Shown here: piece after piece, positions 1 through 64,000 of the stretch
Numbering within the stretch: position 1 is the first letter of the stretch
How the letters are laid out: each line of letters starts with the position of its first letter
From: Harriotta raleighana
Taxonomy: Eukaryota
Reading direction: 5' to 3'
Length of the DNA: 64,000 nucleotides
Assembly (NCBI GenBank): GCA_050575255.1
Contig: JBNZDD010013730.1
Span: 4,455,316-4,519,315, forward strand
Made by a program: the position numbers and the translations under genes
Notes under the pieces: generated by a model
Told to the model about the DNA's origin: nothing
Seen by the model: the letters and a program-made list of their open reading frames with translations, nothing else
The model's database searches: none

Positions 1-9
1 CTGCCACCA

Positions 10-184
10 TGTTATATTCGAGATATAAAAGAGAGAACGTGGAGAGCTCGAGGTTCGTGTAAGACGGCTTTAATTAAGAGAACACCAGTGCCTGCAATTG
101 CATGTGCTACCACAGTGATCACGCGAGGTGCTATAACCGATACATCTACTTATAAGGGCATAGTGATTAGCATAATCCTACACA
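10..184 (-). mobile_element. Probable LTR of a Ty3/Gypsy-type retrotransposon (5' LTR; internal region would lie left of the window)
   Basis: TGT...ACA termini (10-12 and about 182-184). On the minus strand it has a TATA-like TTATAA (about 150) then ATTAAA (69-74), and is immediately followed by TGGTGGCAG (9-1), complementary to the 3' end of tRNA-Leu (..CUGCCACCA). CpG-rich relative to the flanks. Confidence 0.65.
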
Positions 185-709
185 AAGCTCATTGAAAATA
201 CAATCTATATTATTAAATACAGTATAGACAGAATGTGGCCTTTGAAAAGCGAGATGAAGAGGGACCTTTTCAACAAAAATATTCTAATTTAGTCCACCAA
301 ATTACTCCCAAAGTTTGTAAATCCGATTCTGTTCTTAAAGACAAATTTTTTAAACTCTGCTTTACTAGGCTTTAGATGGTGAGTGATTATACTGAGGTGT
401 TGGTGGAAGGAGAAATGAACTCATCATAAATTACCTCCAGACTACCATTGTAGACATATTAAACACGTTCATAACAGACTTGGACTGCGTATGTAACAAC
501 CCTTGTGTGCCATTAAAATAGAGACTCAGTCAATATACTACGATACAATTCAGCAAGGGTTATTGTAAACCTGTTAATAGCATTCAGCTAGCTGGAAAGA
601 TGAATAGTTTTGACATGCCTAGAGTGTAGAGCTCCAGATATATTGACAATTGAAAAGCAAACAACTCTATTTTTGCACACTAAACTATACCAGCCTGACT
701 ACCTTGATT

Positions 710-1158
710 GTGGAGCCCACTAGCTCAGAGCACTCGTCTCGCAACAACAACCACTAAAATATATTTGTAGAGTGCGGGATTTCACTCCCGCACTCGGGAG
801 GATCTCTCGCATTCAAGAGATCAGGGATTGATTCCTGGCAGGGCAAAACAATGGGCAAATTTCCTTGCTCTGTACGCCTCTGTTTACCTAGCAGTAAGTA
901 GGAACTCAGTTGTTAGTTGATTGGCAGATTGCTTTTCTGGTGGTAATAACGCTTTCACAAAAATACTAAATACAGTGCTGTAATCTGTCATTCAAACCAT
1001 GACTGTTTGTGGGACACTGCTGTGCGTAATTGGCTGCTGTGTTTCAACCATAAAATATACAGTCAATTAGCTTTACAGTTAATTCTGTGAAGTGCTTTGA
1101 GGCATCTCAAAAACATGTTGAGGCACGATATCAAAATGCAAGGATTATTATCATTATT
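710..1158 (+). mobile_element. tRNA-derived SINE with Deu-like body and L2-type tail; head interrupted by a small insertion
   Basis: Head tagctcagagcactcg...gattgattcctggcagggc; body ccatgactgtttgtgggacactgctgtgcgtaattggctgctg; tail gtgaagtgctttgagg...aaatgcaaggattatta. All are shared with the copies at 50581 and 53995. Confidence 0.85.
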
Positions 1159-2250
1159 GTTGCGATGAATTCTAAAGCTACAGAGATTGTAATTGCCTGA
1201 CGGCCAGTTTCTTCCTATCAGAATGCAAGGTTACTTTATTTCGTAACTCCACTGTCTACAAATGAATGTGCATTGATGAGAACTCTTACTGCAAAAGGGA
1301 AAGAGCTTTGGAAACAAGTCGGGTATGGCAGAGGGAGGTAATTCCAGTGATTGTAGTTTACTCTATATCAATCCTAATACTGTGTTGGTTTAATTAAACC
1401 TTTTACCATGTCACCCTAAATATTCAAACTATTGAGTGTGGAGCATTATTGTTGTGATGGATTCCATTTAAGAATCACACTGATATTACACTTAAAATCA
1501 ACAAGTCTCTCAAGAAAATCATTGGTATTAACTACAATGTAATGTAGTTTACTTAAGGCTAGTCATATCAAATCCTACTCAAGGCCAGAGTGTTGAGATC
1601 AGTATTTTAGGATCAAATTTCTGTTTCCTTCCAAAGGCACAATCACCAGGATAAGCCTCCTGAGACAGGTCATTGCTGCCTGTACATGTTTCTGCCTGCA
1701 GTACATTCACCTACCTGGTACTGAACACTGAACTAGCTGCAAATAATTCTTGACTAAAGATTCACCTCAATTCAATTAAATGCCTGGCAGTATTCTAGTG
1801 TTGTGGTGACCATCCCTTCCAACAAGTCTGTCAGTAAGGAAAGAATGAAGTGTTGTTGTCAGTCATTCCTGTTTGAGTCATGGAAAATTGCAGTGTTAGA
1901 TAATTAAGCTACTAAGCTCCAGCAATATCGCCACACACACCGCAGGGTCCCCAAGTCTTGGCTCTCACCAGCCTGTGTCTAATCATTTTGGGAATTAGGT
2001 AGATAAAGTGCAATCCTCCAGAGAGAGACTGTATTTCAGACACTAGGAAATTTCCATGCATAGCTGACATAGATATGTGGCACTCTCCATCTAGTTTCTA
2101 AACATGGTGGTGGGTTTCCACATGTGTCAGACACCTGGCTGCCCATTAGAAACACAAAAGGAAAAGGTGGAAATTGACTGTGAAAGGACCACAACAGTAA
2201 TGGATTCTACCTGTTATTGGAATAATAGAATTTCAGAATCATAAGACATT

Positions 2251-2741
2251 GCAGTGAACACCAGTCTGCCAAACTTCACATTTAACCCCTGTTGTTCCAA
2301 TGTTCTTATAAAGTGTCCAGTACAGAGACGTATTCTATGTACAGTATTTTGTTATGTATTTTAAATTTGAACCGCTGAGGTTAACCAAAATCCGTGTTAA
2401 TGAAATCAAAGTGTATTTTAATATGATTGTGTTTGAACAATATCTAGTATAACCCAAGAGAATATAATTACCGTCCAACAGAAATTGGCAGTATTTTTNG
2501 CAGTGAACACCAGTCTGCCAAACTTCACATTTAACCCCTGTTGTTCCAATGTTCTTATAAAGTGTCCAGTACAGAGACGTATTCTATGTACAGTATTTTG
2601 TTATGTATTTTAAATTTGAACCGCTGAGGTTAACCAAAATCCGTGTTAATGAAATCAAAGTGTATTTTAATATGATTGTGTTTGAACAATATCTAGTATA
2701 ACCCAAGAGAATATAATTACTGTCCAAATTGGCAGTATTTT
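2251..2741. repeat. About 245-bp near-identical duplication split by a single n (2499); likely contig-overlap artefact
   Basis: 2251-2498 is repeated at 2500-2741 with a small indel (ccgtccaacagaaattgg vs ctgtccaaattgg). Confidence 0.85.
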
Positions 2742-3009
2742 AAAAAAAAATAATAAACCTATATGGTTTATTTAAAATATTTTACAACCAGCGTGGAATG
2801 TGCTCCAGTAGAAAGCTGTAGGTGATAAATTCTAGGCACATCAAGTTTAGGCATTAAACTTGAGTTTGGGCATTAAAAAAAAATAATAAACCTATATGGT
2901 TTATTTAAAATATTTTACAACCAGCGTGGAATGTGCTCCAGTAGAAAGCTGTAGGTGATAAATTCTAGGCACATCAAGTTTAGGCATTAAACTTGAGTTT
3001 GGGCATTAA
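2742..3009. repeat. About 133-bp tandem duplication containing a CR1-like scrap
   Basis: taataaacctatatgg...gagtttgggcattaa starts at 2751 and again at 2884; there is no n between the copies. Confidence 0.8.
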
Positions 3010-3049
3010 GTTTAGGCATTAAGGTTAATAATACTAAAAGAAATCCATT

Positions 3050-3130
3050 TTGATCCAGTGCTTCGAGCCGTCTCAAAGTGCTTCACAGAATGTACTGTAA
3101 AGTGAATGGCCAGTACACTTTGTGGACAAA
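3050..3130 (-). mobile_element. SINE 3' fragment
   Basis: tctcaaagtgcttcacagaatgtactgtaaagtgaat is the reverse complement of the SINE tail. Confidence 0.65.
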
Positions 3131-3904
3131 ATAGTTGAGGGTTGTCAGATGGAACACAATGTCATTTTCTGGCCTAAGACATTCCTATGTAAGGTTCCAG
3201 GTTGATTTGCTTCATAGCTTTGTCTATTACAGCACATTGATCCTGGCTTTCTGCCAGTACAGGTTTAGTAGCAACCACATTGATGGCTTCAGAAATATTT
3301 TTAAATCTACAGACCCTTTCTGTTCCTGTGCTCTTGTGAGTAGTGAACTTGGATAGAATGTTATCAGAAATATGTATTTTTTTTTCACAATGGAGTTAGT
3401 CTCATTTCTATTAGACTATAAATAATGCTTTATGTAGCAGTAAATAATTCTCAGTGTGTTCTACTGTACTTCAATATTGCTGAACAGCTTTGAGAGAAGA
3501 ATGTGGAATGGAAGGCAAAGACATGCAGAGCTGTTCAAGTGTTTTCTGTTATAACAAGTGGAGTCAAATTCACTTATGATGTTTGCTTAAATCTTTAATT
3601 CCTTACAGTGTAGTGGGGCATGAAAATTGTCACTAAATTCTGATTTTAACCCTGATTTATCTGTAGTTGGACATGCAAAAAAGTTTGCACGTGAACAATA
3701 TCAGCTCTTGAAAGACAGCTCTTGTTTCTTCTTGTGGGAAAGAATACATTTTGAGTTTTTTAACTGGTCTGAAAGATTCAAAGTTGACATTAAATATGAC
3801 TTCTGTAATTGAAAGCAAGAACCTTAATCTGCTTGCATTTGCTCCTGTATCTTGTATCCTAACATCCTAAGTTTAGGCTTATACTAAAACTTATATTTTG
3901 TTAA

Positions 3905-4030
3905 CAATACTAAAAACAATTCTTGCACTTGATACAGCATCTTATCACCTCTTCGAGATATCTCTCAAAGTGCCTTCACATAAAACTGTATACTCTAAAG
4001 TGAATTGACTGTATATTTTCTGGACGAAAC
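3905..4030 (-). mobile_element. SINE 3' fragment
   Basis: cttgcacttgatacagc...tctcaaagtgccttcaca...aaagtgaattgactgtatattt. Confidence 0.65.
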
Positions 4031-4934
4031 AGTCGGAAGTTGACGTACTCTTTGGAATGCCTTCTCTATTGGAATAATTGATTGTTAAACTAGCTTCTAA
4101 ATAGGCAATCTTGCATGTAATTATGATGCTTCAAGTACTGGTGGCCAACCAGTAAAATGAGAGAGAGAAATCACAAACAGGAAGTCTTTAAGTTTGCCTG
4201 TGGGAAACATGAAATTAATCTACGAAATGAATTATGTGGGGGTTGCTCTACTGGACGCATGATAGCTTTATAGAGCTGACCATTTCTACTGTTACTGATG
4301 TTTGGTCTGGACAATGTCTCACACACATCAGGGGATCATCAATATTCCAGCCAATTTTCCAGACTCCTCTACGCTAACTTCCTTTTAATAATTCCGTTTA
4401 TGATTACTGTGTGTGGTAAAGTGCGTCTGGGAAAGAGTTAAGGAGGCGTGCATTTTACGAGATGTTTCAAAACTAATTTTAAAAAGTGATATGTCGGATG
4501 TACTGTATTACACTATTTTTAACCTTATCATATCAATGAAATTGATCTGAATGGAAGTAAAATTCAACCCCGATCATCTAATAGCCAATTCATTCACATG
4601 AAATAAACACCTTATACAATGGTCAGCATTCCCTTGTCTCATTTCACCTGAGGTTTTACAGGTGTCTGCATTCCAATCTGGCTATACCTCAGTTCCTCCA
4701 CTTCTTCGGTTGAATAACTGGCTGTGTGTACGATACATTATATTATTAACAGTCGCAGGAAAATTTAAGCCTGCAGCAAACCTATGATTTTAGACAGGTG
4801 AAATCACTTTGCAGACTTCAAAGTTTGCTATCATATAATTTTCCTTGATTTAATCCATTTTACTCAGAGTACAGTGTACAATGCAATAAAACTGCAAATA
4901 AAATCGTTACCTGATTATATTTGTATTGTTCCAG

Positions 4935-6343
4935 GTATAGACATTCTCCAGAAACTTGGTTTCACAGAAAACAAAGGACAGAACCCGTCCTCATCACCTA
5001 CGCAAACATGGCCATCACTTTCATTACCTCAGGGTGTCCTGATGACAGAGTCTGGCATCATGCTGTCAAGCGAAGCCCACATTGAGACAGAAGCAGCAAG
5101 CATCATACCACTAGATATTGGAAGTGAATTCACATTAATAGCTAGCCTCCGCTCTCATAGAGTTAACAATGCCTTTCTTTTTAGTATTAGAAATAAAAAC
5201 AGACTACAGTTTGGTGTACAGATTTTACCAAGAAAGTTAGTCGTATATGTTGCAGAAAAGCCATCTGTATATTTTGATTACAATGCTCACGATGGACAGT
5301 GGCATTCATTTGCTATTGAAATTAAAGGTAAAACTGCTTCCTTTTTTGCCGACTGTGGTAAAAAACATTTCAGCAAAGAGCTCCTTAAAAAGCCACAGAA
5401 ATTTGCTTCAAATAGCAAACTCATTTTAGGAAGAATGAACTTCAAATCAGCTCCATTCGAAGGTGTCATTTGCCAGCTAGATATTTATCCAAATGCTCAA
5501 GCTTCTACAAACTATTGTAATTATGTGAAGAAACAATGTCGTCGGGCGGACACGTATCGATCTCAGCCACCTTCATTAACAACTCCTTCTTATAAAGACT
5601 CCAGATCTCAGTTAATGTCCTCTCCATTGGGTGAAGGAACACAACCAAGCAGCTCCTCATTAATCTCACTTTATGAAGAACAGGAAAGGGTTCAGGATGC
5701 TACCATGTATTTAAATCAATCATTGACAAGCAGCACAGAGCCAACTGCAGTTAGAAGCTCTCCTGATCCAAGTGTTTCTTTTACATCAGCTGTGACTACA
5801 ACATCGCCAACTCCTAACAGCACTGATCCCATGCAGTTACATCAGACCTTGACCACTGACATTGAAACTTGGCTTGTGGAGGCCGTGACTGGGCAGCCAT
5901 ACGTCAGCTTTAATCCTGGGAATGCGGAGGAATCCTCCTTAGAGCAGAAAACAAACGAAAATCGATCCGACAATACTACCGAAGGCGACAGAGGAGGCAC
6001 ATTGCTGTCAGCGGTTAAAGAGTTGCCTCCTCTTACTTCGCCCGTGACACAAAGTAAGATAACAGAAAGTCTGAACAAAACCAACCAGTCCGGAGTTGTC
6101 AAACAAAAACCAGATGAGCTCATGGAAATACAGATGATAAATGTCACCTTGTATAGGTCGTCGCAGGCAAGCTCTTCAAATAATCAATTTGATTTATGGG
6201 ATGAAAACATTCACTCTAATGAGTATACAGAACATATCATGGAAAAGCCTTACGACATCGATATTGAAAGCTACGACTATGAATATGGAGACCTTTATGA
6301 TTACGAAGGTTTGAAAGGGTCGAAAGGGGAGCCAGGTCCAGAG
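4935..6343 (+). CDS. COL24A1: Collagen alpha-1(XXIV) large N-propeptide exon: TSPN/laminin-G domain, variable region, start of minor helix
   Basis: Acceptor tgttccag|GT (phase 1), donor GAG|gtaagt; 1409 nt open. Reads GIDILQKLG..SLRSHRVNNAFLFSIRNKNRLQFGVQILP..HDGQWHSFAI..DCGKK..FEGVICQLDIYP..NYCNYVKKQCR (four Cys of the TSPN domain) and ends GLKGSKGEPGPE. Matches my recollection of vertebrate COL24A1. The ORF-track 'start' at 4874 is intronic read-through. Confidence 0.93.
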
Positions 6344-9055
6344 GTAAGTCTTTTAAATGTACAGTAAATGAATTAAAAATGCATGTGTTAAGTTACTGTG
6401 GCAAGGAAGCATTCAACAGGAGTACGCACAAATTTAGTTAGTTTTGGCAAACTTTCACACTGTGTCTTATGCTACTTGCTAGTGAAACATTAGAATTGGA
6501 ATTGATTCATATTATTTAAGCCAATTCTTAAAATGCCAAAAGATATGCATGGCAGAAACATAAGAGCTATCAACAGCAATATGAAAAGGATTAAAGTTTC
6601 TGTAAATTCTACAGTGCTTTTACTGGAAGTGGATTTCTGTCTTCTGCCAAAGCTTTCAAAGTGTTTCTGCCTTTGGACACTGATAGTTAAGTTTGTTCAA
6701 GGAGGAGCATGGTAGACAAGCCAGATGTCTTAGAGTATGCGGTTGTAAATGTCATTGCTGCTCACTTGGAACAAAACCGTGCCAGTTAATTTTGTTAGTT
6801 AATATCTGAAACACTGGGATTGAAACAATACATTTCATTTATTTACTTGAAGTGTTTTAACTGAAATGTGAATGTACGGTAAATTGCTCGAGATTTTTTT
6901 AGTTTATTCTGCCTCTGTCTCTTCAGTCTTTGATTAAATCATTGACTTCTCCCCCTTTTATTTGCATGGAACAACTGAGACGAACTGCATGTCCTAGAAT
7001 ATAGTTTTACATAAGATGTTGAGCTGTCCATTCAGAGTCTAGTTTGGGGATTTTTTGTTTGGTCAGTGGGTGTTTTGACACAAATCCGCTTTCCTCAACA
7101 ATGAAGACAACTCTTGGCAAGTTTCCCGTTGCTTGTCCGGGTGGGACCACCCTACCCACTCATTTGGCTTTTAAGGTTAACAAGAGCTGAGTGGGTTGGA
7201 TCCCTGCCCCAACTGAGGTGGGGAATAAATCAAATGCTCACTGAAACAAACGTAAATTGTGTTTGTAACACAAAATATAACTCTTGAGATGTCTCTGCTT
7301 CACTTCGTAAATAGTATTGAGTGAACCTTTTTGGCCCAATCTGTTCGAGAATTGGTTTATGCAAGTAGAGTGTGTTTGTGACATTTTTGAAGAATGTCAC
7401 CCAATTGCACAACCAAAGCAGAAGTCATCACTTGTGAATTATGATCCTAGAAAATATCAACGTCTGATAGTTGGAGTAATACAATCGCAATCAACTGACA
7501 CATAACTTTTATAAGGTGTTGGTTCTGATCCAACTGCTATCCGAAAATCTTTTTTTGGCACTGCTGTTTGGCTGATGTCTGGTGCTGGATACTGTAACCA
7601 GTTTAGTGATCTTGCACATCTACGTTTACTCATCTCTGACTGTGTTAAAAGGGCAAAGTAATACAGTATCCAGAATGAACTGAAAAACTAACAGCCATTA
7701 ATTATTTTCTGACTCTTTTTATTGCACACCGTGCTTGGACTGATTCACAGGGAAAATAATTATTGTGCATTTCCGCACTCATTTCCCCGAGACTTTTATA
7801 TATCTTGGCAGAATCTGTGCAGGTTTACATCACTATGGAAGTGCGCAGCAGAATCTTAACAAAATGCAGGAGTCTGACACAATCCTTCATGCTTTCACAG
7901 AAGAGTAGCATTTTCAGATCCACAGTTCCATAGAATAGTTGGATTCCTGATTGCATAGTTTTACCGGTTGACTTGAAAGCTGATTGACTGCCTGATCGAT
8001 GGGAAAATTACAGATAAATTTGGATAGGATGAATGTTCAACTCCATTTCAAATGTGTGATTAAGCAAAGGATAGTAGAGAAATGGATTAAGCACAAAAAT
8101 CACGAGAAACAAATAATGAAATTGACCTCTCGTGGACTGGGACTATTTTGTAACTTCACCAAGGAATGTAGCTTAATTTTGGTGTACGAAGCACAATTTT
8201 TAACAAAAATAAAGCAAATACTGCAAGAAAGAATCATGGAATACTTAAACACTTTGTCACATGTGAGCCCTGCAGTTAGTGTTCCTGAAATGAAAAATAA
8301 TTGGTGCACTAACGCAACAGGAGCAAATTCAAGGCTACTTCATATACAATAATGTAGTCTTAGGTTTTCCCCAGTATTGTTGAGTAATCCACCTCATCTA
8401 TTGCTGTTCCAGAGCTACAAGGAAATAACTGCATGTACAAGCTCGTGCACGTTTTGTTGTTTCAAAGGCTTAATTCACAACTTATTTCTGGTGCTGGGCC
8501 TTTATATAGCTGAGGAGGGTTTACACAAGTCAGCTGGTGTAAAATGTACCACGTTGCTATTTTGTAGGAACTTCCCAAACCCACAGGACCCAAGAAGGTA
8601 TGGCTGGTGATTATTTAGCCAGCCACGATTACATTTGTCACTTTGCTACTTCAGAAACAGCAGTTAAAAAAAATTCCTCTTTAGGAAGGTCTGTCTTGTT
8701 TACTTTGCAGCATTGCCAACTGAAGACTGGGCTGCCATAGTTAGCTAAGCTGGGCAAGTAATGGGGCATTATATTGCTAGCCAAACTACATACAGTCATT
8801 CCCATTACTTTGAAAATGACCCACATCGACAGAAGGCAGTGTTTTCTCATGGATTTCTGTTAAACAGTTGTCTAATTCAGTCTCTGAGTTAACTTTAAAA
8901 TTTTGCTATTTTTAGTTCAGTGATTTAGAATCTCATCTAAACTTTTGACTTGAGTTCCTGCTTGTTTGTGCACTCTCAGTCTTTAATATTTTGCCAAAGC
9001 AGTTTTTAACCTCTTAATGAATCCTCTTAATATATCAAGGTTGAAGTAGTAATCA

Positions 9056-9100
9056 TGTGTATGTATATATATATATAGATATATATCTATATATATATAG
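9056..9100. repeat. (AT)n-type microsatellite
   Basis: gtatatatatatatagatatatatctatatatatatag. Confidence 0.8.
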
Positions 9101-10585
9101 CACATCAAAACAGGTTTGAATTGTAACATAAATACAATGGGACAAATGTTTTTGTGCTGGTAAGCTTCTATGTTTTTATGTAATTTCCGGGATCCCCTAA
9201 TCACTTTAAATAATAGGTTACCAGAGATGTATTGGAAACATTACTTGGTTATTTCCTTTTTTTTTGTTTAGAATTTTTCTTTCTCCTGTGATTTGCTTTC
9301 AAGACCTTTCAAAGAGTCCTTCAGGGTTAAATGTCACGTAAAGCTGATGGAAGAGACACAGATATCTGCAGCTAATGCACCACAGTCGGGTTCGGCTATT
9401 TGCTGCTTCTACAGATCTAGAAACAGTTTTGATGAATTTAGCAGCTGTTTGAATAGGATACAAATCTCTCTTGGCAGGGTGGGCAATGATGATATTGTGG
9501 GCAGTCACTGGTTAGTTAGTTAGCATCAAATCCAGTTAGTTTATCATCCAAATTTGAAGTGATGAGGTGATCCCAGAAGTTACATAAAAAAACAGAACAG
9601 TGTAACACTGAAGGGAGTTACTTGTTCCCATTTCTTCTGCATTTGGGCTATAATGCCACATGCTCAGATGACGACAGTATCGTGGCTGTGAATGGTTAAC
9701 TTTACCTGACCGGTTGCCACCTTCCAAAATGGTTGGTAGCAAAACTGAAATTAGTATGTCCATGTGTGTCAATTTGATTTCTAAATTTTGTACCATCATT
9801 TTGGCATGAGGTTTATTTTTTCCGCCTATTTTAACCCGTTCCGCTCCTCCGCTCCGGATCAGCATTCTTAATCTAGGATTTATGGAGCTTGCTCCACTTT
9901 AAGTAGATGCCATAAATTAGTTTACAGTGGCTTGATAAAGCTGTAATACCTTAACTAACCAAACGTACAAATGTTTAATGATATGGTGATCTGACCATAA
10001 ATTTACACCATGTTTCATAGAAAGAGCAATAACAAAGAGTTATTTATAGCTTTGCTGAAACAGTATCAATTGAGAGACATGACTCCGTGTTTTAAAATAC
10101 TCAATAACATGTTTTATCGATTAATAAAATATATTGGCCAAATAACTTCACAGTGATCAACTGCTGATTATAATGCCTGCGTGAATCTGCAGTTACTGAA
10201 TCAGGCAGAAAGTGACAAGAATCCACTACCAGCACATATCTGATTCAAAGTACACAAAGTACACATCACATTAAAACAGTCCGCAACTGAAACCCATTTG
10301 AGCTTCAACTCTCACACGTTATATGGTGCCTTTGATTAGATTAGGATTTTGTAATTACATCCAGATATTGATTGCACCTTACAAAAGCTTACACCCACGA
10401 TAAAGTAATTGCAAAAAAATGTTTTGTTACCTCTGTGGATATGCATTGGGAAATGTACATTCAATTACTGGTCTTGTTTGTTTGTAAGTTTGTCATTGAG
10501 CTCCTAATACTTATTTGAATTTTATAAAACGTTTATTATCAGCAGATATCTTTTATCTAAATCATTTTTTTTTCTCCCCTACAAG

Positions 10586-10639
10586 GGACCTCCTGGTCCA
10601 CCTGGTCTACCTGGTCCCACTGGAAGAAGAGGCCCAAGG
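10586..10639 (+). CDS. COL24A1: COL24A1 54-nt exon GPPGPPGLPGPTGRRGPR (minor helix)
   Basis: ttctcccctacaag| ... AGG|gtgagt; 6 Gly-X-Y triplets, phase 0. Confidence 0.95.
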
Positions 10640-11019
10640 GTGAGTACAAAAGCAACATGTGATGCCAACCTTACAGTCTATTCACTGTACTCACTCCACC
10701 GACTTTTCTATTGGAATCTGTGCAGTAAAGGCTGTTGTAATGTTTAACACTACAATGTCTTGTACATCGAAGTAGAAGAATCTGTAACCCTTGTAATGTT
10801 CCATGACATCAAAGTTGAGTGAAGTTTGTACTTATAGAGGCACTTTCCAAGAACAATGACATATTTCTTTTGTGGTTTACGTAAAGAAGTTCAACTTGAC
10901 AGTCATTTGGGGGGAATCCTTCGGATACTGCAAACTGATAACAATTGGTGTAATATGAGCTGCCATAAATAGTTTATCAAATGGTCTCCTGAATTAACGG
11001 TGGCAAACTACGCAACCTG

Positions 11020-11820
11020 ATATGCGTAGATTTCCAAAAGGCCTTTAACAAAATATCACTCAACAGATTCCTTTGAAAGAGTCTCAAGGTTAGGACATGG
11101 ATAAATTCACTTCAAAAGGAAGGGTATTTTAGTGTGGTCATACAGAGAGTTGGATCACAGTGGAGTGAAGTGTTCCTGCTGTGATGTTCTTTTTCCTTGT
11201 ACACAAACTGTTTTGGATTTGAAGAGTTTGTGCAAGGAAGAAACTGGCAGATTTTTTTTACATACCGATGGCTGTTTGGATGTTAGCTTTAGTAAGGGCT
11301 ATGATTCCCTTAGTAGACAAATATCTGAAAAGGAAACATGTCATAAGGTATGTGAAAAGGATACAAGCTAAATGGACAAACAGCCCCAATAGCTGAATTG
11401 CCTCCTCTGTTGGAAATGTCTATAGTAATTAAATGTACAGGTGCCCCCAAGCTACTGGACGTGGAATGGAAGAAACCAACAAAGATCTAACAAAGAGAGA
11501 TTGATAGGTTTTACATGTGGGCGAACCACTGGTAAATTATGTTCTTTATGGATAAACGCTAGGTATTGCATTTTGGTAGTAAAGATAGGAAGAATATGTA
11601 CTCCACAGCTGGGATAGAATTTGCCAAAGGGGAATTTAAAACAGATCTAGGACTGTTAGTTGACATTTTCCTCGTCTTTGCCAAACAGTGTGAGGCAGCA
11701 ATAAATATAATAAACAGAATGCTGAGTTACATTGCCAAATCCTCAGACAGTATTTTACCATTCTGTGTTCGAACACAATAGGATCAGACCCAGGACCTGG
11801 AAGAGGTGCAGAGGAAAACA
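11020..11820 (+). mobile_element. Decayed CR1 LINE fragments (RT region and 3' end)
   Basis: Remnants of DFQKAF (gatttccaaaaggccttt), LHFGSK, and QCEAAI..NRMLSYIA; 3'-end-like gctgaattgcctcctctg near 11390. Confidence 0.7.
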
Positions 11821-12799
11821 ATGAGCTTCAGTAACAATTGAACTCATTTGAATTCCAAGTTTTCTGAAATAAATATTTGATTCAAAAGCCTCTTAACTGG
11901 ACTTGGTGAAGAAGAGGGTTGTTGCCACAATTGGGGAAACGAAAAGAGTTAGCGTTCTGGAAAGGCATCCAATAGACCAAAAGAGCTGTCTTCACCCGAA
12001 CGCCTCATTTGAACTCGTTACAAATTGAAGTCGACTATGATTGTAGCCAGCAGTCCAGCGCTCTATCTGCAGTCAACTGAGTGGATGAACACCAGGATAC
12101 CTATCAAAAGGATGCTATTCGAACCTATTGCGTTTCATTTTTTCCAGAGAGGGAATTGGCCAGGGAAATTTTCCAGGGTGCTCAGCGTTGACGAGCTCGG
12201 TCTGAAACGCTGAAACACGTTAATTATTTCATACGTGAAATCATTTTGTAGTATTGTTCTCGAGCAAATGGCCACATTCAAAATATGAAATTGTTGAGAA
12301 TTATATTTCTTTAAAATAGGATCCTGCCTGCTAGCTGCACAGTTTCTGTGAGAATGATGCTCCTTTGCTTTGCAGCCAATTTTGGGGGTTATTTTCAGCG
12401 ATATTTGACCTGCAAATAAACTATTTTTCAGTGAATAGCTTGGCTTTGTTCACCTTGGCCATTCTCCAAACTGGTTTCAAATTGCGTCGTTTTGAAACAA
12501 TGTGGCTTTTTTTTCCTTTAGTGAATGGTACGGAGGATTCTTTAAATCAAATTGACGCTTTAAGAAAATGATTCTAAAAATACACCATTGCTTAATTAAT
12601 TTTTAAAAAAAACCTTCGTCAGTCAGAAAGTATACTTTTATCACTGTTAAACTAATCACCCTAAAACATGTATAAATAAGTGAAACTCTGATGATGCAAT
12701 TCAACCATTTGTTTGGGTTTAAAATAGTCTGTTACTCAGCAAGCTTATTTTTTCTCTGGTTATCATTTGTTTGTATATAGCCTTCTTTATAGCAATTTT

Positions 12800-13520
12800 T
12801 GCCAGAGATATAGGATTATAACATAGTTTTAAATGCTTTCAAGTTGGCAGCAAATCAACCACAGAAGATATTTCAAGCAATATTTTTCCGAGTACGTACT
12901 TTGATTTGGGGCATTTGCTCAATTGTCATTTGTCTGAAGAGTGGCAGAACCAATCACGATATGAAGTATGAGTAAGCACTTTAGTCTTCGCCCTTGGTGA
13001 TGGAAACCAAGAGCATCCAGTCAATTGGTCTTTCACTCAGGATACTCTAACTCCAAATTCATCAAACCCCATCAGGTGACTGATGTTAATGCACGAGTCA
13101 ACAACAAACTCCCTGTTCACATAATCTTGCTGATCAATGGTGAACTATTCCAAAGTCACTGCAAGTTGGCTGAACTAACTTTGCAAGTGCTTAGATGGGC
13201 CAAGAAATGCAATACCCTTTTGTATTTCATTCTATAGAGGCAACATTTTTTTTTACTTGAAGTCCTTCAACGTAAAATTGTTTCACTTGTTTGAAGAAAT
13301 AGTTGCATGCATTAGAAGCACCTTGGAAGTTTTCCGTTTCCATTTTGGCTTTGAATCCCACAAACGTGTCTTTGTTGCCTTTCCGAGCATCTTCAATGTG
13401 ATTTTCAAAGCAAAGAATCTCATTCTTGGACTTTCCAGACAACATGTCACGATTGACCAGCTTTTGCAACTACATCTTTGTGCAGCTTTGAGTTCTGGAT
13501 ACAAAATGTGAGTCAAGCGC
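12800..13520 (-). mobile_element. Possible decayed DNA-transposase (hAT-like) fragment
   Basis: Minus ORF 13227-13469 (KLVNRDML..DTFVGFKAK..FFKQVKQFYVEGL..KK) continues after a frameshift as NEIQKGIAFLGP. It resembles fish hAT/ZNF862-like transposase segments from memory only. Confidence 0.35.
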
Positions 13521-13573
13521 ATCACAGAGTGCAGTGAGATTGGTAGCTGAGCTCCTAAGAATAAGAGGTAGTT

Positions 13574-13983
13574 ATAATAATAATCTTTGCATTCAAAATA
13601 GCGCTTTATCACATAATTGAGATGCCTCAAAGCACTTCACAGGATATATGATAGAGTGGATTGGCTATACAACAACAATAATAATCCTTGCATTTGATAT
13701 AGTGCTTTTCAAGACTCACATCTCAAAGCGCTCCACAGAATATACTGTAAAATGAATTGACTGTACATATGTGGGCAAAACGCTACAAACAATTGAGCAC
13801 AGCAATGTCCCATGGTTTGGTGATAAATGATCAATTTATTATTATTGTTTTTTTTGAGGGAATATTATTATTAGGTATATAGAGTAAGGAAACTTGCCCA
13901 AGGTTTCACCCTGCCTGGAATTGAACCCGGATCTCTCGCTTGTAAAGCAAGTGCTCTAACCACTGAGCCTACAGGATTCTACA
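13574..13983 (-). mobile_element. Full-length tRNA-SINE (13676-13983) preceded by a second tail fragment (13574-13670)
   Basis: Reverse complement of head (ctaaccactgagcctacaggattctaca; aattgaacccggatctctcgc), Deu part, and (TTA)n tail. Confidence 0.85.
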
Positions 13984-14019
13984 ATATTTTGTAAGCGAAT
14001 ATGTTTTGTATGCAAACTG

Positions 14020-14181
14020 AGGCAGCCAGTTGCACACAGGAAAGTCCCCAAAACTGAGACAGAGTGAATGACCGATTGTTAACCAGAACACTGGGAGAAC
14101 TTCCCTTTTCTTTTCGAACAGTATCATGGAATGTTTGACATCCACCTGGAGAGGCAGGTGGGACCTCAGTTTAATGTCTCA
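14020..14181 (-). mobile_element. Older DeuSINE (AmnSINE/SacSINE-like) central domain
   Basis: ccagaacactgggagaacttcccttttcttttcgaacagtatcatggaatgtttgacatccacctg...ggacctcagtttaatgtctca. Confidence 0.7.
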
Positions 14182-14519
14182 AGTATTGCTAAGTGGTTTA
14201 TAAGGAAGCATTGCTAAGACTCCAAATCGAAAGAGAGCTGCTCAAAGACACTTGCGTTGGCGTTGATCATTCTATAGACCGAACCTTCAGCTTTCTCCAC
14301 CTTTATAGCTCAAAGCTTTCACCAGAAAAGGATAAAATGCTATTCTTGGGTGTTGGGTAGGAGCTTGTGCAAGGTTTTGTGTGCACTTGTGTACAAAGTC
14401 ATACGAATGCGTTTTGTATTAGAAACTCTGAGAATATTCTGAATCTTTATACGTCTGATAATAATTCATCATCTGTGCTTTTGAAAAATATTGCAAATGA
14501 AGCTGCTAGCCTGGCAACA

Positions 14520-14660
14520 CAGGAAAAAACAAGAGCTGAATGAGACCATTCAGCCCACTGAGCCATTTCCACCAGTTCATTAGATTTTGGCGGATCTTTT
14601 AATCCCAATGCCTGGCTATAGTTTTCGTGCTTCCCAATTTCAATGTACATTTTGCTTCAT
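14520..14660 (-). mobile_element. CR1-like 3' tail fragment
   Basis: gagaccattcagcccactgagcc, the typical antisense CR1 3' stem-loop. Confidence 0.5.
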
Positions 14661-15939
14661 TTACCTGCAAGAGCTTAATTGGCAATCAATCAATCAAAAT
14701 TACATTTGTATAGCGCCTTTGTCGTTGGGAGGATGCAAATAAACAATGTGCATCGATATATTCCTAAACTTTGTTTGACAGGGTGGAATTTTTAGGAACT
14801 GTTAGTCACTTAAATTGAAAGGAACAAGTTAGACACTTAAAACACAATACTTGTTTTGGGATATTATATTTTGAAAAGATAAAAGTGCTTAAGGCAATTT
14901 GATTGTTTGCAGATTTTTTGAAAAATCAAATAAATTCCATTACACATCTCTTTAAGTGGTCTCCTAATGCTACATTTCCAAGGTTCCTGTTGAAATATTC
15001 CTGTTAAACGATTTCTCGGGTATGACCTTTATAATGTGCACCCAACAGAGAAAAATTGTATTTAATCCATTGCTGACAGATGTTTAAGTAGTTAGTCTAA
15101 CCCAGTTATAGGGTTTGAAAATCACTCCTCAGGAAAGCAGTAATATTAACTGGGATTTCACTGCCAGAGGAAACACCTCCCGACGTTTATTTAAAAAATC
15201 AATTCTGGATCTCACAGCCTCTCCTGATGTGATGTCAAGCCAGGCTTGAGGTGTTCACACATCAGTACGACATATTTCCGTATTCTTTAATTCAAAAATC
15301 TGATTTTAGATTCTGTTGTTGGCCTGTACATTTACGAAATTTACCTGCATGTCTGGAAAGCTGGGCAGAAAACCCAGAACCTCAAAGAGTTAAGCCATAC
15401 TCTAGCTTGTGACTGTGGGGTTTTTAATGTCACGAGAGTTCGTCGGGAATACTCCAAGCTTGCCTTAAATGTCAACTGGACAATGATTTGGATTGTTTTG
15501 GAAACAAATAGCAGAAGTACTAGCCAGTACATTTTATACATTCAAAGGTCGCTCCAGGCTATTTCTATGGGCGGAGACAGTTCATAGTAACTGAGGAGTT
15601 CTGTAAGGCAACACTCAAGGCTTGTACAAATGAATGGCCGGGCACCTTTAATGGACTTGGAACATTTTTTCCACCCACACCCCCAAAGGTCATCTGTATA
15701 ATACTCACTGCTTTCGTACACGTGTATGATGTCGCAGAATGTCAGCATTCATTAGCAATTATAAGGACCCCATGCTTTTCACTCGCGTAGTTCTTAGGTT
15801 CCATCAGCTGTTTGCATTGACACCACTCTCAGACAACACAACAGCAGCGGGTCAAGTCAAGGGCAGAGTTCAAGAATGTGGCATCAGTTCTCTACTCCCA
15901 AATCCAGCAATATCAAGAACATTTTGTGAAGTTCCTACA

Positions 15940-16049
15940 CACTAAGCCCAAGATGAAATGGGCTAACTCATCGCAGAGTGGTGTAGAAACTGTTCGTCTC
16001 AGCTCCAAGTGGAGCAATAGCTTTACCAACTGAGCCACCAGAGGAGCTG
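15940..16049 (-). mobile_element. Old tRNA-like SINE head (LF-SINE-like)
   Basis: Minus strand reads gctcctctggtggctcagttggtaaagc (box A-like). Confidence 0.45.
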
Positions 16050-16415
16050 AGTATATAAATGATCGAATGATGAAATCATTAAAATGAGCCCACGAGATTG
16101 TCAATCATTTTAAGTTAACCTGACATTGTTCTCCCTACAGATTTCTGCTACGTACCTCCCCCAAACTATTCTGCTGCTTTGAGCAAATGGGATGCATGGT
16201 GTACAGATGTTACTGTCTTGTATTAATACTGTAGGAGATGTTCAATTAGCAAACACAGCCTGAAAAGCTGAATTACTGTCAGATTTACATATGAGCTAGA
16301 CCGAGATCCAAAGTTTCTCTGGGTTGGTGTATTATTAGTTAATATGGTCTTGCTGGAGAAAGACAATGATGCAATGCTGTTACTCAGTGAAAACTCTCTG
16401 TTCTCATTTCTCTAG

Positions 16416-16469
16416 GGGATGTCAGGACCGCATGGGAATCCAGGATTGCCAGGATTCCCTGGCCCAAAG
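16416..16469 (+). CDS. COL24A1: COL24A1 54-nt exon GMSGPHGNPGLPGFPGPK
   Basis: catttctctag| ... AAG|gtatgt; perfect Gly-X-Y. Confidence 0.95.
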
Positions 16470-17264
16470 GTATGTTTGACTTCCAAGCAATTAATCTGTG
16501 TCACTAACCGATCCTGGTTCCATATGTAGGCAATCTTTGAAGTATTCAAGCAGTCCTTGGCCATTAAATCATTATCTGCTTTGATTGTCTAGGCCATATG
16601 TGAATTAAATGTGAGACGTCACCATTGAACACTGTCCTCCTCAGATATTATTGCTAAACCCACGAGAGAAATGAAAGTAAACAAACTGACCAAAATATAC
16701 AAAAGCTTGCAATTACTTTATACAAAATTGTAAAATTAAGCAATAGGTTTGAACGAATTGTACACTGCAAGGCAAAAATCCTTATTTCTATTCATCGGTG
16801 TGTTTTGTTATGTAATACTGTATATTACATTATTATCAGTGAAACCTAATTCTCTCTGTGAAAATTGGCATTGCCTTGAAATTGTTGATTTCTTATCAAA
16901 CATATTGTACAAATTTATACAGAAAGAGTTGTATTAGTAATCACCATTTGTACAATAGTTTCTCTGCCAATTGGAATCATTTTGATATAATTGAACTGTT
17001 ACAATTACATTTTGCAATTGATATAGCTCGTCAGGGGTATACTGAAAAGTGCTTCACATGGTTAACATGGAGCCTGAGCTCAGCAATTGAGTGGGGGAGG
17101 AGGTTGAAGTGGCCAAAACCGCAGTTACTATCGTTGCAAACATTTTGAATGATGAAGTCCATCAAAGTAAATTAACGTTTACTGAAAATGTTCCTCATGG
17201 TCATTTTGCAGAGCAGAATTCTGAGCCCAAACTGTAAGCTTTCTTAAGGGAAGAATAGTGAGAG

Positions 17265-17519
17265 CACAGCTTGTCCTCACTCTATTGTAAATTGACTATA
17301 GTTGTGGGTGAAACATGGCTGCCAATTGTGCACATCTGTGTTCCACAAACAGTTGTGGATTGAGTGACCAATTTATCAGTGATTTTTTTTTCATGAGAGG
17401 ATTATTATCAGACGTCTGGTAGAAGGAAACTTGCCCAAGATTTTGCCCGGCCTGGAATCGAACCTAGGTCTCTTGCTTGTGAAGAGAGCGCTCTAACCAC
17501 TGAGCTACAGGATTCCACA
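17265..17519 (-). mobile_element. tRNA-SINE (head plus Deu part)
   Basis: ggaatcgaacctaggtctcttgc...gctctaaccactgagctacaggattccaca; ggctgccaattgtgcaca. Confidence 0.8.
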
Positions 17520-17652
17520 ATACCGGACATTTATTCTTTACATGACTCACATCAAATTGATGTTTCAAATAATTTGCCTTGCCCAACTGAATCCCAATAG
17601 TTCCTTTGGAGTATTGCTTTAATTTTATACAGTACCTTACAATGGAATGATT

Positions 17653-17730
17653 TAATAATAATATATAATAATAATCCTTACATTTATATAGCGCTTTCCA
17701 CATCTTATCGACGTCTCAAAGCGCTTAGAG
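17653..17730 (-). mobile_element. SINE/L2 3' tail
   Basis: aataataatccttacatttatatagcgctttccacatcttatcgacgtctcaaagcgctt. Confidence 0.75.
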
Positions 17731-20468
17731 CAGGGGGTGGGGGGTGGGATTAGGGGAAGGAAAGTAGGAAAATTGACTATTGAAAAATACTTTGAATGTA
17801 TTTTCGACAAAGGAGCAGCCGTTTGCAGGTTCTGAGCACTGCAGAGGATGTGCATGTTTACTGCCAGATAATGTGTGACAGCAAAAGTGCTTTTATGGAA
17901 ATTTAGTTAAATAACCCACTAGTCAAGCTTCACAAATTCTGCTGAACTCTGAGCTGAACCTAACATGCCATAAAAATGCTCCTTTCACTTCTTTCCGCAC
18001 ATGAGACTTGGAAGCATTTGCGAAATGTATTTTCTTGTGGTACTGGATTGGTTTGGTAGATGGCCACAATACATGGAACAACTATTTACGCTACATGGCA
18101 TCAACTGTATTTTGTAATGTTATTCTGAGAAGGCTGGTAAGTTGTTCACCAGAATTAAATGAAAATCCTCAAGAGCGCTATCCACTCTCACTTTTATACA
18201 GCACTTTTAAAGTTATTTTAGTTGTTCACATCATCGTAAAAATCCACCAAGTATGTTTTTTTATGAACGCTCCCTAATTTATACACATGTTCTTGATATG
18301 GACAAGCTTAAATTTTACTTTAGATTGTAACTTCACCTATGGCTTCACTTTACAGTTCCTGACATTTCACCCTTGGTGTGATCAACATGATGTTTCTGGT
18401 ATCCTACTTTTGTCTTGAGAGCAATTTAAAATCTTTACCTCTGTGCCTGAGGGCAATTGTTCTGGTCCCATCTGTTTCACTGTTAAATGCTACACAAGGC
18501 GTTTGATCGTAATGTTGGCGTTTTTCTCTTTTTTTTAAAACAAATTGCACGATCTGGACATTTCACTATCATCTTTACAATGTTTCATTGAATTGGGTTG
18601 AAATTCTTGGTTTGATTTGGGCCAAGAGTGTGTGTAACCTTTTATCCATGCCAACCGGTTACTAAAATGGTAAATGCACCTGGTGCCTGTCTTACTTGTC
18701 TGTACTGCTCAGACATGACCAGATTTACCACAAGTCAACATCCAAATGACAGCATCTAGCAACATGTCAGACTGAATAACCTTCGTCAATCCTGAAATAC
18801 CGCTTTGTTGATGCTGTCATTGAAGGCAATTGAATTGGGTGAAATAGACATACTTGGGTTTTATTTAGGGCAGTTTTCGCACGGTCAGTGTGCAGCAGAT
18901 CGGATGAAAGCTGGTGGTCTTAGCTAAACTATTTCCTTCACAGGTTTATTCTGAAAACGTCAATTTTCTGTCCACTTTTTCTGTTTTGTTTCTGCTCCAT
19001 CCACTGTCCACCTTGAAAGGTAGAAGCACCTGTTTAAAAATGTATTTTTATTACTCTATTTTCTTGACAAGTGGCTTTGTTGGAAAGTTTGGCAGCAAAA
19101 GGAAAAGAAGCGAGCCTTGAATTAGGGTTGGAATTTGAGCAAGAAGTACTACAAGAGTGGGAGGAATGAGTGTTTATATGACCAGGTCTACATGGCCACC
19201 AATAGTGAGGAGTATATATTCTCTCTACTATTTTTCTGATTGATTGTCCATGGATTATCTTTGAACAAGAAAATAGTGCAAGCAAATGGCAATGTCAGTG
19301 GGAGAGGGCTGATGAAGATTACAAGTGATCAACAGTGTACAACTGCAAAGCTACAAATATATAGGAATGAGAATGTGTCGATCAGCTGTCCCTATTTCCG
19401 TTTGTGATTAGTTAGTGATGTGTATATATAAACCTGTTTTTCAATTTAGTTATAAATAGTTTAATTATCCCAGTGAATTCAGCTTCTCATGTTAGTTTAT
19501 AAGTGTATCTATACAAGTGTAGCCTTAAACCATACGTCCGAGAACCAGCTGTCTATTTGTATTTATAAGAGAAGGGTATTGAACTGTAGCTAGTATTTGT
19601 GCTACTGGAATAGATTCCTTCTCTTCAGCATCCTTTGCAAACTGGCAAATTCATGCAATCCCTAGATATGATATTTCAAAGGCATAAAAAATCAGATTTT
19701 TGATCAAAACTTACAAGGGACTTGTTCTCAGCACATTCACGGACACATCCCATAAGTTACACAAGTGGAGACGAGGCTGTAGCTAGTGCGAATGTATTTG
19801 ATACATGGCTTTTATGTTGGCAGGACATTTCAAAGTGCTTCACGGGATTTACTGTAAAACATAGTGACTGCTGCATTTAGGAAATGAGAACAGTACAAAT
19901 ATCTGTCTTTCTCTTACCTACTCAATCTCCCTCCCCGTTCACATCTCTCACTCTTGTCAGGCTCCAATTTACCATATCTTTAGAGACAAGAGACTTCTTG
20001 ATGTTACAGACCTTGTGTTTTGCACTAGCAGGGAGTTTAGGAGATTTCTTTTTAAGAACGCACCTTCAGTTTACTGCAACATATCAAGTTTATTTCGTGA
20101 GACTCTCGTCTGGAAAGGTAGGCCAGTACAAATTTTCCAAAATAAGGATTTAATTTCATGTTGCCTCACTTTAACAATTTAAGAAAAACTCTGTGTAAAT
20201 GGCTAAAAGCCACCACTATTTTCACCCCTTAAAACAAAATAATAATTGGTTATAGTTCATGCAGCATATTTTGAGTGAGTACATACAATGTGTAATCCTA
20301 TCTGTTAGCAGATTGATGATTGGAGCTAGATAAGTTTCTTAGAACAATTGCTGAATTAAGAACATTGTCAAATCAATATTGCAGTGTAGCAACTGATTTA
20401 GAGAAGATTCATCATCTGGTTAATTCATTGGAAATAAATTAATTCTACCAGGAAAGGGATTATTTCTC

Positions 20469-20791
20469 TCAAATTGAATTCTACCTTAAAACATTAAACT
20501 CTGCTCCTAGATCTTCAGCAATATTGAACGTGTGAATTGTGCAGCCCCAAAACATTTGACTGGTCTCACTCTGTGTTGCAACATACACAAACACGAGTTA
20601 TCAAAGAAAAAAAGTGCCCCGGTATTATTAANTCAAATTGAATTCTACCTTAAAACATTAAACTCTGCTCCTAGATCTTCAGCAATATTGAACGTGTGAA
20701 TTGTGCAGCCCCAAAACATTTGACTGGTCTCACTCTGTGTTGCAACATACACAAACACGAGTTATCAAAGAAAAAAAGTGCCCCGGTATTA
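20469..20791. repeat. About 160-bp duplication around a single n (20632); likely assembly artefact
   Basis: tcaaattgaattctacc...gtgccccggtatta occurs twice. Confidence 0.85.
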
Positions 20792-21861
20792 GCTTCGCTT
20801 GATTCACCATGTCATCAAATAGGAGATCTAAGAATCTAGTTCGGGGGAAATTCGAGGGGAAAAATGATGGAAAATGCATGAAATGTGTTGATAAAGTATT
20901 GTGGGTCAATATTTTGGAGTTAAATCCTTAGGCATTCTGTCAGTGAGAGGCTTAGCAATAATCTAATCAAAAATGTACCTGCTTCCACTGAAATAATGGA
21001 ATCCAGTTTAGTTCCACTCTTCGCTGCTGCAAAATCTCAATGATCTTTTATTTGAGTAGAATTTCAATTTTCATCAACAGCTTTATGCCCTGATGATCGG
21101 ATGCACATTGGATCAATGTGTTCCAATCAGCAGAACCTTAGTTGAATGTGTTCCAGCGTTTCTTTGGTGGTTTTGTTTCTGCATGAATATACAAAGAGGA
21201 ACATGGCGTTTAAGCATTCTACTTTTGTCGTACACTTTTGTCACTTTGACCCTGAAGGTGCGGCATGAGTCATTTCACACCCGCAGTCTCGCATTAATGG
21301 TGATTTCAGCTACAGAACACTTGATAAAATGGCTGAAATTTGGGGCATTGTGTTGCAAAGCATTTTGTGCCTTAATGTTATTGTGCAGGCCAAAGCAAGA
21401 GTGTGCACATGTGGATAGATTGGTGAATCTATTCCAACTAAGAGATGGAATTGTGGAGGATAATTCTGATTTAATCATGCATAGAGATCCCTCAGGTATT
21501 AAAGGGCATTAAACTGTTACAGAGTTGGATTCCTGTTGTGTGACTATAGAAAGAAGGAACATAAAGGGAAATACAGTGAAACTTTGAAGTACAGTAAACA
21601 GAACAAGTAAAATGTATGTATATATCTTTTAATTTTGTTTTTCTTTGTAATTGTTCATTTTCTTTTTCTGTTCCTTTGACTGAATGCACTTGATTTGCTC
21701 TTTTAATCTACCCTATCTCTTGGTTGTTCTCTCTTGTTGGCTTTTATTTATTTCTGTTTCACTGCCTTTGCTAGTTTTTTTTTCCCCCCTTTACTGTCTT
21801 CTCCCATAGAAGGTACAGAACTTTACCGAGTCCTCCAGTAACTTCACATATAACTGTTCTT

Positions 21862-22010
21862 CATATGTGAGCTTCAGGCAGTGAGTCTTAATCAACCCAT
21901 GGGAGGCAGCTGAACTTAATTCTGTTCTCACCTAAGCGTAGACATTATCCAGGAGATGTCACTGGATATCAATCAGGAGCAGAACCTAAGTTGATTAATT
22001 CCCCCTCCCC
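21862..22010 (-). mobile_element. LF-SINE-like relic
   Basis: gtcactggatatcaatcaggagcagaacc...gattaattccccctccc matches the antisense LF-SINE core as recalled. Related pieces lie at 35788 and 49757. Confidence 0.6.
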
Positions 22011-22121
22011 ACAGGTGTGATCATCTGGCCCAGTGTGGTTTCTTTGCTGCTTCTCTCCCATTTCACACAAAACTTCCAAGTCCATTTCATGTTGGTTCTG
22101 GCTGCAGTCGGCAGAACAATT

Positions 22122-22285
22122 ATGGTCAGCGAGATTCCCCCACACTCCCTCTCATTCTTGACTGCTGCTTTGAAATGACAGGATGGATAGCGATGTGGAT
22201 AGCCTNATGGTCAGCGAGATTCCCCCACACTCCCTCTCATTCTTGACTGCTGCTTTGAAATGACAGGATGGATAGCGATGTGGAA
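22122..22285. repeat. About 80-bp duplication around a single n (22206)
   Basis: atggtcagcgagattccc...gcgatgtgga occurs twice. Confidence 0.85.
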
Positions 22286-24023
22286 TAGTACCATTTGCCA
22301 TTGTCCTGTGTACGTGGATTCAAATCGGGGGCCTCATTAAATACTACAATCTGGGAGTGCTGGCATGCTAAGTGGGGATTCTTTTTCCAGCTGTCAACCA
22401 TTTAACTTGTAAACAAATAATTACTTTTTTTTTATTTATGGTTAAATATGCTTTCCTGGAATTGCTTCAAATGCTTAATTGTGATAGCTACGTTTCTTTT
22501 CCAAGATATTTTTCAAAACACCCTTGCCTAATTTGTAAGAGGCCCATGTGGGGAATAAATAGGGCTTCTGTTTTTCATTATTAATTACTTCTGTTTTTCA
22601 CGATTCACTTTTTGCAATTTGGGGGGTTTTCCGTCGACGTCCCAAAATCTGGGTTTTTGACGTCTTTTGCTTTTTCTATACTGCAATGAGAAGATTTTTT
22701 CCAGGTTTGCTTCTGCAGATGTGCCAGAAGGGAGAGAGAGTCTCCCTCCTTTCACATACACTCCCTTCACACAGTGAGGTGGAGAGCAAGAGTAAGATAT
22801 GTGCATTTGGCACAGCAGGATAACTGCTGAGAATAAGAGAGAGAGAGAAAAAAAAGCTCTTTGAGCAACCATTTCCGGGTGTTAATGGACAAACACCGAT
22901 TTTGTTTTGTTTTTGTACTGGAAGTATTTTATGAGTATTTTTCTGTTGAAACTGAAAATCAGAAGCCCTGGATATAAGTTTCACGTCTGCCCCAAAACCA
23001 TATTTTGCATAATGCACAATAGACCTTCATTACTTGTCATGTACATTCTGAGTTCATAGATGTTCAAGTTTAAATGAAGTATTTTAAAATGGAAGATAAA
23101 TTTCACACATGTGAACAATACAACAGTGGTTACAGTGGTTGCACATGGTTTAGACGTAACGCGCAATGAACTTTATTGACTGGATATTTCCATTGTATGA
23201 AATTGGTTATCACGCTAAAATCAACCTTCTGTGGTAGTTTGGTTCCTCATCTGAATGCTCCAGAGCACTACTTGTGACAGACCTGCCAAGCTGGTTTATT
23301 AGCAGGATTTCAAGAAGAAGACTAGGTACAGGGTTTCTTCCCACTTTGCTCCTGTTAACTTTATCCTGAAGCCCTAATGGGTAGGGTGATCTGAGCTCAA
23401 CAAACAGTGGGGAACTTGGCAGGCAGTGCTCTAAACGGCAAGGTTTTTAGCTGGTTAAAATTCAGCTGTACCCAAAACACACACCATAAGATCCCCACAC
23501 CTTGACTTTTGCCAACCTGTGTCATATGGTTGGAATCAGGTAAGTCAGGTCGAACCTTCGAGTAAGAGAGTTTCAGTTCATACAATTCCAGACACAGGGC
23601 GGTTTCCCTGTGTAGGTGGCAAATATATGTGGAACTCTCAGTATTGTTTAGCTACCCTTAAACTGGTTTATGCATGTGTCAGACACTTGCTGATCAAAAC
23701 AAAAAAAAATCTTTCTACTTGTGAAGCTGACTAAAATTCACTTGTAAAATACATGCAGGAATTACACCCAGTGCTCCCAATAAATACTGTCCTAAATGTT
23801 TAACCAATACGACTGTATTTATTAGTTAACAAGTGCAATTCTGTAGAGTTTAATAACTGCATTATATTTCTTCCAATTATTGAGGGAAGGTACTGTCGAG
23901 TACTGTTTTGGATGAACCATGCTGTTTAGAATTGTTTTTAAATCATGGAGAGTTTGATGATCTCTCTCTCTCTTGACTATATTCTGTTGATTACATGTGG
24001 TGCATGCATAATTCCTACATTAG

Positions 24024-24077
24024 GGTTCAAAAGGAGATCCAGGCTTAACGCCTAGTAAAGCACCACCAGGAGAAAAG
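24024..24077 (+). CDS. COL24A1: COL24A1 54-nt hinge exon GSKGDPGLTPSKAPPGEK (interruption between minor and major helix)
   Basis: cctacattag| ... AAG|gtaaat. Two non-Gly triplets (PSK, APP) fall where mammalian COL24A1 also has an interruption (recalled as GDPGFSPGPVPRGEK). Confidence 0.92.
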
Positions 24078-24156
24078 GTAAATCGAACTGGGAAGTCATC
24101 CCCCTCATCACTGTATGTTTCACTCACAGTCCTGTGTGCTAAACTGTCTTTGCTGC

Positions 24157-24189
24157 CATTCATTCATTCATTCATTCATTCATTCATTC
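24157..24189 (+). repeat. (CATT)8 microsatellite / YCAY cluster
   Basis: cattcattcattcattcattcattcattcattc. Confidence 0.9.
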
Positions 24190-25112
24190 CCATCACTGGC
24201 ACACTTCTGCATGGTTCACCATTATAATGGCTGTTACCTCTTCGGAGGAATAGCTGTGAAGGAGGCTGCTCACCATGGACAGAATGCATGAGAGCGTGGG
24301 GTGAGGTATATTCTTTCTGGTGCGCAATGCATGTGATCAATGTTGGTTCAGTGTTTTTGTGCTCCGTCTCTGCGTTTCATCTTGTGTTTTTTTACATTGA
24401 TGTGAATTTCCATAACAGTCACCGCAATCCATCAGTTTGATTGTCTTTTATTGCATGCGGTGTTGGATCCTATTTGTTATCATTTGAATAAGGATGAGCT
24501 TATTTGAGAGAAACACTTCCACTTTTAAAATCGGCCCAGTGGTCCCAATTCACAGCCACAATTAAGTGTAATTCAAGGAGCCAGCTGTTGGCAACTCCTA
24601 AACGCTCTGTGCTGCACTGAATGGGTACTGAAGTTTCCATTCTTGGCTGAGATGCACAATCCAATGTATGTCTAATGCTCGTATTCCACCCTCCTCTATT
24701 CTAATGGACAAATTGACAGCTTTGGCAGCGTTTTCCTGTACAGAAGATTTTTTAAATACAAGGAATGCTGGCTCATCTTCACCACAATATCACTGATATT
24801 GAAGACCATATTATGATCTGAACCATAATTAAGCATTGGCATCAGTTGAACCCAACTGCCCAAGTCACATGAGTGCAGAAAGTATCATTGGGAGAGGGAA
24901 AGAAGAAGAAAGCTCTCAAGTAAGCTCACCAGGGAATGTATATGTGACTGCAGTGATGTTTTAGAAATTTCAAATGAAAATTGTACAAAAGTCAAATTTA
25001 TCTAATATTTTCCATGAACCAGACATTATTTTACCGGTAATGGCTACTGGCATGTAACAATACATGAGCTAATCCTGAAGAATTCAGAACTGTTCACAGG
25101 AAACTTGGCATC

Positions 25113-25215
25113 ATAATAGTCATCCTTGCATTTGATATGGTGACTTATCACACTTTTGAGACATCTCAAAGAGCTTCACAGAATATACTGTAAAATGACT
25201 GTGTGTTTTGTGAGC
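25113..25215 (-). mobile_element. SINE 3' fragment
   Basis: catccttgcatttgatat...gagacatctcaaagagcttcacagaatatactgtaaa. Confidence 0.7.
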
Positions 25216-25660
25216 GTTGGAGTATTTACCTCAACTTTTTCTTCCTTTTTTATTCTTAAAAATATTTAATTGCGCTATATATTCGAACTGAAAATTGTTT
25301 GAATGTGGGTATGTTTTTTGTAAAAAAAATCTTGTGGCAGAGAAAACTATGAAAATATATCCATAACAAAATATTATCCAACTTGTCACAAGCTCAGTGT
25401 TAATTTCAAGACGTAGCTAATGAATCACTGAAGCCCACACAGAACGTTTGCGAGCAAAATCTGTCACTCCAGTTTCATCCTGCTATTTTTCAACTGGCAG
25501 GAATATTTTGAAGAATGTCATCAGAGTTATCACTCTGAGAACAAACACTGTCCTGGTCACAAAGCTCAGTCAGGGCTCAGAAGTGTCACTTACTCTGCCA
25601 CCTTCTGCCTGAAATATTGTGTTATTTCCACAGCTGATGTGTCAATGCTTTCCTACACAG

Positions 25661-25714
25661 GGGGATGAAGGTCCTATTGGTCCATCAGGTCCTCCAGGTC
25701 CCGGAGGTCAGAAG
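25661..25714 (+). CDS. COL24A1: COL24A1 54-nt exon GDEGPIGPSGPPGPGGQK
   Basis: ttcctacacag| ... AAG|gtaaag. Confidence 0.95.
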
Positions 25715-28700
25715 GTAAAGTACTTTTCTTTTTGCTGCTGAATTGGTCTCTTCTGAGCTGAAATAGAAATCAAGGTGCTGTAACATTTGAGCCATCAATT
25801 ATTTGCCTGTACTTCATGTACTTCAACTCTGAATGTTGTACCCGTTTTAAGAAGACTAACGGTAGGGTGATCCGAGCCAGGTGACCTATTAGTACTTTGC
25901 AATGTCAACTCTGAATGGGACTATGATATCAACTCGGTATAAACACCAAACATCGAATTTCAACCAAATATTTATTTCATTTCTATCTGCCTGAGTTTGA
26001 AATGGGATCATGTCTTAGTTCTGTCTGCAGTTATAAATTTAAGTTTGAATAAATAAAACCTTAGAACTTTTTACTATCCCCCAAAAGTGTTAACAAACAC
26101 AAAGAGCAATCTTCCAATTTAATATTTTCTGCCCAAACATGACCAATGATGCTGATTTGTAGCCTATTGCATTCACAGCCAAGTATGATTGTATCAGACA
26201 CCTATCGGATGTGAGTCTGCTAATTTCCGTGACTCACTGTCTTCTCTTTGAGCTTATCTTAAAATTCCTCTAAAATTATATTTAAAAACTGAATACGGCA
26301 TTGTTTTGTCCTTGAGTATCTTGAAACTTGTGTAATTCTTATATTTTCTATTGTGTATCATTAAAGATGTCTAAAATTCATCAATTGTATTGTAGAAATC
26401 ACCCAGTAAACCATATAGCGAATAAAGGATTAGTGTACAAATTAAAACGATAGATATACTGGGAGAATGACATAATGAGACCCTGAGGCTTTAGTTTCCC
26501 TGCCTAGTGTTGACTGAAGTTCAGGGATAATCAACGATACACTACTGTTAATTATCTCCCTAAATACAGCAGTGTACACCTAAGCCAGCTGACGTTTGTG
26601 TGACCATCATTTGTATTGATGGTACAGTCCGAATGCTGGCACACCTCAGTGGCAATCTCCCTGCTAAGTTTTAGACTCTCATATATTGTCTTCATCACAC
26701 AAAGATACTATAAATCAGAGCAGTGAGAAAATCAAATTACTGTACTCCACACTGGTGTTGCCTCAGGATTGGCGTCTGGCTGTTGGTTGGGCTCGTACTC
26801 AGACCTAGCTCGGTCCTTTGAAATATTGTGCTGGAGGAAACGAAGATGTACAATTATTCTGCTTCATTCTCCCTGCAGCTTGGATGTAATTGTACGTGCC
26901 TTTTTTGAAATAGACATTATTTTAATTGTTTCTGCACTTGTTGCCTCAGCATGTTTCATCAAGTTTGTCTTGGTCTGTGCGTAATGGCACTGAAATGTCT
27001 GCATCGGCTGTAATGGAGTTTAGTAGCGTCTGTCTGGAATTGACCAATTTCCTGGTAAAGTCCAGGATTGATTCATTTACACTATATATAATAAATACAA
27101 TCGTTAGTTCAGTAAACGTTTTTACAAACTTAAACATGTATCTTGACACTTACAATTAAGATGCATGGCTACTTCATCTCAATTAGAGAGAAGGCCCGTT
27201 ATATCTTACTTGCTAATCTGTCCTGAAAAATAAAGATTTTTAAAAATATCTTCGGCCTGATAAAAGCTCTCACTAAATCCACGACCCTTGGCTGTGCTGC
27301 TTTCTTCTGCTCTCTCAGGTGATGAATCTTCTCGCTGTGGAATTGCATTTGTTTGCAAACAAATGCAACCTGCCACTCCGGCTGATCAGCCTCCACAGTT
27401 TTGTGTGCTCGCTTTTCCAAAATGCAGTGTAGTTTTCCGTGATTGATTGAGCTCCCAAATTGGATCAATTCTGGCCTGTTGGGGTTTTCTCAGCTTGCCC
27501 AGTGTGAATCAGCTTGGCTTCAGATGGCACACAGTGGCCAAAACAAGTCAGTGCAGTTTCAGATGCGTCAGCACAGGCGCTGCAGTTAAAATAAACACTG
27601 ACGCGCAACTGAAAAATGTAATGTACGCAGTGGCTGTTCCCTACAAAAGACTCCAATAAAACCCAGTATCAGTGTGGTTCAATGAAATCAGAGGAGCTGA
27701 TCACTGGAGCCACCCATCATTCGCAGTCTACCATGGCACCTGGCAACGGAATAAAACCATATCACAGAAGTGGGAAGAAATGTTATGGTATGTCTTAAGA
27801 AATCTGAGTGGAGGTGTTGCACTCGGCGCTCTGACATGCTGGAACTTTACTTCGAAAAGGGAGAATTGAAACGCCAATTCCCGTGAGTCAGAATCCTGGC
27901 CTTCCACGTTTCCCAGTTAGGAAATCTAGCAAGAAATACTGCTAAGTTGATCCTTTTAAAATTTGGATCAGTGAAGCTGTTGATATCCAGTCCCGACCCA
28001 CAATTCCAAATAGAAAGACAACCCCTTAGGATTCACATTTTTCTCATTAGGAACTTTGCTTTTGATCCTCTACAAATTTTGCCAACTTTGCATAGTACAT
28101 TATCATACAATTGTTTACAACTAGCAAGCATGAGGACCATATTTCCAAATCGACTAAACCATTCATTCTTAAGTAAAATCTCAGGCCTTTCTATATACTG
28201 CATACATATACTGTATATATATATATATGTTTATATTTGCACATCTGTACATTTCTGTATATTTTCTTCTTGAGGTATTTTTATTGGTTTTGAATTATTT
28301 CCACAGTCTTCTCTTTCAATACCATTTTGCAATGCTTACATTCCAAGTCAAATATTGGAACCACAGCTGCAATTTTCCAGTCTTCAGGAATTTTTTTCTC
28401 CTGACCAAGCACTTTTTGAGATAGTTATTTGGTGATTGCTGGATACCAGCCACAGTAGAATATTCTGCCTAATCACACCTGTAACTGGATTGTGGCCATT
28501 TTTTCAAAATTCCACTTCACCCTTGAGGGTTCGTTCACTTTATGTAGACCATGAAACTAAATAAACCAATCCTTCTTTCAAAAAAAAAACTAATTTAATA
28601 TTATTTTCTTCACGTCTTCTGATACCGCATTACTTGCCTAGGAGCTGCTCCTTGGCCTTTACCAGCTTTACAACCAGCCTTTCGTTCATTAATTTTCTTC

Positions 28701-28772
28701 AGCTAGCAGCAGTGCTCTGAAAAGTTTCCCATCTACACTTTTCAAAAGATTATTTTCCCAAATATTGCGTTT

Positions 28773-28930
28773 ATAGAATCATAGAATCTCATGGCACAAA
28801 AGGAGGCCATTTGGCCCATCGAGTTTGTGCCAGTTCTTCAAAAAGAGCAAATTAATCCCACTCTCCAGCTCTCTCCCCATAACCTCGCAAACTCATCCTC
28901 CCCAAATAAATGTCTACCTCCCTTTAAGGT
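28773..28930 (-). mobile_element. CR1 LINE 3' end
   Basis: atagaatcatagaatc ((ATTCTATG)n tail) followed by ggaggccatttggcccatcgag. Confidence 0.8.
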
Positions 28931-29119
28931 TGTCCAGGTTTTTAATTCTTACACAATGAAGGAGTTGAAGGCTAAATAATTCTAACCAAAGCTAGTGATT
29001 TTAAGTGATTGAATTGCTATTTAAGCCTTGCTAAATTTGTATGTAGCCATCATATTTTTTCAGTGAATTGCTTACAGCAGTCTTGGATTAACTATTTAAC
29101 CATCTACTCGATTTATAAC

Positions 29120-29180
29120 NNNNNNNNNNNNNNNNNNNNNNNNNNNNNNNNNNNNNNNNNNNNNNNNNNNNNNNNNNNNN

Positions 29181-29220
<40 letters not shown>

Positions 29221-29309
29221 ACCACCACCTTCCCCTGCACCCGTTTTTATACAGTGTTTTGAAGGGTATGAAACGTATTTGAAATAATTCATTTTCAGNA
29301 CCACCACCC

Positions 29310-29354
<45 letters not shown>

Positions 29355-29429
29355 ACCACCTTCCCCTGCACCCGTTTTTATACAGTGTTTTGAAGGGTGT
29401 GAAACGTATTTGAAATAATTCATTTTCAG
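29120..29429. other. Assembly gap (61 n) plus poly-C tracts duplicated around a single n (29299)
   Basis: n run 29120-29180; C runs 29181-29220 and about 29311-29354; the flanking accttcccctgcacccg...cattttcag occurs twice. Confidence 0.9.
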
Positions 29430-31734
29430 TCTCTGGGTAATGAATCAAAAGTAGCCAAATGTCACAAAAAATTGATCTCTGAAGGCAACTGTTGCTCAGA
29501 TCTGTTTTTGGTTGAGTAATCTTGAGTTCAGTAACAGCATGAAAAGGCCGTATATCATTTTTTTATTGTACAAAGTAAGTTTTAAACTAGTTTACCTGCA
29601 GGAACATGCAGTGTTTTCATTGGTATTCTAAGTAATGGAAATGCCTGGAAGTCTGAATAAGTCATTTAGTTCTCACAATACTGTATATTTAAGATGCATA
29701 TTAGATTCAAATTGGTGCTATTTCTTAACAGGTTTCTTGAGGAAAGATTTGTCATTTTTGAATTCTTGAAACATCAAATATATTGAAGAATAAAATTATA
29801 GTTAATATTTGTAGCTATTTCTTCTATAGGAACAGGCAGCCTACCAGCTAGTTGTAGATTTAGAATTGTTCTTCATACAAAAATGCCTTACTGTTCCACT
29901 AAATTGCTTGGGGAATGATCTCTGCATTTTGTAAAAGCTGATGTATTGTGTATTTGAGTTAGACAAACTGAATTTTAATTAATGTGAGATGTGGTTTAGT
30001 CCGGACAACTCCACTATCAATTATAGCCATATATTAGAAAACTTTTTTTTTAAATTGTTACAGGATATATAGAACCAGACTTGTGTGTTTATCATTGAAG
30101 TAAGTTTTAGCCAATTAAATATTTAAAATTGGACAAGGGGCTGTATTAGTTGGCTCTAGATTCTTGATCCAAATATAATGTTGATTTTAGCAAAGATTTT
30201 CAATGTAAAAACCACTTCCACTTCATTACTTTAAACAGTCATTCTGATCCTAATTCAGCATTTCAATATAAGATTCCAGGCGAATCAGAAAATGAGCTAA
30301 ATCATGGAATTATTAATGTGCTGCAAGCTTAAATCAAAACAATCCACAGTTATCTGTGCTTTGGAAGTCAAAGTGTAGTTTAGAAGTTTATTCACTTTTG
30401 TCTTAAAAGTCCAAAGCCTAAAAGAGGAATTAACAAAGTAGGTTCTTTAGCTTATCCTTCCGGAATATCCTACCTTCTTCCCATGAAAGCATCTAAGCTA
30501 TTATAAAAAGCCAATGACTGCCCTCAACCACTCTTCTCAGTAAACAGTTCCAGCTGCTGATTGTCTTTCTTGCTGTCTGTCCTAAAATTATCCTTCAGAA
30601 CCCTGAGCATGCAATCTCTTGTTTTGCTGCATATCTAAAATAATTATTCAGGGATTGTTATTTTTCATTAGATTGAGTTGCTGAATGAGTGACCAAGTGG
30701 TTTCTGGTCAACAGATAACTACCAATTGTGTTGTCTGTAGTTCAATTAAAATGATCACAATTTTATTCTGTGTGACTGGATTTACATCACAATACAATTA
30801 CTACACTTCACAGTATACCCGGTGAAGCATTTGAGATGCCTAAACACTACTATATTATTATAAGACAGCTGCTCACAACTCATTGAGCGAAATATACTTC
30901 ACAAATATGATTTAATCAATGTTTTAGTGCTTCAAAAGAGATTTTACGGTAATAACAAATGGAAATGTACTGTTTAGAAACTCACATGATTTCCCACTAG
31001 ACAATTTCCAATTTAAAAATCTGTTATGCATTTTATTTCAGTTATTAGCTTAAGTTGGTCACAAACATGGCTAGTAAATGTACAACAGGACTGTATCCAC
31101 TTCACACCATTCATTTGGGAATCATAGTCTGTATCATGAAAGGAATAATTCAAGCGTTCTGTAGACTTGCGCATTCTCCTTGATTGCAACAACTATGTTT
31201 CTGTGCTGTTAGTGCGCATATGTATGCTGTTATTAATGACTTGTATGATAAATTGTCTTCTTCCACATTGAGCAACATATTGAGCTATAACTTTACAATG
31301 AAAATCTGTGAACAATTAAAATGGAATGGATTCAACAAATTGCGCAAAGGGTTATCATATCTACCAGTCCATGTGCATAAAATATGCAGCAGGGACGTTT
31401 AGGTTTAAAACTTCAAACACAATTGGTATGATTTTAGCTGTATTTGATAATCCAGCAATGAAATTTTTTTTTTGCAGACTGTGCTGTTTTCACTTTGATT
31501 GCATTTCATCGGTGATTTGAATAAATCTAAATTTCTGTTCGTGCAATGCCACAGTGGTCTATTGTACCCCATCCTCCCTTATATTTGCTCAAAAAGGGCA
31601 TCTATTTGTTGCTGACCAATGACAACCTGTATCCTCTTTTGATCACTCTGTTGCTGTCTAATATTCTGTAGCTGATACATGCCAAATCCTCTGTGGTAGA
31701 AACATTTGCCTCTTACTGGAACCACTGAAATGAA

Positions 31735-31900
31735 TTGGTCACTCGATCCACAGCTGTTTGTGGGACGCTGCTGAGCGCAATTGGCTCCCGCGTTTCGCCC
31801 CCAAAATATCGAGTCGCTTTCCAGTATGTTCTGTGATGCGCTTTGAGACATCTAGAAGACATAATAGGGGCTCATTATTATAAATAATGCAAGGATTATT
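31735..31900 (+). mobile_element. SINE 3' half
   Basis: ctgtttgtgggacgctgctgagcgcaattggctc...gcgctttgagacatctagaagac...aatgcaaggattatt. Confidence 0.75.
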
Positions 31901-32686
31901 TCTATTAAATACTGTAGATCTTCTAATCTTGCTCGACTGTAACTATGCAAGACACTCGTATAAATCAAGAAAGGTATTTCCATTGCTATTCAAAATGCCG
32001 CTTGCTTCTATGCAGAAAGAAGTAGCTGGACATTTTGGTGTAGTACTCATCTCATAATTCCATTTGGCTCAATTATGTTTCTTAGACAGCGGCTGCTAGC
32101 ATATGAATTGGGAATGAGTAAATTGGTTGGACTGTCTCCAACCTTTTGAAAGAATAATTGTGAACAGCAGGTTGCTCTGGGCACTTTGCCTTCATGTTCT
32201 TGGTTCCTGAAGCTTTCTCCTTCCAGTACTATCATCAACATGCTGTACAATAAATGATTCATGGCAGAAGTGCTGTCTTGTTCGATGGCAAGGCAGTTGA
32301 ACAGACCAGGCCTGTGTCATTTTTAGTAACTGCATAACCCAGCAGCAGCGGAATTATGTTTTCATCGTGCAGAGGCATGTTTTTACACAATTTTTGCTTG
32401 ATCGCATCAAAGCGTTTGTCAAACCTGTGTCGTTTTCAATACGATGCTCCTTTCAGTGAAGCGCATTTACGTTTCACAAAATAGTTTAATCTACCCTCAA
32501 CATGTATTGCAGAAAAAGCGGATAAATGAATTGTCATCTTCGAAAAACTCTTTTGCTTCCAGTTACGTTTAAAGCAAAGCAAGTTTGTCTGATTCATTTG
32601 AAATGTCAGCACCTTAACAACTGGCTCGCCCGCCAAGTACTTGGAAGTTGTCTAAAATGAGCACCTGTTGATTATTTCTGTTTCAG

Positions 32687-32731
32687 GGTCCCAAAGGATA
32701 TCATGGACCACCAGGACCACTGGGGGAGCAG
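32687..32731 (+). CDS. COL24A1: COL24A1 45-nt exon GPKGYHGPPGPLGEQ
   Basis: tctgtttcag| ... CAG|gtatgt. Confidence 0.95.
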
Positions 32732-33290
32732 GTATGTGCTTTGAATTCCTTTTCTCTTGTCATTTGCCAATGTTTGCTTTGTAATTGACATGATATTTGA
32801 GAAAGTGTTACGCCTGGCATGTAGGTAAGTTTCACAAAATCAGCCCGTCCAACGTTATGAACTGAAGGAACGGAAAGTTGTGCGTTGACGAGGAGTTCTT
32901 ATCATGTTGCTGATTTGTGAGAAATTGTGGTCTCTTCATCACTTGTTCATAAAGAGTTTTAACATTTCCTGTTGCCAGCAAACAGTGCGACAGGCCTCAA
33001 GAATTTACTGAAAATTAACTATTTCATCGTGGCTTTATATTTTAATCAATGTGAAGCCTGTAATAAAATACAATTAAGAGGCAGTTGCTGAAAAAAATGT
33101 CTTCGCCTAATCTTCTAATTAAGGTTTCAACCCCATTCTTTGGGTTTTGGATGAAGCACAGTCACTATTTCCATTTGGAGATTCAGATCAACCTCAAAGG
33201 CACAGAGCTGGAATTAGTCTTGAAAATTTGCCACAAATGCTTAATGTCCCTTGATCCACTTAATCCTCTAGATACTCAGTCTGCTGTAAC

Positions 33291-33493
33291 TGATAAGAGT
33301 TGAAATGTTGGGAGAAACAGAAACAAATCTTGAGCATTTCATGCGACAGTTAACAGTGTTTAGAATTAGAAGCGTGAGCAATCAGACCTACNTGATAAGA
33401 GTTGAAATGTTGGGAGAAACAGAAACAAATCTTGAGCATTTCGTGCGACAGGTAACAGTGTTTAGAATTAGAAGCGTGAGCAATCAGACCTAC
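33291..33493. repeat. About 100-bp duplication around a single n (33392)
   Basis: tgataagagttgaaatg...cagacctac occurs twice with two substitutions. Confidence 0.85.
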
Positions 33494-33830
33494 AAAAAAA
33501 ACTATAGGTTTCACCCAAAGGCTAAAAGAACCTGATTATGTGACATTTGTACTTTTGTATTTTGTGTGACATCTTTTTATGATAATCTCTGATTTCAAAT
33601 ATCCTGTTCCGACAAACCTTAACTCGGACTTACTTGTTGGAAGTTCAATTGACCTCTGTACAGGAATAGAAACTCAACTCAATCAATGGAACCCCACGAT
33701 ACAAGGAGCAGATCCCTTATTGTCATAGGACTGTAGTTTTAAATGAAATAATTGACGCTCAGGCAGGATTTAACATTTTCCACCATTAATATTTAACACC
33801 AATGTTCATGTCTAACTCTTTCCTCCCCAG

Positions 33831-33884
33831 GGAATGGCAGGGCCCATTGGCAGACCTGGCAAAGCTGGTTACCCTGGCAGGCAG
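33831..33884 (+). CDS. COL24A1: COL24A1 54-nt exon GMAGPIGRPGKAGYPGRQ
   Basis: ttcctccccag| ... CAG|gtgcag (weak donor). Confidence 0.93.
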
Positions 33885-34284
33885 GTGCAGTAACTATACT
33901 TTGGATTTTTGAGGGGGTTCTGTATTGGACACCGTTTGTACAGTTTTCAAACATTCGCTACATTGACGTTATCACTTGACATGTGTTTGAAATAACATTT
34001 GGTACCCACGACATGTTGGACGTGTTTTCAAATAATCAAGTCCACCGATCATTACTCTTGTGTCCTATCATCATTATTATGTACAATTCACAAATTATAA
34101 TCCATGGGTGAGTGTGTAAAAAGAGGGTTGCCCAGTGGCCAACTGTTGCTCCTTGTCTTGCTGTCTCCTCTTTCCATTGCGGTTGATATTAAGAGCTTGC
34201 CTTGTGCGCTTTGGACATGAACCTATTTCCTATTAGGGATGCCATACAGAGAGTCAGCTATCAGCCAGCTTTCTGCCACCACTC

Positions 34285-34411
34285 ACCATGTGGAACATCA
34301 ATTCACCTGCTCTGCTGTACTGGTTTATTGACGTTACATTGAATGGGCANACCATGTGGAACATCAATTCACCTGCTCTGCTGTACTGGTTTATTGACGT
34401 AACATTGAATG
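34285..34411. repeat. About 60-bp duplication around a single n (34350)
   Basis: accatgtggaacatc...acattgaatg occurs twice. Confidence 0.85.
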
Positions 34412-34993
34412 TACAATCGTGTGAGACATGTTCTAAGAGTACAATGTGGGACAATTCCGTGGAAATCAATCATAAAGGCTACTGTGGTACTCACCTAGTC
34501 TCGAGCCAAACTATATTCGCAACCCAGTTTAGAGATCACTGTCGCTACAAACCAATTGAGGCCCTTGGCAAAAAGTGACTGGTCTAAAGAGTAGCATCTT
34601 TGAATTCCTGTTGTAAAAGATGAGTGAATGTTCCTGAGAGTTTACATTGCTCGAGTTTCTCAAATAGTGACAGATGCATGCTTCACTACTAGCATTCCAT
34701 CAGTGATTCTGCAAATGAAACCCCGAAGTGTTTTTTCCAATCTTTATTTTGTTAAGAGCAAGACCAATGCTGAGATGAATCATGAAAGATTAAATTGTAT
34801 TTAAAACTTGGCAGCTGCTATGGGTGATGAATAAAATAGTGCATTTGGTATGAATATATCTCATTCATAGTTTCATAATTTATCATTCAACTACAAAATT
34901 ATGAATGCCGACTAAGTATCAAGTTTATCTTGTATGGGATAAAATTCTGAATTAATAAGATCATGAATTTTTCCACTTTTTTTTATTGTTGCC

Positions 34994-35000
34994 TACTAAC
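34994..35000 (+). promoter_or_regulatory. Consensus branch point TACTAAC
   Basis: Perfect TACTAAC ending 20 nt upstream of the 35021 exon. Confidence 0.75.
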
Positions 35001-35020
35001 ATGTTTTATGTTTATTGCAG

Positions 35021-35065
35021 GGTTTGGCTGGACCAGAAGGTTACCCAGGTCCCAAAGGTGTAAGG
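35021..35065 (+). CDS. COL24A1: COL24A1 45-nt exon GLAGPEGYPGPKGVR
   Basis: ttattgcag| ... AGG|gtgagt. Confidence 0.95.
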
Positions 35066-35787
35066 GTGAGTACGATTTTAGGGATGTGTCAAACAATTAT
35101 AAAGCTAGTAAGGGCAGTAATGTTTAAAGTCAATTCATTCTGTGTCACTGCCTGTTTTTAGAGTGATTTTTTATATACCTTCAGCTGTCAGTTCATCTGT
35201 ATCATTCCTTTCATGCACTGCAACACATTATCCAAGTACTGTACATATGCATCCTCAATTCATTTTTTGGGGGGGCTTAAATCTGGGACAGGAATAAACA
35301 GTTGGATAATTTGTGCTGGAGAATGTGTTGAGCATAAGGTGCTGGCAACATCTGTGTGCCTCCGTGTTCTGCCTTAATCTTTTTCAAGAGGGTTCTGTCC
35401 AAACATATCACAGGTTAAAAGCCACGGGCCTGGGTTTATTGCTTCCATTCGCACAATGAGAATAATGCAAACCCCAGCAGCTAATGCTTATGTCTTTCAT
35501 GTGTCTAGTGAAGCGCAGACTCTGTGAATTCATAGTAAACAATCAAGCATTTGTTTTTCTTTAACCTGCCAGCCCATTGAGGACAATGCTGCGACGTTTG
35601 CGCACCAGCCTTCAGCCACACTCTAATGATGGTTGTAATTGTCATGGTAGCTTTTCTTTCTATAGAGAAAGAAAGACTAATGCGTCAGAGATAGACTAAT
35701 GTATCTTCAAAGAAGGCAGGCAGAGTTCTGAATAAAGCACAACAAAATAGACAGTCTTTACCAATGACTTTGTGAGTTTAATCAAGA

Positions 35788-35915
35788 ATTAGCTGAGCTA
35801 CCCAGAGCAAAAATGGTTTGTTCCCTGATCTTTGCTAAGTTAGCTGTTCTGAGCCTCGATAGAATCGCGGTTTAGGGAGGAAAATTGTCCAAGCTCCTGT
35901 TCTTTGGTGCTGTGT
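35788..35915 (+). mobile_element. LF-SINE-like relic
   Basis: tgctaagttagctg...agggaggaaaattgtccaagctcctgttc, the sense counterpart of the 21862 piece. Confidence 0.45.
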
Positions 35916-38900
35916 AAAATTTCTGCTGGTGGCTTAAGAGGATAATTTATGACTGGAACTACAGATGGAACAGGTTGCCAGGAACGAATGCTGAGGCCAC
36001 AAAATTGGACTTATTTTAAAAAAAACAGCTTGATGCTGTGATGGGAGGGTGGGTGTTCTGGAAAGATGAAAGACTGAAGGGTTTTCTTGATCCAAACTAA
36101 TCTTGTCATCTTTCAATGAACAAAATAGGTACAGGAATTTAGCAAGGTTTTTTTTTAGCAACTTGGGTGCGAAGGTGGCTAATCCAGTTTTTTGAAGGTC
36201 AAAGGATTTTCTAGAGGAGAGTTTCATCATGTGAACAGCAAGAATGATCTCTTGTAACTGTTAGCAACATATTGGGTGTCAACATGTACTGTTTGCTGAC
36301 AAATCCCAAACAGAATATTCACTAGTTTCAGTGAATTTCACTAGCATTAGGTGCAAAACAACAATATTTTTCAAGAACAATTTTAGATTTGTGCATGAAT
36401 TTTTCGGTATGAAATCTGAAATTCAGTGAAATTCATTCACCCAATAACCCACAGAATCCTGTAAACCCAGGAAATCACGTGATGTCATATCATGTGTTTG
36501 CTGAGTGAACACTCCTCATAATAGGGACTTTGTTGTAAAACAACATCTTTGCAAAACAGCCCATCCATGATCTTGTTGAATGTTCCAAAAGCACTAAAAT
36601 GTAAGATGAGTGTCAATGCTCTGCGGGTCTGCTTTTAACATCTCCAATGTTTCATCAGATTCTGAAAATAGAATTAGATTTTTCTTCTGAAGTAGGAGTG
36701 AAGAACAACCAGTAATTTAGTCTGGGCTTCAGATGACTTGTCCTAATGACTCCAGCTTTGATATTTTTAGCAGAATGTTGCTTCTTGCCAATCTTACTGC
36801 AGCGTGGTTTCCTCTGTCTACCATAACCAAGAGATGACATAAGAACTGTTAATGTTACTCTTTTTTTAATGTGGGCATCAAATTAATTTCTGCTCAGTGA
36901 AGCACAACAACAAGGATACAACTCTGATGCTTCCAAATGCGCTGGATTCAAACATTCTTAACGAATTAATACTGACCACTACAGTTAGATGAAAACCTTC
37001 ATTTTCACATTAATCACAGAATAACAGTTTGTCTTATTTCCAGAGGGCAATTGATATTTTCTGATTAAGAGCACTTATCTAAGTCGGTTGCCAAAAATAT
37101 CAGTATTCTTTGCACTTAAAATAATAGGTTTAAAGTGAGTAAGTACAATTTAGCTGAGTTTTGTTTTCTTTAAAACAAGAAAATATAATTACCTTGTGGA
37201 TTGCCTTAATGTTCAATCATTTTTACATTATTTAAATGGCCTATTAAACTGCACTCAACGTCCTTTTATAATATTGGGATCATCCATTTGAACACAGCAT
37301 TTACAATTACAGCAAAATAATCCATTCATATTCTTACTCTGCAAATGATTTAGACCTGTGCATTTTACGCAGGGTAATTTAATTTGGGGACAATGAATGA
37401 ATGTCATTCCAGTAAGCAGACCATTAGATGTATTTTGGCTGAACTGTAATAGGTGGTTGTTGCCACTTGTAGTAGATACGTGAACACCTTGGAATTTTAG
37501 GATCCTGTGGTCAATACTCCAGTTCTGTCGGGTGAGTAATTACAACTTCAATTTCCACTTCAGTTCATCAGAGAGTTTAGACCCTCCAGCAACACCTCGG
37601 AGAGCATCTGGCCAGCTGGACGGTCAAATGTTTCCTCTGTCTAATTATTATTGTCAAAACAAGTCAAGTCTGCAGTAGGAACTGAACCCAACAGACAGAC
37701 TTGTGATTAGCAAACGTACAGATCTGGTTTGCTTCTCATTGAGTTAATCTGGCAGCTAAAACATTTGTGCCTTCATCCAAAATATATTACAATTCTCAGT
37801 TTGGAAACAGCATGAATATATATTCAGAACAATAATTTTAATATTATTTTGCAACACTTCAAACAAAACTGGAATATTCCTCCTGAGCTATTTTAAAATA
37901 TTTATTTCCAATTTTCTGATGACGGGTGTATGTTTAGATTAAGATATCTCTGTGAAGGAGCAGATGCTCACGGTACAGAAGTAGGAGAGAAAATGGGATA
38001 AATAATGATGAATAAGATTTAATTTAAGCATCTTGTTGTGATGCAGGTAGGAGGGAGTATGGTGGTGTATTATCAGGTTTGGATATCTCAGCACAAGATC
38101 TCAATAAGTCCCTACATAGTCTATGTGATTTCAGTACATGAAGCATGTGGGCACAGATTGTTAATTCCAGAAGTGCCTTGCTATCTCCCTGGTGGTTGTT
38201 TTACAAGAAGCTAAATTCATAAGTCACGTGCCTGCAAATCTGCGATCAGAGGGAAAGGAGATTAGACAGCTTTGTGGAAAAGTGCCATTGAAATTTTCTA
38301 ACACTATCGTTGTGACATAGAACTATCTTTCCAAACCGTTCAAATTGATATAAATTTCTAAAGCCTTCTGAAAGAGCTTCTCACTTCAAGTCCTTCGTAG
38401 TGTGTGATTAGAGCACTCGTCTCGCAAGCGAGAGGATCCGGATAGACATATGTGTAATCCCCCAAACCCTGATATAACACAACAAAACAAATTTGCTTAC
38501 TATTCAATTAAATATTGGACCTGAGTTTAGACATCCTGCCGCCGGCTGGCTTTACATATGAATATAGATGACTCTCAGTTCATTAGTTCATCCCACGATT
38601 AAAGGACCGTCTTGCTTTGATCCATCCATAGGAAGCTAATGATGTCCAGGTTAAAGCGGGAACATCATGCTCCACTCTGCCTATCCAAAGGAAGTCCCTT
38701 TATGGCGACCTGAAGACCTAGAAATGGTTTATCATTTATCAGCAAGCTGTCATGCGTATAATAACGTCTCAGGTGCGAGCGTGCACTAGACTATTACACA
38801 GATGGATCCGAAACCCAGCCTTAGTACATGACTGTATGGGATTGCATTACATGAAACACATGGGCATTTATCAGGCTAATGTCTATTTTTTTCATCAGAG

Positions 38901-40260
38901 TGAATATTAAAAATAGAAATATGAGATTTTCATTGCAGTACTGTTTATGTTATTGAATGTTGGAATGACACTTCCAAAAATGTAGAGAATTCGACAGAAT
39001 GTCAATCAGCAGCATAAACGGCGATTAACTCACTAAAGCCTCTATTACTAGAGCACAAACTGCCTAATTGGACTGAGAAAAAGCTCTAGTTAATTCCAAT
39101 TCAGACAAATATTTTAACCACATGATTGCATACCTCATCCAGTATCCAAATGCTAAGCTTTCTTAATGGCAATAACTAGTATGGAGAATTAATAATGATT
39201 GAGTGTTACAAATCTTCGTACTTACCCAGAGTGTGTGTTAGTATGACAAAGCAGATATCCTGTGTGTAATTTAGATACAACAATTGCATTTATTTAGTGC
39301 CTTTCATGGGAAGGAAGGACATCCCAAGGAGCTGGACAGTCATAGTCACAGTTTCCACCTGAGCTGGAGCTTGGAGTCAGGTGGAGTGTGGGCCAAGAGG
39401 GGCGTGGGAAAGGCATCCGTTTATTTTATCCTGCTTTATTCCTTTACCCCCTTCCCAATAAACTATAACATTACAAGAAGTTGTTGCCTTCAGGTAATGG
39501 TTTGTAAAGGTTTAAGGAAGGAGAACAATCGGGACAGGCACAGTGAGATTAAGGGTAGCATTGCATTGCAACATGATTTACTATCATTATGTCATGTGTT
39601 TAGGTAACACAGGTTTTCCCATGCCTGTTTTGATGAAAATTATACTTCTTTCAACACTCAGTTCTGTTAAGGTGGATGTTTAGCCAACAGCTTTGCTGAG
39701 CGGGTTCCCATGAAATCCCTTTCTGTTGTCCTTCCTGTTAAGTTTTCGCCATTTATTACTGTGTCAACCTAAATCATCCTCTAGGTTTTGAACCACCAAT
39801 ATTTTGCTGTGAGATAGTGAGTGATGGGAAAAGACAGGTTTTGCAAAGAAGAAAGGGTTTCCTCAGATTGCAATATCTTTACACTAGAAGAGTATCTTTA
39901 CGCTAGTTTTCAGGTTCCATTTTAAATGATTTGACTCACGGAATATCATTTGCACCTGTTTTTTATTTGCTCTTATTTTAATAGAAATGTTTTATCTTAT
40001 CAGAGAACAATAGTTTGTCATTTTCTTTTTAAATTGGCATATGTTATCATAGAAGATTCAAATCAGGAAACTTCTGTTCCCAATTCAACTCTTGCTTTGT
40101 TCTGTGCTGCATGCTTCTCTTGTATAATATTGCCTGATCAGATCAAAGGCAGCTTTGCAAGTCTTATACTGTATTTGCCCTGATCAGTTATTCTCTGCAG
40201 CTATATCAATGTATTGTACATGCATTTTAAAAGAGAAGTCAGGCTAATGTACATGATATT

Positions 40261-40620
40261 AACAATAACAACAACAAAATTGCATTTATAGAGTGCCTTT
40301 CATGTCAGGAGGACATCATAAGGTGCTGAACAGTCAGGTCGGGACCCGAGCAGTGGGGGGGTGGCAGAGTAGGGAGGAGGGGAGGGAGAGACTTAAGAGA
40401 GGAGAGAAAGAGTTGGGAGGAAGGCAGAAGGCACGATCGAAGAGGAGGGTCTTGAGACTGGCCTTGAAGGAGGCAAGGGAGGAAGCGAGGCGAAGGGACT
40501 GTGGGATGGAGTTCCAGAGTGTGGGGGCAGAGAGGCTGAAAGCCCGGCCACTGATGGAAGGGTGGGTCGAGCAGGAGACATGGAGCAGACTGGAGCCTGC
40601 TGAACAGAGGGGGTGGGTAG
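40261..40620 (-). mobile_element. L2 LINE 3' end (ORF2 C-terminus, UTR and (TTG)n tail)
   Basis: Minus strand encodes SISGRAFSLSAPTLWNSIPQSLRLASSLASFKASLKTLLFDRAF, a classic L2 ORF2 end. Tail reads aacaacaaaattgcatttatagagtgcctttcatgtcaggagg on the + strand. Confidence 0.9.
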
Positions 40621-41252
40621 GTTCCTAGGGGGAACAGCTTCTCTTGCCCGGCATTCTTTGATCCAAACAAACTCAGATTCTCAGCATGGTCTCATGAGAG
40701 CAATATAATGTCTTATGCAATTACATTCCACTGTTCAGGCTAATGTATCCAAGTTCTACACTTGTTTTGTAGCTGCTTCACTGCATTGTCAACAACAACA
40801 ACAACAAATTTCATTTGTGTCGCGCCTTTCAAGTCTAGATCTTGAATAGGCTTGCCAGTCTCTTCTCTATTCACTATGCAGTATAAAGTGTCAACATTTT
40901 AAAACTTTTGAATAGAGTTCCTCATATAAAGCTGGAAGCAGACACACTCCCATGTTTTTGAAAATCAGATCCCTTTGTCTTAAGATTTAAAACTGTGTAC
41001 AGTTGTGGAAAATTCCTTGAATAAGTCGTAATTTGAGAGCTAGTCTTCCGCAATTCTTAAAAAGAAATATCTTCCAGATGAAGACTGGATTTTGGAATTT
41101 TTCCACAATTTTGCATGAATTGAAATTCTAAGACACAGTGGCCTTGCAGGCTTAAATTGTGTGGTATTTAATTAGTAAAAGTAAATTATCATAAGCTGCA
41201 CATTAGTTGTATGGTATTATTGTCTCGCAGTCAGTCATGCTTATGTCGAAAT

Positions 41253-41551
41253 ATAATAATAACCTTTGCATTTGATGTATAAGCCTTATTACATTGCTGA
41301 GACATCTCAAAGGATATCACACGTATACTGTAAAGTGGATTGACTACATATTCTATGGGTAAAACACAGCAGCCAGTTGTGCACAGCAACACAGCAATGT
41401 CCCACAAACAGCCATGAAATGAATTGTTTTTACTTGGGGAATTGTCGGCCGGAATACTGGGAGAGAGAAACTCCCTTCTCTTTTCAAGTAGAGTTATGGG
41501 ATCTTTAACATCCACCTGAGCCTCGGTGTAACATATCGTCTGAAGAACGGC
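41253..41551 (-). mobile_element. DeuSINE (full Deu domain plus tail)
   Basis: gcagccagttgtgcacagc...ccggaatactgggagagagaaactcccttctcttttcaagtagagttatgggatctttaacatccacctgag. Confidence 0.8.
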
Positions 41552-41619
41552 TGATTAATGTGAATGATTTTGTACTCTATTAAGTTCCAGTTTGATTTTC
41601 ATCCAAATTCTGTCTCCAG

Positions 41620-41673
41620 GGTTTTATCGGTCCTCCGGGAATAATGGGACCACCTGGACCTGAAGGCAAACGA
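41620..41673 (+). CDS. COL24A1: COL24A1 54-nt exon GFIGPPGIMGPPGPEGKR
   Basis: tgtctccag| ... CGA|gtaagt. Confidence 0.95.
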
Positions 41674-42068
41674 GTAAGTTTGTTCCATGAATGCGCTGCC
41701 AAGTTCTATAATAAGATCCTTGCATTGTATAAAGACTTTTATGTCAGTTAGATGTCTCCATGCTCTTCACAGGATTTATTGTAAATTGCAGTCTACACTA
41801 TGATCAGTTCCAAATATAATAGCCTCTCAAATGCTGTGAACATTTTATTCACCCCCAAAAAACAACGATGAACAAATCTGCAAAATAACAGCATCATTTA
41901 AAATTGTTTTCATTGCTTTTTTTTGTTGCTTTTTAAAAAAAACCCTCTCAAAAATTTCCTAGAGTGACTACTACAGTTGACAGACTGTAGGGGACTGTTC
42001 AATTATTTGAAAAGACCATGACATTTAAATGTTATGTGGTGTAATAACAATGAACTTTTTTTTTTCAG

Positions 42069-42113
42069 GGTGTAATTGGTCCCCGTGGAAAAAGAGGCCC
42101 AAAGGGCAGACAG
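42069..42113 (+). CDS. COL24A1: COL24A1 45-nt exon GVIGPRGKRGPKGRQ
   Basis: ttttttcag| ... CAG|gtaagt. Confidence 0.95.
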
Positions 42114-43231
42114 GTAAGTTTTATTCCTTTAAAATAACATAATTCAAGCTTAACCCAGCTGGTTTTATTTTGACATTTTGATTTCAAGATCAAAAATTAC
42201 TTCTGCACACGCAATTTTGTTTTCCTGGAAGCTTGGAAACTTTGAAATACGTTAATTGTATTGGGGTTTGCACACAGCGAGTTAGTCACGCTGACCCATG
42301 GGAGCTCTGATCTGATGGTAAACCGTGGAAGAGGGTGTTCCCACTGTTTGTTGTGCCAATCTTCACTGAACCAAAAAGGATTATTTTTTCCATAAGAACA
42401 CAACTCATTCTATTTACCAGAAAGTATTACACAACAATTTGCGTGTTGGAAAACAGTATTGATTAATGCCATTCTGTGCTCTGACGTTGCATGTTTGAAT
42501 GCCTTTTATTTTAAAGATTGTTCATTATCATTTTTTAGTCCCTCCTGCTTTGTAAAGTTGTTGATGCCAGATTTAGTTCCATGATTTTTTTTTAGAAGAG
42601 ATATAGGAGCCCTTACTAATTGTGAATCTTAAAACTACATTGAGACTCACTTTAATCCAACCAGTCACTAGACTTGAGCTTGATTTGGCAAAGCAATTGG
42701 AGCTAAAGTGAATGCTACAATGTGGCTTCATATTAGATGAGACTTTATGATGTTATGTTATTGATCTGTAATAAACAAAAAGGTAGACCATTCTTCACTG
42801 AACCAGGCAGATGGTGGAATTTTAAGTCTAGATTCTATTTGGTTTCTCTGTGAACACCAAGAGTAGTAAAATACATCTATTTTTCCCACGGCAAACATTT
42901 TTCACCATCATTTCTTGTAACCCAACTAAGATGACTATAAATTCAGAGAGAGGTCAATGAGTAAGACTTTACTGTTTCCACCCCCCACCTTGAAATCGAA
43001 GATCTCATCTGCACTTTCATTGCAACATCCGAAACTCATTCAACTGATGCAAATTAGTTCAAACATTGGGCAGACTGAAGTTTGAAGCTGCAGTGTCACA
43101 AAAACATTTCAAAACCTAACAGCAAGCAACAAAACCTGAACACAGTATTTCTCAGGCTTCTCAATGCTAGCTAGACACTTGGCATGGAACCACTCACTGG
43201 CCAAGGCGAGCGATGCCTCCTTCTTTGGTTA

Positions 43232-43249
43232 CAGCGCCTCCTGCTGGCA
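43232..43249 (-). promoter_or_regulatory. CTCF core motif
   Basis: Minus strand TGCCAGCAGGAGGCGCTG vs consensus CCA(C/G)(C/T)AG(A/G)(G/T)GGCGC. Confidence 0.6.
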
Positions 43250-44889
43250 TGTCATACTTCAACCTCGACAGGAAAGCCTGTCGTCTTCCCTTGGATGGAA
43301 ACCGATATCTAATACGAGAATAACTTAGAGAGAAATAGGAGTTGGATAGTTTTGATTGCCTTTAGTATCAGCAAGCGAAGTGAGGTCACAATAAAACGAG
43401 CAAGTCCTCAATGGTAAAAACTAGTAAAATAATAATGTTAAATTGATCACCCACAATTTGAAGAAATAAGCATGCTAAGAATGACTGGACATCAAAAGTT
43501 TGTTCTCTTTGAGTTTCACATCTCTATCATTCGTAGAATACTTCTTTGCAAATATTGTATAATTGGCAATATAAAAAGGATTCTTTTTATAACTGGACAC
43601 AAAATAGATTCATACACTGTGATTATTATTCTTTAACCCATTGAGAGCATTTGTGAAAAAATGTCAATTCTCATCGTATCTAAACAGCAGATAACTTAAA
43701 AACATTGTCTTCTGATCCAAAATCCTGCTCGAGGTATTAGCTCTCAGAAGTTGAAATAAACACTATTATATGGAGTTGAGTAAAATTAATTAAAATATAA
43801 AACCAGTAGATACAATAATGAGCCATCAATCCATTTATATAGTCCCTTCAACCGACCATTTAATTTTTTGAGTGTGGTTGTAATTTCTTTACAGTCATTT
43901 TATCCTGATAGCTCTTCAATAATATGAAAAATCACACCACTCACACTGCAGGACTGTGGATGTGCCTAATTGTCTATGTGCAGAGCTCGCCTTAGTGATG
44001 AGTGAAACTGCTTAGGATCAAGCATTATTTTCACTCTACTGCTCATAGACAAATTACAGCTCTTCCAGCAGTAAGCCCAAAACCTTAGCAAAGGTTGATA
44101 GTCTTGCTCTTTCCAGCTTTGATACTAATTATGTTCTGTGCCACAGTTGTTGGGATGACCCCTGGAGCCAGTAACATTAAGGAAATGAAATTATATGAGC
44201 TTGGAAAAATCTACGTGTCTCCAGTTTCTAATCAAACTTCCTCTTCTCCCACCCAAAATTGAGGGTTTTTTTTGCACAAGATCGTAACAAGCAAGCGATT
44301 GGGGAAGTGGAGATCAGATAACGTTGAGAATGGAAACAATGAACAAACAATGATTGTTTAGAAGGGGGAAGAGAGAGGGCAATGTCAGACAGTGCTATCA
44401 GCCACTGGAATGTGTTTACACTTGCTGCATTCAAACAGGGAACACACATCAGGAACTCGTGGTTTACAACAGATTCATCAACCCAAAAGTTCCACAAATG
44501 TGGGGAGTTGATGAGGCCATACATTTTTTGTAAACTAATGTGTGTTTGTTTAATTCTTGGGTCTGGCTTGTGAAGCATAAAGGCACTGTCTCTAGCTAGA
44601 ATGGAATCTTGCAGCAACTTGAAGTCAACAAATCTCAGAAACTCCTCCTTATATATCTGCCTCCTGCAATAATCTCCTTGAATGGCTCCCAAAGACATTG
44701 TTCTAACAAACATACACCGTGTTTCTCATTGGGAGATGGGATTGCCAGGAATCAGTCCCTGTTGACATAAATCATTGCATAAAAGCCAACACCTCTGAAC
44801 AAATTCACTCACTACAATGTAATACTGTTGTGGCATTATCTTGGGAATGATTAGAATGAATGAAACATTGTGCTTTTAGACTTGATTTG

Positions 44890-45228
44890 TCCTCCATGGC
44901 CTCGCTCCACCTTACCTCTGTAAACTCCTAACTCCCTACCAAGATGCCCACCCCCTCTACTCAACAGGCTCCAGCCTGCACATGTTCTCCAATCCATCCT
45001 CTGCAATTCCATCCCTCAGTCCCTCTGCCTCACCCCCTTCCCCAGCCTCCTTCAAGACCCACCTCAAGACCCTTCAACAGTCCCATCGGTCACCCCAAAT
45101 CCCCTCCTTTCCCTCCACCCTCCCTGATCCCAACCCCAGCTCGGGTCTGAAGCATTAACTGTCCAGTGCTTTGGGACGTCCTCCTGACTTGAAAGGCGCT
45201 ATACAAGTGTACTTTTGTTGTTGTTGTT
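44890..45228 (+). mobile_element. L2 LINE 3' end, decayed
   Basis: ccatccctcagtccctctgcctc...ccttcaagacccacctcaagaccct; tail cagtgctttgggacgtcctcctgacttgaaaggcgctatac...(ttg)n. Confidence 0.85.
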
Positions 45229-46445
45229 AACGTTGATTTGTGTTTTAATCAGTTGTCTGTCACTTATTCCAACACAGGCCTACTGGCAAACATTTTATTT
45301 AAACTGTAATAGTTCCTACTAAAAAAAAATGCTTACCTTATTTTCTTAAATGAAGCTGCTGGCCAAAATTGATAAATAAGTCCAGAGTCATAGGATTTTC
45401 ATATCACTCCTGTCCAATATCCTTCAGTATAAACTATGTACATAACAGTCATCTGACATTTTTTGTCTATTTATAGCGCACACATTTTTATCATAAGCAT
45501 TGGGTTTGTCTGACTCATAAAACTGATGGGAGCGAGTTGTATCCCATAACTTACAAAACCATCCTCATCAGATCATACATCTGGTGTAAGTTAATGGAAC
45601 TGAAATAAAACAGTGAGTTAAGAGACATCTACAACTTGAGTGAGTAACATCCAGATGAATACAAATAATGATCGTTTGCATGTGGATTATGCAATCACAC
45701 AATCGGCACAAACAGGAGATAGAATTGGGGAGATAAAACAGATTTGAGATTGAATTAATCTAAAGGATTACATCCTTGATCTCAAGGATACATATACAAC
45801 ATTATAAAAATGGGAATTTCTGGACAGTGCAGAGTTTTCTTATCAACGATTAAAACTATTTCTCTTTTGCAAGATGTGGTGCTGTGGTGCTCTTTTCCTT
45901 AGGCAAGTTTAAATACAATCTTGTTTTAAATCGAACATCCAAACTACCAACAATACCTTATAAATCCTCTGATGTTGCGTTGCTGTTACCTGCTCAGCCA
46001 CAAGGAGGCATCAGATGCTACATTGTCTGCATCGAATTACAGTATTCTAATTCAAACTGATCGTGAAAGGAACTATAGCATATTTCAGTATTGCTTTGTA
46101 GAGATAGTATTCTTCTGGGTGGCAGCAAAGTACTTTATTTTACAACATTAGCAGCTGGGTGAAAATGTGTGAGGTGACTATTAATGATGGAATATTTTGG
46201 GATTGTTGACAACAATTATTGACGTTCGAAAGCTCTTTCAAACTCACCAAAGTTACATGTAAAGTGGCGGCCTTTTTTGCATGGAGAGGTTTGGTTAAAC
46301 CTCTGTTGAGCAATTACATTTGACTCTTTTCAGTGGTTGTGGCAGGAGATTGTGACGGATGTAAAAATGTCACTTCTCCTCTGTCCTTTCTCTTGCAACA
46401 GTTTTGGTGAGAATATTCATCTAACACTCTTCCTTATTTTAACAG

Positions 46446-46499
46446 GGTTTTGTTGGCGATTTTGGAGCGAGAGGCCCTCCTGGTTTAGATGGCAGCCCT
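46446..46499 (+). CDS. COL24A1: COL24A1 54-nt exon GFVGDFGARGPPGLDGSP
   Basis: ttttaacag| ... CCT|gtgagt. Confidence 0.95.
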
Positions 46500-47413
46500 G
46501 TGAGTTATCCGAATACCAGTGTCTTCTGTCCATTATCAAAGTTATTGGAGCCTTCTGTATTGAAGGAGGGACAGTCTTGATTTCAGGGAAGCATTTTTAT
46601 TGCAGTGACACAACATGAATGCAATGCAAAGATGTTTTTACAGCATAATATGTGTTGATGTGATTTACGTTATTGCATTGTGTGCTTGGCAAACATTTTT
46701 TTTAAAAAACTTTGACAAAGCACTTTTTCATGAAGCTGTTGCTTGTAAAATGTGACGTGTGTCCTTTGAAATCTTAATAATAATACCTAATACAAAAAAT
46801 AGCCTGATACTTTGGAATTGTCCAGTAATTTTTTTCATCGTCATTAAGATGTCTAGAATCCAGATTGAGATTATCTATATCAAATGAGATTATGTTTCAT
46901 GCGGTTTTACATGCTAAGTGCCTAACATTCAGGCTGTAACTATCATGGAACACATCACAAACCATTATAACTCACGATTGACTCACAGGGGAGAAGATCT
47001 TTTTCAAGATATTCTTGTAAAAGGCCTTCTACATTCTAGTACAGTAGATATAATACATTCAGAATCATAATATTACTTACCCAGACTGTCTTTACTATTA
47101 TAAGAGCCACGGTATTCTTTTTGCAGTGTGTGAAATAGGTAAGATTCTGCTTTATACTGTGCTCTCTTTGGCAGTTTGCTTTTAAATGTTTAACATTTGA
47201 TGCGTACGCAGCAACAGCAGGCAGAATGGCTGTGGTTGTAGCATTTGCGAAGGGGTGTATGTGCTCACAGAAGGGGGAACTTGTTCATCGCAATTATTCA
47301 GTGCCTACGTGCACTGACGTACATTCAAATCAGCCTCAGCGTGAAATGTTCCCCAAAGGTGGAATTGATTCAGAATCTATAAATCAACCCGCATTACATA
47401 ATCAGAGGCGACA

Positions 47414-47620
47414 TTGTGCAATTCTTTTAGATCTGATCTGATATTTGACAAGTAGAAAAACACAGTGTTCATTCATGATCAGATCATGCTGAAAAAGCTG
47501 GTCATTTCTACTGTGTNTTGTGCAATTCTTTTAGATCTGATCTGATATTTGACAAGTAGAAAAACACCGTGTTCATTCATGATCAGATCATTCTGAAAAA
47601 GCTGGTCATTTCTACTGTGT
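47414..47620. repeat. About 103-bp duplication around a single n (47517)
   Basis: ttgtgcaattc...ctactgtgt occurs twice with two substitutions. Confidence 0.85.
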
Positions 47621-47718
47621 TTACTCATATACTATTTTGATTCTGATTAAAGTCACTGTGTTAATAGATCTTTGATGAATACAGGAATTGTGATGGTGTA
47701 TGATAAGTACAATACAGC

Positions 47719-48009
47719 AAAACTCACATAAGTCATATCAAATAGGATCATACATTTAATATGACTTGCATGGAGTTTGAGCTACAGACAAACTGTATAA
47801 ATCATTTAAAATCTCATATATAATAATAAATAATATAAATAATCTGCACTGTTAATGCATAATTTNAAAACTCACATAAGTCATATCAAATAGGATCATA
47901 CATTTAATATGACTTGCATGGAGTTTGAGCTACAGACAAACTGTATAAATCATTTAAAATCTCATATATAATAAATAATATAAATAATCTGCACTGTTAA
48001 TGCATAATT
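47719..48009. repeat. About 145-bp duplication around a single n (47866)
   Basis: aaaactcacataagtc...gcataatt occurs twice with a small indel. Confidence 0.85.
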
Positions 48010-48218
48010 CAATACAGCCAGTATGTGCAGGAGTGATGGGGGATAGGGAGCAGTGTTATGATTAATACAAATTGTACCATGAAATTCAAGTGGTTTTGAT
48101 AAGAAACTGAATAGGATTCGGGGCCCAGGTATGATTTAGGCAGGCGATTATCCGATTTATAAAGTTAAGACTTATGCAGGTTTCATTAAGTATTGACATA
48201 GAATCGTTTTGGTTTTAG

Positions 48219-48263
48219 GGGATTGTGGGTGGTGTCGGCCCTTCTGGATTTCCTGGTCTCAGA
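48219..48263 (+). CDS. COL24A1: COL24A1 45-nt exon GIVGGVGPSGFPGLR
   Basis: ttggttttag| ... AGA|gtaagt. Confidence 0.95.
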
Positions 48264-49756
48264 GTAAGTACAACACATTCAAAAGTGTTGCAAATGAACA
48301 CTACAGTACTTACTGATTTGAATATTCTGTATATATTTAATATTACTGCATAGTTACTCATTATTTTATATGATGTTACTCATATTGTACTTGTCAATTT
48401 AGTTAAACTATGTTCAACCCAAAATATTACCTATCGGCTGCTGTTAAAACATTGTTTATGGGATGTATTTGGTACATGCTTCACAATATATAAATAGCAG
48501 ACACATTGCAGGATGTACTGGATGAACAGCACTACTTCATTTTGACTTTTGTATCAGCATATTTCCCAATGATTGGGATTCAATATGGATAACATGACTT
48601 TGTTTGCTATGGACCTTTAATAAACCATTTATTTGTATGGATTTAACAGATCCATACATGAGTTTTGACAGCGTATTGAAATAATATAAGTAAATAACAT
48701 ATGTTCCTGCTCTAGTGAAAGATCAGGTGTCCAAGTAAAATACGGTGTTGATGTCTGTTTGACAGGACTGTTTGTTTAGAGATTGCTTTATGGACTAGCA
48801 GAGTTTATATACTGTATTATGTTATGAGCCAGAAAGCATAATGTAAGTTTACCAACGATAAGCTTTGTAAACTTATGAAACAAAAGTAAACACGATAGCA
48901 TAACCAATTGTAGCTTAATTCATTTTTTAGTTTAACATTCTGGGGAATTGGCTTTGTAAATCTAATCATAGTTAAAGAGCTTTTAGTTGTGACAAATGTC
49001 TAAAACTATTCCGCCAATATGTTGTCAATTTCTTCAAGTGCAGTTTCGTAATAACAGACCTCACAAATATTTTCAAATCAATTGGAAAAGATCTTATAAT
49101 AGATCGTTAGTTAACAATCAGTGGAAGTGTCTTTTCATGTCCCAGATCCAAGAATTTACAGCTGTAAGTACATCCGAGAGATGCAAAAGGCAAGTGCATC
49201 TCTGTGCTTTACTTTGGAAACAGGCCAGTTTGCAATTAGATAGATACATATGTTTAATTAAAAAGCATTAATGAAACATTACCAATCTGATTTGAAATAC
49301 ATAAAATTTGAAAGCCAAAGTAGCATTTGTTAACAAGAACCCTATAATTACTGTGGTACTAAATTCATAGGCTTCTCAAAGACGGGTTTCCAGTTCAAAG
49401 CACATCATATAAGTTGACCTGTCATGTGTTCAAAGACTGAAACAATAAAATCTCCTGAAAAATTATGTCCTGGAAGTTGGAAAAGCATGGTTGGACTCCA
49501 ATCCCCCTCCTGCCCAGACTCAATGCTTGATTCATGTTCAGGTCTGACTTCCTCTGGATTACAACCCTCAGAAGTTCTCAAAAGGTTGTGGCAGTCCAGG
49601 CGGTGGGAGGAGAGGGGGTTGGCCTCTTTCTGCGTTGCAACATGGGTCTCTTTCCAGTGGCTAGACCAAAAGGTATTCACAGATGCTAGGTTCAGCCACT
49701 CTTTGGTATTCTCCCCAATTGGCTAACCAGGTGTTTGCAGTCATTTATGAATGGGA

Positions 49757-49843
49757 TGGATTCATTTTTCACCTGATGTCCACACATATGCGCTTTCCAA
49801 CAGAGGTTGCTGGATAGTAATCTGGAGCATGAACCAAGGCTGC
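49757..49843 (-). mobile_element. LF-SINE-like relic just upstream of an exon
   Basis: cacctgatgtccacacatatgcgctttccaacagaggttgctggatagtaatctggagc. Confidence 0.55.
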
Positions 49844-49900
49844 AGTGTTTACACCCAGGCCCCTTTGTGAGAATGTTTAATTCCCTTTTTTTTTCCCCAG

Positions 49901-49954
49901 GGTGATTTAGGTCCTATGGGATTACGTGGACTCCAAGGAATTCCAGGACGTCAG
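49901..49954 (+). CDS. COL24A1: COL24A1 54-nt exon GDLGPMGLRGLQGIPGRQ
   Basis: tttccccag| ... CAG|gtatct. Confidence 0.95.
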
Positions 49955-50118
49955 GTATCTATCTTTGTCCTCTAAGGCACTGATCTTTTATTTGCTGAGT
50001 TTCTACAATTATCTTATTGTGACATGTGGTCCATATCTGGCAGATGTAACAATATACTCTCCTCTGCTTTCAATGTTTTTCTCCCACCCCCCCCCACCCC
50101 CCCCTCCCACACACACAG

Positions 50119-50163
50119 GGTTTGGTGGGAAATGTCGGGCAACCTGGATTGAAAGGTGATAAG
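50119..50163 (+). CDS. COL24A1: COL24A1 45-nt exon GLVGNVGQPGLKGDK
   Basis: cacacacag| ... AAG|gtgatc; the preceding intron is only 164 nt. Confidence 0.93.
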
Positions 50164-50580
50164 GTGATCTAAATATTTCTGTTATTGTAATCTTTAAACA
50201 CTATGCCGTAATCAAGCAATTCTCTCAATTTTCATGTTGAGATCGCAATCGGCTGACTTTAATTTAAAAGGCTGTAGTTGTTGAAGGTTTTCTTTCTGTT
50301 CTGAGTCTTTTGAAGTCAAAGAAAACTGTGGGCGGGTGGGGAGGTAGGGGGGGGGGGTGGTGGGGGGTGGAAGAAGGCATATGTGAAATCCGTTTGTGCT
50401 GAAAGTTTTGTTCACCGGTTATAAATTCACACAAATCAATACCACATTCAGCCTCTGTTGTAAATGTGAGCAGTGTCCTGTGATTTGTGCCCCTTGTTGT
50501 AATGATTACTGCAATGAACTAAACTATTATTTAACTCCAGACAATAAAATGTTAAGCCTAGAACACAAACTGTGGAGTAT

Positions 50581-50889
50581 TGTGGAGTCCTGCCTGCAGC
50601 TCGGTGGTTAGAGCACTCGCCTGACAAGCAAGAGACCTGGTTCAATTCCCAGCAGGGCGAAACCTTGGGCAAGTTTCCTTACTCTCCACACGCCTAATAA
50701 TAATCCCTTAAAAAAAAATGGGGTCAATTCAATCCACGACTGTTTGTGAGACGCTGCTGTGTACAATTGGCTGCTGCTTTTCTCCCATAAATATACAGTC
50801 AATTCACTTTACAGTATATTCTGTGAAGTGCTTTGAGACATCTAGAAGATGTGAAAAGCACTGCATCAAATGCAAGGATTATTATTATT
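50581..50889 (+). mobile_element. Full-length tRNA-SINE
   Basis: Box A agctcggtggttagagc, box B ggttcaattcc, Deu part, L2-type tail with (TTA)n. Confidence 0.9.
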
Positions 50890-50966
50890 TGCTGAGTAAT
50901 GTATATTGCAGGAGTCACCATCAAACAATGTCAACATTTGGAGTTTTTTTTTGAAAAAAGCACTGT

Positions 50967-51480
50967 AACAACAACAATAATTTACATTTATGTAGCATCT
51001 TCATGTCAGGAGGATGTCCCAAGGTGCTGATAGTTCAGTATGTGCACTTGAGAGGCAGGGTTGGATTCGGGAAGGTGTGTGGGTAGTGGTGTGGAGGTAA
51101 CCAAAGGTGCAGACGAAAGGAAACCCTTGGGACAGACTTTGAAGGAGGTGAATGAATGGGTAAGGCGAAGGAACACCAGGATGGAATTCCAGAAAATTGG
51201 GAGAGCTCATCTGAAAGCTGGACCACTGATGGTGGGATGAGCAGGGTGGGGAGACATAAAGAAGGTCAGGAAACAAGCAGATTGGTGGGGTTAGAGAAGG
51301 TCACAGAGTTAGGATGGGGCAAGACTGTGGAGGGAATTAAAAAGTGAAGAAGAGGATCTTGAACTCCATCCTCTTGGGAATAGGGATAGTGAGGGATAAG
51401 CTGCAGAATTCTGAATGATCTACAGTTTGAAGAATTGGGAAATCTGCCAAGAAAGGAGTTGGTATGTCAAACTTGGATTT
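50967..51480 (-). mobile_element. L2 LINE 3' fragment
   Basis: aacaacaacaataatttacatttatgtagcatcttcatgtcaggaggatgtcccaaggtgctg; gatggaattccaga (antisense WNSI). Confidence 0.8.
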
Positions 51481-52329
51481 GAGGGAAAACCTAAAAAAAA
51501 ATTAGGATTAGAATCCTATAGATTCTACAGAAAATATTGTTTGTGTGAATTTAAAGTGTGCAACATATTTTTAAGATGAAACTTTCTTCCAAATTTTATT
51601 TTGTCATCATTTCAAGCAATACAGTGAATTGTATTTAAATTCTATCTCTGCTTGTGGAATTTTTCTGTCTGGCTGCCAAATGTCTCTGAAGGAGAAAAAG
51701 GAAACCTCACGGACTGTGGGAACGAATAAAAGTGCTCTCCCATGTAGACATCATTAAATTCAAAGAAAGTATTTTAAAATTTACTGACGCTGCTTATAGA
51801 TTTAATATGTTTTATTGGGTTAAATGTACCTAAAGTTCAATGAGAAAACTGTCCACATAGAATCGCTGTGGGTGATAACAGCGTTTGTTACTATGGTAAC
51901 AATATTGGGAGGTGCATTGATGTAGGTAGGTAGGTAAATTAGCAAGGCACATTGAAGCATTCCTCCGCCATCTGCTGAGCATGACTTTGAATAGGTCTGG
52001 GATTAAGTGATAAACTGGAGAAAACAGGCAGACTCAGTAAATCAGAAAGGAGGGACAACAGCATTAAAAAGAGTATTTGACTCGTGAGGAAGGCTTTCAT
52101 AATACATTGGTGGCTTCCTCATTTGGACAAATTAAAAATGTCTTTGTTGTATTCTAATCCTCCATTGATTAGACTTCATTTAATCAACTCTTTGTTATCA
52201 GCTCTTGACAAAGGAATAAAACCAAATTGAGGAAACCAATAGGAAATGAATGATGCATTGTATTTTTACGTTGTATTACCAGATATTAATGATGTATTCT
52301 TTCATGGGCTAGGACAGTGTTTATTGGTT

Positions 52330-52397
52330 TCAGCGTCTTGGGGCGTCCTTCCATCGTGAAAGGCACTTTACAAATGTAATTTTGTTGTTGTTGTTGT
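52330..52397 (+). mobile_element. L2 3' tail stub
   Basis: cagcgtcttggggcgtccttccatcgtgaaaggcactttacaaatgtaatt(ttg)n. Confidence 0.75.
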
Positions 52398-53230
52398 TTG
52401 TCTGTCTGTACTGTAATAGATAGTGAAATAACACTGTTTTACTTATTCTATGTGTACCACATCCATCTTAGTTTTCATATGGGAGCAATACATCACTGGT
52501 ACAGAAAATGCATGCTATATTTAAACATCTGGTGTATCTGAGGGGAAAAGAAGATAAATTAATTCCAGCTAATTCATTTAATACTTTTGAACATCAGCCT
52601 CTCTTCATGATGGGAATACATCTGTAGGCTTTGACACTGAAATGGAAAAAACAAGCAATATGACACCAGATGTGAATCTATGCCAATGGTTAGCTGGTAT
52701 GCTCTGCTTTATGCTAAACACAAGCATAACTTAGTAGTGATTGTTGATTCTGAATACATGAGGACGATCCAAGTGAACTGGAAGGAATGAGTTATTAGGA
52801 ATAAGTAACGATGGGAATGAAAAATATACCATAAACTTTAATTGCATTTTCAAAATGATGGTGCAGAAGCATTTCCACGATCCTTAAAGGCGTTAAACTT
52901 TAGTACTTGCGTGATTTGGGGACTTCGGTTTGTGTTGCTTCACTCAGCCCTTCGAGCGTAAAACCTAATGTGAAGCCATAACCCTTATTGTTGCAGAGAA
53001 ATTCTTAGGAGGCACACTTTGGTCTCAAAGATAATAACAGTGATTAATATGTGAAACATTCATTTTCCATTTGCCTTTGGGTAACTATCAAAGCTAATCA
53101 ACTGTTGCAAGCTATTTAAAACAGGTGTTTTTTTTCTTACATGGAATGTGAAGCTTAAACAATGTTGTTTTGTTCATGTGAAAATTGGCTATGATCATTG
53201 TGTATCTATATATGGCAATGTGATGTCTAG

Positions 53231-53284
53231 GGTGAGGATGGTCTAATGGGAGCATCTGGAGAAAGAGGATATCCAGGAGACCGG
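53231..53284 (+). CDS. COL24A1: COL24A1 54-nt exon GEDGLMGASGERGYPGDR
   Basis: tgatgtctag| ... CGG|gtaaga; pyrimidine-poor acceptor. Confidence 0.93.
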
Positions 53285-53994
53285 GTAAGATTTGAAGGCC
53301 GATTTAATCCATTTGGAGGGGGTGTTTTGTTTCAAGTGTATTGCATGACGAAAAGCAGTAGAAATAAATTGACCAAAGTAATCCTCAGGGAAGCATCTGT
53401 GGAAAAGACCACAGAAACTTTGAGCAATCAGGCAGTTCTGTCCATCACATGTGAAACCAAATAGAGGAGAACCTGAATGTTTGTAGCTCCTTTGGATGTT
53501 GAAACATTTCGCACTTTGACTACTAAAGTGTAGCGACTTTAATGCAAGCAAATGTGACAGCCATTTATCTCAGAGAGGTTCCGCAAAGGCTCAGGAGGTG
53601 AATAACCAATTCTTGTCATCTTAGCTCTGCTGCAGCCCGACTCCAGGTTAGAACTTGATATCTGCAATGGAGCGGATAGTCTAGGCTGACACTGACATTA
53701 GAGGAGAGAAAGATTGCTGAGTCTTGATCAAAAATCAAGAAAACTACTGCTCTCGGAGCAGTGCTGTCCTATCATTTCAGCTATGTGGAAACTAATGCTG
53801 GTATGATTGCAGTGCTAAGTATGCACTTAGTATGACAAGTATGCTTGCATTACCAGGCTGAGAGGGATTCGCAGACAAAATCCAAGAGTTGGAAATCCCA
53901 CTCATGATATCAGCTCCCATATTGTTCCCACTATATTCGGGCATGAACATGTCTAGCTAAAGTAGAAAGTGCTTGCCTATTTAACCCAATTAAC

Positions 53995-54313
53995 TCCTGT
54001 AGCTCGGTAGTTAGAGCACTCGCCTTACAAGCTTGAGACCTGTGTTCGAATCCAGGCAGATCAGGGCGAAACCATGGGCAAGTTTCCCTTACTCCACACG
54101 CCTAATAATAATCCGTCTAAAAAAAAATGCAATAATAAAAATTGGTCATTTCAATCCATGACTGTTTGTGGGACCCTGCTGTGCATAATTGGCTGCTGCG
54201 TTTCACCCACAAAATATACAGTCAAATCATTCTACAGTATAGTCTGTGAAGCGCTTTGAGACATCGATAAGATGTAGAAAAATACTATATCAAATGCAAG
54301 GATTATTATTATT
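53995..54313 (+). mobile_element. Full-length tRNA-SINE with intact Pol III boxes
   Basis: Box A tagctcggtagttagagc; box B GTTCGAATCC (54044-54053); Deu part; tail ...aaatgcaaggattattatt. Confidence 0.9.
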
Positions 54314-55492
54314 TAACTCGCAACATTTATTTACAGCTTTAATCTAACAGACAGCATTACATCTTTAGTCAGGAGTCTGAAATATTGTAACGAGCAATTT
54401 TATAAAATAAGTAACTGTACAGTATCCAAACACCAGGAAAATCAACTAGCTTTCAGCCCAAGTTGAGCGATTTATTATTGCATCAGTATCAAAACCACCT
54501 CTTTAAATATCAGGTCAACAAGAATATCTTTAAATATTGGGATCATTTCTATCTCTTATGCAAACATACTATACAACTTTGGCAGCACAATCTTTCAAAG
54601 CACTAGGGGTGACACAATATTGGCATGGTCCCATTGCCTGCTAATGTTGATTACTGAGTTCCAATCCGCTACTTAAATAAAGTTGTGGAAGATGACTGCT
54701 TCCTGTGGAACCGTATCCCAATGCGAGTCAGTGCCCATTGCAGAGCAGAGGAGGAAACCAACATCAGCATCAATTTCTGTCTCAGAACATCTGGCCCACA
54801 GAATTTTTGAACACAAGAGGTTCTTTATACATTTGGGCCAGTGGATTTTCAAAGATAGGAATGGGCAACACAACCGCTTTATATAGACTGCCCAAACAAG
54901 CGCTTTAAATGCCACATCAACACAATCTCGTTATACATCACAGAGAACAATGCCGAGTTCTTTCTGCGCAGGCAAACACAATTACGAATAGTAACCACAC
55001 TACACAACATAATCATTAAACATCAGAGAGAACATAGGCTCTTTACATGCCCAGGCTCATAGCAATTTATTTTCACATTAAAGAGTGAGCAAATCCCTGT
55101 GTGCATGCTTGCCAACCCTTACAATTCAACCTTTGTGTTGTTTATATTCTGCTTTATATTTAAAGCCAAGCATATTAAGAAGTACAGTATTTTATCTGTC
55201 TTTATTTGTGCCTGCAACAATTATTCTACCTCATGTGGGTATCGTGAGTTGAAGCAAATTGCTGCTATTCTATTTTAATTTGTTTAAATTTAAACTACCT
55301 CCATCACTTTTAATAACATTTTACGTCAGGATAATAATGTATAATTTAAAGTATCCCAATCTCAGTTGCTATTTCTTGTGCTCCCAATCTTAGTTGTTAT
55401 CGCGCGTAATGGTAGAGTACAGTTGTTTGCATGAATAGCCTTCTATAATTAGTATTTGCTTATGCCAAATGTATATTTGTTCACTTTTTAAG

Positions 55493-55546
55493 GGCACAAT
55501 TGGTTTACTGGGGCCACCAGGAGTTAAAGGAAATCAAGGACCACTG
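55493..55546 (+). CDS. COL24A1: COL24A1 54-nt exon GTIGLLGPPGVKGNQGPL
   Basis: cactttttaag| ... CTG|gtatgt. Confidence 0.95.
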
Positions 55547-56063
55547 GTATGTTAAATGTTTCATCAGTAGTGTTTCATGCGTTCATTGTTTGTGTCATGA
55601 TGAATATACAGTACAGTAGTTGACATTTCGAGAAGTTACTTTGGCAAATTGCTTGCATTCACTAATGAAGGGATTCACTTCAAATGCCAGATCAACACAA
55701 TCTCTTTACACATCAGTGGAAGAATACAACTAAGATTGTATGGAAATGCAATTACTAAAATGTACCAATCAGTTTTAAACTGGAAACTTTTAGGGACTAC
55801 TAGAATGGGAGTGTGTGAGGTTTGTATCTCATACTTTTATTATTCTTGCAAAGTTGAGCTAAATGTCACAGTTAGCTTTTGATTTATATTTGTGAAGTAC
55901 GACTGGTATTTAGCATCACAGAATCTCTGAGACATATATCTAGATTTCTGAATGAAGAAATCCGTTTTGAAATCACGAGATTTCAGACGACATTGGCGAT
56001 GTCAGTTCTGTATCAGATCACTAAATGTAGACTGATTCCGATGGCATTTCTCTTTGACTTTAG

Positions 56064-56117
56064 GGCAAAGTTGGTGAGTCCGGGCTGCAGGGTTTGACAG
56101 GTTCTGCTGGACCAGAG
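56064..56117 (+). CDS. COL24A1: COL24A1 54-nt exon GKVGESGLQGLTGSAGPE
   Basis: tgactttag| ... GAG|gtaagg. Confidence 0.95.
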
Positions 56118-56643
56118 GTAAGGATTTGTCCTCTTGTTTTGGTTTGTAACGGAGAAGGTTTATAAGAGAGCTGATCAATATGTATGCTCTGCCTCTTTGG
56201 TAATAGAAAGGTGATCAACCGAAATCACTGTCAGAAGGCTTGCATCAGTTCAGGTTGGAGAGGTGAACACAACTACCCTTGTCACATATTCCAACGTAGG
56301 AGATTAAAAAAAAAAGAGAGAGACAATGACGAGCAAAGTGAAATTACTGCAGCAAGTGATGTACACTTAAAGTTTCCAAGTGGAAGCATCCTCACTATGA
56401 ATAAGCCCATCCACTTTATCCAGTCAATCAATGAGGTTAACTTACCTTTTACTTACTTTCCATCCACATTGGCTTGAGCAACCAGCACAGTTTTAGTGAC
56501 AGGCTGTGGAGCAACAACAACTTGCACTTGTATAGCGTCCTCCACCAACACAAGGTTTAAACCTTATGTAAAACAGAAGTCTATTTAAATTCTCTCCTCA
56601 TTTTACCAATTTTATCGTCAACAAGTACACAGTCATTTTATAT

Positions 56644-56785
56644 TTCGCCCACAAATGTACAAAAGTCAATTCACTTTACAGTATATTCTGTGAAGTGCTT
56701 TGGGACGTCGATAAGATGTGAAAAGCACTATATAAATCTAAGTATTATTATATTATAATAGTGCTATATTAAATGCAAGGATTTT
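56644..56785 (+). mobile_element. SINE 3' fragment with partly duplicated tail
   Basis: gtcaattcactttacagtatattctgtgaagtgctttgggacgtcgataagatgtgaaaagcacta. Confidence 0.8.
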
Positions 56786-59079
56786 TAAAAAACTAAAATA
56801 ACATGGAATATGGAGTCAGGCATTATATTATATTGTATCGCTGCATGTGAGCAAATAATGATTCAGTTGATGAGCAAAATTCCACTTTTAATTGTTAATA
56901 TGACAATACAGACTTACAGTCGTGTACATCTTCACAGTTGTTCATTTTTTGGTGGAGGATGTGTCTGACACATACGGGAACCCATCACTGTGCTTAAGGG
57001 AATCCAAACCAAACTTGAGAATTTAGTGAATCCCACCAACACGTGGAAATTCCAGAGATAGTTTGTTGGAATGCAATGCGCACTCTCTCCCTGGAGGGAC
57101 GCAACCCGCTCACCCAATTTCCGGAAAGTATTAGGCGCACGTTGGCAAGAGCCAAGGCTTGGGGACCCTCGAGTGTGTGTTGGGGGTACTGCTGGAGTCT
57201 AACCAGCTAAAACTGCACAGCTTGCCATTGATAGCAAAGTCTGTCAAGCTTTTCCGCTGCTTGTACAGCTCGGACCACCCTTACTTTCTAACTGTTAAGA
57301 GTTTAACAGGAGCTGAGTGGGAGGATTCTCTGTCCCCAGTGATTGGTCTTCCCTTCCAATTCCTACCGATGAGCTGGGTTGCCTGAGCTGTCACTAGCAC
57401 TGAGTACCTGGAGTACTGCGGACCTGCCCGGTCGGGTTCATTACTTAAACCCATTTCAATTCCAGCGTTAACCTGCACAGGAAAGTCGGAACCTGTAGGG
57501 TTCAAGTTGCAATAACACTTTTGAATATATTTGCAAGGAAAGTTCACAACATATGGGACACAAATGGGATTCATGAGGACTAAGTATTAGTTTTGGCTTC
57601 AAGCTGAAGGAAACAGAATTAAAAATATCTATTTTAAGAAATGCTCGCTGTAAATCTTATTCCATTGCCAAGAGATTGTACTGGGTTTCCTGCTGAAAGT
57701 CAGTTTGCCTTTTCGTTATTCTACTGGGGATATTTTTACCTTTTTTTTAATTCCAAATTTCTATATAAGGAAAATTCCACTCTGCATAGCTGAAATAATG
57801 AACCTAACTGCAGTTACTATTTGCTCATTCGGGACATTGCAAATCACACAGTGTGCATTTTTGCAGGTGTTCTCTGCGGTTTGCCTGGATGGCATTGAAG
57901 GCAAATACATCAATGTTTTTACAGTGGATTTTCTGGCACTGTACTGGTGTCTTAAGGAAAGAGTTGGCAGGAACTTTGCTCCAGTCTTTGTTTATGTCGG
58001 TTGAAAGAACTAAAAGTGCGTCTTTACTGAAAATCTGCGCTGAAGAAATGTTCGGGAAGAAATTTTCACAAACCAGTGAGCCCAGCCAGTGAGCAACACA
58101 AAGCCAAGGCATATACACTTCCAGAAACCTAGAGTTGGGATTTAATACCACAAGACTTTGTCAACTTTATCATGATTTAAAGTTTCCACTTTGAAAAAGA
58201 ACACATGTAGTCTGTGATTTTTCTAGTGCATGTACTGTTGCTATTGGCATACATTCACAATGTTTTACAATATCTGCTTTCAGCAGCTTTTTGCATCAAC
58301 TACTACTATTGTTATGAGGACATTTGACTCCAAATGCTCAAACTTCCAGTTCACTTTACTACACACTCAACATGCATGTGATTTCTGCCTGTGAAGTAGT
58401 GTTGTTATCCCATTTACCGAGCGTTTATCAAGGAAGCAGTTTAAATAGTGAGGTCTATTTACATTTTTTGCATATTGAACAAGAAATACATGGATGTACT
58501 GGAGCTGGATGTGCTATTTGTTTCTAAATTCATACCGCATGTTAGATCCCAATGGCTGAATGAGTTTCAATAAGGGGGATTCGCTGTACAATTACCTTGA
58601 AAATAGAGAAGGCATTTAGAGATTTATGTGCTCTTTCTGTATATCATAGTTCAAATCCAAACTGGGCACACCACTTATTTACTTACAGCTGCGGGAGATT
58701 GGTTGAAACCCTCCCAAATTGACTCCTAGTTAGTGAGAGTTTCTCAGAGAGCATCAAATTAATGCCCACAAACCATTACTCACAAGCTAGTCTGACGTTG
58801 TTGTCTCACATCGATAACTATCTAATATTCCACGCAATGGGTAATGGAACCCCTCTTTAACAGCATATTCACATGCCCCCGTGTGGCTGTTGTGCATTAC
58901 TGCAGACTGATACATTTGGGAACCATTTTAAGGTGATTTCCTTGAACTTTGCTCATAAAGTTATTTTTCAGCAAAATGTACAGTGTGACATCTGAAATGG
59001 GTTAAACAGTATGTTTTTCTTCAACTATTTCCTCGTCTGGTTATTGTAGTGTAAATCGTTGTGCAAGGTTCCGTGGAAC

Positions 59080-59720
59080 AATTTATTTATTTTTATTTAT
59101 TTTATTTATTGTATTTATATAGCGCCTTTCACGTCAGGAGGACGTCCCAAGGCGCTGTACAGTCAAGTGGGGGGAGGGGTCGGGGGAAGAAAAACAGGAA
59201 AATACTGACTGTATATTTGTGGGCGAAACGCGGCAGCCAAATTGCGCACAGCATTGTCCCACAAACAGTCATGGAAGCGAGAGGGCCAGGGATGAAAGGG
59301 GGAAAGAGGGCAAGGGGAGGGGTTGGGGTAGGAGGAAGAGAGAAGGAAAACCAGGTGTATATCTGGGGAGAAACGCGGCAGCCAAATTGCGCACAGCAGT
59401 GTCCCACAAACACACACGGAAATGGGGCCAGGGAAGAAAGGGGGAAAAAGGGACAAGGGGGGAGACGGAGGAAAAAGCGGGTGGGGTAAAATCAGGGAGG
59501 AAAAAGGACGGAGAAAGGAGGACAAGGGGGAAATCAAGGATGACAAGGAGGGAGAAATGGTGGCAAGGGGGAAGAGGGAGGGAAAGGTGAAGGGAGGGAA
59601 ACCAAGGAGAAAGGGGGGCAAGAGGGAAGGGGGGAAAGGGAGAGAGGGAAGAAGAAAAGGAGGGCAAAATGTCAGGGGGCAGGGGGGGGGCCAAACAACA
59701 ACAACAAACATCATCAACAA
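59080..59720 (-). mobile_element. Composite repeat: L2-type tail, two Deu-segment copies and a long purine-rich tract
   Basis: tatagcgcctttcacgtcaggaggacgtcccaaggcgctg (59118-59158); gaaacgcggcagccaaattgcgcacagc at about 59225 and 59371; GA-rich 59430-59690. Confidence 0.75.
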
Positions 59721-60249
59721 CAATAAGCAAAAACAGAAGAAACAATCATGCTTAGATACCAGGGGGAAGAAATTCTAGCCACCAAGGGATTAAACAGTAA
59801 AAGGAATTGTATTTTGTTTATATTGCTGGTTCAGCAGTGATCAGAAATTGCTTGGGTAGGACTAAGTGCCCAACAAATCCAACAAATGGGACGATTGGTA
59901 ACCAATTACTCTGTCTGGCATGCGAGAGGTCCTCTGACAAGCAGTTAGAGAGTAGAATTTAACAGCCATGAAAGGGGGAAGGGTTTTGCAAGGTTGAAAC
60001 ACAGATTTATCCCTGGAACCTGGGAAGCTGTCTTTTATTAGAGCCTGTTCTACCTCTTGTAACAGGCTGCTACAAGATTTTTCCAGGCACAGCAATGTCC
60101 CGCGCTACAATTATTCCTCAAAAGGGACAGTTTGGAAATCTTTACAGATGATTGGAAACAGTTTAGAGTTTATTGCACAATTAGGTACACAACTAAATGT
60201 TCCCTGCTGCCATGATAGGTAAATTATATTATGAACTTTGAGCGCCTGG

Positions 60250-60385
60250 TCATAGACTCGTAGAAAGTACAGCCCAGAAACAGACAATTCGGAGCATCCT
60301 GACAGACTGGTGCTTATGCAACAACAACAACAAAATTACATTTATAGAGCGCGTTTCACGTCAGGAGGACGTTCCAAGGCGCTGG
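60250..60385 (-). mobile_element. CR1 tail scrap followed by an L2 tail stub
   Basis: catagactcgtagaaagtacagcccagaaacag; caacaacaaaattacatttatagagcgcgtttcacgtcaggaggacgttccaaggcgctg. Confidence 0.7.
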
Positions 60386-60632
60386 AGTGGATGAGTGGAT
60401 ATAAAGGCCAGAAGAATATTCGATGCAGGAATGCAATGTTCCAGTTGAAAAATGCCCTGACCAATGGTGAAAGCAATGTGTAGTACAGTATATTTAAATA
60501 AAATGCTCATTGTTAGTTTAGCCAAAATGTAACAGCGACAAATAATGTTTATTTCTGACCATTTACTTCTAACCAGTTATATTTCCACAATTAATCACAA
60601 GGGAAAATTTACATTGATCTATTCATAAGATG

Positions 60633-60700
60633 AAACAACAATAACAACAAAAGGACATTTATAGAGTGCCTTCATGTCAGGAGGAAGTGCCAAGGTGCAA
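60633..60700 (-). mobile_element. L2 tail stub
   Basis: aacaacaaaaggacatttatagagtgccttcatgtcaggaggaagtgccaaggtgc. Confidence 0.7.
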
Positions 60701-61212
60701 CAACTGACAAGACACAACAACTTCCTGTTTAATCTCTTAATACTTTAGAGAAATGCTTCCTATTTTGTATAATGTAAATTTACAATTTTTTTTACATTAA
60801 TGATTTCCAAACGAGAGAGTTCGAATTTAAATGCTTCCAGATTTCTACAACTTTTTCCTAACTATTCCCTTTTCACTTCAATGTTTGAATCCATTGTGTC
60901 GACGACTGCATTACGATGATGCTTGGATTCCAATTTGTGCATGAAGTTAAAATAATACTCAGAAAATTGCTTTTGAAAATGTTCACAGCATATGCTATGC
61001 CTTTGTGCCTTATATCTTTGCAGCGTAAACATAACTGTAATCATGCTTGAAGTGGAAAGGCCAAATTAAGTGAAGCAATGACTCTTGAGTTAAGAACTGT
61101 TTGCCTGAAAGAATGAATCAGAACATAAACATTGAATGACTTACCTACTGTTTTAATTGATTTTTAACAGATTATTACAATGTAAATGTTTAATTGTTTG
61201 ATGTCTTCATAG

Positions 61213-61266
61213 GGTTTTCCTGGAGACATTGGCTTGCCTGGTTCAAATGGCCCAGAAGGCCAGAAG
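61213..61266 (+). CDS. COL24A1: COL24A1 54-nt exon GFPGDIGLPGSNGPEGQK
   Basis: tcttcatag| ... AAG|gtaggt. Confidence 0.95.
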
Positions 61267-61668
61267 GTAGGTTTATGCCGAAAGACATTTAAATCCATTT
61301 TGATTTGTGAATCCACAAAGTTCAGCGCCTTTCTCTGTAGGCTCTTGTATCATGGGTGCATAACTAGATCTGCTCTGCACTGATAAAAATCACATTGTTT
61401 TATGGTCTGTTACTGGACATTTGCTACAGTTTGCATACCATCTCAGTGCGTAGCTTCTAAAGACTCTTCAAGACAGACCCGAGTATTTTTTTTCAAAAAC
61501 ATTCTCCTCTTTGGTACATGTCATTAATTATTCTTAGGTTAAACTTTCATTTGGTCCCTGGACTATGCAATGTGCATCACACAAGTGGATGCATCCTGAT
61601 TTCATTGTTCTTCTTTTGTTTGATTCACAATTTATTTTGTTTTAAATTCACCCTTTGTTTGTGTTCAG

Positions 61669-61722
61669 GGAATATTTGGTGAACGAGGCCTACCAGGGCC
61701 ACCTGGATCAAGAGGACTACAG
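61669..61722 (+). CDS. COL24A1: COL24A1 54-nt exon GIFGERGLPGPPGSRGLQ
   Basis: tgtgttcag| ... CAG|gtagga. Confidence 0.95.
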
Positions 61723-62536
61723 GTAGGAGAGAAACATCCAGAGAAGGATTACTCAGTAACATGTGGTTCTTGTCTTTCAGGCAATATATGAAATTGTGAA
61801 TTTCTTAATTCTAATCACTAGAATTTGACTTTAACGCTGTGGGTGTGGCATTCTCATTCAATATGATCATTTGCGTCTAGACTGAAGGATGTATGTCAAG
61901 CGTACAAATACCAATTAGAAATAATGCTAGTGCGCGCTTAAGGTGATTCATTGTGTTGTTAAAAGAAATGAATTACATTCCTGTGATAAATGAACCATTC
62001 ACCTATTCGTTCCACTTTAGCAATTGCAGTTCGAATGAAAAGACTGTCATATTTTTTGCATCGTTTGGCTCAACAATTGTTAGAACCATTGAATCATTGT
62101 TGCATCTTCTGCTTTCTACAGATGAATGATCTTACAAGACAGTCACGGATGAAGGAAGCCCTTTGCTTCCATTTGATCCCATCTGTCCCGAATATCCCAA
62201 ACTGTAATCTTCCTATTACAACTCCAAGCTGTTTCTGAAATGAGTCCTGGGTCCTGACCTCCAACACCCATCCTAGTCATCTATTCCAGCTGCTGATCTC
62301 TCCATGTGTGTAAAAAAATACTGTTAGACCCATGTCTCCGAAGGCCAGCTTTATTGATTCATCAAACTCCTTGTCCTGGAGAGACAATGCTCACCATGCC
62401 ACATAGCCACTGTGCAGAATTTTTCCAGAACAACATATAAATGCTGCAACATTTAGTCATAGCAGGAATTATTGGCAGTAGGCAGTCATTGCCTACACTC
62501 TTGAACATGCTTGTAATTTTTATCTTTGTTGAACAG

Positions 62537-62581
62537 GGGAGTGAAGGGTCGTTGGGACCCCCTGGAGGTCGAGGACCAGTG
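62537..62581 (+). CDS. COL24A1: COL24A1 45-nt exon GSEGSLGPPGGRGPV
   Basis: tgttgaacag| ... GTG|gtaagt. Confidence 0.95.
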
Positions 62582-62871
62582 GTAAGTTTTGACCTGTCAA
62601 TGTAAAAATGCTAATTGCAATACTTCACATTTAATGTTATAATCGTACATCATAAGGAATTATTTACAATTGTCATCCGCAACACAACAACTTGTGCATA
62701 TATAGTGCCCCTGATTCGAGATACCCTTTCGAAGAGCTTGATCAACACTCTATAATACTGCCGTACTCATAAAGTGGAAGAGATTGAATTATTTCTCCCA
62801 AGTACTGTATTCCCTGCATATTTACTACTATATGTTTGCACACCACTATCCATAGATATTCACCATCCATA

Positions 62872-62990
62872 TTTATTTTCACCCACATATATACAGTCAA
62901 TTCACTTTACAGTAAGTTCTGTGAAGTGCTTTGAGACGTCTAGAAGACGTAAAAAGTGCAACATCAAATGCGAGGATTATTATTATAATA
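62872..62990 (+). mobile_element. SINE 3' fragment
   Basis: tacagtcaattcactttacag...gtgaagtgctttgagacgtctagaagacgt...aaatgcgaggattattatt. Confidence 0.8.
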
Positions 62991-63627
62991 TTGTCACCTG
63001 TTAGATGTGGGAGATTCCTTGTCGCCATTATGAGCACGTTGCTTTAGAAAGAATACCTGACACTCAAAAAAAAGTTACATTTTAATAAATTATGCTTCCA
63101 TAATTGGTGCCAACAATTTTGCTGCAACACGCTTATTGTATCTGTCATAACAAGCTAGAGTAAAGATTTGCGTGTTTCATTAAAAATGATCTTATTACAT
63201 TTTATTGACATTTTGACAAAATTGCTAGTTGTACCTGTTTCACATAATGGGCAGATTGCCACCTTGTCTATTTCCATGGATGATTTAGCACTAGTGGAAC
63301 TGAATTGTACTTTGAATGAAGAACTCCCACGATTTTATTTAATACTATCGTGAATTGGGGGTGAAACATCCTACGAGTGAATCACACATCCTTTAGCTTC
63401 ATTGCAATATTTTTCCTGGTACAGTATTTTTGTACACTTGGTTATAGATTGTCCTATTACCTGTGGTGATAAGTTCTATCACTACAAGTACAAGTTTAGC
63501 ACATTAATTTTTTTAAATTAAATCTTTTGTTACACGGTGACAACACTACATTTCCCCTAATAATTCTATGTATATTTTAAATGTGTTTATTGAAAATGTT
63601 TTCTTGACTGTGAACATTTTGTTTTAG

Positions 63628-63681
63628 GGAAGACAAGGCAGGAAAGGATATCCTGGTCTGCCAGGACCTGAAGGCATTAAG
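63628..63681 (+). CDS. COL24A1: COL24A1 54-nt exon GRQGRKGYPGLPGPEGIK
   Basis: ttgttttag| ... AAG|gttgta (weak donor). Confidence 0.93.
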
Positions 63682-63855
63682 GTTGTAATAACTCCCTTCT
63701 TTCAGAGAAATACACTGATTTCTGCAAAGTACTGTTTAATAACATTAGCTACACATTGGTGAACTAACCAATGCTAATCCACTGATGGGAAATGTTTGTG
63801 ATATCCATATCCTCAAATAGGACAGTAACAATACTTTCTTCTTCTGATAAAACAG

Positions 63856-63900
63856 GGAGAACACGGGGACACGGGGATTATTGGCAAGCATAGCGAACCG
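63856..63900 (+). CDS. COL24A1: COL24A1 45-nt exon GEHGDTGIIGKHSEP (last triplet starts with Ser)
   Basis: aaaacag| ... CCG|gtaggt; AGC at 63892-63894 occupies a Gly position. Confidence 0.9.
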
Positions 63901-64000
63901 GTAGGTTATTGACTATTTAAAAAATCCACTTTGTTTATGCATTTCCCCCGTGAAGACTGACTGTGTTTTCAATCAAGCAAAGCAATTTGCGTCCGGTTTA

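What the first reader, a model, noticed from the sequence alone, without database searches (positions are those of the whole stretch)
24001..24457. RBFOX + NOVA motif cluster around the helix-interruption exon: candidate splicing switch that would fuse the minor and major helices
Seen: five TGCATG hexamers in about 460 nt. One sits in the acceptor region (24001) and four lie downstream (24208, 24285, 24328, 24452); a uniform model expects about one per 4 kb. A dense YCAY field (tcat/tcac/ccat, 24096-24197) includes (CATT)8, and the acceptor is weak (tgcatgcataattcctacattag). I did not notice such a cluster at any other exon. Known: downstream UGCAUG (RBFOX) and YCAY clusters (NOVA) promote inclusion of cassette exons. 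Inference: this 54-nt phase-0 exon alone encodes the non-Gly hinge (PSK-APP). Skipping joins ..GPK to GDE.. and gives one uninterrupted Gly-X-Y run with no hinge, which could change N-propeptide folding-back or processing in a tissue-specific way.
Basis: partly seen in the sequence, partly recalled or inferred. Interest (0 to 1): 0.75.

Follow-up and report, generated by a model that had tools for sequence, protein, structure and literature searches.

The report
Splicing-enhancer cluster beside collagen XXIV exon
In a shark-like collagen XXIV gene, the small exon carrying the family's kink in the triple helix is followed by a real cluster of motifs that RBFOX and NOVA splicing proteins likely bind; it most likely keeps the exon in rather than switching it out, as all 33 informative copies of this protein found retain it.

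Summary
The motifs are real: five TGCATG and the window's densest YCAY field flank a 54-nt exon (24024-24077) of COL24A1; nearest named relatives are shark proteins. The cluster beats chance (P about 0.001-0.005) and sits where RBFOX/NOVA enhancers act. But the background is 1 TGCATG per 1.7 kb, a second cluster follows the large, frame-breaking exon (6380-6991), and the acceptor is only modestly weak. The protein framing is wrong: collagens XXIV/XXVII have no minor helix; this exon carries their two successive, in-register Gly substitutions inside the single helix. No skipped form was found: 33 of 33 informative COL24A1 proteins keep the exon, Col24a1 is absent from a mouse cassette-exon table and a GTEx tissue-specific list, and 3 of 3 paralogous COL27A1 introns lack the cluster. 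Junction reads and orthologous introns could not be examined. Best reading: an RBFOX/NOVA-type enhancer securing inclusion (0.42); a true tissue switch remains possible (0.3). New member of a known kind; interest 0.3.

The parts
4935..6343 (+). Large 1409-nt COL24A1 exon: TSPN/laminin-G domain, variable region, first four Gly-X-Y triplets; length not a multiple of 3, so it cannot be skipped in frame
6380..6991 (+). Second TGCATG cluster (6380, 6546, 6963, 6986; GCATG at 6707) below the large exon
10586..10639 (+). 54-nt Gly-X-Y exon
16416..16469 (+). 54-nt Gly-X-Y exon directly upstream of the target exon
   Evidence: contiguous with the target exon in homologues
24001..24006 (+). TGCATG at -23, between the likely branch points (about 23973-23993) and the acceptor AG; a position predicted to repress
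   Evidence: direction from general knowledge of the RBFOX RNA map
24024..24077 (+). Target 54-nt phase 0-0 exon GSK GDP GLT PSK APP GEK (third small exon after the large one; 'exon 6' is recalled human numbering)
24051..24068 (+). Two successive in-register Gly substitutions (PSK, APP), 19 triplets after the helix start; clade C hallmark
24096..24196 (+). YCAY field, 15 sites at +19..+116 (NOVA-type downstream enhancer position)
24157..24189 (+). (CATT)8.2 microsatellite giving 8 of the 15 YCAY
24130..24300 (+). Possible decoy exon (acceptor 24130, donor 24300) with a stop codon, only 52 nt after the real donor; may be chance
24208..24457 (+). Four TGCATG at +131, +208, +251, +375 (RBFOX-type downstream enhancer position), in low-copy DNA
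   Evidence: low depth of bin 23729-24395 against repeat bins
25661..25714 (+). Next 54-nt Gly-X-Y exon

Best explanation
This is a real cluster of RBFOX- and NOVA-type motifs below a 54-nt COL24A1 exon, and it likely works as an intronic splicing enhancer that keeps the exon in the message, so that skipping would be a minor event. Shown: the motifs, their excess over chance, their position, the gene identity, and the two Gly substitutions in the exon. Inferred: in neurons NOVA would bind the YCAY field and RBFOX1/3 the UGCAUGs, in mesenchymal cells RBFOX2 would bind the UGCAUGs; binding downstream of the donor would help define a short, pyrimidine-poor exon after a 7.5-kb intron and would mask the decoy sites at 24130/24300. 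Because the cell types that express COL24A1 carry RBFOX proteins, the exon would be included nearly always, keeping all three chains of the homotrimer in register.
For: Cluster statistics. 33 of 33 COL24A1-type proteins that read through keep the exon, 0 skip, 4 more are truncated or mis-modelled; this includes 9 of 9 Aotus RefSeq isoforms that differ elsewhere, a Xenopus NP_ record and two Logan-derived rodent-cluster proteins. Col24a1 has no row in a mouse cassette-exon table of over 14,300 rows that lists Col13a1, Col25a1, Col11a1, Col5a1, Col2a1, Col19a1 (PMC5989265 supplement), nor in the GTEx tissue-specific list that holds COL13A1 and COL25A1 (PMC6952364 supplement). A similar UGCAUG cluster follows the large exon that cannot be skipped in frame, and TGCATG is sense-biased over the gene (37 against 15, rank 6 of 1806 hexamers). 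Only 34% of exons with a conserved downstream TGCATG had skipping evidence (PMC1877881 passage). Induced in-frame helix-exon skipping impaired collagen III matrix deposition (PMC11354334 abstract).
Against: No binding, junction or conservation data for this species. Most protein records are gene models biased towards the reference form and are not independent (10 Aotus, several salmonids). COL24A1 is weakly expressed, so catalogues may miss it; they cover mouse and human only. Co-occurring NOVA and RBFOX clusters are typical of regulated neural exons (general knowledge), and a Col13a1 exon is a predicted target of both. NOVA sites would be needless if RBFOX2 alone secured inclusion. The splice sites are mid-ranked, so the exon may need no help.
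Confidence: 0.42

Rival explanations
1. True tissue-regulated cassette exon: NOVA plus RBFOX1/3 drive inclusion in neurons (and perhaps muscle), while other tissues, at least in cartilaginous fishes, skip it and make a chain 18 residues shorter without the two Gly substitutions.
For: Both motif families sit at canonical enhancer positions below the one exon with the double Gly substitution. Downstream TGCATG raises skipping odds from 8.5% to 34%. Collagen precedent: Col13a1 exons predicted as Rbfox/Nova/Mbnl targets and a brain/muscle-high COL13A1 exon. COL24A1 is expressed in cortical neurons (PMC11701334 passages). The -23 UGCAUG gives a repressive site for graded control.
Against: 0 of 33 COL24A1 proteins skip it, including whale shark and skate models. 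Absent from both catalogues. The only two uninterrupted records are COL27A1-type genome gene models, P0152 and P0326. 0 of 3 paralogous COL27A1 introns carry the cluster. Mixed trimers would be out of register (inference).
Confidence: 0.3
2. No function: a (CATT)n slippage microsatellite plus a chance run of a hexamer that is common in this gene.
For: 8 of 15 YCAY come from the microsatellite. 28 of 4054 hexamers form a 5-in-457-nt cluster somewhere in the window. About 20,000 such GCATG clusters exist per mammalian genome (PMC12435732 section 8), and one per window is expected half the time. Paralogous introns lack it.
Against: The 6-mer cluster is significant after correction; YCAY stays enriched with the repeat collapsed (P=0.0002); both clusters of the window lie just below exons and none is on the antisense strand.
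Confidence: 0.18
3. The sites act on another event: they silence a stop-containing decoy exon (24130-24300) or a decoy donor at 24300, or govern retention of this 1.6-kb intron, tuning COL24A1 output.
For: The decoy acceptor (7.4) and donor (7.7) score like real sites, and the decoy spans the microsatellite and two UGCAUG and holds a stop codon. TGCATG-type elements suppressed intron-proximal donors in reporters.
Against: The same scan gave 4 cryptic acceptors and 11 cryptic donors in 2.8 kb, so such pairs are common; the decoy acceptor is only 52 nt from the real donor; no transcript evidence.
Confidence: 0.1

Closest known systems
COL24A1 (collagen alpha-1(XXIV), clade C fibrillar collagen)
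   Same: TSPN domain, variable region, 54/45-nt helix exons and a homologous exon with two successive Gly substitutions.
   Different: No regulated splicing of this exon was found in print (searches) or in the protein records. This genome also has a Gly-to-Ser triplet at 63892.
(U)GCAUG clusters bound by RBFOX/LASR (PMC12435732)
   Same: Meets the definition, 4 or more GCATG within 500 nt.
   Different: Here proximal to an exon and paired with a YCAY field; binding untested.
COL13A1 alternative exons (RBFOX/NOVA/MBNL predicted targets)
   Same: Short in-frame collagen exon with both motif families implicated.
   Different: COL13A1 is a transmembrane collagen with catalogued skipped forms; COL24A1 is fibrillar and no skipped form was found.
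COL27A1 homologous exon
   Same: Same 54-nt exon with the double Gly substitution.
   Different: 0 of 3 fetched introns have a UGCAUG or dense YCAY cluster (one has a single TGCATG at +19).

Membership tests
COL24A1 / clade C fibrillar collagen | N-terminal TSPN (laminin-G-like) domain | tested here: met
   Pfam Laminin_G_2 above cut-off
COL24A1 / clade C fibrillar collagen | Best named relatives are alpha-1(XXIV) chains | tested here: met
   8 of 12 hits are named XXIV by their first-listed source; top two representatives are Scyliorhinus (69%) and Rhincodon (67%) XXIV
COL24A1 / clade C fibrillar collagen | No minor helix; two successive Gly substitutions within the major helix | tested here: met
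   19 perfect triplets, then PSK APP in register, then Gly-X-Y; definition in PMC2852846
COL24A1 / clade C fibrillar collagen | Gly-X-Y-Z imperfection and C-propeptide | not testable with these tools
   Beyond the window's end; no genome held
   Only two in-register triplets lack Gly; XXIV/XXVII lack a minor helix
(U)GCAUG cluster (PMC12435732 definition) | 4 or more (T)GCATG within 500 nt on the sense strand | tested here: met
RBFOX-activated cassette exon | UGCAUG in the proximal downstream intron | tested here: met
   4 sites at +131..+375
RBFOX-activated cassette exon | A skipped transcript exists | tested here: inconclusive
   Not found in 33 of 33 proteins or two catalogues; no junction data for this species. 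Not filed as a member.
RBFOX-activated cassette exon | Motifs conserved in orthologous introns | tested here: inconclusive
   No orthologous intron retrieved; only 3 paralogous introns, without the cluster
NOVA-enhanced exon | YCAY cluster within about 200 nt below the donor | tested here: met
   19 in 200 nt, highest of 21 exons (next 8); position rule recalled
NOVA- or RBFOX-regulated exon | CLIP binding and splicing change on depletion | not testable with these tools
   Needs experiments; not listed in mouse target tables

The most novel reading that the evidence does not exclude
In cartilaginous fishes, and perhaps unnoticed in other vertebrates, NOVA and RBFOX switch the defining double Gly substitution of collagen XXIV on in neurons and off elsewhere, giving a kinked neural chain and an uninterrupted, 18-residue-shorter skeletal chain: a regulated splice inside the helix of a clade C fibrillar collagen.
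Probability: 0.3. Interest if true: 0.62.

Novelty: new member of a known kind. Interest (0 to 1): 0.3.

Why it matters
The role of the helix interruptions that set collagens XXIV and XXVII apart is unknown (PMC2794549 passage). If this exon is regulated, nature supplies the with-and-without pair and the question becomes testable by one RT-PCR. If the cluster only secures inclusion, it is one of thousands of RBFOX clusters, useful mainly as a sign that splicing of this exon is protected and that COL24A1 pre-mRNA may be an RBFOX/NOVA substrate.

Tried and rejected
RNA evidence: no RNA holder on record was listed; two coded runs held 0.04 of the words. Laid on 5720-25719 they proved to be a relative (65 differences in about 620 letters of the large exon); the joint and loose-end tables were filled by repeats (15 joints shown, 675 more hidden), so no junction at the target exon was seen. 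One hint, arithmetic only: X1 record 1 runs 112 letters past 6340, equal to 3+54+54+1, i.e. it would stop at the end of the exon before the target; one shared letter fits an exon/intron fork better than a skip/include fork (two shared letters). The letters were not shown, so it is not used as evidence. Orthologous introns: degenerate exon patterns found nothing in metagenome, genome or viral contigs; a looser one gave 3 COL27A1-type loci (assigned by likeness). Protein searches were crowded by collagen VII or gave 2 hits. Supplements without a working positive control, hence uninformative: PMC4930328 (2 small files, no control terms), PMC10287156, PMC4801060, PMC5630039 (11 of 27 files). The cluster tables of PMC12435732, which would show whether mouse or human COL24A1 has a cluster at this exon, were not seen. 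RNA structure: none beyond shuffles (z 0.15). High-copy repeat origin rejected: depth 1-12 in the bin against 10^3-10^5 in repeat bins. MBNL (YGCY) and QKI motifs are not enriched. No structure or complex prediction was run: it would not bear on splicing. Earlier scan notes: none found.

Full report
Observation. The five TGCATG are at the stated places: one at -23 from the acceptor and four at +131, +208, +251 and +375 from the donor of the exon 24024-24077. Fifteen YCAY lie at +19..+116, the densest 100-nt window of the 64 kb (15 against 8 for the next); eight come from (CATT)8.2 at 24157-24189. The window holds 37 TGCATG, so the background is 1 per 1.7 kb. Even so, five within 457 nt anywhere has P=0.0035, and four within 400-500 nt below one of 21 exons has corrected P=0.002-0.005. 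Local dinucleotide shuffles give P=0.001 for TGCATG and P=0.0002 for YCAY with the microsatellite collapsed. Against this, 28 of 4054 hexamers form a similar cluster somewhere, and the looser published definition (4 GCATG in 500 nt) is met by chance in about half of such windows. The region is low-copy DNA with no unusual RNA fold.

A second group of four TGCATG lies +37..+643 below the large exon (P=0.0002); that exon is 1409 nt and cannot be skipped in frame. And the acceptor is only modestly weak: 10 pyrimidines in 17 positions (tied second lowest of 21), but rank 11 of 21 by a leave-one-out matrix built from this gene's own sites, with the donor at rank 12. TGCATG is sense-biased across the gene, 37 against 15 (32 against 14 without the cluster, P=0.011).

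The gene. The large exon (4935-6343) encodes a laminin-G/TSPN domain and hits collagen alpha-1(XXIV) chains; the nearest named representatives are Scyliorhinus torazame (69%) and Rhincodon typus (67%), so the window is likely from a cartilaginous fish. Twenty-one 54- or 45-nt Gly-X-Y exons follow. The helix starts in the large exon; after 19 perfect triplets come PSK and APP, in register, then Gly-X-Y again. This is the 'two successive glycine substitutions' of types XXIV and XXVII, which have no minor helix (PMC2852846, passages; PMC2794549, passages). So skipping would not fuse two helices; it would shorten the one helix by six triplets and remove a kink near its N-terminal end.

Is the exon skipped? 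Of 37 COL24A1-type proteins in hand that reach the preceding exon, 33 include the exon, 0 skip it and 4 are truncated or mis-modelled (my assignment to XXIV or XXVII rests on source names where given, else on likeness). They span skate, whale shark, sturgeon, teleosts, frog, birds, rodents and a monkey, but are not independent and most are gene models. Nine of nine Aotus RefSeq isoforms keep it while differing elsewhere. Of 12 COL27A1-type proteins, 9 include, 1 is uninformative and 2 lack it; both are genome gene models (Jacana, Dissostichus) and likely missed exons. Col24a1 and Col27a1 have no row in the mouse cassette-exon table of PMC5989265 (over 14,300 rows; all 15 supplement files searched; passages), which lists six other collagens tested, nor in the GTEx tissue-specific list of PMC6952364, which holds COL13A1 and COL25A1 (supplements; passages). 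Low expression could hide it. Four other papers' supplements were uninformative. Literature searches (listings) showed no paper on splicing of this exon; the library lacks most subscription papers. The one read-laying run gave no junction.

Conservation. No orthologous intron could be fetched. Three paralogous COL27A1-type loci from metagenome contigs have 0, 1 and 0 TGCATG in the first 500 nt and 1, 2 and 7 YCAY in the first 200 nt, so the cluster is not shared across clade C; this says little about COL24A1 orthologues.

Mechanism. By the RBFOX and NOVA RNA maps (recalled; positional enrichment of TGCATG in PMC1877881 passages) downstream sites enhance inclusion and the -23 site would repress; the balance predicts enhancement. 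COL24A1 is expressed in bone-forming tissue (PMC3492790, search listing) and in cortical neurons (PMC11701334, passages); mesenchymal cells carry RBFOX2 and neurons RBFOX1/3 and NOVA (recalled). An enhancer used in both would make the exon near-constitutive, which fits the protein records and the second cluster below an unskippable exon. There is a reason to protect it: chains with and without 18 helix residues would be out of register in a homotrimer (inference), and induced skipping of in-frame COL3A1 exons impaired matrix deposition (PMC11354334, abstract). I give this 0.42. A real tissue switch gets 0.3: the paired motifs are typical of neural exons, a downstream conserved TGCATG raises skipping odds from 8.5% to 34%, and a Col13a1 exon is a predicted Rbfox, Nova and Mbnl target. 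Chance gets 0.18, since such clusters number about 20,000 per mammalian genome (PMC12435732, abstract and section 8). Action on a decoy exon at 24130-24300 gets 0.1.

Verdict. A real, well-placed motif cluster of a known kind at an interesting exon. It works like an RBFOX/NOVA intronic enhancer; membership among regulated cassette exons is not shown. Interest 0.3; 0.62 if junction reads show a tissue switch.

Noticed in passing
window 6380-6991: Second TGCATG cluster (four 6-mers plus one GCATG) below the 1409-nt exon; may help define this unusually large exon.
   Followed up: partly
window 63892-63894: AGC (Ser) at a Gly position in the last exon seen (GEH GDT GII GKH SEP), where the Apodemus protein has Gly; a lineage-specific substitution, an allele or a sequencing error.
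   Followed up: partly
window 1-64000: TGCATG is sense-biased over the whole gene (37 against 15; rank 6 of 1806 hexamers) and over-represented under an order-3 model (rank 9 of 3995).
   Followed up: partly
window 2249-2727, 20469-20791, 22121-22284, 29181-29429, 33289-33493, 34285-34411, 47414-47622: Near-perfect two-copy tandem duplications, each around a single N: likely scaffold-join artefacts. 2740-3009 is a similar duplication without an N.
   Followed up: partly
window 13057-15057, 17059-17725, 19727-20393, 25063-25719: High-copy interspersed repeats (depth 10^3-10^5 in a relative's runs); related copies at 13718, 19825, 25161.
   Followed up: no
window 53231-53284: The weakest acceptor of the gene (8 pyrimidines in 17) has one TGCATG at +58; a further candidate enhancer-dependent exon.
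   Followed up: no
window 59100-59620: Purine-rich (GA) low-complexity tract that accounts for many of the other hexamer clusters.
   Followed up: no
proteins P0301, P0296, P0302, P0298: Four Aotus COL24A1 isoforms lack a 39-residue block (820-859 of P0303), so annotated variation in this gene lies further downstream.
   Followed up: no
L002:1575-1580: Single TGCATG at +19 below the homologous exon of a COL27A1-type locus.
   Followed up: no
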